Assembly (NCBI GenBank): GCA_964016885.1
Contig: OZ024741.1
Coordinates: 806,001-870,000 of the forward strand
DNA: 64,000 nt
Origin: Eledone cirrhosa
Taxonomy: Eukaryota
Direction of reading: 5' to 3'
A program made the translations under genes and the position numbers. Below, piece by piece: positions 1-64,000 of this stretch (the first letter of the stretch is position 1; every line of letters begins with the position of its first letter). Under the pieces are notes generated by a model. It had not been told where the DNA came from. It made no database searches and worked only from the letters and a program-made list of their open reading frames with translations.

Positions 1-607
1 TGACATGCTTCTTCTTCTTTCTCCTCAGCATCAGTGTCTCACTTGCTTCTGCTACTGCATTGTTCAAGTAGCCGTACCTCTTTGTCAAACTCTCTACAAA
101 GAGCACTGAACCTGTTGCTCACTTCTCCTGTGAACCTCTTCTGTAGCTTATGTTCCTTGAAAGTTCCCCAGTCATAGATTATACTGTTGGTGTAGCCTTG
201 CTCTTTCTTAAGCTCACCCGGACCTCACTCATAACAAGCATGTGTCCACTGTCCCAGTGTACTGAAATAGTTGTATGGTTCTGTGTTGAGAACACTATTG
301 CGCTGCTTTTTCCTCACCAGAAAGAAATCAATCTAGGTCTTGGTCCACATCTTTTCTGGATTCTTCCTTAACGTTAGGTTGGTTGCCATCAAGTTTGCAT
401 CCAGCATGGCGTCTGTCGGTAGTCTTCCATTTCGGTTGGTGTTAGGGAATTACCAGCGCGGATCTTCACTGCTCTCCTTACTCGGATGTGCATAGAAGTC
501 CCTCAGAAGAATGATGTTTTGAGCTTGTGTGGTGTTGACAGCTCTACACATCTCATGAAATTCCTCTGCATTCACATCACTGTCTCCCTTGGTAGAACTA
601 TAAGCTG
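1..607 (-). mobile_element. Decayed LINE (RTEX/RTE-like) apurinic endonuclease region, partial
   Basis: Minus-strand translation across frameshifts gives SAYS.TKG..DVNAEEFHE..AVNTTQAQN.ILLRDFYAH (YAPT and GDFNA motifs), NTNRNGRL..NLMATNLTLRKNPEKMWT and IDFFLVRK..RNSVLN..VRVSLRKSK. Confidence 0.8.
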
Positions 608-1572
608 ATATCCGGTTTTAAATTCCTGTTATTGCCTGCAGGACTATGATAAAAAGGAGAGGGCTAAGAACAGCCCTGGTGTACACGGACCTGCATGCTA
701 AATTCCTCGCTCTAATCATTGATAACCCTAACTTTGCTGATTGTTTCTTTATACATGGCTTGTACAGCCCTCATAAGCTATTCATCTACTTCAAATTTTC
801 TAAGAGCCCACCAGATTATAGCATGGTGGACTCTGTCGAAGGCTTTTTCCATTTCGACAAATGCCAGGTAGAGTGGCTTACTTTTAGCTAGGTACTAATC
901 AACTGTGCTATAACTCTACGTTACTTTCATGATCTGGTCCATCAGCTTTATACCTCTCTAGTTTCCTCTATCTAGTGCATCACCTTTACCTTTGTATCAG
1001 TTGACCATGATGCTGCTGCACGAATCGTTTAGTATTATCTAGTTAACATTACTTGTGGTTATGGTCTGATCTACTGACCCAGATGCCTTGAGCATCTCGG
1101 CAACTATACCCGATGGACCGGTTGCCTTCCCCGTCTTCATATCTTTGATTGCCATACTATATTGCTGCTGACTTGTTCTGCTAGCCCCTCTATAGGGTTC
1201 ACTTTGGGTATGGTATCTTTTTCCCATGCATTCTCCCCATTTAGTAATCTTTCATACTGGCTCTTCCATGCATCTCCTCAGAAATTGTGAGTGCAATCTG
1301 ACCTTTATCATTCTGGATACACTTTTGTCCAATGACATCACAATTCTCTCTGACACACTGCCTCGTAATCTCGAACGCCTGTTTCTGTTCCTCGTGTTGC
1401 AAAAGATGCTTGAAATTCCTATCCTCTACCTCCCTTCTAGCTAAGTATACTTGTCGCCTAGCTTCGCTCCTGGTCTCTCTGTAATGTGCCCTGTTTTTCC
1501 ATTCTTTCCATGCCTGTCTCTTAGCCTTAATTGCCTCATCTACCATATTGTTCTACCACCAAGTGACTCTCC
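608..1572 (-). mobile_element. Decayed RTE-clade LINE fragment A (linker plus N-terminal RT), copy 1
   Basis: RVTWW*NNMVDEAIKAKRQAWKEWK; AIKDMKTGKATGPSGIVAEMLKASG; EKAFDRV..IIWWALRKF; GVHQG..LSPLLFIIVLQAIT..EFKTG. Ends just before YADD and has stops and frameshifts. Confidence 0.88.
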
Positions 1573-1646
1573 TAATCCATGTATATATCTTTTTATCATT
1601 ATCTTTTTCTCAAATATCCACACATGACGACACACATGCAAATATT

Positions 1647-2023
1647 ATGCATGGATATGTTAACTGGTAGCTGGAGAGAGAATAATATAGATGATAAAAG
1701 TCTATCTTCAGCAACAAGTGCTATATTGTCTCCCATGTTGAAAGATATTATTTTACAAGATAAGAACTTGAAACTAAGACTAACTGATGTATAGAATAGA
1801 ATAGAAAGACCTAGATGTGAAAAGAAGTGGAAATTGTGCAGATTGAAGATTGAAGATGTGACCGATGTGAAGAAACTGGAAAGATGTGTCGAAAAGAGTG
1901 AAGAATGCATTCCGTAGGAAAGACATCCCCGAGAGTGAACATTTGAAGCTAGAGCAAGGTTTTAAGAGTTAGAAAGAGTAGTTGTTGATTGTTCCTGTGA
2001 AAAGCAACGAAGTGCAAGCATAA
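1647..2023 (+). pseudogene. Unknown decayed ORF, paralog A, copy 1
   Basis: Homologous to 3566-3897 with a coding-type substitution pattern (SAILSPMLKDIILQDKN; KWKLCRLKIEDVTDVKKL; NEVQA*). Confidence 0.4.
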
Positions 2024-2221
2024 CAGACGAGACAAGAATGCAGACCCAGCAGTCGGAGTTAAGCAGTGAAGCAGATGCCAATATAATATTAAATATTAGA
2101 GAATCAGTTTGTTCTTATTTCATGTTTTATTGCGAAATGGTATTGTTGAAAGCTAAATACAATATAGCGTTTGTTGAATATGATGTATACTTTCTATGCA
2201 GAAATAAGGAAACATTTGCAG

Positions 2222-3075
2222 TCATCTTCATAATCATATGTTCGCTTTCAAGTGTGGGACATGTACTATTGAGCACCGCCTCTCCACTTATACCGGTCGT
2301 TGGTCACCTCGTTGGTGATCGTTAGCGATTTGAGGTCTGCTCTCACCACCCGTCTATGTTTTTCCTAGTCTTCCTTCTACTGGAATTACTTGGCACATGT
2401 TTACCCAGCAAACCATCTTATTCTTCTCTCCTGCACATAACTCATACCCATTTTCTCTCTCAACTCATCTCTGCTTGATGGTTGACGAACATCTAACGGA
2501 GCATGCTTCCTTCATTTCTTTGCCAGCCTTGGCATATTCTCTGCAATTGCTGGCCATGTCTCACTTCTTCCAACCCATCTTTATTGTAGATACTGTGGCC
2601 TCGTAGTAGACTCCTCTCTTTCTAATCTGCTCATCTGTATAGAACCCACCTTCATTTGAAAACTGTTTCTATCACTGTCACTTCTACTGTGAAATTTCTC
2701 TGTACATGTAGTTTTCACTACCTGTTTGCTTGCTATCCCACTACATATGTTGAGTACCCCAGATGTGCATTGCGTATATTTTATAGAATTTATCCCAGCT
2801 CCTTTTCAACATAGGGAGCATGTCCTCTTTTCTATGTTTTTATTCTGTCCTCTTGCTTCCAACTGTTTCCATAGACAGCATTTCTTCTTTAGCTTGTTTA
2901 CTGATTCTGCTATAAGAACCAGATCGTCATGGACAGCTAGTTTTAAACTCATCTGTTACTGACAGCACCTCTGTACAAAGCCTGCACTGCCCTCACAAGA
3001 CATTCCCCAACACCTAGTTTGGTTAGGCACCACCAGATGACAGATCATGGTACCCTACCAAAGGAGTTGTCTGTC
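2222..3075 (-). mobile_element. 5'-truncated decayed RTE-clade LINE fragment B (RT to 3' end), copy 1
   Basis: FGRVP*SVIWWCLTKLGVGECLVRAVQALY..EFKTSCP..DDLVLIAES..CSLC*KGAGINSI..CSGI..ETWP..VEGR..RADLKSLTITNEVTNDRYKWR, then an ATGA-rich 3' tail at ~2222-2240. Confidence 0.85.
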
Positions 3076-3079
3076 AACA

Positions 3080-3545
3080 AAATTAATTGCTAAGATGGAT
3101 TACATTGCCACCGGTTATATTTTATATATTTCCTAAGACTCGTTTGATTAAAAAGCTTAATTTTTATTTCTTTTTACTATTAGTTGTAGCTCTTATAAGT
3201 TTAGCTAGATTGCCAGCGTTGAAATAGTTGCGCTTTAGTTGTGATGTAGGTGTTGCAAGTTCCGGCTGTAAGTCGTGGGGGTGTAGTATATTGTGATGTA
3301 TGTGTACATATGTCTGTGTATGTATACACGTACACATGTGTGTAGTGTTTTTGTGTTTATACGTCTACAAATGTATATGCAATATTTCAATTAGCAAAGG
3401 GAGATTACTCTTCGATTTTTTAATAAAAATAAGAGTTGTTTCCCCTGTTAGCAGGAAATTTAGTTGTTTGATAAAACTGAATTGTGAAGGCTGGTTGTCT
3501 CGGTCAGTGCTAAGTGTCTGCTGAAGACTAGACATCTAAATTACG
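3080..3545. repeat. Segment X (non-LINE subtelomeric module); copies at 3080-3545, 7545-8015 and 12835-13315, diverged copy at 13950-14950
   Basis: All four share the core ATAAGTT(T/G)AGCTAGATT(G/T)CCAGCGT(T/C)GAAATAGTT. The three unit copies contain an AAGGGA..GTTGTTTCCCC dyad (3397-3445 in copy 1). Confidence 0.85.
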
Positions 3546-3565
3546 ATATATAAGTACACACATGC

Positions 3566-3897
3566 ATGCATGGATATGTTGCCAAGGAGCTGTCGAGTGA
3601 TTATAATGTAGATAAGCAAAATATATGAACACTCGCTATATTATCTCGCACTTTTATGGATATGTTTTTGCAATATAAGAATAGGAAACGAAAATCTAAT
3701 TCACTGAATACAATATGATGCAGGCAAAAGATGTTGAAATTGTGCCGAATTAAGATTGAAAATTTGACCGATGTGGAGCAGCTGTGGAAAATGTGCATGA
3801 TGTAGTGAAGAATGCAGTGGGTAGAAAAGACATCCCCGAGAATAAACAAGAGTAATTGGTGATTGTTGCAGTGAAAATCAATGAAGTACAAGCATAA
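3566..3897 (+). pseudogene. Unknown decayed ORF, paralog B, copy 1
   Basis: MHGYVAKELSSDYNVDKQNI*TLAILSRTFMDMFLQYKNRKRKSNSLNTI*CRQKMLKLCRIKIENLTDVEQLWKM, then frameshifted VKNAVGRKDIPEN and LVIVAVKINEVQA*. Confidence 0.42.
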
Positions 3898-4244
3898 CAG
3901 ACGAGAGAGAAGAATGCAGGCCCAGCAGTTGGAGTTCGCTGCCAAGCAGATGCCAATAGAATATAAAATATTATGGAATCGGATAGTTTATTGATTCCCT
4001 GTTTTATTGCAAAAGCGAATCCTTTAAAGTGCGAGACTATAGTGTTTGTCGTTGATGTATTTTTATCTATATTACTCTGCGTAAATACTGAATTTATGAG
4101 ATGCCCGACCCTACATAAGCCCACAAACAGGCCTTCAACAGTAAAAATTGTCCTTTGTTAAAAAGAAATTTTTTTCTTAATATAATTACGTTTATCTGCT
4201 GGATTGGTTATTGACCATTTTTGTAGGAGGGGATTTTGTTAGTG

Positions 4245-4935
4245 GTGTGTTACCTTCGCTGACTTAGCTCTCTGAGAAAGAAGAGCAATTTTGATATTTT
4301 TCTTTGACTGTATTTAGCCACTGAAGAATGGGTGTAGCTCCTTGGAGCACTCCCAACCAATAATTCGAAGAACCATCGGGTGTAATGACTTTGGCTTTAG
4401 TGTTCGTGTAGAGAAGTGATACTTTTGTATTCCACAAAAATCTTGATCAGGCAGTGACGATCGTCAGAATTATAGGCAATTTGCTTTAGCTCCCTCAAAT
4501 ATCTTCATCAGGATGTGACCGTTGGTTGATCTTTATCTCTGAAGCTGTTGTGGTTGTTTGAGCTTTTTGTCCATGTAGGGCTGGATTCTCTTAAGAATCA
4601 CACCCTGTTGAGGGTCTTTGCCACAAGTGAGGTCCCCCTGTAGTTGGTGTTAGAGAGATCTGCCTTCTTTGGCAGTGGCACGAAGTTACTGATTGTCCAC
4701 TGGTTCAGGGCAACTCGTTTCTCCAGAACTCCAAGATATGAAAATCACAAACTCTACATGACCTGTAGCCACTCGATTTTCTCCATGGGCCTTGCCCTCC
4801 TTTATCTTTTTTTGCTCTCTGAAGCTCCTCTCTGGCAAAGGGTCCTGTCTCAATATGCAGTTTTTGTAACAGCCACCTGATCTGCCCAGTGTTCTTGGCT
4901 GTGGAGGGCATTTCATAGTTGTGTACTAAAATGGT
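4245..4935 (-). mobile_element. Decayed RTEX-like LINE RT fragment (short form; endonuclease part deleted)
   Basis: KIKEGKAHG; VPLP..ADLS..NYRGTSLVAKTLNR; YTNTKAKVITPDG..GVLQG; IALLS..AKV. Confidence 0.8.
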
Positions 4936-4950
4936 CTAGACTATAATCTG

Positions 4951-6025
4951 ACATCCGGTTTTAAATTCCTGTTATTGCCTGCAGGACTATGATAAAAAGG
5001 AGAGGGCTAAGAACAGCCCTGGTGTACACCGACCTGCATGCTAAATTCCTAGCTCTAGTCATTGATAACCCTAACTTTGCTGATTGTTTCTTTATACATG
5101 GCTTGTACAGCCCTCATAAGCTATTCATCTACTTCAAATTTTCTAAGAGCCCACCAGATTATAGCATGGTGGACTCTGTCGAAGGCTTTTTCCATTTCGA
5201 CAAATGCCAGGTAGAGCGGCTTACTTTTAGCTAGGTACTTTTCCTGTAACTGCCTCACAAAGGTGAGGACATGGATGGTGCCTTTTCCTGGTACAAAGCC
5301 CAATTGCATATCATGTAGTTTCACCCTGTTCCTAATCAACTGTGCTCTAACTCTTTGTTACTTTCATGACCTGGTCCATCAGCTTTATACCTCTATAGTT
5401 TCCTCTATCTAGTGCATCACTTTTACCTTTGTATCAGTTGACCATGATGCTGCTGCACGAATCGTTTGGTACGACGCCCTTTAGTATTACCTAGTTAACA
5501 ATACGTGTGGTTATGGTCTGATCTACCGACCCAGATGCCTTGAGCATCTCGGCAACTATACCCGATAGACTGGTTGCCTTCCCCGTCTTCATATCTTTGA
5601 TTGCCATACTACATTGCTGCTGACTTGTTCTGCTAGCCCCTTTATAGGGTTCACTTTGGGTATGTTATCTTTTTCCCCATACATTCTCCTCATTTAGTAA
5701 TATTTCATACTGGCTCTTCCACGCATCTTCTCAGCACTTGTGAGTGCAAGCTGACTTTTATCATTCTGGATACACTTTTGTCCAATGACATCACAATTCT
5801 CTCTGAAACACTGCCTCGTAATCTGGAACAACTGTTTCTGTTCGTCGTGTTGCAAAAGATGCTTGAAATTCCTATCTTCTACCTCCCTTCTAGCTAAGTA
5901 TACTTGTCGCCTAGCTTCGCTCCTGGTCTCTCTGTAATGTGCCCTGTTTTTCCATTCTTTCCATGCCTGTCTCTTAGCCTTAACTGCCTCATCTACCATA
6001 TTGTTCTACCACCAAGTGACTCTCC
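4951..6025 (-). mobile_element. Decayed RTE-clade LINE fragment A, copy 2 (most complete)
   Basis: ORF 5121-5339, MQLGFVPGKGTIHVLTFVRQLQEKYLAKSKPLYLAFVEMEKAFDRV..IIWWALRKFEVDE, is a recognisable RTE-type RT segment. Confidence 0.92.
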
Positions 6026-6096
6026 TCATCCATGTATATATCTTTTTATCATTATCCTTTTCTCAAATATACACACATGACGACACTGCAAATATT

Positions 6097-6467
6097 ATGC
6101 ATGGATATGTTAACTGGTAGCTGGAGAGAGACTTTTATCATCTATATTATTCTATCTTCAGCAACAAGTGCTATATTGTCTTCCATGTTGAAAGATATTA
6201 TTTTACAATATAAGAACTTGAAACTAAGACTAACTGATGTATAGAATAGAAAAACCTAGATGTGAAAAAAAGTGGAAATTGTGCAGATTGAAGATTGAAG
6301 ATTTGACCGATGTGAAGAAACTGGAAAGATGTGTCGAAAAGAGTGAAGAATGCAGACCGTAGGAAAGACATCCCCGAGAGTGAACATTTGAAGCTAGAGC
6401 AAGGTTTTAATAGTTAGAAAGAGTAGTTGTTGATTGTTCCTGTGAAAGCAATGAAGTGGAAGAATAA
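6097..6467 (+). pseudogene. Unknown decayed ORF, paralog A, copy 2
   Basis: Copy of 1647-2023 with a 21-bp microinversion at 6131-6151. Confidence 0.38.
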
Positions 6468-6666
6468 CAGACGAGACATGAATGCAGACCCACCAGTCAG
6501 AGTTAAGCAGCGAAGCAGATGCCAATATAATATTAAATATTAGAGAATCAGTTTGTTCTTATTTCATGTTTTATTGTGAAATCGTATTGTTGAAAGCTAA
6601 AGACAATATAGCGTTTGTTGAAGATGATGTATATTTCTATGCAGAAATAATGAAACATTTGCACAG

Positions 6667-7540
6667 TCATCTTCATGATCATACGTTCGCTTTCAAGTGT
6701 GGGACATGTACTATTGAGCACCGCCTCTTTCGGCTTATACCGGTCGTTGTTCACCTCGTTGGTGATCGTTAGCGATTTGAGGTCTGCTCTCACCACCGCC
6801 GTCTATGTTTTTCCTAGTCTTCCTCTACTGCGTCTTCCTTCTACTCAAATTACTTGGCACTTGTTTACCCAGCAAACCATCTCATTCTTCTCTCCAGCAC
6901 TCCACAACTCATACCCATTTTCTCTCTCAACTCATCTCTGCTCGATGGTTGACGAACATCTAACGGGGCATGCTTCCTTCATTTCTTTGCCAGCCTTGCC
7001 ATATTCTCTGCAATTGCTGGCCATGTCTCACTTCTTCCAACCCATCTTTATTGTAGATACTGTGGCCTCGTAGTAGACTCCTCTTTCTAATCTGCTCATC
7101 TATATAGCGGAAGGTACGAACCACTTGTATAGAACCCACCTTCATTTGAAAACTGTTTCTATCACTGGTACTTCTACTGTGAAATTTTTCTGTACATTTA
7201 GTTTTCACTACCTGTTTGCTTGCTATCCCACTACATATGTTGTGTACCCCAGATGTGCATTGCGTATATTTTATAGAATTTATCCCAACTCCTTTTTAAC
7301 ATAGTGAACATGTCCCCTTTTCTATGTTTTTATTCTGTCCTCTTGCTTCCAACTACTGATTCCATAGACAGCATTTCTTCTCTAGCTTGTTTACTGATTC
7401 TGCTATAAGAACCAGATCGTCACGGACAGCCATTTTTAAACGCATCTGTTACTGACAGCACCTCTGTACAAAGCCTACACGGCCCTCACCACCTAGTTTG
7501 GTTAGGCACCACTAGATGACAGATCAAAAGGAGTTGTCTG
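6667..7540 (-). mobile_element. Decayed RTE-clade LINE fragment B, copy 2
   Basis: Copy of 2222-3075; retains VEGRRSRGRLGKT*TAVVRADL, the RTE C-terminal motif. Confidence 0.85.
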
Positions 7541-8034
7541 TCCAAAAAATGAATTGCTAAGATGGATTACATTGCCACCGGTTATATTTTATATATTTCC
7601 TAAGATTCGTTTGATTAAAAAGCTTAATTTATATTTCTTTTTACTCTGACATTATTATTTGTAGCTCTGATAAGTTTAGCTAGATTTCCAGCGTTGAAAT
7701 AGTTGTGATGTAGGTGTTGCAAGTTCCGGCTGTAAGTCGTGGGGGTGTAGTATATTGTCATGTATGTGTACATATGTCTATGTATGTATACATGTACACA
7801 TGTTGTTATTGTGTATAGTGTTTTTGTGTTTATACGTCTACAAATGTATATGCAATATTTCAATTAGCAAAGGGAGTTTACTCTTGGATATTTTAATAAA
7901 ATTGTTGTTTCCCCTCTTAGCAGGAAATTTAGTTGTTTGATAAAACTCAATATTCAAGGCTGGTTGTCTCGGTCAGTGCTAAGCGTCTGTTGAAGACTAG
8001 ACATCTAAATTACGATATACAAGTACACACATCC

Positions 8035-8373
8035 ATGCATGAATATGTTGCCAAGGAGCTGTCGAGTGATTATAATGTAGATAAGCAAAATATATGAATA
8101 CTCGCTATATTATCTTGCACTTTTATGCATATGTTTTTGCAATATAAGAATAGGAAACGAGGAAAAACTAATTCACTGAATACAGTGTGATGCAGGCAAA
8201 AGATGTTGAAATTGTGCCGAATTAAGATTGAAAATTTGACCGATGTGAAAGAAGCTGTGGAAAATGTGCATGATGTAATGAAGAATGCATTGGCTAGAAA
8301 AGACATCCCTGAGAATAAACAGAAAGAGTAGTTGCGGATTGTTCCAGTGAAAATCAATGAAGTGCAAGCATAA
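8035..8373 (+). pseudogene. Unknown decayed ORF, paralog B, copy 2
   Basis: Copy of 3566-3897. Confidence 0.38.
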
Positions 8374-8734
8374 CAGATGAGAGAAGCATGCAGGCCCAGC
8401 AGTTTGAGTTAGCTGCCAAGGAGATGCCAATATAATATAAAATATTAATGGAATCAGATAGTTTATTGATTCCCTGTTTTATTGCAAAAGCGAATCCTTT
8501 AAAGTGCGAGACAATATAGTGTTTGTCGTTGATGTATTTTTATCTATATTACTCTGCGTAAATACGGAAAAATTTATGAGATGCCCGACCCTACATAAGC
8601 CCACAAACAGACATTCAACAGTAAATATTTAATTGTCGTTTGTTTAAAAAGAAATTATTTTTCTTAATATAATTGTTTATCTGCTGGATTGGTCATTGAC
8701 CATTTTAGTAGGAGAGGGGATTTTGTTAGTGGTG

Positions 8735-10287
8735 CGTTACCTTTGCTGACTTAACTCTGAGAAAGAAAAGCAATTATATTTTTCTTTGACTGTATTTAGC
8801 CACTGAAGAATGGGTGTAGCTCCTTGGAGCACTCCAACCAATAATTCGAAGAACCATCGGGTGTAATGACTTTGGCTTTAGTGTTCGTGTAGAGCAGTGA
8901 TACTTTTGTATTCCACAAAAATCTTGATCAGGCAGTGACGATAGTCAGAATTATAGGCAATTTGCTTTAGCTCCCTCAAATATCTTCCTCAACATCAGGA
9001 TGTGACCGTTGGTTGATCTCTATCTGTGAAGCTGTTCTGGTTGGTTGAGCTTTTTGTCCATGCAGGGCTGGATTCTCTTTAGAATCATCCTGTTGAGGGT
9101 CTTTGCCACAAGTGAGGTCCCCCTGTAGTTGTTTCTGTTAGAGAGATCTGCCTTCTTTGGCAGTGGCACGAAGTTACTGATCGTCCACTTGTTCAGGGCA
9201 ACTCGTTTCTCCAGTCCCTTTTTACAGATCTCCAAGATATGAAAATCACAACTCTACATGACCTGATGCCACTCGATTTTCTCCATGGGCCTTGCCCTCC
9301 TTTATCTTCTTTTTTTGCTCTCTGAAGCTCTCTGGCAAAGGGTCCTGTCTCAATATTCAGTTTTTGTAACAGCCACCTGATCTGCCCAGTGTTCTTGGCT
9401 GTGGAGGGCATCTCATAGTTGTGTTCTAAAATGGTTCAGCCATTTCCTTTTTCCTATCCTCTGGATCTGTTTCCTTGATCTGACCTTTCCTCCATGTGAT
9501 CTCGTTGATCATCCAACTGTCAACCGTTCTCTTAACACTTTTAGTGCCTCCTCTCTGGCGTCAGTGTAAGTGGTACAGAGTGCTTCCCTCATCACCTCCA
9601 CTGTGTCCATCCTCTCCATAGGATCAGCACAGAATTGGTCCTTGGCAGGCTGCACACACCTTTGGGGTCTGCAGAACTGACATGCTTCTTCTTCTTTCTC
9701 CTCAGCATCAGTGTCTCACTTGCTTCTGCTACTGCATTGTTCAAGTAGCCGTACCTCTTTGTCAAACTCTCTACAAAGAGCACTGAACCTGTTGCTCACT
9801 TCTCCTGTGAACCTCTTCTGTAGCTTATGTTCCTTGAAAGTTCCCCAGTCATAGATTATACTGTTGGTGTAGCCTTGCTCTTTCTTAAGCTCACCCGGAC
9901 CTCACTCATAACAAGCATGTGTCCACTGTCCCAGTGTACTGAAATAGTTGTATGGTTCTGTGTTGAGAACACTATTGCGCTGCTTTTTCCTCACCAGAAA
10001 GAAATCAATCTAGGTCTTGGTCCACATCTTTTCTGGATTCTCCCTTAACGTTAGGTTGGTTGCCATCAAGTTTGCATCCAGCATGGCGTCTGTCGGTAGT
10101 CTTCCATTTCGGTTGGTGTTAGGGAATTACCAGCGCGGATCTTCTCTGCTCTCCTTACTCAGATGTGCATAGAAGTCCCTCAGAAGAATCATGTTTTGAG
10201 CTTGTGTGGTGTTGACAGCTCTACACATCTCCTCATGAAATTCCTCCGCATTCACATCACTGGCTCCCTTGGTAGGACTATAAGCTG
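8735..10287 (-). mobile_element. Decayed RTEX-like LINE (endonuclease, linker and RT), longest copy
   Basis: SAYSPTKG..RDFYAH endonuclease motifs at ~10285-10160; ORF 9020-9235 WTISNFVPLPKKADLSNRNNYRGTSLVAKTLNRMILKRIQP; GVLQG at ~8820-8834. Many internal deletions. The clade is assigned from motif recognition only. Confidence 0.83.
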
Positions 10288-11347
10288 ACATCCGGTTTTA
10301 AACTCCTTTTATTGCCTGCAGGACTATGATAAAAAGGAGAGGGCTAAGAACAGCCCTGGTGGACACGGACCTGCATGCTAAATTCCTCGCTCTAGTCATT
10401 GGTAACCCTAACTTTGCTGATTGTTTCTATATACATGGCTTGGTACAGCCCTCATAAGCTATTCATCTACTTTAAATTTTCTAAGAGCCGACCGGATTAT
10501 AGCATGCTGGACTGTGTCGAAGGCTTTTTCCATTTCGACAAATGCTAGGTAGATTGGCTTACTTTTAGCTAGGTACTTTTCCTGTAACTGCCTCACATAG
10601 GTGAGGACATGAGTGGTGCCTTTTTTTTTGTACAAAGCATAATTGCATATCATGTATTTTCACCCTGTTCCTAATCAACTGTGCTCCAACTCTGTTACTT
10701 TCATGACCTGGTCCATCAGCTTTATACCTCTCTAGTTTCCTCTATCTAGTGCATCACCTTTACCTTTATCAGTTGACCATGATGCTGCTGCACGAATGTT
10801 TTTGTACGACGCCCTTTAGTATTACCTAGTTAACAATGGTCTGATCTACCGACCCAGATGCCTTGAGCATCTCGGCAGCTATACCCGATAGACTGGTTGC
10901 CTTCCCCGTCTTCATATCTTTGATTGCCATACTACATTGCTGCTGACTTGTTCTGCTAGCCCCTCTATAGGGTTCACTTTGGGTATGGTATCTTTTCCCC
11001 ACGCATTCTCCCCATTTAGTAATCTTTCATACTGGCTCTTCCACGCATCTCCTCAGAAATTGTGAGTGCAAGCTGACCTTTATCATTCTGGATACACTTT
11101 TGTCCAATGACATCACAATTCTCTCTGACACACTGCTTCGTAATCTGGAACACCTGTTTCTGTTCGTCGTGTTGCAAAAGATGCTTGAAATTCCTATCCT
11201 CTACCTCCCTTCTAGCTAAGTATACTTGTCGCCTAGCTTCGCTCCTGGTCTCTCTGTAATGTGCCCTGTTTTTCCATTCTTTCCATGCCTGTCTCTTAGC
11301 CTTAACTGCCTCATCTACCATATTGTTCTACCACCAAGTGACTCTCC
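10288..11347 (-). mobile_element. Decayed RTE-clade LINE fragment A, copy 3
   Basis: ORF 10459-10653 VRQLQEKYLAKSKPIYLAFVEMEKAFD; ORF 11016-11321. Confidence 0.9.
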
Positions 11348-11421
11348 TCATCCATGTATATATCTTTTTATCATTATCTTTTTCTCAAATATCCACACAT
11401 GACGACACACATGCAAATATT

Positions 11422-11783
11422 ATGCATGGATATGTTAACTGGTAGCTGGAGAGAGAATAATATAGATGATAAAAGTCTATCTTCAGCAACAAGTGCTATA
11501 TTGTCTCCCATGTTGAAAGATATTATTTTACAATATTAGAACTTGAAACTAAGACTAACTGATGTATAGAATAGAAAGACCTAGATGTGAAAAGTGGAAA
11601 TTGTGCAGATTGAAGATTTGACCGATGTGAAGAAACTGGAAAGATGTGTCGAAAAGAGGGAAGAATTCAGTCCGTTGGAAAGACATCCCCGAGAGTGAAC
11701 ATTGGAAGCTAGAGCAAGGTTTTAAGAGTTAGAAAGAGTAGTTGTTGATTGTTCCTGTGAAAAGCAATGAAGTGGAAGCATAA
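11422..11783 (+). pseudogene. Unknown decayed ORF, paralog A, copy 3
   Basis: Copy of 1647-2023. Confidence 0.38.
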
Positions 11784-11980
11784 CAGACGACAAGAATGCA
11801 GACCCAGCAGTCGGAGTTAAGCAGCGAAGCAGATGCCAATATATTATTAAATATTAGAGAATCAGTTTGTTCTTATTTCATGTTTTATTGTGAAATCGTA
11901 TTGTTGAAAGCTAAAGACAATATAGCGTTTGTTGAAGATGATGTATATTTCTATGCAGAAATAATGAAACATTTGCACAG

Positions 11981-12830
11981 TCATCTTCATGATCATACGT
12001 TCGCTTTCAAGTGTGGGACATGTACTATTGAGCACCACCTCTCTCGGCTTATACCAGTCGTTGGTCACCTCGTTGGTGATCGTTAGGTCTGTTTTTCCTA
12101 GTCTTCCTTCTACTGGAATTACTTGGCACTTGTTTACCCAGCAAACCATCTTATTCTTCTCTCCTGCACACAACTAGTACCCATTTTCTCTCTCAACTCA
12201 TCTCTGCTCGGTCGTCGACGCACATCCAACGGAGCATGCTTCCTTCATTTCTTTGCCAGCCTTGGCATATTGTCTGCAATTGCTGGCCATGTCTCACTTC
12301 TTCCAACCCATCCTTATTGTAGATATTCTGGCCTCGTAGTAGCCTCCTCTCTTTCTAATCTGCTCATCTATGTAGCGGAAGGTACGAACCACTTGTATAG
12401 AACCCACCTTCATTTGAAAACTGTTTCTATCACTGTCACTTCTACTGTGAAATTTCTCTGTACAGGTAGTTTTCACTACCTGTTTGCTTGCTATCCCACT
12501 ACATATGTTGAGTACCCCAGATGTGCATTGCGTATATTTTATAGAATTTATCCCAGCTCCTTTTCAACATAGGGAGCATGTCCTCTTTTCTATGTTTTTA
12601 TTCTGTCCTCTTGCTTCCAACTGTTTCCATAGACAGCATTTCTTCTTTAGCTTGTTTACTGATTCTGCTATAAGAACCAGATCGTCATGGACAGCCAGTT
12701 TTAAACGCATCTGTTACTGACAGTACCTCCACAAAGCGTACACTGCCCTCACAAGACATTCCGCAACACCTAGTTTGGTTAGGCACCACCAGATGACAGA
12801 TCATGGTACCCTACCAAAGGAGTTATCTGT
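11981..12830 (-). mobile_element. Decayed RTE-clade LINE fragment B, copy 3
   Basis: ORF 12294-12476 ..IQVVRTFRY..GGYYEARISTIRMGWKK matches the RTE post-RT region. Confidence 0.85.
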
Positions 12831-13341
12831 CAAAAAAATTAATTGCTAAGATGGATTACATTGCCACCGGTTATATTTCCTAAGACTCTTTTGATTAAAA
12901 AGCTTAATTTTTTATTTCTTTTTACTATTAGTTGTAGCTCTTATAAGTTTAGCTAGATTGCCAGCGTTGAAATAGTTGCGCTTCAGTTGTGATGTATGTG
13001 TTGCAAGTTCCGGCTGTAAGTCGTGGGGGTGTAGTATATTGTCATGAATGTGTACATATGATGTCTATGTATGTATACACGTACACATGTTGTATACACT
13101 ATACACATGTGTATAGTGTTTTTGTGTTTATACGTCTACAAATGTATATGCAATATTTCAATTAGCAAAGGGAATTTACTCTTGGATATTTTAATAAAAT
13201 TACGAGTTGTTTCCCCTCTTAGCAGGAAATTTAGTTTGATAAAACTGAATTGTCAAGGCTGGTTGTCTCGGTCAATTTTAAAGCGTCTGTTGAAGACTAG
13301 ACATCGAAATTACGATATCCATGCATGGATGTGTGTACTTG

Positions 13342-13668
13342 TATATGTTGTCAAGTAGCTGGCGTGTGAGAATATGTAGATAATCAAAATATATGAACAC
13401 TCGCTATATTATCTCGCACTTTTATGGTTTTTGCAATATAAGAATAGGAAACGAAGAAAAACTAATTCACTGAATACTGTGTGATGCAGGCAAAAGATGT
13501 TGAAATTGTGCCGAATTAAGATTGAAAATTTGACCGATGTGGAGCAGCTGTGGAAAATGTGCATGATGTAGTGAAGAATGCAGTGGGTAGAAAAGACATC
13601 CCCGAAAATAAACATAGAAAGAGTAGTTGCGGATTGTTCCAGTGAAAATCAATGAAGTACAAGCATAA
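13342..13668 (+). pseudogene. Unknown decayed ORF, paralog B, copy 3 (start disrupted by microinversion)
   Basis: Copy of 3566-3897; the ATG region is inverted at 13315-13346. Confidence 0.35.
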
Positions 13669-13989
13669 CAGACAAGAGAGAGAAGAATGCAGGCCCAGCA
13701 GTTTGAGTTAGCTGCCAAGCAGATGCCAATAGAATATAAAATATTAGGGAATCAGATAGTTTATCGATTCCCTGTTTTATTGCAAAAGTAAATTGTTGAA
13801 AGTGCGAGACAATATAGTGTTTGTTTGTGATTAAAAATATTATCATTGGGTAAGATGTGCTTCTAAACACTACATGTAAACATGTAGAACACAGACAGTC
13901 ACAAAGACCTTCAATACTAAATTTTAAAAACAAATGGTTATTTAATTTCTATAATTAATTGATAATCGGTGGCCATGTAATCCATCTTA

Positions 13990-14632
13990 TCTATATATAA
14001 AACTGAAGATGTCCGAGTTCGAATCGCTAAAGCTTGTGAACCACCCAACGGACTATTTTCAAACTTTACACATGTAATACTTATGTTTCAGAGATTGTTC
14101 TGATCACCCCCCCCCCCAAAAAAAAAAGATTTCAACTTTTCTAAGCCCACAGGGACGACATTAGCGGTTTAGCGATCTCACTCTATAATTCTTAGTCTCT
14201 TTTTCGATAGACGTACTTACAACGCCGCGCCCTTATTATATCTGTATGTCTGACTGTCTGCATTACGTCACTTCCTTTAGGTTGTGTGTTTGAATCACTT
14301 AAACTCGAAGTACCCAACCGATATTTTTTCAAACTTTAAATGCGTATTACTTATGCTTAAGCTAGTGTTATGCAAATTAAAAATTTCAACTTTTTTTATT
14401 ATCTCCTGGGGCCCGCATTAGATGAAAAACTTTTTTTTATCTTAGGACTTTTTGTAGCCGTTACGTCTAGCCGATTTTCGCTAAATTTCAAGGCATATGA
14501 TGGTCATAAAAATAAAATCATTTTCTTGATCCCCTAGGGCCCGCATTAGGTGAAAACCTGCCTTTTTCTTGCTTCATCCATCGGAGTATTCCAAAATACT
14601 TTATATGGTGCAAGGCCAGGTACCACTGCTAG
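13990..14632 (+). mobile_element. Non-autonomous Helitron (~640 bp)
   Basis: Starts A|TCTATATATAAAACT and ends ..GCAAGGCCAGGTACCACTGCTAG|T: TC and CTAG termini, inserted between A and T, no TSD. Internal duplicated modules at 14015-14090 vs 14285-14356 and 14406-14430 vs 14534-14558. Removing it restores colinearity with segment X (empty site at ~3115). The 3' hairpin is degenerate. Confidence 0.85.
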
Positions 14633-14676
14633 TATATTATAGATTTCATGAAACTCGTTTATTTATAAACGTTTAT

Positions 14677-15075
14677 TTAAATCTTTTTTACCATAACGTC
14701 ATTTCGACTATAGATCTGATAAGTTGAGCTAGATTGCCAGCGTCGAAATAGTTTCGCTTTAGTTAGGATGTAGGTGTTAAAAGGGCCGGATGTGAGCCTT
14801 GGGTGTAGTCTATTTTCACACATACGTAGATATATACATGTGTATATATATCTAAACACGTGTATGAAAGTATGTAACCCTGTAACATTGAGCTTTCCGA
14901 TAACCCTTTGTAAATATGCAATGTCGGTTTGATAAGCACGACAAAGAATTGAAGATACTAGGCAGATTAACATGTTAGTTGAACGACCGTTGACTTGAAT
15001 TGCGCGTGAAAATACGTGGGTGCAGTTGGTGGGGCTGACGATTTTAAGTTTGTTTTTGTCTTGTTGAATAATCAT
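14677..15075 (-). CDS. Orphan 132-aa ORF, possibly the least decayed member of the segment X family
   Basis: ATG in CACGCCATG context, open for 132 codons in AT-rich DNA; the 3' part is homologous to segment X copies. No recognisable domain. Confidence 0.2.
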   Translation of the reverse strand: MIIQQDKNKLKIVSPTNCTHVFSRAIQVNGRSTNMLICLVSSILCRAYQTDIAYLQRVIGKLNVTGLHTFIHVFRYIYTCIYLRMCENRLHPRLTSGPFNTYILTKAKLFRRWQSSSTYQIYSRNDVMVKKI

Positions 15076-15289
15076 GGCGTGCTACTTTGTAGTACTTGTA
15101 TTGCAGGCCGTTGTTCCGGTGGTTAAGGTAAGTGGCGATGTTATTACTGTTTGGGTATTTTAAGTTTTCGTCTAGTTGGTTTGGGGTGGCGGTCGGATTG
15201 GTTTCAGATTAACGGTCTGTGTGTGGTTTACAGTTGTGATTAGTTTGTGTAAGAAGCGAGAAGAATGCCGTGATATATATTTATATTTT

Positions 15290-15710
15290 TAGAAAGGGAG
15301 AAACTGTATCTTAATCATTTTATCTGTAGAAACGTTCGAGATAGATTTTATTAAGGGGAAAGTTTTTGAGATAGGACAGTTAACAAATTAAGTTATCTCT
15401 GTTATTAGTTTGACGCATTTCTATTTCGAACTATAGACATATATATGTAAAATTATCCCAGACAATTAGAAATTTAATTTCCGCAAAATATATAATTCCA
15501 CGGGAGAGAATGTACTATCTAATCAAATGATTTCTCTCCTTTTAGTGCACTTTATATTTCTAAAGGGAGAGAAGTCTATTTAACAATATCTGTTATCTCC
15601 CCTTGATAGACTTTAATAATTATAATTTTTTAGAAAAATATATTTTATTCTGGAAAAAAGGTATTAGTAACAGTTTAATTTTGAAAAATAGTTGTCTCCC
15701 CTTGCTACAC
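15290..15710. repeat. Cluster of degenerate GGGAGA-N(~25)-TCTCCC dyads
   Basis: Examples: 15502-15540 GGGAGAGAA..TTCTCTCCT; 15564-15602 AGGGAGAGA..TTATCTCCCC; ~15368-15400 GAGATA..TATCTC; half-sites at ~15295 and ~15695. Confidence 0.55.
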
Positions 15711-16149
15711 TTTGACTATAATGTAATACATTATGTTGTGACATTACAGCTGTTTTTATCAAGTAATTTTAACGCCCGGAATTTATAATTTAGTTATTAA
15801 CTTAATATTAGCTCCCGAGAATCAACTGAAATAAGTTGTTTCCCCTTATTTGACTCAGTTTATTTTTATCTGGTCTTAACATAAGCTATCGCCGTTTTTA
15901 TAGTGCAGGAATTAGTTACAATGTCTAGGTATCTACACTTAATTTATTTAAATGTAAGGTTAATAAAATTTGCAAGGTAATTTTAATTAACATTATTTGA
16001 AATGGAATCTAGTTGGACAAATTTATTATCTGTCGAACTTAATTAATTGCGAGACGCCCTTTTCTGAACGCACAGCGACGGCATTAGGAAAAAACAGTCA
16101 ATTTTTACGGACAAATGTATAATTCAGTTTAAATTATATAGTATGTAAG

Positions 16150-16801
16150 TTGTAACATAATATCCCGCCGTTTTTCTGAGAAAACAAACTATAAAAACGG
16201 CGTGGATTTACGTTACATTATATATTATTTACTTTTAAGTAAGGTAGATAATATGGTTTATTAAATAAATAGGTTGTTTCCCTTGGCCGGACTTTAAGTA
16301 ACATAAATTTCCGCCGTTTTTATAGTGCTTCATAGTATAAAAAAATGCTGAAATTTCTGTTACACCGAAATAAATTAAAAGTATGGCCAAGGGAAACAAC
16401 CGATTTATTAAATAAACAATTTTATCTCCCTTATTTCAAACTAAAAACCAATTACATTATATACAATTCACTTTTATAAAATATAATTTAACGTAAATTG
16501 ACGCCGTTTTAGCAGTTCGTTTTCTTATATTATTTACGAACTCTTTCCTCAGTCTAATAGTAAGTAAACAAACTATAATAAAAACGGCGGTGATTTACGT
16601 AACATTATATCTAATTTTCTTATAAAATATTGTTAGTTGATTTATTTTTTGATTGAATTAAGGGAGATAACATTGTTTATTTAATAAAAAGGTTGTTTCC
16701 CTTGGCAGGCTTAAGTTTATTATATTTATTTCTGTGTAACATTAATATTCGCCGCTTTTATAGTGCTTCACACATTTAAAAAAAATACGTATTTACGTTA
16801 C
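16150..16801. repeat. Telomere-adjacent nested palindrome cassette (three ~170-230 bp modules in +,-,+ orientation)
   Basis: 16256-16288 matches the reverse complement of 16385-16417 at 31 of 33 positions by manual alignment. 16181-16345 is a direct repeat of 16562-16790. CGCCGTTTT and AAAACGGCG boxes occur on both strands. Confidence 0.9.
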
Positions 16802-16850
16802 AACGGGATATTTCCTCAGCTACCTAGGCTAGTTAATAGTCCCCCTTTAC

Positions 16851-17195
16851 TTGGGGTTGGGGTTTGGGTTGGGGTTGGGGTTGGGGTTGGGGTTCGGGGT
16901 TCGGGGTTGGGGTTGGGGTTCGGGGTTGGGGTTGGGGTTAGGGTTGGGGTTGGGGTTGGGGTTGGGGTTGGGGTTGGGGTTGGGGTTGGGGTTGGGGTTG
17001 GGGTTGGGGTTGGGGTTGGGGTTGGGGTTGGGGTTGGGGTTGGGGTTGGGGTTGGGGTTGGGGTTGGGGTTGGGGTTGGGGTTGGGGTTGGGGTTGGGGT
17101 TGGGGTTGGGGTTGGGGTTGGGGTTGGGGTTGGGGTTGGGGTTGGGGTTGGGGTTGGGGTTGGGGTTGGGGTTGGGGTTGGGGTTGGGGTTGGGG
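16851..17195 (+). repeat. Proximal telomere variant-repeat block (TTGGGG)n, ~57 units
   Basis: Read directly; the first ~95 bp include TTTGGG, three TTCGGGG and one TTAGGG, after which it is pure TTGGGG. Confidence 0.97.
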
Positions 17196-20100
17196 TTAGG
17201 GTTAGGGTTAGGGTTAGGGTTAGGGTTAGGGTTAGGGTTAGGGTTAGGGTTAGGGTTAGGGTTAGGGTTAGGGTTAGGGTTAGGGTTAGGGTTAGGGTTA
17301 GGGTTAGGGTTAGGGTTAGGGTTAGGGTTAGGGTTAGGGTTAGGGTTAGGGTTAGGGTTAGGGTTAGGGTTAGGGTTAGGGTTAGGGTTAGGGTTAGGGT
17401 TAGGGTTAGGGTTAGGGTTAGGGTTAGGGTTAGGGTTAGGGTTAGGGTTAGGGTTAGGGTTAGGGTTAGGGTTAGGGTTAGGGTTAGGGTTAGGGTTAGG
17501 GTTAGGGTTAGGGTTAGGGTTAGGGTTAGGGTTAGGGTTAGGGTTAGGGTTAGGGTTAGGGTTAGGGTTAGGGTTAGGGTTAGGGTTAGGGTTAGGGTTA
17601 GGGTTAGGGTTAGGGTTAGGGTTAGGGTTAGGGTTAGGGTTAGGGTTAGGGTTAGGGTTAGGGTTAGGGTTAGGGTTAGGGTTAGGGTTAGGGTTAGGGT
17701 TAGGGTTAGGGTTAGGGTTAGGGTTAGGGTTAGGGTTAGGGTTAGGGTTAGGGTTAGGGTTAGGGTTAGGGTTAGGGTTAGGGTTAGGGTTAGGGTTAGG
17801 GTTAGGGTTAGGGTTAGGGTTAGGGTTAGGGTTAGGGTTAGGGTTAGGGTTAGGGTTAGGGTTAGGGTTAGGGTTAGGGTTAGGGTTAGGGTTAGGGTTA
17901 GGGTTAGGGTTAGGGTTAGGGTTAGGGTTAGGGTTAGGGTTAGGGTTAGGGTTAGGGTTAGGGTTAGGGTTAGGGTTAGGGTTAGGGTTAGGGTTAGGGT
18001 TAGGGTTAGGGTTAGGGTTAGGGTTAGGGTTAGGGTTAGGGTTAGGGTTAGGGTTAGGGTTAGGGTTAGGGTTAGGGTTAGGGTTAGGGTTAGGGTTAGG
18101 GTTAGGGTTAGGGTTAGGGTTAGGGTTAGGGTTAGGGTTAGGGTTAGGGTTAGGGTTAGGGTTAGGGTTAGGGTTAGGGTTAGGGTTAGGGTTAGGGTTA
18201 GGGTTAGGGTTAGGGTTAGGGTTAGGGTTAGGGTTAGGGTTAGGGTTAGGGTTAGGGTTAGGGTTAGGGTTAGGGTTAGGGTTAGGGTTAGGGTTAGGGT
18301 TAGGGTTAGGGTTAGGGTTAGGGTTAGGGTTAGGGTTAGGGTTAGGGTTAGGGTTAGGGTTAGGGTTAGGGTTAGGGTTAGGGTTAGGGTTAGGGTTAGG
18401 GTTAGGGTTAGGTTAGGGTTAGGGTTAGGGTTAGGGTTAGGGTTAGGGTTAGGGTTAGGGTTAGGGTTAGGGTTAGGGTTAGGGTTAGGGTTAGGGTTAG
18501 GGTTAGGGTTAGGGTTAGGGTTAGGGTTAGGGTTAGGGTTAGGGTTAGGGTTAGGGTTAGGGTTAGGGTTAGGGTTAGGGTTAGGGTTAGGGTTAGGGTT
18601 AGGGTTAGGGTTAGGGGTTAGGGTTAGGGTTAGGGTTAGGGTTAGGGTTAGGGTTAGGTTAGGGGTTAGGGTTAGGGTTAGGGTTAGGGTTAGGGTTAGG
18701 GTTAGGGTTAGGGTTAGGGTTAGGGTTAGGGTTAGGGTTAGGGTTAGGGTTAGGGTTAGGGTTAGGGTTAGGGTTAGGGTTAGGGTTAGGGTTAGGGTTA
18801 GGGTTAGGGTTAGGGTTAGGGTTAGGGTTAGGGTTAGGGTTAGGGTTAGGGTTAGGGTTAGGGTTAGGGTTAGGGTTAGGGTTAGGGTTAGGGTTAGGGT
18901 TAGGGTTAGGGTTAGGGTTAGGGTTAGGGTTAGGGTTAGGGTTAGGGTTAGGGTTAGGTTAGGGTTAGGGTTAGGGTTAGGGTTAGGGTTAGGGTTAGGG
19001 TTAGGGTTAGGGTTAGGTTAGGGTTAGGGTTAGGGTTAGGGTTAGGGTTAGGGTTAGGGTTAGGGTTAGGGTTAGGGTTAGGGTTAGGGTTAGGGTTAGG
19101 GTTAGGGTTAGGTTAGGGTTAGGGTTAGGGTTAGGGTTAGGGTTAGGGTTAGGGTTAGGGTTAGGGTTAGGGTTAGGGTTAGGGTTAGGGTTAGGGTTAG
19201 GGTTAGGGTTAGGTTAGGGTTAGGGTTAGGGTTAGGGTTAGGGTTAGGGTTAGGGTTAGGGTTAGGGTTAGGGTTAGGGTTAGGGTTAGGGTTAGGGTTA
19301 GGGTTAGGGTTAGGGTTAGGGTTAGGGTTAGGGTTAGGGTTAGGGTTAGGGTTAGGGTTAGGGTTAGGGTTAGGGTTAGGGTTAGGGTTAGGGTTAGGGT
19401 TAGGGTTAGGGTTAGGGTTAGGGTTAGGGTTAGGGTTAGGGTTAGGGTTAGGGTTAGGGTTAGGGTTAGGGTTAGGGTTAGGGTTAGGGTTAGGGTTAGG
19501 GTTAGGGTTAGGGTTAGGGTTAGGGTTAGGGTTAGGGTTAGGGTTAGGGTTAGGGTTAGGGTTAGGGTTAGGGTTAGGGTTAGGGTTAGGGTTAGGGTTA
19601 GGTTAGGGTTAGGGTTAGGGTTAGGGTAGGGTTAGGGTTAGGGTTAGGGTTAGGGTTAGGGTTAGGGTTAGGGTTAGGGTTAGGGTTAGGGTTAGGGTTA
19701 GGGTTAGGGTTAGGTTAGGGTTAGGGTTAGGGTTAGGGTTAGGGTTAGGGTTAGGGTTAGGGTTAGGGTTAGGGTTAGGGTTAGGGTTAGGGTTAGGGTT
19801 AGGGTTAGGGTTAGGGTTAGGGTTAGGGTTAGGGTTAGGGTTAGGGTTAGGGTTAGGGTTAGGGTTAGGGTTAGGGTTAGGGTTAGGGTTAGGGTTAGGG
19901 TTAGGGTTAGGGTTAGGGTTAGGGTTAGGGTTAGGGTTAGGGTTAGGGTTAGGGTTAGGGTTAGGGTTAGGGTTAGGGTTAGGGTTAGGGTTAGGGTTAG
20001 GGTTAGGGTTAGGTTAGGGTTAGGGTTAGGGTTAGGGTTAGGGTTAGGGTTAGGGTTAGGGTTAGGGTTAGGGTTAGGGTTAGGGTTAGGGTTAGGGTTA

Positions 20101-23100
20101 GGGTTAGGGTTAGGGTTAGGGTTAGGGTTAGGGTTAGGGTTAGGGTTAGGGTTAGGGTTAGGGTTAGGGTTAGGGTTAGGGTTAGGGTTAGGGTTAGGGT
20201 TAGGGTTAGGGTTAGGGTTAGGGTTAGGGTTAGGGTTAGGGTTAGGGTTAGGGTTAGGGTTAGGGTTAGGGTTAGGGTTAGGGTTAGGGTTAGGGTTAGG
20301 GTTAGGGTTAGGGTTAGGGTTAGGGTTAGGGTTAGGGTTAGGGTTAGGGTTAGGGTTAGGGTTAGGGTTAGGGTTAGGGTTAGGGTTAGGGTTAGGGTTA
20401 GGGTTAGGGTTAGGGTTAGGGTTAGGGTTAGGGTTAGGGTTAGGGTTAGGGTTAGGGTTAGGTTAGGGTTAGGGTTAGGGTTAGGGTTAGGGTTAGGGTT
20501 AGGGTTAGGGTTAGGGTTAGGGTTAGGTTAGGGTTAGGGTTAGGGTTAGGGTTAGGGTTAGGGTTAGGGTTAGGGTTAGGGTTAGGGTTAGGGTTAGGGT
20601 TAGGGTTAGGGTTAGGGTTAGGGTTAGGGTTAGGGTTAGGGTTAGGGTTAGGGTTAGGGTTAGGGTTAGGGTTAGGGTTAGGGTTAGGGTTAGGGTTAGG
20701 GTTAGGGTTAGGGTTAGGGTTAGGGTTAGGGTTAGGGTTAGGGTTAGGGTTAGGGTTAGGGTTAGGGTTAGGGTTAGGGTTAGGGTTAGGGTTAGGGTTA
20801 GGGTTAGGGTTAGGGTTAGGGTTAGGGTTAGGGTTAGGGTTAGGGTTAGGGTTAGGGTTAGGGTTAGGGTTAGGGTTAGGGTTAGGGTTAGGGTTAGGGT
20901 TAGGGTTAGGGTTAGGGTTAGGGTTAGGGTTAGGGTTAGGGTTAGGGTTAGGGTTAGGGTTAGGGTTAGGGTTAGGGTTAGGGTTAGGGTTAGGGTTAGG
21001 GTTAGGGTTAGGGTTAGGGTTAGGTTAGGGTTAGGGTTAGGGTTAGGGTTAGGGTTAGGGTTAGGGTTAGGGTTAGGGTTAGGGTTAGGGTTAGGGTTAG
21101 GGTTAGGGTTAGGGTTAGGGTTAGGGTTAGGGTTAGGGTTAGGGTTAGGGTTAGGGTTAGGGTTAGGGTTAGGGTTAGGGTTAGGGTTAGGGTTAGGGTT
21201 AGGGTTAGGGTTAGGGTTAGGGTTAGGGTTAGGGTTAGGGTTAGGGTTAGGGTTAGGGTTAGGGTTAGGGTTAGGGTTAGGGTTAGGGTTAGGGTTAGGG
21301 TTAGGGTTAGGTTAGGGTTAGGGTTAGGGTTAGGGTTAGGGTTAGGGTTAGGGTTAGGGTTAGGGTTAGGGTTAGGGTTAGGGTTAGGGTTAGGGTTAGG
21401 GTTAGGGTTAGGGTTAGGGTTAGGGTTAGGGTTAGGGTTAGGGTTAGGGTTAGGGTTAGGGTTAGGGTTAGGTTAGGGTTAGGGTTAGGGTTAGGGTTAG
21501 GGTTAGGGTTAGGGTTAGGGTTAGGGTTAGGGTTAGGGTTAGGGTTAGGGTTAGGGTTAGGGTTAGGGTTAGGGTTAGGGTAGGGTTAGGGTTAGGGTTA
21601 GGGTTAGGGTTAGGGTTAGGGTTAGGGTTAGGGTTAGGGTTAGGGTTAGGGTTAGGGGTTAGGGTTAGGGTTAGGGTTAGGGTTAGGGTTAGGGTTAGGG
21701 TTAGGGTTAGGGTTAGGGTTAGGGTTAGGGTTAGGGTTAGGGTTAGGGTTAGGGTTAGGGTTAGGGTTAGGGTTAGGGTTAGGGTTAGGGTTAGGGTTAG
21801 GGTTAGGGTTAGGGTTAGGGTTAGGGTTAGGGTTAGGGTTAGGGTTAGGGTTAGGGTTAGGGTTAGGGTTAGGGTTAGGGTTAGGGTTAGGGTTAGGGTT
21901 AGGGTTAGGGTTAGGGTTAGGGTTAGGGTTAGGGTTAGGGTTAGGGTTAGGGTTAGGGTTAGGGTTAGGGTTAGGGTTAGGGTTAGGGTTAGGGTTAGGG
22001 TTAGGGTTAGGGTTAGGGTTAGGGTTAGGGTTAGGGTTAGGGTTAGGGTTAGGGTTAGGGTTAGGGTTAGGGTTAGGGTTAGGGTTAGGGTTAGGGTTAG
22101 GGTTAGGGTTAGGGTTAGGGTTAGGGTTAGGGTTAGGGTTAGGGTTAGGGTTAGGGTTAGGGTTAGGGTTAGGGTTAGGGTTAGGGTTAGGGTTAGGGTT
22201 AGGGTTAGGGTTAGGGTTAGGGTTAGGGTTAGGGTTAGGGTTAGGGTTAGGGTTAGGGTTAGGGTTAGGGTTAGGGTTAGGGTTAGGGTTAGGGTTAGGG
22301 TTAGGGTTAGGGTTAGGGTTAGGGTTAGGGTTAGGGTTAGGGTTAGGGTTAGGGTTAGGGTTAGGGTTAGGGTTAGGGTTAGGGTTAGGGTTAGGGTTAG
22401 GGTTAGGGTTAGGGTTAGGGTTAGGGTTAGGGTTAGGGTTAGGGTTAGGGTTAGGGTTAGGGTTAGGGTTAGGGTTAGGGTTAGGGTTAGGGTTAGGGTT
22501 AGGGTTAGGGTTAGGGTTAGGGTTAGGGTTAGGGTTAGGGTTAGGTTAGGGTTAGGGTTAGGGTTAGGGTTAGGGTTAGGGTTAGGGTTAGGGTTAGGGT
22601 TAGGGTTAGGGTTAGGGTTAGGGTTAGGGTTAGGGTTAGGGTTAGGGTTAGGGTTAGGGTTAGGGTTAGGGTTAGGGTTAGGGTTAGGGTTAGGGTTAGG
22701 GTTAGGGTTAGGGTTAGGGTTAGGGTTAGGGTTAGGGTTAGGGTTAGGGTTAGGGTTAGGGTTAGGGTTAGGGTTAGGGTTAGGGTTAGGGTTAGGGTTA
22801 GGGTTAGGGTTAGGGTTAGGGTTAGGGTTAGGGTTAGGGTTAGGTTAGGGTTAGGGTTAGGGTTAGGGTTAGGGTTAGGGTTAGGGTTAGGGTTAGGTTA
22901 GGGTTAGGGTTAGGGTTAGGGTTAGGTTAGGGTTAGGGTTAGGGTTAGGGTTAGGGTTAGGGTTAGGGTTAGGGTTAGGGTTAGGGTTAGGGTTAGGGTT
23001 AGGGTTAGGGTTAGGGTTAGGGTTAGGGTTAGGGTTAGGGTTAGGGTTAGGGTTAGGGTTAGGGTTAGGGTTAGGGTTAGGGTTAGGGTTAGGGTTAGGG

Positions 23101-26100
23101 TTAGGGTTAGGGTTAGGGTTAGGGTTAGGGTTAGGGTTAGGGTTAGGGTTAGGGTTAGGGTTAGGGTTAGGGTTAGGGTTAGGGTTAGGGTTAGGGTTAG
23201 GGTTAGGGTTAGGGTTAGGGTTAGGGTTAGGGTTAGGGTTAGGGTTAGGGTTAGGGTTAGGGTTAGGGTTAGGGTTAGGGTTAGGGTTAGGGTTAGGGTT
23301 AGGGTTAGGGTTAGGGTTAGGGTTAGGGTTAGGGTTAGGGTTAGGGTTAGGGTTAGGGTTAGGGTTAGGGTTAGGGTTAGGGTTAGGGTTAGGGTTAGGG
23401 TTAGGGTTAGGGTTAGGGTTAGGGTTAGGGTTAGGGTTAGGGTTAGGGTTAGGGTTAGGGTTAGGGTTAGGGTTAGGTTAGGGTTAGGGTTAGGGTTAGG
23501 GTTAGGGTTAGGTTAGGGTTAGGGTTAGGGTTAGGGTTAGGGTTAGGGTTAGGGTTAGGGTTAGGGTTAGGGTTAGGGTTAGGGTTAGGGTTAGGGTTAG
23601 GGTTAGGGTTAGGGTTAGGGTTAGGGTTAGGGTTAGGGTTAGGGTTAGGGTTAGGGTTAGGGTTAGGTTAGGGTTAGGGTTAGGGTTAGGGTTAGGGTTA
23701 GGGTTAGGGTTAGGGTTAGGGTTAGGGTTAGGGTTAGGGTTAGGGTTAGGGTTAGGGTTAGGGTTAGGGTTAGGGTTAGGGTTAGGGTTAGGGTTAGGGT
23801 TAGGGTTAGGGTTAGGGTTAGGGTTAGGGTTAGGGTTAGGGTTAGGGTTAGGGTTAGGGTTAGGGTTAGGGTTAGGGTTAGGGTTAGGGTTAGGGTTAGG
23901 GTTAGGGTTAGGGTTAGGGTTAGGGTTAGGGTTAGGGTTAGGGTTAGGGTTAGGGTTAGGGTTAGGGTTAGGGTTAGGGTTAGGGTTAGGGTTAGGGTTA
24001 GGGTTAGGGTTAGGGTTAGGGTTAGGGTTAGGGTTAGGGTTAGGGTTAGGGTTAGGGTTAGGGTTAGGGTTAGGGTTAGGGTTAGGGTTAGGGTTAGGGT
24101 TAGGGTTAGGGTTAGGGTTAGGGTTAGGGTTAGGGTTAGGGTTAGGGTTAGGGTTAGGGTTAGGGTTATGGTTAGGGTTAGGGTTAGGGTTAGGGTTAGG
24201 GTTAGGGTTAGGGTTAGGGTTAGGGTTAGGGTTAGGGTTAGGGTTAGGGTTAGGGTTAGGGTTAGGGTTAGGGTTAGGGTTAGGGTTAGGGTTAGGGTTA
24301 GGGTTAGGGTTAGGGTTAGGGTTAGGGTTAGGGTTAGGGTTAGGGTTAGGGTTAGGGTTAGGGTTAGGGTTAGGGTTAGGGTTAGGGTTAGGGTTAGGGT
24401 TAGGGTTAGGGTTAGGGTTAGGGTTAGGGTTAGGGTTAGGGTTAGGGTTAGGGTTAGGGTTAGGGTTAGGGTTAGGGTTAGGGTTAGGGTTAGGGTTAGG
24501 GTTAGGGTTAGGGTTGGTTAGGGTTAGGGTTAGGGTTAGGGTTAGGGTTAGGGTTAGGGTTAGGGTTAGGGTTAGGGTTAGGGTTAGGGTTAGGGTTAGG
24601 GTTAGGGTTAGGGTTAGGGTTAGGGTTAGGGTTAGGGTTAGGGTTAGGGTTAGGGTTAGGGTTAGGGTTAGGGTTAGGGTTAGGGTTAGGGTTAGGGTTA
24701 GGGTTAGGGTTAGGGTTAGGGTTAGGGTTAGGGTTAGGGTTAGGGTTAGGGTTAGGGTTAGGGTTAGGGTTAGGGTTAGGTTAGGGTTAGGGTTAGGGTT
24801 AGGGTTAGGGTTAGGGTTAGGGTTAGGGTTAGGGTTAGGGTTAGGGTTAGGGTTAGGGTTAGGGTTAGGGTTAGGGTTAGGGTTAGGGTTAGGGTTAGGG
24901 TTAGGGTTAGGGTTAGGGTTAGGGTTAGGGTTAGGGTTAGGGTTAGGGTTAGGGTTAGGGTTAGGGTTAGGGTTAGGGTTAGGGTTAGGGTTAGGGTTAG
25001 GGTTAGGGTTAGGGTTAGGGTTAGGGTTAGGGTTAGGTTAGGGTTAGGGTTAGGGTTAGGGTTAGGGTTAGGGTTAGGGTTAGGGTTAGGGTTAGGGTTA
25101 GGGTTAGGGTTAGGTAGGGTTAGGGTTAGGGTTAGGGTTAGGGTTAGGGTTAGGGTTAGGGTTAGGGTTAGGGTTAGGTTAGGGTTAGGGTTAGGGTTAG
25201 GGTTAGGGTTAGGGTTAGGGTTAGGGTTAGGGTTAGGGTTAGGGTTAGGGTTAGGGTTAGGGTTAGGGTTAGGGTTAGGGTTAGGGTTAGGGTTAGGGTT
25301 AGGGTTAGGGTTAGGTTAGGGTTAGGGTTAGGGTTAGGGTTAGGGTTAGGGTTAGGGTTAGGGTTAGGGTTAGGGTTAGGGTTAGGGTTAGGGTTAGGGT
25401 TAGGGTTAGGGTTAGGGTTAGGGTTAGGGTTAGGGTTAGGGTTAGGGTTAGGGTTAGGGTTAGGGTTAGGGTTAGGGTTAGGGTTAGGGTTAGGGTTAGG
25501 GTTAGGGTTAGGGTTAGGGTTAGGGTTAGGGTTAGGGTTAGGTTAGGGTTAGGGTTAGGGTTAGGGTTAGGGTTAGGGTTAGGTTAGGGTTAGGGTTAGG
25601 GTTAGGGTTAGGGTTAGGGTTAGGGTTAGGGTTAGGGTTAGGGTTAGGGTTAGGGTTAGGGTTAGGGTTAGGGTTAGGGTTAGGTTAGGGTTAGGGTTAG
25701 GGTTAGGGTTAGGGTTAGGGTTAGGGTTAGGGTTAGGGTTAGGGTTAGGGTTAGGGTTAGGGTTAGGGTTAGGGTTAGGGTTAGGGTTAGGGTTAGGGTT
25801 AGGGTTAGGGTTAGGGTTAGGGTTAGGGTTAGGGTTAGGGTTAGGGTTAGGGTTAGGGTTAGGGTTAGGGTTAGGGTTAGGGTTAGGTTAGGGTTAGGGT
25901 TAGGGTTAGGGTTAGGGTTAGGGTTAGGGTTAGGGTTAGGGTTAGGGTTAGGGTTAGGGTTAGGGTTAGGGTTAGGGTTAGGTTAGGGTTAGGGTTAGGG
26001 TTAGGGTTAGGGTTAGGGTTAGGGTTAGGGTTAGGGTTAGGGTTAGGGTTAGGGTTAGGGTTAGGGTTAGGGTTAGGGTTAGGGTTAGGGTTAGGGTTAG

Positions 26101-26260
26101 GGTTAGGGTTAGGGTTAGGGTTAGGGTTAGGGTTAGGGTTAGGGTTAGGGTTAGGGTTAGGGTTAGGGTTAGGGTTAGGGTTAGGGTTAGGGTTAGGGTT
26201 AGGGTTAGGGTTAGGGTTAGGGTTAGGGTTAGGGTTAGGGTTAGGTGGTTAGGGTTAGGG

Positions 26261-26301
<41 letters not shown>

Positions 26302-26383
26302 GAGGTTAGGGTTAGGGTTAGGGTTAGGGGTTAGGGTTAGGGTTAGGGTTAGGGTTAGGGTTAGGGTTAGGGTTAGGGTTAGG
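17196..26383 (+). repeat. Telomeric array (TTAGGG)n, ~9.2 kb (~1,530 units)
   Basis: Read directly; the G-strand runs away from the subtelomere, as expected for a right-hand chromosome end. Sporadic 1-bp indels begin at ~18410. Confidence 0.99.
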
Positions 26384-26583
26384 NNNNNNNNNNNNNNNNN
26401 NNNNNNNNNNNNNNNNNNNNNNNNNNNNNNNNNNNNNNNNNNNNNNNNNNNNNNNNNNNNNNNNNNNNNNNNNNNNNNNNNNNNNNNNNNNNNNNNNNNN
26501 NNNNNNNNNNNNNNNNNNNNNNNNNNNNNNNNNNNNNNNNNNNNNNNNNNNNNNNNNNNNNNNNNNNNNNNNNNNNNNNNNNN
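26384..26583. other. Assembly gap (exactly 200 N)
   Basis: Round-number N run typical of an unsized scaffolding join. Confidence 0.99.
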
Positions 26584-29500
26584 TTATTGTTGGTGTTGGT
26601 GTTATTGTTGTTGTTGATGTTATTGTTGTTGTTGGTGTTATTGTTGGTGTTGATGTTATTGTTGTTGTTGGTGTTATTGTTGGTGTTGGTGTTATTGTTG
26701 GTGTTGATGTTATTGTTGTTGTTGGTGTTATTGTTGGTGTTGATGTTATTGTTGTTGTTGATGTTATTGTTGTTGTTGGTGTTATTGTTGGTGTTGGTGT
26801 TATTGTTGGTGTTGATGTTATTGTTGTTGTTGGTGTTATTGTTGGTGTTGATGTTATTGTTGTTGTTGATGTTATCGTTGTTGTTGGTGTTATTGTTGGT
26901 GTTATTGTTGTTGTTGATGTTATTGGTGGTGTTGGTGTTATTGTTGTTGTTGGTGTTATTGTTGTTGTAGGTGTTATTGTTGGTGTTGATGTTATTGTTG
27001 TTGTTGGTGTTATTGTTGGTGTTGATGTTATCGTTGTTGTTGATGTTATTGTTGTTGTTGGTGTTATTGTTGGTGTTAATGTTGGTGTTGGTGTTATTGT
27101 TGGTGTTGGTGTTATTGTTGTTGTTGGTGTTATTGTTGTTGTTGGTGTTATTGTTGGTGTTGGTGTTATTGTTGGTGTTGGTGTTATTGTTGTTGTTGGT
27201 GTTATTGTTGGTGTTGATGTTATTGTTGTTGTTGGTGTTATTGTTGGTGTTGATGTTATTGTTGGTGTTGATGTTATTGTTGTTGTTGGTGTTATTGTTG
27301 GTGTTGGTGTTATTGTTGGTGTTGGTGTTATTGTTGGTGTTGGTGTTATTGTTGTTGTTGGTGTTATTGTTGTTGTTGGTGTTATTGTTGGTGTTATTGT
27401 TGTTGTTGATGTAATTGTTGTTGTTGGTGTTATTGTTGGTGTTATTGTTGGTGTTGGTGTTATTGTTGTTGTTGATGTTATTGTTGTTGTTGGTGTTATT
27501 GTTGGTGTTGATGTTATTGTTGTTGTTGGTGTTATTGTTGGTGTTGATGTTATTGTTGTTGTTGATGTTATTGTTGTTGTTGGTGTTATTGTTGGTGTTA
27601 TTGTTGGTGTTGGTGTTATTGTTGGTGTTGGTGTTATTGTTGTTGTTGGTGTTATTGTTGTTGTAGGTATTATTGTTGTTGTTGATGTTATTGTTGTTGT
27701 TGGTGTTATAGTTGTTGTTGATGTTATTGTTGGTGTTGGTGTTATTGTTGTTGTTGGTGTTATTGTTGTTGTAGGTGTTATTGTTGGTGTTGATGTTATT
27801 GTTGTTGTTGGTGTTATTGTTGGTGTGATGTTATTGTTGTTGTTGATGTTATTGTTGTTGTTGGTGTTATTGTTGGTGTTATTGTTGGTGTTGGTGTTAT
27901 TGTTGGTGTTGGTATTATTGTTGTTGTTGGTGTTATTGTTGTTGTTGGTGTTATTGTTGGTGTTGGTGTTATTGTTGGTGTTGGTGTTATTGTTGTTGTT
28001 GGTGTTATTGTTGTTGTTGGTGTTATTGTTGGTGTTGGTGTTATTGTTGTTGTTGATGTTATTGTTGTTGTTGGTGTTATTGTTGGTGTTGGTGTTATTG
28101 TTGTTGTTGATGTTATTGTTGTTGTTGGTGTTATTGTTGGTGCTGGTGTTATTGTTGTTGTTGGTGTTATTGTTGTTGTTGGTGTTATTGTTGGTGTTGA
28201 TGTTATTGTTGTTGTTGGTGTTATTGTTGGTGTTGATGTTATTGTTGTTGTTGATGTTATTGTTGTTGTTGGTGTTATTGTTGGTGTTGGTGTTATTGTT
28301 GGTGTTGGTGTTATTGTTGGTGTTGGTGTTATTGTTGTTGTTGGTGTTATTGTTGTTGTTGGTGTTATTGTTGGTGTTGGTGTTATTGTTGTTGTTGATG
28401 TTATTGTTGTTGTTGGTGTTATTGTTGGTGTTATTGTTGGTGTTGGTGTTATTGTTGTTGTTGATGTTATTGTTGTTGTTGGTGTTATTGTTGGTGTTGG
28501 TGTTATTGTTGTTGTTGTGTTATTGTTGTTGTTGGTGTTATTGTTGGTGTGGTGTTATTGTTGTTGTTGGTGTTATTGTTGTTGTTGGTGTTATTGTTGG
28601 TGTTGGTGTTATTGTTGTTGTTGGTGTTATTGTTGGTGTTGGTGTTATTGTTGGTGTTGGTGTTATTGTTGGTGTTATTGTTGTTGTTGGTGTTATTGTT
28701 GGTGTTATTGTTGTTGTTGGTGTTATTGTTGTTGTTGGTGTTATTGTGTTGTTGGTGTTATTGTTGGTGTTATTATTGTTGTTGGTGTTATTGTTGGTGT
28801 TGGTGTTATGTGTGTTGGTGTTATTGTTGGTGTTGGTGTTATTGTTGTTGTTGATGTTATTGTTGTTGTTGGTGTTAGTGTTGTTGTTGGTGTTATTGTT
28901 GTTGTTGGTGTTATTGTTGGTGTGGTGTTATGGTGTTGTTGGTGTTATTGTTGGTGTTGGTGTTATTGTGTTGTTGGTGTTATTGTTGGTGTTGGTGTTA
29001 TTGTTGTTGTTGGTGTTATTGTTGTTGTTGGTGTTATTGTTGTTGTTGGTGTTATTGTTGGTGTTGGTGTTATTGTTGGTGTTATTGTTGTTGTTGGTGT
29101 TATTGTTGGTGTTGGTGTTATTGTTGGTGTATTTGTTGTGGTGTTATTGTTGTTGTTGGTGTTATTGTTGTTGTTGGTGTTATTGTTGGTGTTTTTTGTG
29201 TTGATGTTATTGTTGTGTTGGTGTTATTGGTGGTGTTGATGTATTGTTGTTGTTGTGTTGTTGTTGTGTTATTGTTGTTGTTGGTGTTATTGTTGGTGTT
29301 GGTGTTATTGTTGTTGTTGGTGTTATTGTTGTGTTGGTGTTATTGTTGTTGTGTATTGTTGTTGTTGGTGTTGTTGTTGGTGTATTGTTGTGTTGGTGTT
29401 ATTGTTGTTGTTGTGTTATTGTTGGTGTTGTGTTATTGTTGTTGTTGGTGTTATTGTTGTTGTTGGTGTTATTGTTGTTGTTGGTGTTATTGTTGTGTTG

Positions 29501-32500
29501 GTGTTATTGTGTTGTTGTTGTTGTTGTTGTTGTTGGTGTTGTTGTTGGTGTTATTGTTGTGTTGATGTTATTGGTGGTGTTGTGTGTGTTATTGTTGTTG
29601 GTGTTATTGTTGTTGTTGGTGTTATTGTGTGTTGTGTTGTTGTTGTTGGTGTTGTTGTTGTTGTTGATGTTATTGTTGTTGTTGGTGTTATTGTTGTTGT
29701 TGGTGTTATTGTTGTGTTGGTTATTGTTGTGTTGGTGTTGTTGTTGTTGTTGTTGTGTTGGTGTTATTGTTGGTGTTGGTGTTATTGTTGTTGTGGTGTA
29801 TTGTTGTTGTGGTGTTATTGTTGGTGTTGGTGTTATTGTTGTGTTGGTTGTTGTTGTTGTGTTGTGTTGTGTTATTGTTGTTGTTGATGTTATTGTTGTT
29901 GTTGGTGTTATGTGGTTGGTGTTATTGTTGTGTTGGTGTTATTGTTGGTGTTGTTGTGTTGTTGTTGGTGTTGATGTTATTGTTGTTAATTGTTGTTGTT
30001 GGTGTTATTGTTGGTGTTGGTGTTATTGTTGGTGTTGGTGTTATTGTTGGTGTTGGTGTTATTGTTGTTGTTGGTGTTATTGTTGTTGTTGGTGTTATTG
30101 TTGTTGTTGGTGTTATTGTTGTTGTTGGTGTTATTGTTGGTGTTATTATGTGTTGATGTTATTGTTGTTGTTGATGTTATTGTTGTTGTTGGTGTTATTG
30201 TTGTTGTTGGTGTTATTGTTGTTGTAGGTGTTATTGTTGGTGTTGGTGTTATTGTTGGTGTTGGTGTTATTGTTGGTGTTGGTGTTATTGTTGTTGTTGG
30301 TGTTATTGTTGTTGTTGGTGTTATTGTTGTTGTTGGTGTTATTGTTGGTGTTGGTGTTATTGTTGGTGTTGGTGTTATTGTTGTTGTAGGTGTTATTGTT
30401 GTTGTTGGTGTTATTGTTGGTGTTATTGTTGTTGTTGGTGTTATTGTTGTTGTTGTGTTATTGTTGTTGTTGATGTTATTGTTGTTGTTGGTGTTATTGT
30501 TGTTGTTGGTGTTATTGTTGTTGTTGGTGTTATTGTTGTTGTTGGTGTTATTGTTGTTGTTGGTGTTATTGTTGTTGTTGGTGTTATTGTTGGTGTTGAT
30601 GTTATTGTTGTTGTTGGTGTTATTGTTGGTGTTGGTGTTATTGTTGGTGTTGATGTTATTGTTGTTGTTGGTGTTATTGTTGGTGTTGGTGTTATTGTTG
30701 TTGTTGGTGTTATTGTTGGTGTTGGTGTTATTGTTGGTGTTAATGTTATTGGTGGTGTTGATGTTATTGTTGTTGTTGGTGTTATTGTTGGTGTTGGTGT
30801 TATTGTTGGTGTTGATGTTATTGTTGTTGTTGGTGTTATTGTTGGTGTTGATGTTATTGTTGTTGTTGATGTTATTGTTGGTGTTGGTGTTATTGTTGTT
30901 GTTGGTGTTATTGTTGTTGTTGGTGTTATTGTTGGTGTTGATGTTATTGTTGTTGTTGGTGTTATTGGTGGTGTTGATGTTATTGTTGTTGTTGGTGTTA
31001 TTGTTGTTGTTGGTGTTATTGTTGGTGTTGGTGTTATTGTTGGTGTTGGTGTTATTGTTGTTGTTGATGTTATTGTTGTTGTTGGTGTTATTGTTGGTGT
31101 TGATGTTATTGTTGTTGTTGGTGTTATTGTTGGTGTTGATGTTATTGTTGGTGTTGATGTTATTGTTGTTGTTGGTGTTATTGTTGGTGTTGATGTTATT
31201 GTTGTTGTTGATGTTTTGTTGTTGTTGGTGTTATTGTTGGTGTTGGTGTTATTGTTGGTGTTGATGTTATTGTTGTTGTTGGTGTTATTGTTGTTGTTGG
31301 TGTTATTGTTGGTGTTGATGTTATTGTTGTTGTTGGTGTTATTGTTGGTGTTGATGTTATTGTTGTTGTTGATGTTATTGTTGTTGTTGGTGTTATTGTT
31401 GGTGTTATTGTTGGTGTTGGTGTTATTGTTGGTGTTGGTGTTATTGTTGTTGTTGGTGTTATTGTTGTTGTAGGTGTTATTGTTGTTGTTGATGTTATTG
31501 TTGTTGTTGGTGTTATTGTTGTTGTCGATGTTATTGGTGGTGTTGGTGTTATTGTTGTTGTTGGTGTTATTGTTGTTGTAGGTGTTATTGTTGGTGTTGA
31601 TGTTATTGTTGTTGTTGGTGTTATTGTTGGTGTTGATGTTATCGTTGTTGTTGATGTTATTGTTGTTGTTGGTGTTATTGTTGGTGTTAATGTTGGTGTT
31701 GGTGTTATTGTTGGTGTTGGTGTTATTGTTGTTGTTGGTGTTATTGTTGTTGTTGGTGTTATTGTTGGTGTTGGTGTTATTGTTGGTTGGTGTTATTGTT
31801 GTTGTGTGTTGGTGTTTGTTGTTGTTGGTGTTATTGTTGGTGTTGGTGTTATTGTTGTTGTTGATGTTATTGTTGTTGTTGGTGTTATTGTTGGTGTTGA
31901 TGTTATTGTTGTTGTTGATGTTATTGTTGTTGTTGGTGTTATTGTTGGTGTTGGTGTTATTGTTGTTGTTGGTGTTATTGTTGTTGTTGGTGTTATTGTT
32001 GGTGTTGATGTTATTGTTGTTGTTGGTGTTATTGTTGGTGTTGATGTTATTGTTGTTGTTGATGTTATTGTTGTTGTTGGTGTTATTGTTGGTGTTGGTG
32101 TTATTGTTGGTGTTGGTGTTATTGTTGGTGTTGGTGTTATTGTTGTTGTTGGTGTTATTGTTGTTGTTGGTGTTATTGTTGGTGTTATTGTTGTTGTTGA
32201 TGTTATTGTTGTTGTTGGTCTTATTGTTGGTGTTATTGTTGGTGTTGGTGTTATTGTTGTTGTTGATGTTATTGTTGTTGTTGGTGTTATTGTTGGTGTT
32301 GGTGTTATTGTTGTTGTTGATGTTATTGTTGTTGTTGGTGTTATTGTTGGTGTTGGTGTTATTGTTGTTGTTGGTGCTATTGTTGTTGTTGGTGTTATTG
32401 TTGGTGTTGGTGTTATTGTTGTTGTTGGTGTTATTGTTGGTGTTGGTGTTATTGTTGGTGTTGGTGTTATTGTTGGTGTTATTGTTGTTGTTGGTGTTAT

Positions 32501-35500
32501 TGTTCGTGTTATTGTTGTTGTTGGTGTTATTGTTGTTGTTGGTGTTATTGTTGTTGTTGGTGTTATTGTTGTTGTTGGTGTTATTGTTGGTGTTATTATT
32601 GTTGTTGGTGTTATTGTTGGTGTTGGTGTTATTGGTGTTGTTGGTGTTATTGTTGGTGTTGGTGTTATTGTTGTTGTTGATGTTATTGTTGTTGTTGGTG
32701 TTAGTGTTGTTGTTGGTGTTATTGTTGTTGTTGGTGTTATTGTTGGTGTTGGTGTTATTGGTGTTGTTGGTGTTATTTTGGTGTTGGTGTTATTGTTGTT
32801 GTTGGTGTTATTGTTGGTGTTGGTGTTATTGTTGTTGTTGGTGTTATTGTTGTTGTTGGTGTTATTGTTGTTGTTGGTGTTATTGTTGGTGTTGGTGTTA
32901 TTGTTGGTGTTATTGTTGTTGTTGGTGTTATTGTTGGTGTTGGTGTTATTGTTGGTGTTATTGTTGTTGTTGGTGTTATTGTTGTTGTTGGTGTTATTGT
33001 TGTTGTTGGTGTTATTGTTGTTGTTGGTGTTATTGTTGGTGTTATTATTGTTGTTGATGTTATTGTTGTTGTTGATGTTATTGTTGTTGTTGGTGTTATT
33101 GTTGTTGTTGGTGTTATTGTTGTTGTAGGTGTTATTGTTGTTGTTGGTGTTATTGTTGTTGTTGGTGTTATTGTTGTTGTTGGTGTTATTGTTGGTGTTG
33201 ATGTTATTGTTGTTGTTGGTGTTATTGTTGGTGTTGGTGTTATTGTTGCTGTTGGTGTTATTGTTGTTGTTGGTGTTATTGTTGTTGTTGGTGTTATTGT
33301 TGTTGTTGGTGTTATTGTTGGTGTTGGTGTTATTGTTGGTGTTGGTGTTATTGTTGTTGTAGGTGTTATTGTTGTTGTTGGTATTATTGTTGGTGTTATT
33401 GTTGTTGTTGGTGTTATTGTTGTTGTTGATGTTATTGTTGTTGTTGATGTTATTGTTGTTGTTGGTGTTATTGTTGTTGTTGGTGTTATTGTTGTTGTTG
33501 GTGTTATTGTTGTTGTTGGTGTTATTGTTGTTGTTGGTGTTATTGTTGTTGTTGGTGTTATTGTTGGTGTTGGTGTTATTGTTGGTGTTGATGTTATTGT
33601 TGTTGTTGGTGTTATTGTTGGTGTTGATGTTATTGTTGTTGTTGGTGTTATTGTTGGTGTTGGTGTTATTGTTGGTGTTAATGTTATTGTTGTTGTTGGT
33701 GTTATTGTTGGTGTTGATGTTATTGTTGTTGTTGATGTTATTGTTGGTGTTGGTGTTATTGTTGTTGTTGGTGTTATTGTTGTTGTTGGTGTTATTGTTG
33801 GTGTTGATGTTATTGTTGTTGTTGGTGTTATTGGTGGTGTTGATGTTATTGTTGTTGTTGGTGTTATTGTTGTTGTTGGTGTTATTGTTGGTGTTGGTGT
33901 TATTGTTGTTGTTGATGTTATTGTTGTTGTTGGTGTTATTGTTGTTGTTGGTGTTATTGTTGTTGTTGGTGTTATTGTTGTTGTTGGTGTTATTGTTGGT
34001 GTTATTATTGTTGTTGATGTTATTGTTGTTGTTGATGTTATTGTTGTTGTTGTTGTTATTGTTGTTGTTGGTGTTATTGTTGTTGTAGGTGTTATTGTTG
34101 GTGTTGGTGTTATTGTTGGTGTTAATGTTATTGTTGTTGTTGGTGTTATTGTTGGTGTTGATGTTATTGTTGTTGTTGATGTTATTGTTGATGTTGGTGT
34201 TATTGTTGTTGTTGGTGTTATTGTTGTTGTTGGTGTTATTGTTGGTGTTGGTGTTATTGTTGGTGTTGGTGTTATTGTTGTTGTTGATGTTATTGTTGGT
34301 GTTGGTGTTATTGTTGATGTTGGTGTTATTGTTGTTGTTGGTGTTATTGTTGTTGTTGGTGTTATTGTTGGTGTTGGTGTTATTGTTGGTGTTGGTGTTA
34401 TTGTTGTTGTTGATGTTATTGTTGGTGTTGGTGTTATTGTTGATGTTGGTGTTATTGTTGTTGTTGGTGTTATTGTTGTTGTTGGTGTTATTGTTGGTGT
34501 TGGTGTTATTGTTGGTGTTGGTGTTATTGTTGTTGTTGGTGTTATTGTTGTTGTTGGTGTTATTGTTGTTGTTGATGTTATTGTTGTTGTTGGTGTTATT
34601 GTTGTTGTTGATGTTATTGTTGGTGTTGGTGTTATTGTTGTTGTTGGTGTTATTGTTGTTGTTGGTGTTATTGTTGGTGTTGATGTTATTGTTGTTGTTG
34701 GTGTTATTGTTGGTGTTGATGTTATTGTTGTTGTTGATGTTATTGTTGTTGTTGGTGTTATTGTTGGTGTTATTGTTGGTGTTGGTGTTATTGTTGGTGT
34801 TGGTGTTATTGTTGTTGTTGGTGTTATTGTTGGTGTTGATGTTATTGTTGTTGTTGGTGTTATTGTTGGTGTTGGTGTTATTGTTGGTGTTAATGTTATT
34901 GTTGTTGTTGGTGTTATTGTTGTTGTTGGTGTTATTGTTGGTGTTGGTGTTATTGTTGGTGTTGGTGTTATTGTTGTTGTTGGTGTTATTGTTGTTGTTG
35001 GTGTTATTGTTGGTGTTGGTGTTATTGTTGTTGTTGATGTTATTGTTGTTGTTGGTGTTATTGTTGGTGTTGGTGTTATTGTTGTTGTTGATGTTATTGT
35101 TGTTGTTGGTGTTATTGTTGGTGTTGGTGTTATTGTTGTTGTTGGTGTTATTGTTGTTGTTGGTGTTATTGTTGGTGTTGATGTTATTGTTGTTGTTGGT
35201 GTTATTGTTGGTGTTGATGTTATTGTTGTTGTTGATGTTATTGTTGTTGTTGGTGTTATTGTTGGTGTTGGTGTTATTGTTGGTGTTGGTGTTATTGTTG
35301 GTGTTGGTGTTATTGTTGTTGTTGGTGTTATTGTTGTTGTTGGTGTTATTGTTGGTGTTGGTGTTATTGTTGTTGTTGATGTTATTGTTGTTGTTGGTGT
35401 TATTGTTGGTGTTATTGTTGGTGTTGGTGTTATTGTTGTTGTTGATGTTATTGTTGTTGTTGGTGTTATTGTTGGTGTTGGTGTTATTGTTTTTGTTGAT

Positions 35501-38500
35501 GTTATTGTTGTTGTTGGTGTTATTGTTGGTGTTGGTGTTATTGTTGTTGTTGGTGTTATTGTTGTTGTTGGTGTTATTGTTGGTGTTGGTGTTATTGTTG
35601 GTGTTGGTGTTATTGTTGGTGTTATTGTTGTTGTTGGTGTTATTGTTGGTGTTGGTGTTATTGTTGGTGTTATTGTTGTTGTTGGTGTTATTGTTGTTGT
35701 TGGTGTTATTGTTGTTGTTGGTGTTATTGTTGTTGTTGGTGTTATTGTTGGTGTTATTATTGTTGTTGGTGTTATTGTTGTTGTTGGTGTTATTGTTGGA
35801 GTTGGTGTTATTGTTGGTGTTGGTGTTATTGTTGGTGTTGGTGTTATTGTTGTTGTTGGTGTTATTGTTGGTGTTATTGTTGTTGTTGGTGTTATTGTTG
35901 TTGTTGGTGTTATTGTTGTTATTGGTGTTATTGTTGTTGTTGGTGTTATTGTTGGTGTTGGTGTTATTGTTGTTGTTGATGTTATTAGAGGTGTTGGTGT
36001 TGTTGTTGATGTTATTGTTGTTGTTGTTGTTATTGTTGTTGTTGGTGTTATTGTTGGTGTTGGTGTTATTGTTGGTGTTGGTGTTATTGTTGTTGTTGGT
36101 GTTATTGTTGGTGTTGGTGTTATTGTTGGTGTTGGTGTTATTGTTGTTGTTGGTGTTATTGTTGGTGTTATTGTTGTTGATGTTATTGTTGTTGTTGATG
36201 TTATTGTTGTTGTTGGTGTTATTGTTGTTGTTGGTGTTATTGTTGTTGTTGGTGTTATTGTTGGTGTTGATGTTATTGTTGTTGTTGGTGTTATTTTTGT
36301 TGTTGGTGTTATAGTTGTTGTTGGTGTTATTGTTGTTGTTAGTGTTATTGTTGTTGTTGATGTTATTGTTGTTGTTGGTGTTATTGTTGGTGTTGGTGTT
36401 ATTGTTGTTGTTGACGTTATTGTTGTTGTTGGTGTTATTGTTGGTGTTGGTGTTATTGTTGTTGTTGATGTTATTGTTGTTGTTGGTGTTATTGTTGGTG
36501 TTATTGTTGGTGTTGGTGTTATTGTTGGTGTTGGTGTTATTGTTGTTGTTGGTGTTATTGTTGGTGTTGGTGTTATTGTTGGTGTTATTGTTGGTGTTAT
36601 TGTTGGTGTTATTGTTGGTGTTATTGTTGGTGTTGGTGTTATTGTTGTTGTTGATGTTATTGTTGTTGTTGGTGTTATTGTTGGTGTTGGTGTTATTGTT
36701 ATTGTTGGTGTTATTGTTGGTGTTGGTGTTATTGTTGGTGTTATTGTTGTTGTTGGTGTTATTGTTGTTGTTGGTGTTATTGTTGGTGTTATTGTTGTTG
36801 TTGGTGTTATTGTTTTTGTTGGTGTTATTGTTGGTGTTATTGTTGTTGTTGGTGTTATTGTTGTAGTTGATATTATTGTTGTTGTTGGTGTTATTGTTGG
36901 TGTTGGTGTTATTGTTATTGTTGGTGTTATTGTTGGTGTTGGTGTTATTGTTGGTGTTATTGTTGTTGTTGGTGTTATTGTTGTTGTTGGTGTTATTGTT
37001 GGTGTTATTGTTGTTGTTGGTGTTATTGTTGTTGTTGGTGTTATTGTGGTTGTTGGTGTTATTGTTGTTGTTGTTGTTATTGTTGTTCTTGGTGTTATTG
37101 TTGTTGTTGGTGTTATTGTTGTTGTTGGTGTTATTGTTGTTGTTGTTGTTATTGTTGTTGTTGGTGTTATTGTGGTTGTTGGTGTTATTGTTGTTGTTGG
37201 TGTTATTGTTGTTGTTGGTGTTATTGTTGTTGTTGGTGTTATTGTTGTTGCTGGTGTTATTGTTGTTGTTGGTGTTATTGTGGTTGTTGGTGTTATTGTT
37301 GTTGTTGGTGTTATTGTTGGTGTTATTGTTGTTGTTGGTGTTATTGTTGTTGTTGGTGTTATTGTTGGTGTTGGTGTTATTGTTGTTGTTGGTGTTATTG
37401 TTGGTGTTGGTGTTGTTGTTGATGTTATTGTTGTTGTTGGTGTTATTGTTGGTGTTATTGTTGTTGTTGGTGTTATTGTTGTTGTTGGTGTTATTGTTGG
37501 TGTTGGTGTTATTGTTGTTGTTGGTGATATTGTTGGTGTTGGTGTTGTTGTTGATGTTATTGTTGTTGTTGATGTTATTGTTGTTGTTGATGTTATTGTT
37601 GTTGTTGATGTTATTGTTGTTGTTGGTGTTATTGTTGGTGTTGGTGTTATTGTTGTTGTTGGTGTTATTGTTGTTGTTGGTGTTATTGTTGGTGTTGGTG
37701 TTATTGTTGTTGTTGGTGTTATTGTTGTTGTTGGTGTTATTGTTGGTGTTGGTGTTATTGTTGGTGTTGGTGTTATTGTTGTTGTTGGTGTTATTGTTGG
37801 TGTTATTGTTGGTGTTGGTGTTATTGTTGGTGTTGGTGTTATTGTTGTTGTTGGTGTTATTGTTGTTGTTGATGTTATTGTTGGTGTTGGTGTTATTGTT
37901 GTTGTTGGTGTTATTGTTGTTGTTGGTGTTATTGTTGGTGTTGATGTTATTGTTGTTGTTGGTGTTATTGTTGGTGTTGATGTTATTGTTGTTGTTGATG
38001 TTATTGTTGTTGTTGGTGTTATTGTTGGTGTTATTGTTGGTGTTGGTGTTATTGTTGGTGTTGGTGTTATTGTTGTTGTTGGTGTTATTGTTGGTGTTGA
38101 TGTTATTGTTGTTGTTGGTGTTATTGTTGGTGTTGGTGTTATTGTTGGTGTTAATGTTATTGTTGTTGTTGGTGTTATTGTTGTTGTTGGTGTTATTGTT
38201 GGTGTTGGTGTTATTGTTGGTGTTGGTGTTATTGTTGTTGTTGGTGTTATTGTTGTTGTTGGTGTTATTATTGGTGTTGGTGTTATTGTTGTTGTTGATG
38301 TTATTGTTGTTGTTGGTGTTATTGTTGGTGTTGGTGTTATTGTTGTTGTTGATGTTATTGTTGTTGTTGGTGTTATTGTTGGTGTTGGTGTTATTGTTGT
38401 TGTTGGTGTTATTGTTGTTGTTGGTGTTATTGTTGGTGTTGATGTTATTGTTGTTGTTGGTGTTATTGTTGGTGTTGATGTTATTGTTGTTGTTGATGTT

Positions 38501-41500
38501 ATTGTTGTTGTTGGTGTTATTGTTGGTGTTGGTGTTATTGTTGGTGTTGGTGTTATTGTTGGTGTTGGTGTTATTGTTGTTGTTGGTGTTATTGTTGTTG
38601 TTGGTGTTATTGTTGGTGTTGGTGTTATTGTTGTTGTTGATGTTATTGTTGTTGTTGGTGTTATTGTTGGTGTTATTGTTGGTGCTGGTGTTATTGTTGT
38701 TGTTGATGTTATTGTTGTTGTTGGTGTTATTGTTGGTGTTGGTGTTATTGTTGTTGTTGATGTTATTGTTGTTGTTGGTGTTATTGTTGGTGTTGGTGTT
38801 ATTGTTGTTGTTGGTGTTATTGTTGGTGTTGGTGTTATTGTTGGTGTTGGTGTTATTGTTGGTGTTGGTGTTATTGTTGTTGTTGGTGTTATTGTTGGTG
38901 TTATTGTTGTTGTTGATGTTATTGTTGTTGTTGATGTTATTGTTGTTGTTGGTGTTATTGTTGTTGTTGGTGTTATTGTTGTTGTTGGTGTTATTGTTGG
39001 TGTTGGTGTTATTGTTGGTGTTGGTGTTATTGTTGTTGTTGATGTTATTGTTGTTGTTGGTGTTATTGTTGTTGTTGGTGTTATTGTTGTTGTTGGTGTT
39101 ATTGTTGTTGTTAGTGTTATTGTTGTTGTTGATGTTATTGTTGTTGTTGGTGTTATTGTTGGTGTTGGTGTTATTGTTGTTGTTGACGTTATTGTTGTTG
39201 TTGGTGTTATTGTTGGTGTTGGTGTTATTGTTGTTGTTGATGTTATTGTTGTTGTTGGTGTTATTGTTGGTGTTATTGTTGGTGTTGGTGGTATTGTTGG
39301 TGTTGGTGTTATTGTTGTTGTTGGTGTTATTGTTGGTGTTGGTGTTATTGTTGGTGTTATTGTTGGTGTTATTGTTGGTGTTATTGTTGGTGTTATTGTT
39401 GGTGTTGGTGTTATTGTTGTTGTTGATGTTATTGTTGTTGTTGGTGTTATTGTTGGTGTTGGTGTTATTGTTATTGTTGGTGTTATTGTTGGTGTTGGTG
39501 TTATTGTTGGTGTTATTGTTGTTGTTGGTGTTATTGTTGTTGTTGGTGTTATTGTTGGTGTTATTGTTGTTGTTGGTGTTATTGTTGTTGTTGGTGTTAT
39601 TGTTGGTGTTATTGTTGTTGTTGGTGTTATTGTTGTTGTTGATATTATTGTTGTTGTTGGTGTTATTGTTGGTGTTGGTGTTATTGTTATTGTTGGTGTT
39701 ATTGTTGGTGTTGGTGTTATTGTTGGTGTTATTGTTGTTGTTGGTGTTATTGTTGTTGTTGGTGTTATTGTTGGTGTTATTGTTGTTGTTGGTGTTATTG
39801 TTGTTGTTGGTGTTATTGTGGTTGTTGGTGTTATTGTTGTTGTTGTTGTTATTGTTGTTCTTGGTGTTATTGTTGTTGTTGGTGTTATTGTTGTTGTTGG
39901 TGTTATTGTTGTTGTTGGTGTTATTGTTGTTGTTGGTGTTATTATGGTTGTTGGTGTTATTGTTGTTGTTGGTGTTATTGTTGTTGTTGGTGTTATTGTT
40001 GTTGTTGGTGTTATTGTTGTTGCTGGTGTTATTGTTGTTGTTGGTGTTATTGTGGTTGTTGGTGTTATTGTTGTTGTTGGTGTTATTGTTGGTGTTATTG
40101 TTGTTGTTGGTGTTATTGTTGTTGTTGGTGTTATTGTTGGTGTTGGTGTTATTGTTGTTGTTGGTGTTATTGTTGGTGTTGGTGTTGTTGTTGATGTTAT
40201 TGTTGTTGTTGGTGTTATTGTTGGTGTTATTGTTGTTGTTGGTGTTATTGTTGTTGTTGGTGTTATTGTTGGTGTTGGTGTTATTGTTGTTGTTGGTGAT
40301 ATTGTTGGTGTTGGTGTTGTTGTTGATGTTATTGTTGTTGTTGATGTTATTGTTGTTGTTGATGTTATTGTTGTTGTTGATGTTATTGTTGTTGTTGGTG
40401 TTATTGTTGGTGTTGGTGTTATTGTTGTTGTTGGTGTTATTGTTGTTGTTGGTGTTATTGTTGGTGTTGGTGTTATTGTTGTTGTTGGTGTTATTGTTGT
40501 TGTTGGTGTTATTGTTGGTGTTGGTGTTATTGTTGTTGTTGGTGTTATTGTTGTTGTTGGTGTTTTTGTTGTTGTTGGTGTTATCGTTGTTGTTATTGTT
40601 GTTGTTGATGTTATTGTTGTTGTTGGTGTTATTGTTGGTGTTGGTGTTATTGTTGTTGTTGGTGTTATTGTTGGTGTTGGTGTTATTGTTGGTGTTGGTG
40701 TTATTGTTGTTGTTGGTGTTATTGTTGGTGTTATTGTTGGTGTTGGTGTTATTGTTGGTGTTGGTGTTATTGTTGTTGTTGGTGTTATTGTTGTTGTTGA
40801 TGTTATTGTTGGTGTTGGTGTTATTGTTGTTGTTGGTGTTATTGTTGTTGTTGGTGTTATTGTTGGTGTTGATGTTATTGTTGTTGTTGGTGTTATTGTT
40901 GGTGTTGATGTTATTGTTGTTGTTGATGTTATTGTTGTTGTTGGTGTTATTGTTGGTGTTATTGTTGGTGTTGGTGTTATTGTTGGTGTTGGTGTTATTG
41001 TTGTTGTTGGTGTTATTGTTGGTGTTGATGTTATTGTTGTTGTTGGTGTTATTGTTGGTGTTGGTGTTATTGTTGGTGTTAATGTTATTGTTGTTGTTGG
41101 TGTTATTGTTGTTGTTGGTGTTATTGTTGGTGTTGGTGTTATTGTTGGTGTTGGTGTTATTGTTGTTGTTGGTGTTATTGTTGTTGTTGGTGTTATTGTT
41201 GGTGTTGGTGTTATTGTTGTTGTTGATGTTATTGTTGTTGTTGGTGTTATTGTTGGTGTTGGTGTTATTGTTGTTGTTGATGTTATTGTTGTTGTTGGTG
41301 TTATTGTTGGTGTTGGTGTTATTGTTGTTGTTGGTGTTATTGTTGTTGTTGGTGTTATTGTTGGTGTTGATGTTATTGTTGTTGTTGGTGTTATTGTTGG
41401 TGTTGATGTTATTGTTGTTGTTGATGTTATTGTTGTTGTTGGTGTTATTGTTGGTGTTGGTGTTATTGTTGGTGTTGGTGTTATTGTTGGTGTTGGTGTT

Positions 41501-44500
41501 ATTGTTGTTGTTGGTGTTATTGTTGTTGTTGGTGTTATTGTTGGTGTTGGTGTTATTGTTGTTGTTGATGTTATTGTTGTTGTTGGTGTTATTGTTGGTG
41601 TTATTGTTGGTGCTGGTGTTATTGTTGTTGTTGATGTTATTGTTGTTGTTGGTGTTATTGTTGGTGTTGGTGTTATTGTTGTTGTTGATGTTATTGTTGT
41701 TGTTGGTGTTATTGTTGGTGTTGGTGTTATTGTTATTGTTGGTGTTATTGTTGGTGTTGGTGTTATTGTTGGTGTTATTGTTGTTGTTGGTGTTATTGTT
41801 GTTGTTGGTGTTATTGTTGGTGTTATTGTTGTTGTTGGTGTTATTGTTGTTGTTGGTGTTATTGTTGGTGTTATTGTTGTTGTTGGTGTTATTGTTGTTG
41901 TTGATATTATTGTTGTTGTTGGTGTTATTGTTGGTGTTGGTGTTATTGTTATTGTTGGTGTTGTTGTTGGTGTTGGTGTTATTGTTGGTGTTATTGTTGT
42001 TGTTGGTGTTATTGTTGTTGTTGGTGTTATTGTTGGTGTTATTGTTGTTGTTGGTGTTATTGTTGTTGTTGGTGTTATTGTGGTTGTTGGTGTTATTGTT
42101 GTTGTTGTTGTTATTGTTGTTCTTGGTGTTATTGTTGTTGTTGGTGTTATTGTTGTTGTTGGTGTTATTGTTGTTGTTGGTGTTATTGTTGTTGTTGGTG
42201 TTATTGTGGTTGTTGGTGTTATTGTTGTTGTTGGTGTTATTGTTGTTGTTGGTGTTATTGTTGTTGTTGGTGTTATTGTTGTTGCTGGTGTTATTGTTGT
42301 TGTTGGTGTTATTGTGGTTGTTGGTGTTATTGTTGTTGTTGGTGTTATTGTTGGTGTTATTGTTGTTGTTGGTGTTATTGTTGTTGTTGGTGTTATTGTT
42401 GGTGTTGGTGTTATTGTTGTTGTTGGTGTTATTGTTGGTGTTGGTGTTGTTGTTGATGTTATTGTTGTTGTTGGTGTTATTGTTGGTGTTATTGTTGTTG
42501 TTGGTGTTATTGTTGTTGTTGATGTTATTGTTGTTGTTGGTGTTATTGTTGGTGTTATTGTTGGTGCTGGTGTTATTGTTGTTGTTGATGTTATTGTTGT
42601 TGTTGGTGTTATTGTTGGTGTTGGTGTTATTGTTGTTGTTGATGTTATTGTTGTTGTTGGTGTTATTGTTGGTGTTGGTGTTATTGTTATTGTTGGTGTT
42701 ATTGTTGGTGTTGGTGTTATTGTTGGTGTTATTGTTGTTGTTGGTGTTATTGTTGTTGTTGGTGTTATTGTTGGTGTTATTGTTGTTGTTGGTGTTATTG
42801 TTGTTGTTGGTGTTATTGTTGGTGTTATTGTTGTTGTTGGTGTTATTGTTGTTGTTGATATTATTGTTGTTGTTGGTGTTATTGTTGGTGTTGGTGTTAT
42901 TGTTATTGTTGGTGTTATTGTTGGTGTTGGTGTTATTGTTGGTGTTATTGTTGTTGTTGGTGTTATTGTTGTTGTTGGTGTTATTGTTGGTGTTATTGTT
43001 GTTGTTGGTGTTATTGTTGTTGTTGGTGTTATTGTGGTTGTTGGTGTTATTGTTGTTGTTGTTGTTATTGTTGTTCTTGGTGTTATTGTTGTTGTTGGTG
43101 TTATTGTTGTTGTTGGTGTTATTGTTGTTGTTGGTGTTATTGTTGTTGTTGGTGTTATTGTGGTTGTTGGTGTTATTGTTGTTGTTGGTGTTATTGTTGT
43201 TGTTGGTGTTATTGTTGTTGCTGGTGTTATTGTTGTTGTTGGTGTTATTGTGGTTGTTGGTGTTATTGTTGTTGTTGGTGTTATTGTTGGTGTTATTGTT
43301 GTTGTTGGTGTTATTGTTGTTGTTGGTGTTATTGTTGGTGTTGGTGTTATTGTTGTTGTTGGTGTTATTGTTGGTGTTGGTGTTGTTGTTGATGTTATTG
43401 TTGTTGTTGGTGTTATTGTTGGTGTTATTGTTGTTGTTGGTGTTATTGTTGGTGTTGGTGTTATTGTTGTTGTTGGTGATATTGTTGGTGTTGGTGTTGT
43501 TGTTGATGTTATTGTTGTTGTTGATGTTATTGTTGTTGTTGATGTTATTGTTGTTGTTGATGTTATTGTTGTTGTTGGTGTTATTGTTGGTGTTGGTGTT
43601 ATTGTTGTTGTTGGTGTTATTGTTGTTGTTGGTGTTATTGTTGGTGTTGGTGTTATTGTTGTTGTTGGTGTTATTGTTGTTGTTGGTGTTATTGTTGGTG
43701 TTGGTGTTATTGTTGTTGTTGGTGTTATTGTTGTTGTTGGTGTTATTGTTGTTGTTGGTGTTATCGTTGTTGTTATTGTTGTTGTTGATGTTATTGTTGT
43801 TGTTGGTGTTATTGTTGGTGTTGGTGTTATTGTTGTTGTTGGTGTTATTGTTGGTGTTGGTGTTATTGTTGGTGTTGGTGTTATTGTTGTTGTTGGTGTT
43901 ATTGTTGGTGTTATTGTTGGTGTTGGTGTTATTGTTGGTGTTGGTGTTATTGTTGTTGTTGGTGTTATTGTTGTTGTTGATGTTATTGTTGGTGTTGGTG
44001 TTATTGTTGTTGTTGGTGTTATTGTTGTTGTTGGTGTTATTGTTGGTGTTGATGTTATTGTTGTTGTTGGTGTTATTGTTGGTGTTGATGTTATTGTTGT
44101 TGTTGATGTTATTGTTGTTGTTGGTGTTATTGTTGGTGTTATTGTTGGTGTTGGTGTTATTGTTGGTGTTGGTGTTATTGTTGTTGTTGGTGTTATTGTT
44201 GGTGTTGATGTTATTGTTGTTGTTGGTGTTATTGTTGGTGTTGGTGTTATTGTTGGTGTTAATGTTATTGTTGTTGTTGGTGTTATTGTTGTTGTTGGTG
44301 TTATTGTTGGTGTTGGTGTTATTGTTGGTGTTGGTGTTATTGTTGTTGTTGGTGTTATTGTTGTTGTTGGTGTTATTGTTGGTGTTGGTGTTATTGTTGT
44401 TGTTGATGTTATTGTTGTTGTTGGTGTTATTGTTGGTGTTGGTGTTATTGTTGTTGTTGATGTTATTGTTGTTGGTGGTGTTATTGTTGGTGTTGGTGTT

Positions 44501-47500
44501 ATTGTTGTTGTTGGTGTTATTGTTGTTGTTGGTGTTATTGTTGGTGTTGATGTTATTGTTGTTGTTGGTGTTATTGTTGGTGTTGATGTTATTGTTGTTG
44601 TTGATGTTATTGTTGTTGTTGGTGTTATTGTTGGTGTTGGTGTTATTGTTGGTGTTGGTGTTATTGTTGGTGTTGGTGTTATTGTTGTTGTTGGTGTTAT
44701 TGTTGTTGTTGGTGTTATTGTTGGTGTTGGTGTTATTGTTGTTGTTGATGTTATTGTTGTTGTTGGTGTTATTGTTGGTGTTATTGTTGGTGCTGGTGTT
44801 ATTGTTGTTGTTGATGTTATTGTTGTTGTTGGTGTTATTGTTGTTGTTGGTGTTATTGTTGGTGTTGGTGTTATTGTTGGTGTTGGTGTCATTGTTGGTG
44901 TTATTGTTGTTGTTGGTGTTATTGTTGGTGTTGGTGTTATTGTTGGTGTTATTGTTGTTGTTGGTGTTATTGTTGTTGTTGGTGTTATTGTTGTTGTTGG
45001 TGTTATTGTTGGTGTTATTATTGTTGTTGGTGTTATTGTTGTTGTTGGTGTTATTGTTGGTGTTGGTGTTATTGTTGGTGTTGGTGTTATTGTTGGTGTT
45101 GATGTTATTGTTGTTGTTGGTGTTATTGTTGGTGTTATTGTTGTTGTTGGTGTTATTGTTGTTGTTGGTGTTATTGTTGTTATTGGTGTTATTGTTGTTG
45201 TTGGTGTTATTGTTGGTGTTGGTGTTATTGTTGTTGTTGATGTTATTAGAGGTGTTGGTGTTGTTGTTGATGTTATTGTTGTTGTTGTTGTTATTGTTGT
45301 TGTTGGTGTTATTGTTGGTGTTGGTGTTATTGTTGGTGTTGGTGTTATTGTTGTTGTTGGTGTTATTGTTGGTGTTGGTGTTATTGTTGGTGTTGGTGTT
45401 ATTGTTGTTGTTGGTGTTATTGTTGGTGTTATTGTTGTTGTTGATGATATTGTTGTTGTTGATGTTATTGTTGTTGTTGGTGTTATTGTTGTTGTTGGTG
45501 TTATTGTTGTTGTTGGTGTTATTGTTGGTGTTGGTGTTATTGTTGGTGTTGGTGTTATTGTTGTTGTTGATGTTATTGTTGTTGTTGGTGTTATTGTTGT
45601 TGTTGGTGTTATTGTTGTTGTTGGTGTTATTGTTGTTGTTAGTGTTATTGTTGTTGTTGATGTTATTGTTGTTGTTGATGTTATTGTTGGTGTTGGTGTT
45701 ATTGTTGTTGTTGACGTTATTGTTGTTGTTGGTGTTATTGTTGGTGTTGGTGTTATTGTTGTTGTTGATGTTATTGTTGTTGTTGGTGTTATTGTTGGTG
45801 TTATTGTTGGTGTTGGTGTTATTGTTGGTGTTGGTGTTATTGTTGTTGTTGGTGTTATTGTTGGTGTTGGTGTTATTGTTGGTGTTATTGTTGGTGTTAT
45901 TGTTGGTGTTATTGTTGGTGTTATTGTTGGTGTTGGTGTTATTGTTGTTGTTGATGTTATTGTTGTTGTTGGTGTTATTGTTGGTGTTGGTGTTATTGTT
46001 ATTGTTGGTGTTATTGTTGGTGTTGGTGTTATTGTTGGTGTTATTGTTGTTGTTGGTGTTATTGTTGTTGTTGGTGTTATTGTTGGTGTTATTGTTGTTG
46101 TTGGTGTTATTGTTGTTGTTGGTGTTATTGTTGGTGTTATTGTTGTTGTTGGTGTTATTGTTGTTGTTGATATTATTGTTGTTGTTGGTGTTATTGTTGG
46201 TGTTGGTGTTATTGTTATTGTTGGTGTTATTGTTGGTGTTGGTGTTATTGTTGGTGTTATTGTTGTTGTTGGTGTTATTGTTGTTGTTGGTGTTATTGTT
46301 GGTGTTATTGTTCTTGTTGGTGTTATTGTTGTTGTTGGTGTTATTGTGGTTGTTGGTGTTATTGTTGTTGTTGTTGCTATTGTTGTTCTTGGTGTTATTG
46401 TTGTTGTTGGTGTTATTGTTGTTGTTGGTGTTATTGTTGTTGTTGGTGTTATTGTTGTTGTTGGTGTTATTGTGGTTGTTGGTGTTATTGTTGTTGTTGG
46501 TGTTATTGTTGTTGTTGGTGTTATTGTTGTTGCTGGTGTTATTGTTGTTGTTGGTGTTATTGTGGTTGTTGGTGTTATTGTTGTTGTTGGTGTTATTGTT
46601 GGTGTTATTGTTGTTGTTGGTGTTATTGTTGTTGTTGGTGTTATTGTTGGTGTTGGTGTTATTGTTGTTGTTGGTGTTATTGTTGGTGTTGGTGTTGTTG
46701 TTGATGTTATTGTTGTTGTTGGTGTTATTGTTGGTGTTATTGTTGTTGTTGGTGTTATTGTTGTGGTTGGTGTTATTGTTGGTGTTGGTGTTATTGTTGT
46801 TGTTGGTGATATTGTTGGTGTTGGTGTTATTGTTGTTGTTGGTGTTATTGTTGTTGTTGGTGTTATTGTTGGTGTTGGTGTTATTGTTGGTGTTGATGTT
46901 ATTGTTGTTGTTGGTGTTATTGTTGGTGTTGGTGTTATTGTTGGTGTTATTGTTGTTGTTGGTGTTATTGTTGGTGTTGGTGTTATTGTTGTTGTTGGTG
47001 TTATTGTTGTTGTTGGTGTTATTGTTGGTGTTGGTTTTATTGTTGTTGTTGGTGTTATTGTTGGTGTTGGTGTTATTGTTGGTGTTGGTGTTATTGTTGT
47101 TGTTGGTGTTATTGTTGGTGTTGGTGTTATTGTTGGTGTTATTGTTGTTGTTGGTGTTATTGTTGTTGTTGGTGTTATTGTTGTTGTTGGTGTTATTGTT
47201 GTTGTTGGTGTTATTGTTGTTGTTATTGTTGTTGTTGATGTTATTGTTGTTGTCGGTGTTATTGTTGGTGTTGGTGTTATTGTTGTTGTTGGTGTTATTG
47301 TTGGTGTTGGTGTTATTGTTGTTGTTGATGTTATTGTTGTTGTTGATGTTATTGTTGTTGTTGATGTTATTGTTGTTGTTGATGTTATTGTTGTTGTTGG
47401 TGTTATTGTAGGTGTTGGTGTTATTGTTGGTGTTGTTGTTATTGTTGTTGTTGGTGTTATTGTTGTTGTTGGTGTTATTGTTGTTGTTGGTGTTATTGTT

Positions 47501-50500
47501 GTTGTTATTGTTGTTGTTGATGTTATTGTTGTTGTTGGTGTTATTGTTGGTGTTGGTGTTATTGTTGTTGTTGGTGTTATTGTTGGTGTTGGTGTTATTG
47601 TTGTTGTTGGTGTTATTGTTGTTGTTGGTGTTATTGTTGGTGTTGGTGTTATTGTTGGTGTTGATGTTATTGTTGTTGTTGGTGTTATTGTTGGTGTTGG
47701 TGTTATTGTTGGTGTTATTGTTGTTGTTGGTGTTATTGTTGGTGTTGGTGTTATTGTTGTTGTTGGTGTTATTGTTGTTGTTGGTGTTATTGTTGGTGTT
47801 GGTTTTATTGTTGTTGTTGGTGTTATTGTTGGTGTTGGTGTTATTGTTGGTGTTGGTGTTATTGTTGTTGTTGGTGTTATTGTTGGTGTTGGTGTTATTG
47901 TTGGTGTTATTGTTGTTGTTGGTGTTATTGTTGGTGTTGGTGTTATTGTTGTTGTTGGTGTTATTGTTGTTGTTGGTGTTATTGTTGGTGTTGGTGTTAT
48001 TGTTGGTGTTGACGTTATTGTTGTTGTTGGTGTTATTGTTGGTGTTGGTGTTATTGTTGGTGTTGGTGTTATTGTTGTTGTTGGTGTTATTGTTGGTGTT
48101 GGTGTTATTGTTGGTGTTATTGTTGCTGTTGGTGTTATTGTTGGTGTTGGTGTTATTGTTGTTGTTGGTGTTATTGTTGTTGTTGGTGTTATTGTTGTTG
48201 TTGGTGTTATTGTTGGTGTTGGTGTTATTGTTGGTGTTGATGTTATTGTTGTTGTTGGTGTTATTGTTGGTGTTGGTGTTATTGTTGTTGTTGGTGTTAT
48301 TGTTGGCGTTGGTGTTATTGTTGGTGTTGGTGTTATTGTTGGTGTTGATGTTATTGTTGTTGTTGGTGTTATTGTTGGTGTTGATGTTATTGTTGTTGTT
48401 GGTGTTATTGGTGGTGTTGATGTTATTGTTGTTGTTGGTGTTATTGTTGGTGTTGGTGTTATTGTTGTTGTTGGTGTTATTGGTGGTGTTGAAGTTATTG
48501 TTGTTGTTGGTGTTATTGTTGGTGTTGGTGTTATTGTTGGTGTTGATGTTATTGTTGTTGTTGGTGTTATTGTTGGTGTTGATGTTATTGTTGTTGTTGG
48601 TGTTATTGTTGGTGTTGATGTTATTGTTGTTGTTGATGTTATTGTTGGTGTTGGTGTTATTGTTGTTGTTGGTGTTATTGTTGTTGTTGGTGTTATTGTT
48701 GGTGTTGATGTTATTGTTGTTGTTGGTGTTATTGGTGGTGTTGATGTTATTGTTGTTGTTGGTGTTATTTTTGTTGTTGGTGTTATTGTTGGTGTTGGTG
48801 TTATTGTTGGTGTTGGTGTTATTGTTGTTGTTGATGTTATTGTTGTTGTTGGTGTTATTGTTGGTGTTGATGTTATTGTTGTTGTTGGTGTTATTGTTGG
48901 TGTTGGTGTTATTGTTGGTGTTGATGTTATTGTTGTTGTTGGTGTTATTGTTGGTGTTGATGTTATTGTTGTTGTTGATGTTATTGTTGTTGTTGGTGTT
49001 ATTGTTGGTGTTGGTGTTATTGTTGGTGTTGATGTTATTGTTGTTGTTGGTGTTATTGTTGTTGTTGGTGTTATTGTTGGTGTTGATGTTATTGTTGTTG
49101 TTGGTGTTATTGTTGGTGTTGGTGTTATTGTTGTTGTTGATGTTATTGTTGGTGTTGGTGTTATTGTTGTTGTTGGTGTTATTGTTGTTGTAGGTGTTAT
49201 TGTTGGTGTTGATGTTATTGTTGTTGTTGGTGTTATTGTTGGTGTTGATGATATTGTTGTTGTTGATGTTATTGTTGTTGTTGGTGTTATTGTTGGTGTT
49301 ATTGTTGGTGTTGGTGTTATTGTTGGTGTTGGTGTTATTGTTGTTGTTGGTGTTATTGTTGTTGTTGGTGTTATTGTTGGTGTTGGTGTTATTGTTGGTG
49401 TTGGTGTTATTGTTGTTGTTGGTGTTATTGTTGTTGTTGGTGTTATTGTTGGTGTTGGTGTTATTGTTGTTGTTGATGTTATTGTTGTTGTTGGTGTTAT
49501 TGTTGGTGTTGGTGTTATTGTTGTTGTTGATGTTATTGTTGTTGTTGGTGTTATTGTTGGTGTTGGTGTTATTGTTGTTGTTGGTGTTATTTTTGTTGTT
49601 GGTGTTATTGTTGGTGTTGATGTTATTGTTGTTGTTGGTGTTATTGTTGGTGTTGATGTTATTGTTGTTGTCGATGTTATTGTTGTTGTTGGTGTTATTG
49701 TTGGTATTGGTTGTATTGTTGGTGTTGGTGTTATTGTTGGTGTTGGTGTTATTGTTGGTGTTATTGTTGTTGTTGGTGTTGTTGTTGGTGTTATTGTTGT
49801 TGTTGGTGTTATTGTTGTTGTTGGTGTTATTGTTGTTGTTGGTGTTATTGTTGGTGTTATTATTGTTGTTGGTGTTATTGTTGGTGTTGGTGTTATTGGT
49901 GTTGTTGGTGTTATTGTTGGTGTTGGTGTTATTGCTGTTGTTGATGTTATTGTTGTTGTTGGTGTTAGTGTTGTTGTTGGTGTTATTGTTGTTGTTGGTG
50001 TTATTGTTGGTGTTGGTGTTATTGGTGTTGTTGGTGTTATTGTTGGTGTTGGTGTTATTGTTGTTGTTGGTGTTATTGTTGGTGTTGGTGTTATTGTTGT
50101 TGTTGGTGTTATTGTTGTTGTTGGTGTTATTGTTGTTGTTGGTGTTATTGTTGGTGTTGGTGTTATTGTTGGTGTTATTGTTGTTGTTGGTGTTATTGTT
50201 GGTGTTGGTGTTATTGTTGGTGTTATTGTTGTTGTTGGTGTTATTGTTGTTGTTGGTGTTATTGTTGGTGTTATTGTTGTTGTTGGTGTTATTGTTGTTG
50301 TTGGTGTTATTGTTGGTGTTATTGTTGTTGTTGGTGTTATTGTTGTTGTTGATATTATTGTTGTTGTTGGTGTTATTGTTGGTGTTGGTGTTATTGTTAT
50401 TATTGGTGTTATTGTTGGTGTTGGTGTTATTGTTGGTGTTATTGTTGTTGTTGGTGTTATTGTTGTTGTTGGTGTTATTGTTGGTGTTATTGTTGTTGTT

Positions 50501-53500
50501 GGTGTTATTGTTGTTGTTGGTGTTATTGTGGTTGTTGGTGTTATTGTTGTTGTTGTTGTTATTGTTGTTCTTGGTGTTATTGTTGTTGTTGGTGTTATTG
50601 TTGTTGTTGGTGTTATTGTTGTTGTTGGTGTTATTGTTGTTGTTGGTGTTATTGTGGTTGTTGGTGTTATTGTTGTTGTTGGTGTTATTGTTGTTGTTTG
50701 TGTTATTGTTGTTGTTGGTGTTATTGTTGTTGCTGGTGTTATTGTTGTTGTTGGTGTTATTGTGGTTGTTGGTGTTATTGTTGTTGTTGGTGTTATTGTT
50801 GGTGTTATTGTTGTTGTTGGTGTTATTGTTGTTGTTGGTGTTATTGTTGGTGTTGATGTTATTGTTGTTGTTGGTGTTATTGTTGGTGTTGATGTTATTG
50901 TTGTTGTTGATGTTATTGTTGGTGTTGGTGTTATTGTTGTTGTTGGTGTTATTGTTGTTGTTGGTGTTATTGTTGGTGTTGATGTTATTGCTGTTGTTGG
51001 TGTTATTGGTGGTGTTGATGTTATTGTTGTTGTTGGTGTTATTTTTGTTGTTGGTGTTATTGTTGGTGTTGGTGTTATTGTTGGTGTTGGTGTTATTGTT
51101 GTTGTTGATGTTATTGTTGTTGTTGGTGTTATTGTTGGTGTTGATGTTATTGTTGTTGTTGGTGTTATTGTTGGTGTTGGTGTTATTGTTGGTGTTGATG
51201 TTATTGTTGTTGTTGGTGTTATTGTTGGTGTTGATGTTATTGTTGTTGTTGATGTTATTGTTGTTGTTGGTGTTATTGTTGGTGTTGGTGTTATTGTTGG
51301 TGTTGATGTTATTGTTGTTGTTGGTGTTATTGTTGTTGTTGGTGTTATTGTTGGTGTTGATGTTATTGTTGTTGTTGGTGTTATTGTTGGTGTTGGTGTT
51401 ATTGTTGTTGTTGATGTTATTGTTGGTGTTGGTGTTATAGTTGTTGTTGGTGTTATTGTTGTTGTAGGTGTTATTGTTGGTGTTGATGTTATTGTTGTTG
51501 TTGGTGTTATTGTTGGTGTTGATGATATTGTTGTTGTTGATGTTATTGTTGTTGTTGGTGTTATTGTTGGTGTTATTGTTGGTGTTGGTGTTATTGTTGG
51601 TGTTGGTGTTATTGTTGTTGTTGGTGTTATTGTTGTTGTTGGTGTTATTGTTGGTGTTGGTGTTATTGTTGGTGTTGGTGTTATTGTTGTTGTTGGTGTT
51701 ATTGTTGTTGTTGGTGTTATTGTTGGTGTTGGTGTTATTGTTGTTGTTGATGTTATTGTTGTTGTTGGTGTTATTGTTGGTGTTGGTGTTATTGTTGTTG
51801 TTGATGTTATTGTTGTTGTTGGTGTTATTGTTGGTGTTGGTGTTATTGTTGTTGTTGGTGTTATTTTTGTTGTTGGTGTTATTGTTGGTGTTGATGTTAT
51901 TGTTGTTGTTGGTGTTATTGTTGGTGTTGATGTTATTGTTGTTGTCGATGTTATTGTTGTTGTTGGTGTTATTGTTGGTATTGGTTGTATTGTTGGTGTT
52001 GGTGTTATTGTTGGTGTTGGTGTTATTGTTGTTGTTGGTGTTATTGTTGTTGTTGGTGTTATTGTTGGTGTTGGTGTTATTGTTGTTGTTGATGTTATTG
52101 TTGTTGTTGGTGTTATTGTTGGTGTTATTGTTGGTGTTGGTGTTATTGTTGTTGTTGATGTTATTGTTGTTGTTGGTGTTATTGTTGGTGTTGGTGTTAT
52201 TGTTGTTGTTGATGTTATTGTTGTTGTTGGTGTTATTGTTGGTGTTGGTGTTATTGTTGTTGTTGGTGTTATTGTTGTTGTTGGTGTTATTGTTGGTGTT
52301 GGTGTTATTGTTGTTGTTGGTGTTATTGTTGGTGTTGGTGTTATTGTTGGTGTTGGTGTTATTGTTGGTGTTATTGTTGTTGTTGGTGTTGTTGTTGGTG
52401 TTATTGTTGTTGTTGGTGTTATTGTTGTTGTTGGTGTTATTGTTGTTGTTGGTGTTATTGTTGGTGTTATTATTGTTGTTGGTGTTATTGTTGGTGTTGG
52501 TGTTATTGGTGTTGTTGGTGTTATTGTTGGTGTTGGTGTTATTGCTGTTGTTGATGTTATTGTTGTTGTTGGTGTTAGTGTTGTTGTTGGTGTTATTGTT
52601 GTTGTTGGTGTTATTGTTGGTGTTGGTGTTATTGGTGTTGTTGGTGTTATTGTTGGTGTTGGTGTTATTGTTGTTGTTGGTGTTATTGTTGGTGTTGGTG
52701 TTATTGTTGTTGTTGGTGTTATTGTTGTTGTTGGTGTTATTGTTGTTGTTGGTGTTATTGTTGGTGTTGGTGTTATTGTTGGTGTTATTGTTGTTGTTGG
52801 TGTTATTGTTGGTGTTGGTGTTATTGTTGGTGTTATTGTTGTTGTTGGTGTTATTGTTGTTGTTGGTGTTATTGTTGGTGTTATTGTTGTTGTTGGTGTT
52901 ATTGTTGTTGTTGGTGTTATTGTTGGTGTTATTGTTGTTGTTGGTGTTATTGTTGTTGTGGATATTATTGTTGTTGTTGGTGTTATTGTTGGTGTTGGTG
53001 TTATTGTTATTGTTGGTGTTATTGTTGGTGTTGGTGTTATTGTTGGTGTTATTGTTGTTGTTGGTGTTATTGTTGTTGTTGGTGTTATTGTTGGTGTTAT
53101 TGTTGTTGTTGGTGTTATTGTTGTTGTTGGTGTTATTGTGGTTGTTGGTGTTATTGTTGTTGTTGTTGTTATTGTTGTTCTTGGTGTTATTGTTGTTGTT
53201 GGTGTTATTGTTGTTGTTGGTGTTATTGTTGTTGTTGGTGTTATTGTTGTTGTTGGTGTTATTGTGGTTGTTGGTGTTATTGTTGTTTTTTGTGTTATTG
53301 TTGTTGTTGGTGTTATTGTTGTTGCTGGTGTTATTGTTGTTGTTGGTGTTATTGTGGTTGTTGGTGTTATTGTTGTTGTTGGTGTTATTGTTGGTGTTAT
53401 TGTTGTTGTTGGTGTTATTGTTGTTGTTGGTGTTATTGTTGGTGTTGGTGTTATTGTTGTTGTTGGTGTTATTGTTGGTGTTGGTGTTGTTGTTGATGTT

Positions 53501-56500
53501 ATTGTTGTTGTTGGTGTTATTGTTGGTGTTATTGTTGTTGTTGGTGTTATTGTTGTTGTTGATGTTATTGTTGTTGTTGGTGTTATTGTTGGTGTTATTG
53601 TTGGTGCTGGTGTTATTGTTGTTGTTGATGTTATTGTTGTTGTTGGTGTTATTGTTGGTGTTGGTGTTATTGTTGTTGTTGATGTTATTGTTGTTGTTGG
53701 TGTTATTGTTGGTGTTGGTGTTATTGTTATTGTTGGTGTTATTGTTGGTGTTGGTGTTATTGTTGGTGTTATTGTTGTTGTTGGTGTTATTGTTGTTGTT
53801 CGTGTTATTGTTGGTGTTATTGTTGTTGTTGGTGTTATTGTTGTTGTTGGTGTTATTGTTGGTGTTATTGTTGTTGTTGGTGTTATTGTTGTTGTTGATA
53901 TTATTGTTGTTGTTGGTGTTATTGTTGGTGTTGGTGTTATTGTTATTGTTGGTGTTATTGTTGGTGTTGGTGTTATTGTTGGTGTTATTGTTGTTGTTGG
54001 TGTTATTGTTGTTGTTGGTGTTATTGTTGGTGTTATTGTTGTTGTTGGTGTTATTGTTGTTGTTGGTGTTATTGTGGTTGTTGGTGTTATTGTTGTTGTT
54101 GTTGTTATTGTTGTTCTTGGTGTTATTGTTGTTGTTGGTGTTATTGTTGTTGTTGGTGTTATTGTTGTTGTTGGTGTTATTGTGGTTGTTGGTGTTATTG
54201 TTGTTGTTGGTGTTATTGTTGTTGTTGGTGTTATTGTTGTTGCTGGTGTTATTGTTGTTGTTGGTGTTATTGTGGTTGTTGGTGTTATTGTTGTTGTTGG
54301 TGTTATTGTTGGTGTTATTGTTGTTGTTGGTGTTATTGTTGTTGTTGGTGTTATTGTTGGTGTTGGTGTTATTGTTGTTGTTGGTGTTATTGTTGGTGTT
54401 GGTGTTGTTGTTGATGTTATTGTTGTTGTTGGTGTTATTGTTGGTGTTATTGTTGTTGTTGGTGTTATTGTTGTTGTTGGTGTTATTGTTGGTGTTGGTG
54501 TTATTGTTGTTGTTGGTGATATTGTTGGTGTTGGTGTTGTTGTTGATGTTATTGTTGTTGTTGATGTTATTGTTGTTGTTGATGTTATTGTTGTTGTTGA
54601 TGTTATTGTTGTTGTTGGTGTTATTGTTGGTGTTGGTGTTATTGTTGTTGTTGGTGTTATTGTTGTTGTTGGTGTTATTGTTGGTGTTGGTGTTATTGTT
54701 GTTGTTGGTGTTATTGTTGTTGTTGGTGTTATTGTTGGTGTTGGTGTTATTGTTGTTGTTGGTGTTATTGTTGTTGTTGGTGTTATCGTTGTTGTTGTTA
54801 CTGTTGTTGTTGATGTTATTGTTGTTGTTGGTGTTATTGTTGGTGTTGGTGTTATTGTTGTTGTTGGTGTTATTGTTGGTGTTGGTGTTATTGTTGGTGT
54901 TGGTGTTATTGTTGTTGTTGGTGTTATTGTTGGTGTTATTGTTGGTGTTGGTGTTATTGTTGGTGTTGGTGTTATTGTTGTTGTTGGTGTTATTGTTGTT
55001 GTTGATGTTATTGTTGGTGTTGGTGTTATTGTTGTTGTTGGTGTTATTGTTGTTGTTGGTGTTATTGTTGGTGTTGATGTTATTGTTGTTGTTGGTGTTA
55101 TTGTTGGTGTTGATGTTATTGTTGTTGTTGATGTTATTGTTGTTGTTGGTGTTATTGTTGGTGTTATTGTTGGTGTTGGTGTTATTGTTGGTGTTGGTGT
55201 TATTGTTGTTGTTGGTGTTATTGTTGGTGTTGGTGTTATTGTTGTTGTTGATGTTATTGTTGTTGTTGGTGTTATTGTTGGTGTTGGTGTTATTGTTGTT
55301 GTTGATGTTATTGTTGTTGTTGGTGTTATTGTTGGTGTTGGTGTTATTGTTGTTGTTGATGTTATTGTTGTTGTTGGTGTTATTGTTGGTGTTGGTGTTA
55401 TTGTTGTTGTTGATGTTATTGTTGTTGTTGGTGTTATTGTTGGTGTTGGTGTTATTGTTGTTGTTGGTGTTATTGTTGTTGTTGGTGTTATTGTTGGTGT
55501 TGATGTTATTGTTGTTGTTGGTGTTATTGTTGGTGTTGATGTTATTGTTGTTGTTGATGTTATTGTTGTTGTTGGTGTTATTGTTGGTGTTGGTGTTATT
55601 GTTGGTGTTGGTGTTATTGTTGGTGTTGGTGTTATTGTTGTTGTTGGTGTTATTGTTGTTGTTGGTGTTATTGTTGGTGTTGGTGTTATTGTTGTTGTTG
55701 ATGTTATTGTTGTTGTTGGTGTTATTGTTGGTGTTATTTTTGGTGTTGGTGTTATTGTTGTTGTTGATGTTATTGTTGTTGTTGGTGTTATTGTTGGTGT
55801 TGGTGTTATTGTTGTTGTTGGTGTTATTGTTGTTGTTGGTGTTATTGTTGGTGTTGGTGTTATTGTTGGTGTTGGTGTTATTGTTGGTGTTATTGTTGTT
55901 GTTGGTGTTATTGTTGGTGTTGGTGTTATTGTTGGTGTTATTGTTGTTGTTGGTGTTATTGTTGTTGTTGGTGTTATTGTTGTTGTTGGTGTTATTGTTG
56001 GTGTTATTATTGTTGTTGGTGTTATTGTTGTTGTTGGTGTTATTGTTGGTGTTGGTGTTATTGTTGGTGTTGGTGTTATTGTTGGTGTTGATGTTATTGT
56101 TGTTGATGGTGTTATTGTTGGTGTTATTGTTGTTGTTGGTGTTATTGTTGTTGTTGGTGTTATTGTTGTTATTGGTGTTATTGTTGTTGTTGGTGTTATT
56201 GTTGGTGTTGGTGTTATTGTTGTTGTTGATGTTATTAGAGGTGTTGGTGTTGTTGTTGATGTTATTGTTGTTGTTGTTGTTATTGTTGTTGTTGGTGTTA
56301 TTGTTGGTGTTGGTGTTATTGTTGGTGTTGGTGTTATTGTTGTTGTTGGTGTTATTGTTGGTGTTGGTGTTATTGTTGGTGTTGGTGTTATTGTTGTTGT
56401 TGGTGTTATTGTTGGTGTTATTGTTGTTGTTGATGTTATTGTTGTTGTTGATGTTATTGTTGTTGTTGGTGTTATTGTTGTTGTTGGTGTTATTGTTGTT

Positions 56501-59500
56501 GTTGGTGTTATTGTTGGTGTTGGTGTTATTGTTGGTGTTGGTGTTATTGTTGTTGTTGATGTTATTGTTGTTGTTGGTGTTATTGTTGTTGTTGGTGTTA
56601 TTGTTGTTGTTGGTGTTATTGTTGTTGTTAGTGTTATTGTTGTTGTTGATGTTATTGTTGTTGTTGGTGTTATTGTTGGTGTTGGTGTTATTGTTGTTGT
56701 TGACGTTATTGTTGTTGTTGGTGTTATTGTTGGTGTTGGTGTTATTGTTGTTGTTGATGTTATTGTTGTTGTTGGTGTTATTGTTGGTGTTATTGTTGGT
56801 GTTGGTGTTATTGTTGGTGTTGGTGTTATTGTTGTTGTTGGTGTTATTGTTGGTGTTGGTGTTATTGTTGGTGTTATTGTTGGTGTTATTGTTGGTGTTA
56901 TTGTTGGTGTTGGTGTTATTGTTGTTGTTGATGTTATTGTTGTTGTTGGTGTTATTGTTGGTGTTGGTGTTATTGTTATTGCTGGTGTTATTGTTGGTGT
57001 TGGTGTTATTGTTGGTGTTATTGTTGTTGTTGGTGTTATTGTTGTTGTTGGTGTTATTGTTGGTGTTATTGTTGTTGTTGGTGTTATTGTTGTTGTTGGT
57101 GTTATTGTTGGTGTTATTGTTGTTGTTGGTGTTATTGTTGTTGTTGATATTATTGTTGTTGTTGGTGTTATTGTTGGTGTTGGTGTTATTGTTATTGTTG
57201 GTGTTATTGTTGGTGTTGGTGTTATTGTTGGTGTTATTGTTGTTGTTGGTGTTATTGTTGTTGTTGGTGTTATTGTTGGTGTTATTGTTGTTGTTGGTGT
57301 TATTGTTGTTGTTGGTGTTATTGTGGTTGTTGGTGTTATTGTTGTTGTTGTTGTTATTGTTGTTCTTGGTGTTATTGTTGTTGTTGGTGTTATTGTTGTT
57401 GTTGGTGTTATTGTTGTTGTTGGTGTTATTGTTGTTGTTGGTGTTATTGTGGTTGTTGGTGTTATTGTTGTTGTTGGTGTTATTGTTGTTGTTGGTGTTA
57501 TTGTTGTTGCTGGTGTTATTGTTGTTGTTGGTGTTATTGTGGTTGTTGGTGTTATTGTTGTTGTTGGTGTTATTGTTGGTGTTATTGTTGTTGTTGGTGT
57601 TATTGTTGTTGTTGGTGTTATTGTTGGTGTTGGTGTTATTATTGTTGTTGGTGTTATTGTTGGTGTTGGTGTTGTTGTTGATGTTATTGTTGTTGTTGGT
57701 GTTATTGTTGGTGTTATTGTTGTTGTTGGTGTTATTGTTGTGGTTGGTGTTATTGTTGGTGTTGGTGTTATTGTTGTTGTTGGTGATATTGTTGGTGTTG
57801 GTGTTGTTGTTGATGTTATTGTTGTTGTTGATGTTATTGTTGTTGTTGATGTTATTGTTGTTGTTGATGTTATTGTTGTTGTTGGTGTTATTGTAGGTGT
57901 TGGTGTTATTGTTGGTGTTGTTGTTATTGTTGTTGTTGGTGTTATTGTTGTTGTTGGTGTTATTGTTGTTGTTGGTGTTATTGTTGTTGTTATTGTTGTT
58001 GTTGATGTTATTGTTGTTGTTGGTGTTATTGTTGGTGTTGGTGTTATTGTTGTTGTTGGTGTTATTGTTGGTGTTGGTGTTATTGTTGTTGTTGGTGTTA
58101 TTGTTGTTGTTGGTGTTATTGTTGGTGTTGGTGTTATTGTTGGTGTTGATGTTATTGTTGTTGTTGGTGTTATTGTTGGTGTTGGTGTTATTGTTGGTGT
58201 TATTGTTGTTGTTGGTGTTATTGTTGGTGTTGGTGTTATTGTTGTTGTTGGTGTTATTGTTGTTGTTGGTGTTATTGTTGGTGTTGGTTTTATTGTTGTT
58301 GTTGGTGTTATTGTTGGTGTTGGTGTTATTGTTGGTGTTGGTGTTATTGTTGTTGTTGGTGTTATTGTTGGTGTTGGTGTTATTGTTGGTGTTATTGTTG
58401 TTGTTGGTGTTATTGTTGGTGTTGGTGTTATTGTTGTTGTTGGTGTTATTGTTGTTGTTGGTGTTATTGTTGGTGTTGGTGTTATTGTTGGTGTTGACGT
58501 TATTGTTGTTGTTGGTGTTATTGTTGGTGTTGGTGTTATTGTTGGTGTTGGTGTTATTGTTGTTGTTGGTGTTATTGTTGGTGTTGGTGTTATTGTTGGT
58601 GTTATTGTTGCTGTTGGTGTTATTGTTGGTGTTGGTGTTATTGTTGTTGTTGGTGTTATTGTTGTTGTTGGTGTTATTGTTGTTGTTGGTGTTATTGTTG
58701 GTGTTGGTGTTATTGTTGGTGTTGATGTTATTGTTGTTGTTGGTGTTATTGTTGGTGTTGGTGTTATTGTTGTTGTTGGTGTTATTGTTGGCGTTGGTGT
58801 TATTGTTGGTGTTGGTGTTATTGTTGGTGTTGATGTTATTGTTGTTGTTGGTGTTATTGTTGGTGTTGATGTTATTGTTGTTGTTGGTGTTATTGGTGGT
58901 GTTGATGTTATTGTTGTTGTTGGTGTTATTGTTGGTGTTGGTGTTATTGTTGTTGTTGGTGTTATTGGTGGTGTTGATGTTATTGTTGTTGTTGGTGTTA
59001 TTGTTGGTGTTGGTGTTATTGTTGGTGTTGATGTTATTGTTGTTGTTGGTGTTATTGTTGGTGTTGATGTTATTGTTGTTGTTGGTGTTATTGTTGGTGT
59101 TGATGTTATTGTTGTTGTTGATGTTATTGTTGGTGTTGGTGTTATTGTTGTTGTTGGTGTTATTGTTGTTGTTGGTGTTATTGTTGGTGTTGATGTTATT
59201 GTTGTTGTTGGTGTTATTGGTGGTGTTGATGTTATTGTTGTTGTTGGTGTTATTTTTGTTGTTGGTGTTATTGTTGGTGTTGGTGTTATTGTTGGTGTTG
59301 GTGTTATTGTTGTTGTTGATGTTATTGTTGTTGTTGGTGTTATTGTTGGTGTTGATGTTATTGTTGTTGTTGGTGTTATTGTTGGTGTTGGTGTTATTGT
59401 TGGTGTTGATGTTATTGTTGTTGTTGGTGTTATTGTTGGTGTTGATGTTATTGTTGTTGTTGATGTTATTGTTGTTGTTGGTGTTATTGTTGGTGTTGGT

Positions 59501-62500
59501 GTTATTGTTGGTGTTGATGTTATTGTTGTTGTTGGTGTTATTGTTGTTGTTGGTGTTATTGTTGGTGTTGATGTTATTGTTGTTGTTGGTGTTATTGTTG
59601 GTGTTGGTGTTATTGTTGTTGTTGATGTTATTGTTGGTGTTGGTGTTATTGTTGTTGTTGGTGTTATTGTTGTTGTAGGTGTTATTGTTGGTGTTGATGT
59701 TATTGTTGTTGTTGGTGTTATTGTTGGTGTTGATGATATTGTTGTTGTTGATGTTATTGTTGTTGTTGGTGTTATTGTTGGTGTTATTGTTGGTGTTGGT
59801 GTTATTGTTGGTGTTGGTGTTATTGTTGTTGTTGGTGTTATTGTTGTTGTTGGTGTTATTGTTGGTGTTGGTGTTATTGTTGGTGTTGGTGTTATTGTTG
59901 TTGTTGGTGTTATTGTTGTTGTTGGTGTTATTGTTGGTGTTGGTGTTATTGTTGTTGTTGATGTTATTGTTGTTGTTGGTGTTATTGTTGGTGTTGGTGT
60001 TATTGTTGTTGTTGATGTTATTGTTGTTGTTGGTGTTATTGTTGGTGTTGGTGTTATTGTTGTTGTTGGTGTTATTTTTGTTGTTGGTGTTATTGTTGGT
60101 GTTGATGTTATTGTTGTTGTTGGTGTTATTGTTGGTGTTGATGTTATTGTTGTTGTCGATGTTATTGTTGTTGTTGGTGTTATTGTTGGTATTGGTTGTA
60201 TTGTTGGTGTTGGTGTTATTGTTGGTGTTGGTGTTATTGTTGTTGTTGGTGTTATTGTTGTTGTTGGTGTTATTGTTGGTGTTGGTGTTATTGTTGTTGT
60301 TGATGTTATTGTTGTTGTTGGTGTTATTGTTGGTGTTATTGTTGGTGTTGGTGTTATTGTTGTTGTTGATGTTATTGTTGTTGTTGGTGTTATTGTTGGT
60401 GTTGGTGTTATTGTTGTTGTTGATGTTATTGTTGTTGTTGGTGTTATTGTTGGTGTTGGTGTTATTGTTGTTGTTGGTGTTATTGTTGTTGTTGGTGTTA
60501 TTGTTGGTGTTGGTGTTATTGTTGTTGTTGGTGTTATTGTTGGTGTTGGTGTTATTGTTGGTGTTGGTGTTATTGTTGGTGTTATTGTTGTTGTTGGTGT
60601 TGTTGTTGGAGTTATTGTTGTTGTTGGTGTTATTGTTGTTGTTGGTGTTATTGTTGTTGTTGGTGTTATTGTTGGTGTTATTATTGTTGTTGGTGTTATT
60701 GTTGGTGTTGGTGTTATTGGTGTTGTTGGTGTTATTGTTGGTGTTGGTGTTATTGCTGTTGTTGATGTTATTGTTGTTGTTGGTGTTAGTGTTGTTGTTG
60801 GTGTTATTGTTGTTGTTGGTGTTATTGTTGGTGTTGGTGTTATTGGTGTTGTTGGTGTTATTGTTGGTGTTGGTGTTATTGTTGTTGTTGGTGTTATTGT
60901 TGGTGTTGGTGTTATTGTTGTTGTTGGTGTTATTGTTGTTGTTGGTGTTATTGTTGTTGTTGGTGTTATTGTTGGTGTTGGTGTTATTGTTGGTGTTATT
61001 GTTGTTGTTGGTGTTATTGTTGGTGTTGGTGTTATTGTTGGTGTTATTGTTGTTGTTGCTGTTATTGTTGTTGTTGGTGTTATTGTTGTTGTTGGTGTTA
61101 TTGTTGTTGTTGGTGTTATTGTTGGTGTTATTATTGTTGTTGATGTTATTGTTGTTGTTGATGTTATTGTTGTCGTTGGTGTTATTGTTGTTGTTGGTGT
61201 TATTGTTGTTGTAGGTGTTATTGTTGGTGTTGGTGTTATTGTTGGTGTTGGTGTTATTGTTGGTGTTGGTGTTATTGTTGTTGTTGGTGTTATTGTTGTT
61301 GTTGGTGTTATTGTTGTTGTTGGTGTTATTGTTGGTGTTGGTGTTATTGTTGGTGTTGGTGTTATTATTGTTGTAGGTGTTATTGTTGTTGTTGGTGTTA
61401 TTGTTGGTGTTATTGTTGTTGTTGGTGTTATTGTTGTTGTTGATGTTATTGTTGTTGTTGATGTTATTGTTGTTGTTGGTGTTATTGTTGTTGTTGGTGT
61501 TATTGTTGTTGTTGGTGTTATTGTTGGTGTTGATGTTATTGTTGTTGTTGGTGTTATTGTTGGTGTTGGTGTTATTGTTGGTGTTGATGTTATTGTTGTT
61601 GTTGGTGTTATTGTTGGTGTTGATGTTATTGTTGTTGTTGGTGTTATTGTTGGTGTTGGTGTTATTGTTGGTGTTAATGTTATTGTTGGTGTTGATGTTA
61701 TTGTTGTTGTTGGTGTTAATGTTGGTGTTGATGTTATTGTTGTTGTTGATGTTATTGTTGGTGTTGGTGTTATTGTTGGTGTTAATGTTATTGTTGTTGT
61801 TGGTGTTATTGTTGGTGTTGATGTTATTGTTGTTGTTGATGTTATTGTTGGTGTTGGTGTTATTGTTGTTGTTGGTGTTATTGTTGTTGTTGGTGTTATT
61901 GTTGTTGTTGATGTTATTGTTGTTGTTGGTGTTATTGTTGTTGTTGGTGTTATTGTTGTTGTTGGTGTTATTGTTGTTGGTGTTATTGTTGGTGTTGGTG
62001 TTATTGTTGGTGTTATTGTTGGTGTTAGTGTTATTGTTGGTGTTGGTGTTATTGTTGTTGTTGGTGTTATTGTTGTTGTTGGTGTTATTGTTGGTGTTGG
62101 TGTTATTGTTGTTGTTGGTGTTATTGTTGGTGTTGATGTTATTGTTGTTGTTGGTGTTATTGTTGGTGTTGATGTTATTGTTGTTGTTGGTGTTATTGGT
62201 GGTGTTGATGTTATTGTTGTTGTTGGTGTTATTGTTGGTGTTGGTGTTATTGTTGGTGTTGATGTTATTGTTGTTGTTGGTGTTATTGTTGGTGTTGATG
62301 TTATTGTTGTTGTTGGTGTTATTGTTGGTGTTGGTGTTATTGTTGGTGTTGATGTTATTGTTGTTGTTGGTGTTATTGTTGGTGTTGATGTTATTGTTGT
62401 TGTTGATGTTATTGTTGGTGTTGGTGTTATTGTTGTTGTTGGTGTTATTGTTGTTGTTGGTGTTATTGTTGGTGTTGATGTTATTGTTGTTGTTGGTGTT

Positions 62501-64000
62501 ATTGGTGGTGTTGATGTTATTGTTGTTGTTGGTGTTATTGTTGTTGTTGGTGTTATTGTTGGTGTTGGTGTTATTGTTGGTGTTGGTGTTATTGTTGTTG
62601 TTGATGTTATTGTTGTTGTTGGTGTTATTGTTGGTGTTGATGTTATTGTTGTTGTTGGTGTTATTGTTGGTGTTGGTGTTATTGTTGGTGTTGATGTTAT
62701 TGTTGTTGTTGGTGTTATTGTTGGTGTTGATGTTATTGTTGTTGTTGATGTTATTGTTGTTGTTGGTGTTATTGTTGGTGTTGGTGTTATTGTTGGTGTT
62801 GATGTTATTGTTGTTGTTGGTGTTATTGTTGTTGTTGGTGTTATTGTTGGTGTTGATGTTATTGTTGTTGTTGGTGTTATTGTTGGTGTTGATGTTATTG
62901 TTGTTGTTGATGTTATTGTTGTTGTTGGTGTTATTGTTGGTGTTATTGTTGGTGTTGGTGTTATTGTTGGTGTTGGTGTTATTGTTGTTGTTGGTGTTAT
63001 TGTTGTTGTAGGTGTTATTGTTGTTGTTGATGTTATTGTTGTTGTTGGTGTTATTGTTGTTGTTGATGTTATTGTTGGTGTTGGTGTTATTGTTGTTGTT
63101 GGTGTTATTGTTGTTGTAGGTGTTATTGTTGGTGTTGATGTTATTGTTGTTGTTGGTGTTATTGTTGGTGTTGATGTTATCGTTGTTGTTCATGTTATTG
63201 TTGTTGTTGGTGTTATTGTTGGTGTTATTGTTGGTGTTGGTGTTATTGTTGGTGTTGGTGTTATTGTTGTTGTTGGTGTTATTGTTGTTGTTGGTGTTAT
63301 TGTTGGTGTTGGTGTTATTGTTGGTGTTGGTGTTATTGTTGTTGTTGGTGTTATTGTTTGGTGTTATTGTTGTTGTTGGTGTTATTGTTGTTGTTGGTGT
63401 TATTGTTGGTGTTGGTGTTATTGTTGTTGTTGATGTTATTGTTGTTGTTGGTGTTATTGTTGGTGTTGGTGTTATTGTTGTTGTTGATGTTATTGTTGTT
63501 GTTGGTGTTATTGTTGGTGTTGTGTTATTGTTGTTGTTGGTTATTGTTGTTGTTGGTGTATTGTGGTGTTGTGTTATTGTTGTTGTGGTGTATTGTTGTG
63601 TTGATGTTATTGTTGTTGTTGATGTTATTGTTGTTGTTGGTGTTATTGTTGGTGTTGGTGTTATTGTTGGTGTTGGTGTTATTGTTGGTGTTGGTGTTAT
63701 TGTTGTTGTTGTGTTATTGTTGGTGTTGGTGTTATTGTTGGTGTTGGGGTTATTTTTGGTGTTGGTGTTATTGTTGGTGTTGGTGTTATTGTTGGTGTTG
63801 GTGTTATTGTTGTTGTTGGTGTTATTGTTGGTGTGGTGTTATTGTTGGTGTTATTGTTGTTGTTGGTGTTATTGTTGTTGTTGGTGTTATTGTTGGTGTT
63901 TTGTTGTTGTTGGTGTTATTGTTGTTGTTGGTGTTATTGTTGGTGTTATTGTTGTTGTTGGTGTTATTGTTGTTGTTGATATTATTGTTGTTGTTGGTGT
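26584..64000. repeat. GT-rich satellite; monomers GTTATTGTTG(T/G)TGTTG(G/A)T (18 bp) and GTTATTGTTGGT (12 bp), with nested higher-order duplications
   Basis: Read directly over more than 37 kb. The + strand is almost free of C. Rare variants (ATTAGAGG, GTTCTTGG, GTTGACGTT, GGTATTGGTTGT) recur in identical contexts. Confidence 0.97.

What the first reader, a model, noticed from the sequence alone, without database searches (positions are those of the whole stretch)
16150..16850. Ordered P-Q-P-Q'-P-Q-P palindrome cassette ending ~50 bp before the telomere
Seen: two dyad types alternate. P = GTAAC..AAT..CGCCGTTTT-spacer-AAAACGGCG..ATT..GTTAC at 16152-16216, 16298-16363, 16489-16602 and 16736-16801 (right arms of the second and fourth are degenerate). 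Q = AAGGGAGATAAC-N20-GTTGTTTCCCTT at 16241-16284, 16389-16432 (inverted) and 16660-16703; in the last copy the 12-bp stem pairs fully if G-U is allowed. Together they form two overlapping ~350-400 bp palindromes centred near 16335 and 16545. GC-containing boxes are retained in very AT-rich DNA while spacers drift. Inference, alternatives: subterminal transposase or recombinase sites of an element capped by telomerase; a telomere-addition or breakage signal; a TERRA promoter or origin; or scars of fold-back repair. I do not recognise it as a described element, and it is the best candidate for a novel system here.
Basis: partly seen in the sequence, partly recalled or inferred. Interest (0 to 1): 0.75.

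Follow-up and report, generated by a model that had tools for sequence, protein, structure and literature searches.

The report
Transposon-scrap palindromes beside telomeres
The ordered palindromes are real and recur beside most long telomere tracts checked in this animal genome, but one of their two parts is a decayed miniature mariner transposon, the order varies from end to end and the stretch is more variable than the junk next to it, so it is likely transposon debris that was copied, flipped and then shared between chromosome ends rather than a working telomere signal.

Summary
The P-Q-P-Q'-P-Q-P order is real, but it is the distal tip of a roughly 18-kb subtelomeric block shared between chromosome ends: 27 of 28 copies examined abut a long telomere array in the same orientation. 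P is a decayed 74-80 bp mariner MITE (102 exact TIR hits genome-wide; a 1.48-kb parent with Mos1-like transposase found). Q is an older 12-bp dyad motif, also dispersed (213 strand hits) and of unpinned origin. The order is not fixed: 7 of 28 ends carry all seven units, P4 is present in 9, one end has no P. Telomere addition lies 56-373 bp from the last Q dyad. The cassette is more diverged between ends (92.9%) than neighbouring junk (95.5-96.9%), P arms vary like spacers, and micro-inversions cluster here. Best reading: MITE insertions beside Q, inverted and direct duplication, inter-end exchange, repeated truncation and healing. One lead remains: Q arms vary less than the rest of the cassette (p about 0.001), but not less than the upstream flank or against older paralogs. 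The scan noted subtelomeric macrosatellites in this genome before, not this cassette.

The parts
1..13827 (.). Subtelomeric macrosatellite, about three units of 4.4-5.3 kb made largely of LINE-like fragments (RTE label recalled, no Pfam confirmation); each unit carries one Q-like dyad (3397-3446, 7870-7915, about 13168-13217)
   Evidence: 96.9% mean ungapped identity to 20 other ends; begins about 1.6 kb left of the window (L124)
13988..14632 (+). Decayed copy of an abundant, about 0.9-kb non-autonomous Helitron-like element (5' TC, 3' GC-rich hairpin plus CTAG; family label from recalled features)
   Evidence: 13 dispersed copies at 73-79% start at the same point; very high depth in reads
14633..16145 (.). 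AT-rich block with older, degenerate Q-type half-sites and dyads (about 15294, 15500-15542, 15563-15603, 15691-15702, 15835-15846), a faint P (15732-15786) and a P left half (15876-15906); older paralogs without a telomere array exist on C23 and C7
16146..16217 (+). P1: decayed mariner MITE, spacer subtype A (inner end matches the parent's 5' end); outermost TIR bases lost
   Evidence: nhmmer E=1e-17 with subtype A profile, 6e-12 with B; blastn 79-84% to dispersed MITEs
16241..16284 (+). Q1 dyad (12-bp arms, 20-bp AT-rich spacer)
   Evidence: present in 25 of 28 ends
16298..16366 (+). P2: decayed mariner MITE, spacer subtype B (inner end matches the parent's 3' end)
   Evidence: nhmmer E=3e-11 with B, 2e-9 with A
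16389..16432 (-). Q2: inverted duplicate of the Q unit
16488..16604 (.). P3: two right halves of a P1-type MITE facing each other across a 68-bp spacer, likely the turning point of an inverted duplication
   Evidence: each half 83-88% identical to the P1 right arm
16660..16703 (+). Q3 dyad, the most widely retained unit
   Evidence: present in 27 of 28 ends
16735..16804 (+). P4: decayed duplicate of the P2-type MITE; deleted at most ends
   Evidence: nhmmer E=9e-6 with B; at least 80% present in 9 of 28 ends
16805..16850 (.). Truncated tail; other ends continue up to about 150 bp further through more Q-like half-sites before telomere repeats begin
16851..26383 (+). Telomeric array: proximal TTGGGG/TTCGGG variant zone (to about 17195), then TTAGGG; ends at a 200-N scaffold gap (26384-26583)

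Best explanation
The cassette is the outer tip of a subtelomeric block shared by many chromosome ends, its P units are decayed miniature mariner transposons and its Q units a dispersed 12-bp dyad motif, and its ordered palindromes were likely made by local inverted and direct duplication of a short P-Q-P unit and likely spread by exchange between ends, with no likely function of their own. Steps: (1) shown: an AT-rich block with several Q-type dyads sits between a macrosatellite plus Helitron-like remnant and the telomere; (2) shown: P matches a dispersed 74-80 bp MITE whose TIRs belong to a 1.48-kb mariner, and P1 and P2 fit different spacer subtypes; inferred: at least two separate insertions beside Q; (3) inferred: hairpin-guided template switching or fold-back duplicated the 140-190 bp unit, once inverted, giving the two nested palindromes; shown: in-place micro-inversions and unit deletions between repeats are common here; (4) shown: the whole block is 88-97% alike between ends; inferred: ectopic recombination or terminal translocation homogenises it; (5) shown: junctions form a nested series of truncation points; inferred: repeated terminal loss and telomerase healing.
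For: 27 of 28 copies examined abut a long telomere array in the same orientation; the 28th is a relic with a stub of about 100 bp. The 10 kb fetched at 20 ends are shared throughout. Identity to the window falls towards the tip: macrosatellite 96.9%, Helitron remnant 95.5%, upstream block 95.7%, cassette 92.9% (20 ends). P TIR: 102 exact hits, control 0; 24 of 27 examined are 74-80 bp two-TIR elements, 18 of 24 flanked by TA on both sides. The parent L109 has HTH_48 E=2e-12 and Transposase_1 hits and matches Mos1 at E=2e-21; all 9 family copies examined are broken. P arms pi 0.078 versus 0.076 for non-arm cassette DNA. All seven units are present in 7 of 28 ends; P4 in 9; L059 has no P1-P4. 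Last Q dyad to telomere: 56-373 bp. 11 of 16 in-place micro-inversion sites found in 6.1 kb fall in 15370-16640. An older paralog on C23 has a single P-remnant/Q/P-remnant unit.
Against: Q arms vary less between ends than the rest of the cassette (pi 0.019 vs 0.076; block permutation p=0.0011 by derived alleles), and all 28 copies keep at least one Q dyad. The Q-P junction is nearly confined to these loci (35 of 37 hits), so the cassette is telomere-specific. The origin of Q was not pinned to a named transposon; several dispersed Q dyads lie in DNA with no repeat match among my loci. No RNA, chromatin or binding data were available, so lack of function is inferred from sequence only.
Confidence: 0.76

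Rival explanations
1. P is debris, but the Q arms are binding sites for a host protein that were recruited as a subtelomeric boundary, TERRA promoter or backup cap, and were multiplied next to the telomere.
For: Q arms pi 0.019 vs 0.076 in the cassette (p=0.0011 by derived alleles; vs all non-arm DNA 15100-16703 p=0.015 by pi). At least one Q dyad in 28 of 28 copies. Q-like half-sites recur from 15294 up to the junction. Perfect arms with unrelated spacers occur at dispersed sites. Precedent: Rap1 binds the yeast TelKO subtelomeric element in vitro (PMC12408736, abstract).
Against: Not significant against the upstream flank 15100-15540 (p=0.27 by alleles, 0.076 by pi) or all non-arm DNA by alleles (p=0.07). 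Upstream Q-like sites are not better kept than their surroundings in two older paralogs (C23 0.82 vs 0.85, p=0.82; C7 0.87 vs 0.82, p=0.16). Ends are related and were found by similarity to the cassette, so retention is partly ascertainment. Conversion between Q copies could give the same signal. Long telomere arrays without Q exist on contig C496.
Confidence: 0.14
2. The cassette is the subterminal region of a telomere-specific mobile element, with P and Q as its transposase or recombinase sites, capped by telomerase.
For: P is a real transposase-binding TIR. Reiterated 12-bp motifs in both orientations resemble subterminal repeats of some DNA transposons (recalled). Two non-telomeric paralogs of the Q-bearing block exist.
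Against: No coding ORF in the terminal block. P's own family is dispersed and broken in 9 of 9 copies examined. The block is a patchwork of separate elements. Q's 20-bp spacer does not fit tyrosine-recombinase sites (11-13 bp arms, 6-8 bp spacer; PMC3212892 passage), and 0 of 9 DUF3504 loci have a Q dyad within 1.5 kb. The search with the C23 paralog found only the telomeric copies, C23 and C7:30.2 Mb as long matches.
Confidence: 0.05
3. The cassette is a programmed break and telomere-healing signal like the nematode SFE motif.
For: It is palindromic and lies just inside the telomere at 27 of 28 copies; 13 long arrays are scaffold-internal.
Against: Healing points are spread over 56-373 bp from the last Q dyad and one falls before Q3, whereas the SFE is a 29-bp motif with healing at conserved sites inside it (PMC13060919, abstract). 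12 of 13 internal arrays end at or within 1.4 kb of a 200-N scaffold gap, so they are likely mis-placed real ends. No intact cassette continuing into non-telomeric DNA without telomere repeats was found.
Confidence: 0.03
4. The palindromes are an assembly or sequencing artefact at a contig end.
For: The array ends at a scaffold gap; fold-back chimeras occur in long reads (general knowledge).
Against: Arms are only 85-88% complementary, the same structure with independent variants recurs at 27 other loci, and contigs and reads from other runs cover it with the majority alleles.
Confidence: 0.01

Closest known systems
Human Made1, the MITE of the mariner Hsmar1 (PMC6326780, passages read)
   Same: A miniature element made of a pair of mariner TIRs around a short spacer, dispersed with broken full-length parents; the parent here matches Mos1 and SETMAR structures.
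   Different: A different mariner family, with a longer inner spacer of two subtypes. No intact or domesticated transposase of this family was found (9 of 9 broken). Here decayed copies were duplicated next to telomeres.
Human subterminal duplicons (PMC2323237, abstract and section 10 read)
   Same: Sequence directly next to terminal TTAGGG, shared by many ends at about 90-99%, with variable organisation and distance to the tract, and with internal relic copies with or without a telomere stub.
   Different: One family serves nearly all ends found here, and its tip is a nested palindrome of MITE debris; no gene-like transcripts were tested.
Chlamydomonas Sultan/Spacer subtelomere (10.1101/2021.01.29.428817, abstract) and Naumovozyma TelKO (PMC12408736, abstract)
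   Same: A species-specific repeat architecture common to most chromosome ends.
   Different: Here the tandem array is proximal and a unique block is distal (the reverse of Sultan/Spacer); no protein binding or transcription is shown.
Oscheius tipulae SFE break-and-heal motif (PMC13060919, abstract)
   Same: Degenerate palindrome at chromosome ends.
   Different: No fixed healing site, no required unit, 700 bp of transposon-derived repeats rather than a 29-bp motif.

Membership tests
Mariner MITE (Made1-like), for P | Short non-coding element made of a TIR pair | tested here: met
   24 of 27 dispersed hits examined are 74-80 bp two-TIR elements; P1, P2, P4 match their profiles at E 1e-17 to 9e-6
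Mariner MITE (Made1-like), for P | TIRs shared with a mariner that encodes a transposase | tested here: met
   L109, 1.48 kb, same TIRs at both ends; HTH_48, Transposase_1, DDE_3; Mos1 E=2e-21; four more near full-length copies at 89-93%
Mariner MITE (Made1-like), for P | Mariner motifs WVPHEL, YSPDLAP and D,D34D spacing in the parent | tested here: met
   Seen in the ORFs; the last D is read across a frameshift; motif names recalled
Mariner MITE (Made1-like), for P | TA target-site duplication | tested here: inconclusive
   18 of 24 dispersed copies have TA on both sides, many inside (TA)n tracts; the cassette copies have lost their outermost TIR bases, so no TSD can be read there
Subterminal duplicon / telomere-associated sequence | Lies directly inside the terminal repeat tract at several ends, same orientation | tested here: met
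   27 of 28 copies; 14 lie within about 20 kb of a contig end, 12 of 13 internal arrays end at a scaffold gap
Subterminal duplicon / telomere-associated sequence | High identity between ends with structural variation | tested here: met
   88-97% identity, unit deletions, duplications and inversions
Subterminal duplicon / telomere-associated sequence | Promoter of telomeric RNA or site of telomere-protein binding (true of some members) | not testable with these tools
   No RNA holder listed; no chromatin data
SFE-type programmed break signal | Telomere added at a fixed site within the motif | tested here: not met
   Junctions 56-373 bp from the last Q dyad across 28 copies
SFE-type programmed break signal | Germline keeps DNA beyond the motif, soma loses it | not testable with these tools
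   No paired germline and soma data
Tyrosine-recombinase site (Crypton type), for Q | 11-13 bp inverted arms with a 6-8 bp spacer | tested here: not met
   Arms 12 bp but spacer 20 bp here and 16-25 bp in the dispersed copies listed; definition from PMC3212892 passage
Tyrosine-recombinase site (Crypton type), for Q | Associated with a recombinase ORF | tested here: not met
   0 of 9 DUF3504 loci carry a Q dyad within 1.5 kb; no ORF in the terminal block
Non-autonomous Helitron, for 13988-14632 | 5' TC, 3' hairpin plus CTAG, no TIR, many dispersed copies | tested here: met
   Seen in the four dispersed copies printed; defining features recalled, no library hit

The most novel reading that the evidence does not exclude
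A host protein binds the 12-bp Q arms, and octopod chromosome ends have recruited and multiplied this dispersed dyad as a telomere-adjacent boundary or TERRA promoter, with mariner MITE hairpins acting as the engine that amplifies it.
Probability: 0.12. Interest if true: 0.6.

Novelty: new member of a known kind. Interest (0 to 1): 0.27.

Why it matters
As it stands it gives a base-level picture of a subtelomere in what is probably an octopod, a group for which my searches found no such description. It is a clean case of how MITE hairpins, micro-inversions, inter-end exchange and healing build ordered-looking palindromes without selection. It is also useful in practice: the block marks real chromosome ends, and 12 of them appear to be scaffolded into chromosome interiors. 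If Q arms were bound by a protein, it would be a first cis-element of cephalopod telomere regulation.

Tried and rejected
Literature search for the Q motif strings gave only unrelated primers (listing of 40 of 219 seen). Searches for mollusc or octopus subtelomeric palindromes found nothing relevant (listings only). Crypton origin of Q: not supported. KolobokP and aphid mariner papers were irrelevant (passages). Two TIRs 1.46 kb apart on C2 were two separate MITEs, not a full element. The 30 best PF01359 loci are mostly other mariner families: one P half-site in 30. Rfam: only sub-threshold hairpin matches in 13800-16860. No RNA holder listed for the cassette; this is no evidence on expression. 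RAD-seq runs cover it too thinly to map junctions. 46 terminal stretches of contigs (4-10 kb) held no telomere array, so they could not test 'ends without cassette'. The two Q-P junction hits away from telomeres are unrelated and carry no mariner TIR. One dispersed Q locus searched against the genome returned only a neighbouring common repeat. Pfam did not confirm the RTE-like or Penelope-like fragments; those labels are recalled. The array at C27 was not followed to its end, and wider flanks of the C23 paralog were not read. L053 was left out of the diversity test because it is rearranged (27 of 28 rows used). No supplementary files were read; repeat libraries in supplements could already hold the MITE or Q.

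Full report
Observation. The seven units and both nested palindromes are present at the stated coordinates. The long arms are 85% and 88% complementary and fold far below shuffles as single-stranded DNA (z = -14.8 and -18.6; upstream control -0.3). The motifs extend further left than reported: a P left half at 15876-15906 and Q-like half-sites back to about 15294. The telomeric array runs from about 16851 to 26383, begins with a TTGGGG variant zone, and stops at a 200-N scaffold gap.

Context. The window lies in a 3.0-Gb animal genome, probably an octopod; that label comes from earlier scan notes and was not tested here. A search with 16100-16850 returned the window and about two dozen long copies at 84-93% identity. 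I examined 28 copies including the window. 27 abut a long telomere array in the same orientation; the 28th (C10:54.9 Mb, L053) has only a stub of about 100 bp followed by other DNA. Fourteen lie within about 20 kb of a contig end. Of 13 internal long arrays, 12 end at or within 1.4 kb of a 200-N gap and one was not followed to its end; I infer that these are real chromosome ends placed inside scaffolds. The sharing is not special to the cassette: the macrosatellite and the 3-kb terminal block are shared too. Mean ungapped identity to the window over 20 ends is 96.9% for the macrosatellite, 95.5% for a Helitron-like remnant, 95.7% for the upstream block and 92.9% for the cassette.

What P is. 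The short hits led to dispersed copies of the whole P hairpin in unrelated flanks. A 25-base TIR motif has 102 exact hits, control 0. Of 27 distinct hits examined, 24 are 74-80 bp two-TIR elements and 18 of these have TA on both sides. One convergent pair encloses a 1.48-kb element (L109) with HTH_48 (E=2e-12), Transposase_1 and DDE_3 matches and a Mos1 match at E=2e-21. Four more near full-length copies are 89-93% identical, and all nine copies examined are broken. The MITE is the two ends of this mariner fused, like human Made1 (PMC6326780, passages). Two spacer subtypes exist. P1 fits subtype A best (E 1e-17 vs 6e-12), P2 and P4 fit B best (3e-11 vs 2e-9; 9e-6 vs 1e-3), and P3 is two P1-type right halves facing each other. 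I infer at least two insertions followed by duplication.

What Q is. The dyad pattern has 213 strand hits, control 0. Besides the telomeric copies it occurs in a subfamily of another Helitron-like element, in a repeated unit on C28 about 500 bp from a histone 3' stem-loop, in the macrosatellite unit, in a second segmental duplication, and in DNA with no repeat match among my loci. I could not name its source. It predates most of the cassette: a paralog on C23 (82-85% over the first 680 bp, no telomere array) carries one P-remnant/Q/P-remnant unit, and a partial paralog on C7 carries the upstream Q sites. The Q-P junction itself is telomere-specific: 35 of 37 hits are at these loci and the other two are unrelated.

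Is it under constraint? The order is not fixed. All seven units are at least 80% present in 7 of 28 copies; P1 in 22, Q1 25, P2 24, Q2 25, P3 26, Q3 27, P4 9; L059 lacks P1-P4 and still carries a telomere; L053 has extra units. Between 27 ends, P arms (pi 0.078) vary like non-arm cassette DNA (0.076). Q arms vary less (0.019; block permutation p=0.0011 against cassette non-arm DNA by derived alleles). Against this, the effect is weak or absent when the background is all non-arm DNA (p=0.07 by alleles, 0.015 by pi) or the upstream flank (p=0.27 and 0.076). Upstream Q-like sites are not better kept in the two older paralogs (p=0.82 and 0.16). Ends are related, so these p values overstate independence, and conversion between Q copies could explain the signal. 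Long telomere arrays without cassette exist on contig C496, and a 1-kb one on C17; C496 may be an assembly oddity.

Junctions. The distance from the last Q dyad to the first telomeric repeats is 56-373 bp (median 107). The tails form a nested series of one longer sequence that contains more Q-like half-sites, and one end is cut before Q3. This fits repeated truncation and healing (inferred), not a fixed-site signal such as the nematode SFE (PMC13060919, abstract).

Mechanism. In-place inversions of 25-47 bp separate the window from other ends at 16 sites in 6.1 kb, 11 of them in 15370-16640; one also shows as a strand-switch joint in an independent contig set (16451/16491). P4 is removed at most ends by a deletion that joins 16710 to the P4 right end. 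The region is thus visibly shaped by hairpin-guided rearrangement. I infer that the same process duplicated a 140-190 bp P-half/Q/P-half unit, once inverted, producing the two palindromes, and that ectopic exchange spread the result. Fold-back formation of inverted duplications is documented in human DNA (PMC3907307, search listing only).

Comparison. It works like, and meets the positional tests for, subterminal duplicons such as those of human ends, which also vary in organisation and leave internal relics (PMC2323237, section 10). Other parallels are Chlamydomonas Sultan/Spacer and yeast TelKO (abstracts). Q fails the geometry of tyrosine-recombinase sites (PMC3212892, passages). Tc1-mariner elements, MITEs and Helitrons are abundant in Octopus vulgaris (PMC13282606, passages). 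My searches found no description of this cassette (scan look-ups).

Verdict. A real, genome-wide telomere-adjacent structure, but most likely built from transposon debris by known processes: new member of a known kind, interest 0.27. The open lead is possible protein binding at Q arms (about 0.12-0.14).

Noticed in passing
G000 internal arrays: window 26384-26583; L304, L305, L307, L309, L311, L312, L314, L316, L319, L320, L322: Twelve cassette-plus-telomere ends are followed by a 200-N gap inside chromosome scaffolds, so they are likely mis-scaffolded real ends; the block could be used to correct the assembly.
   Followed up: partly
L208/L209 (contig C496, 27 kb), L209:3798-4118: Two long telomere arrays point away from each other with only about 320 bp between them and no cassette: a tiny linear fragment or a chimeric contig.
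   Followed up: partly
L210-L216 (C2:242.0-243.6 Mb) and L206 (C9:21.59 Mb): Large interstitial satellites of degenerate TTAGGG; 34 of 62 pattern hits fall in the C2 region.
   Followed up: partly
L111, L115 (C28:124.69-124.99 Mb): Repeated unit of 28-45 kb with a histone 3' stem-loop, a Q dyad about 500 bp away and a telomere-like satellite beside it.
   Followed up: partly
L123:6900-7400 (C23:2.96 Mb): An older copy of the terminal block ends in one telomere-like repeat joined to a Penelope-like reverse-transcriptase fragment (label recalled, no Pfam hit): possibly an old chromosome end captured at a break.
   Followed up: partly
L053 (C10:54.917 Mb): Relic end about 370 kb from the contig end with extra P/Q units, the longest tail and a short variant telomere stub.
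   Followed up: yes
L116, L118-L122: A second segmental duplication family with its own Q variant; three copies lie 75-120 kb from cassette loci and one near the start of C15.
   Followed up: partly
window 26584-64000: A 37-kb TTG-rich satellite (18-bp period) follows the gap; unrelated to the cassette.
   Followed up: no
window 1630-2220 and 3540-4090 (and repeats): Each macrosatellite unit holds two diverged (about 68%) copies of a 500-bp element with terminal inverted similarity, possibly another old MITE.
   Followed up: no
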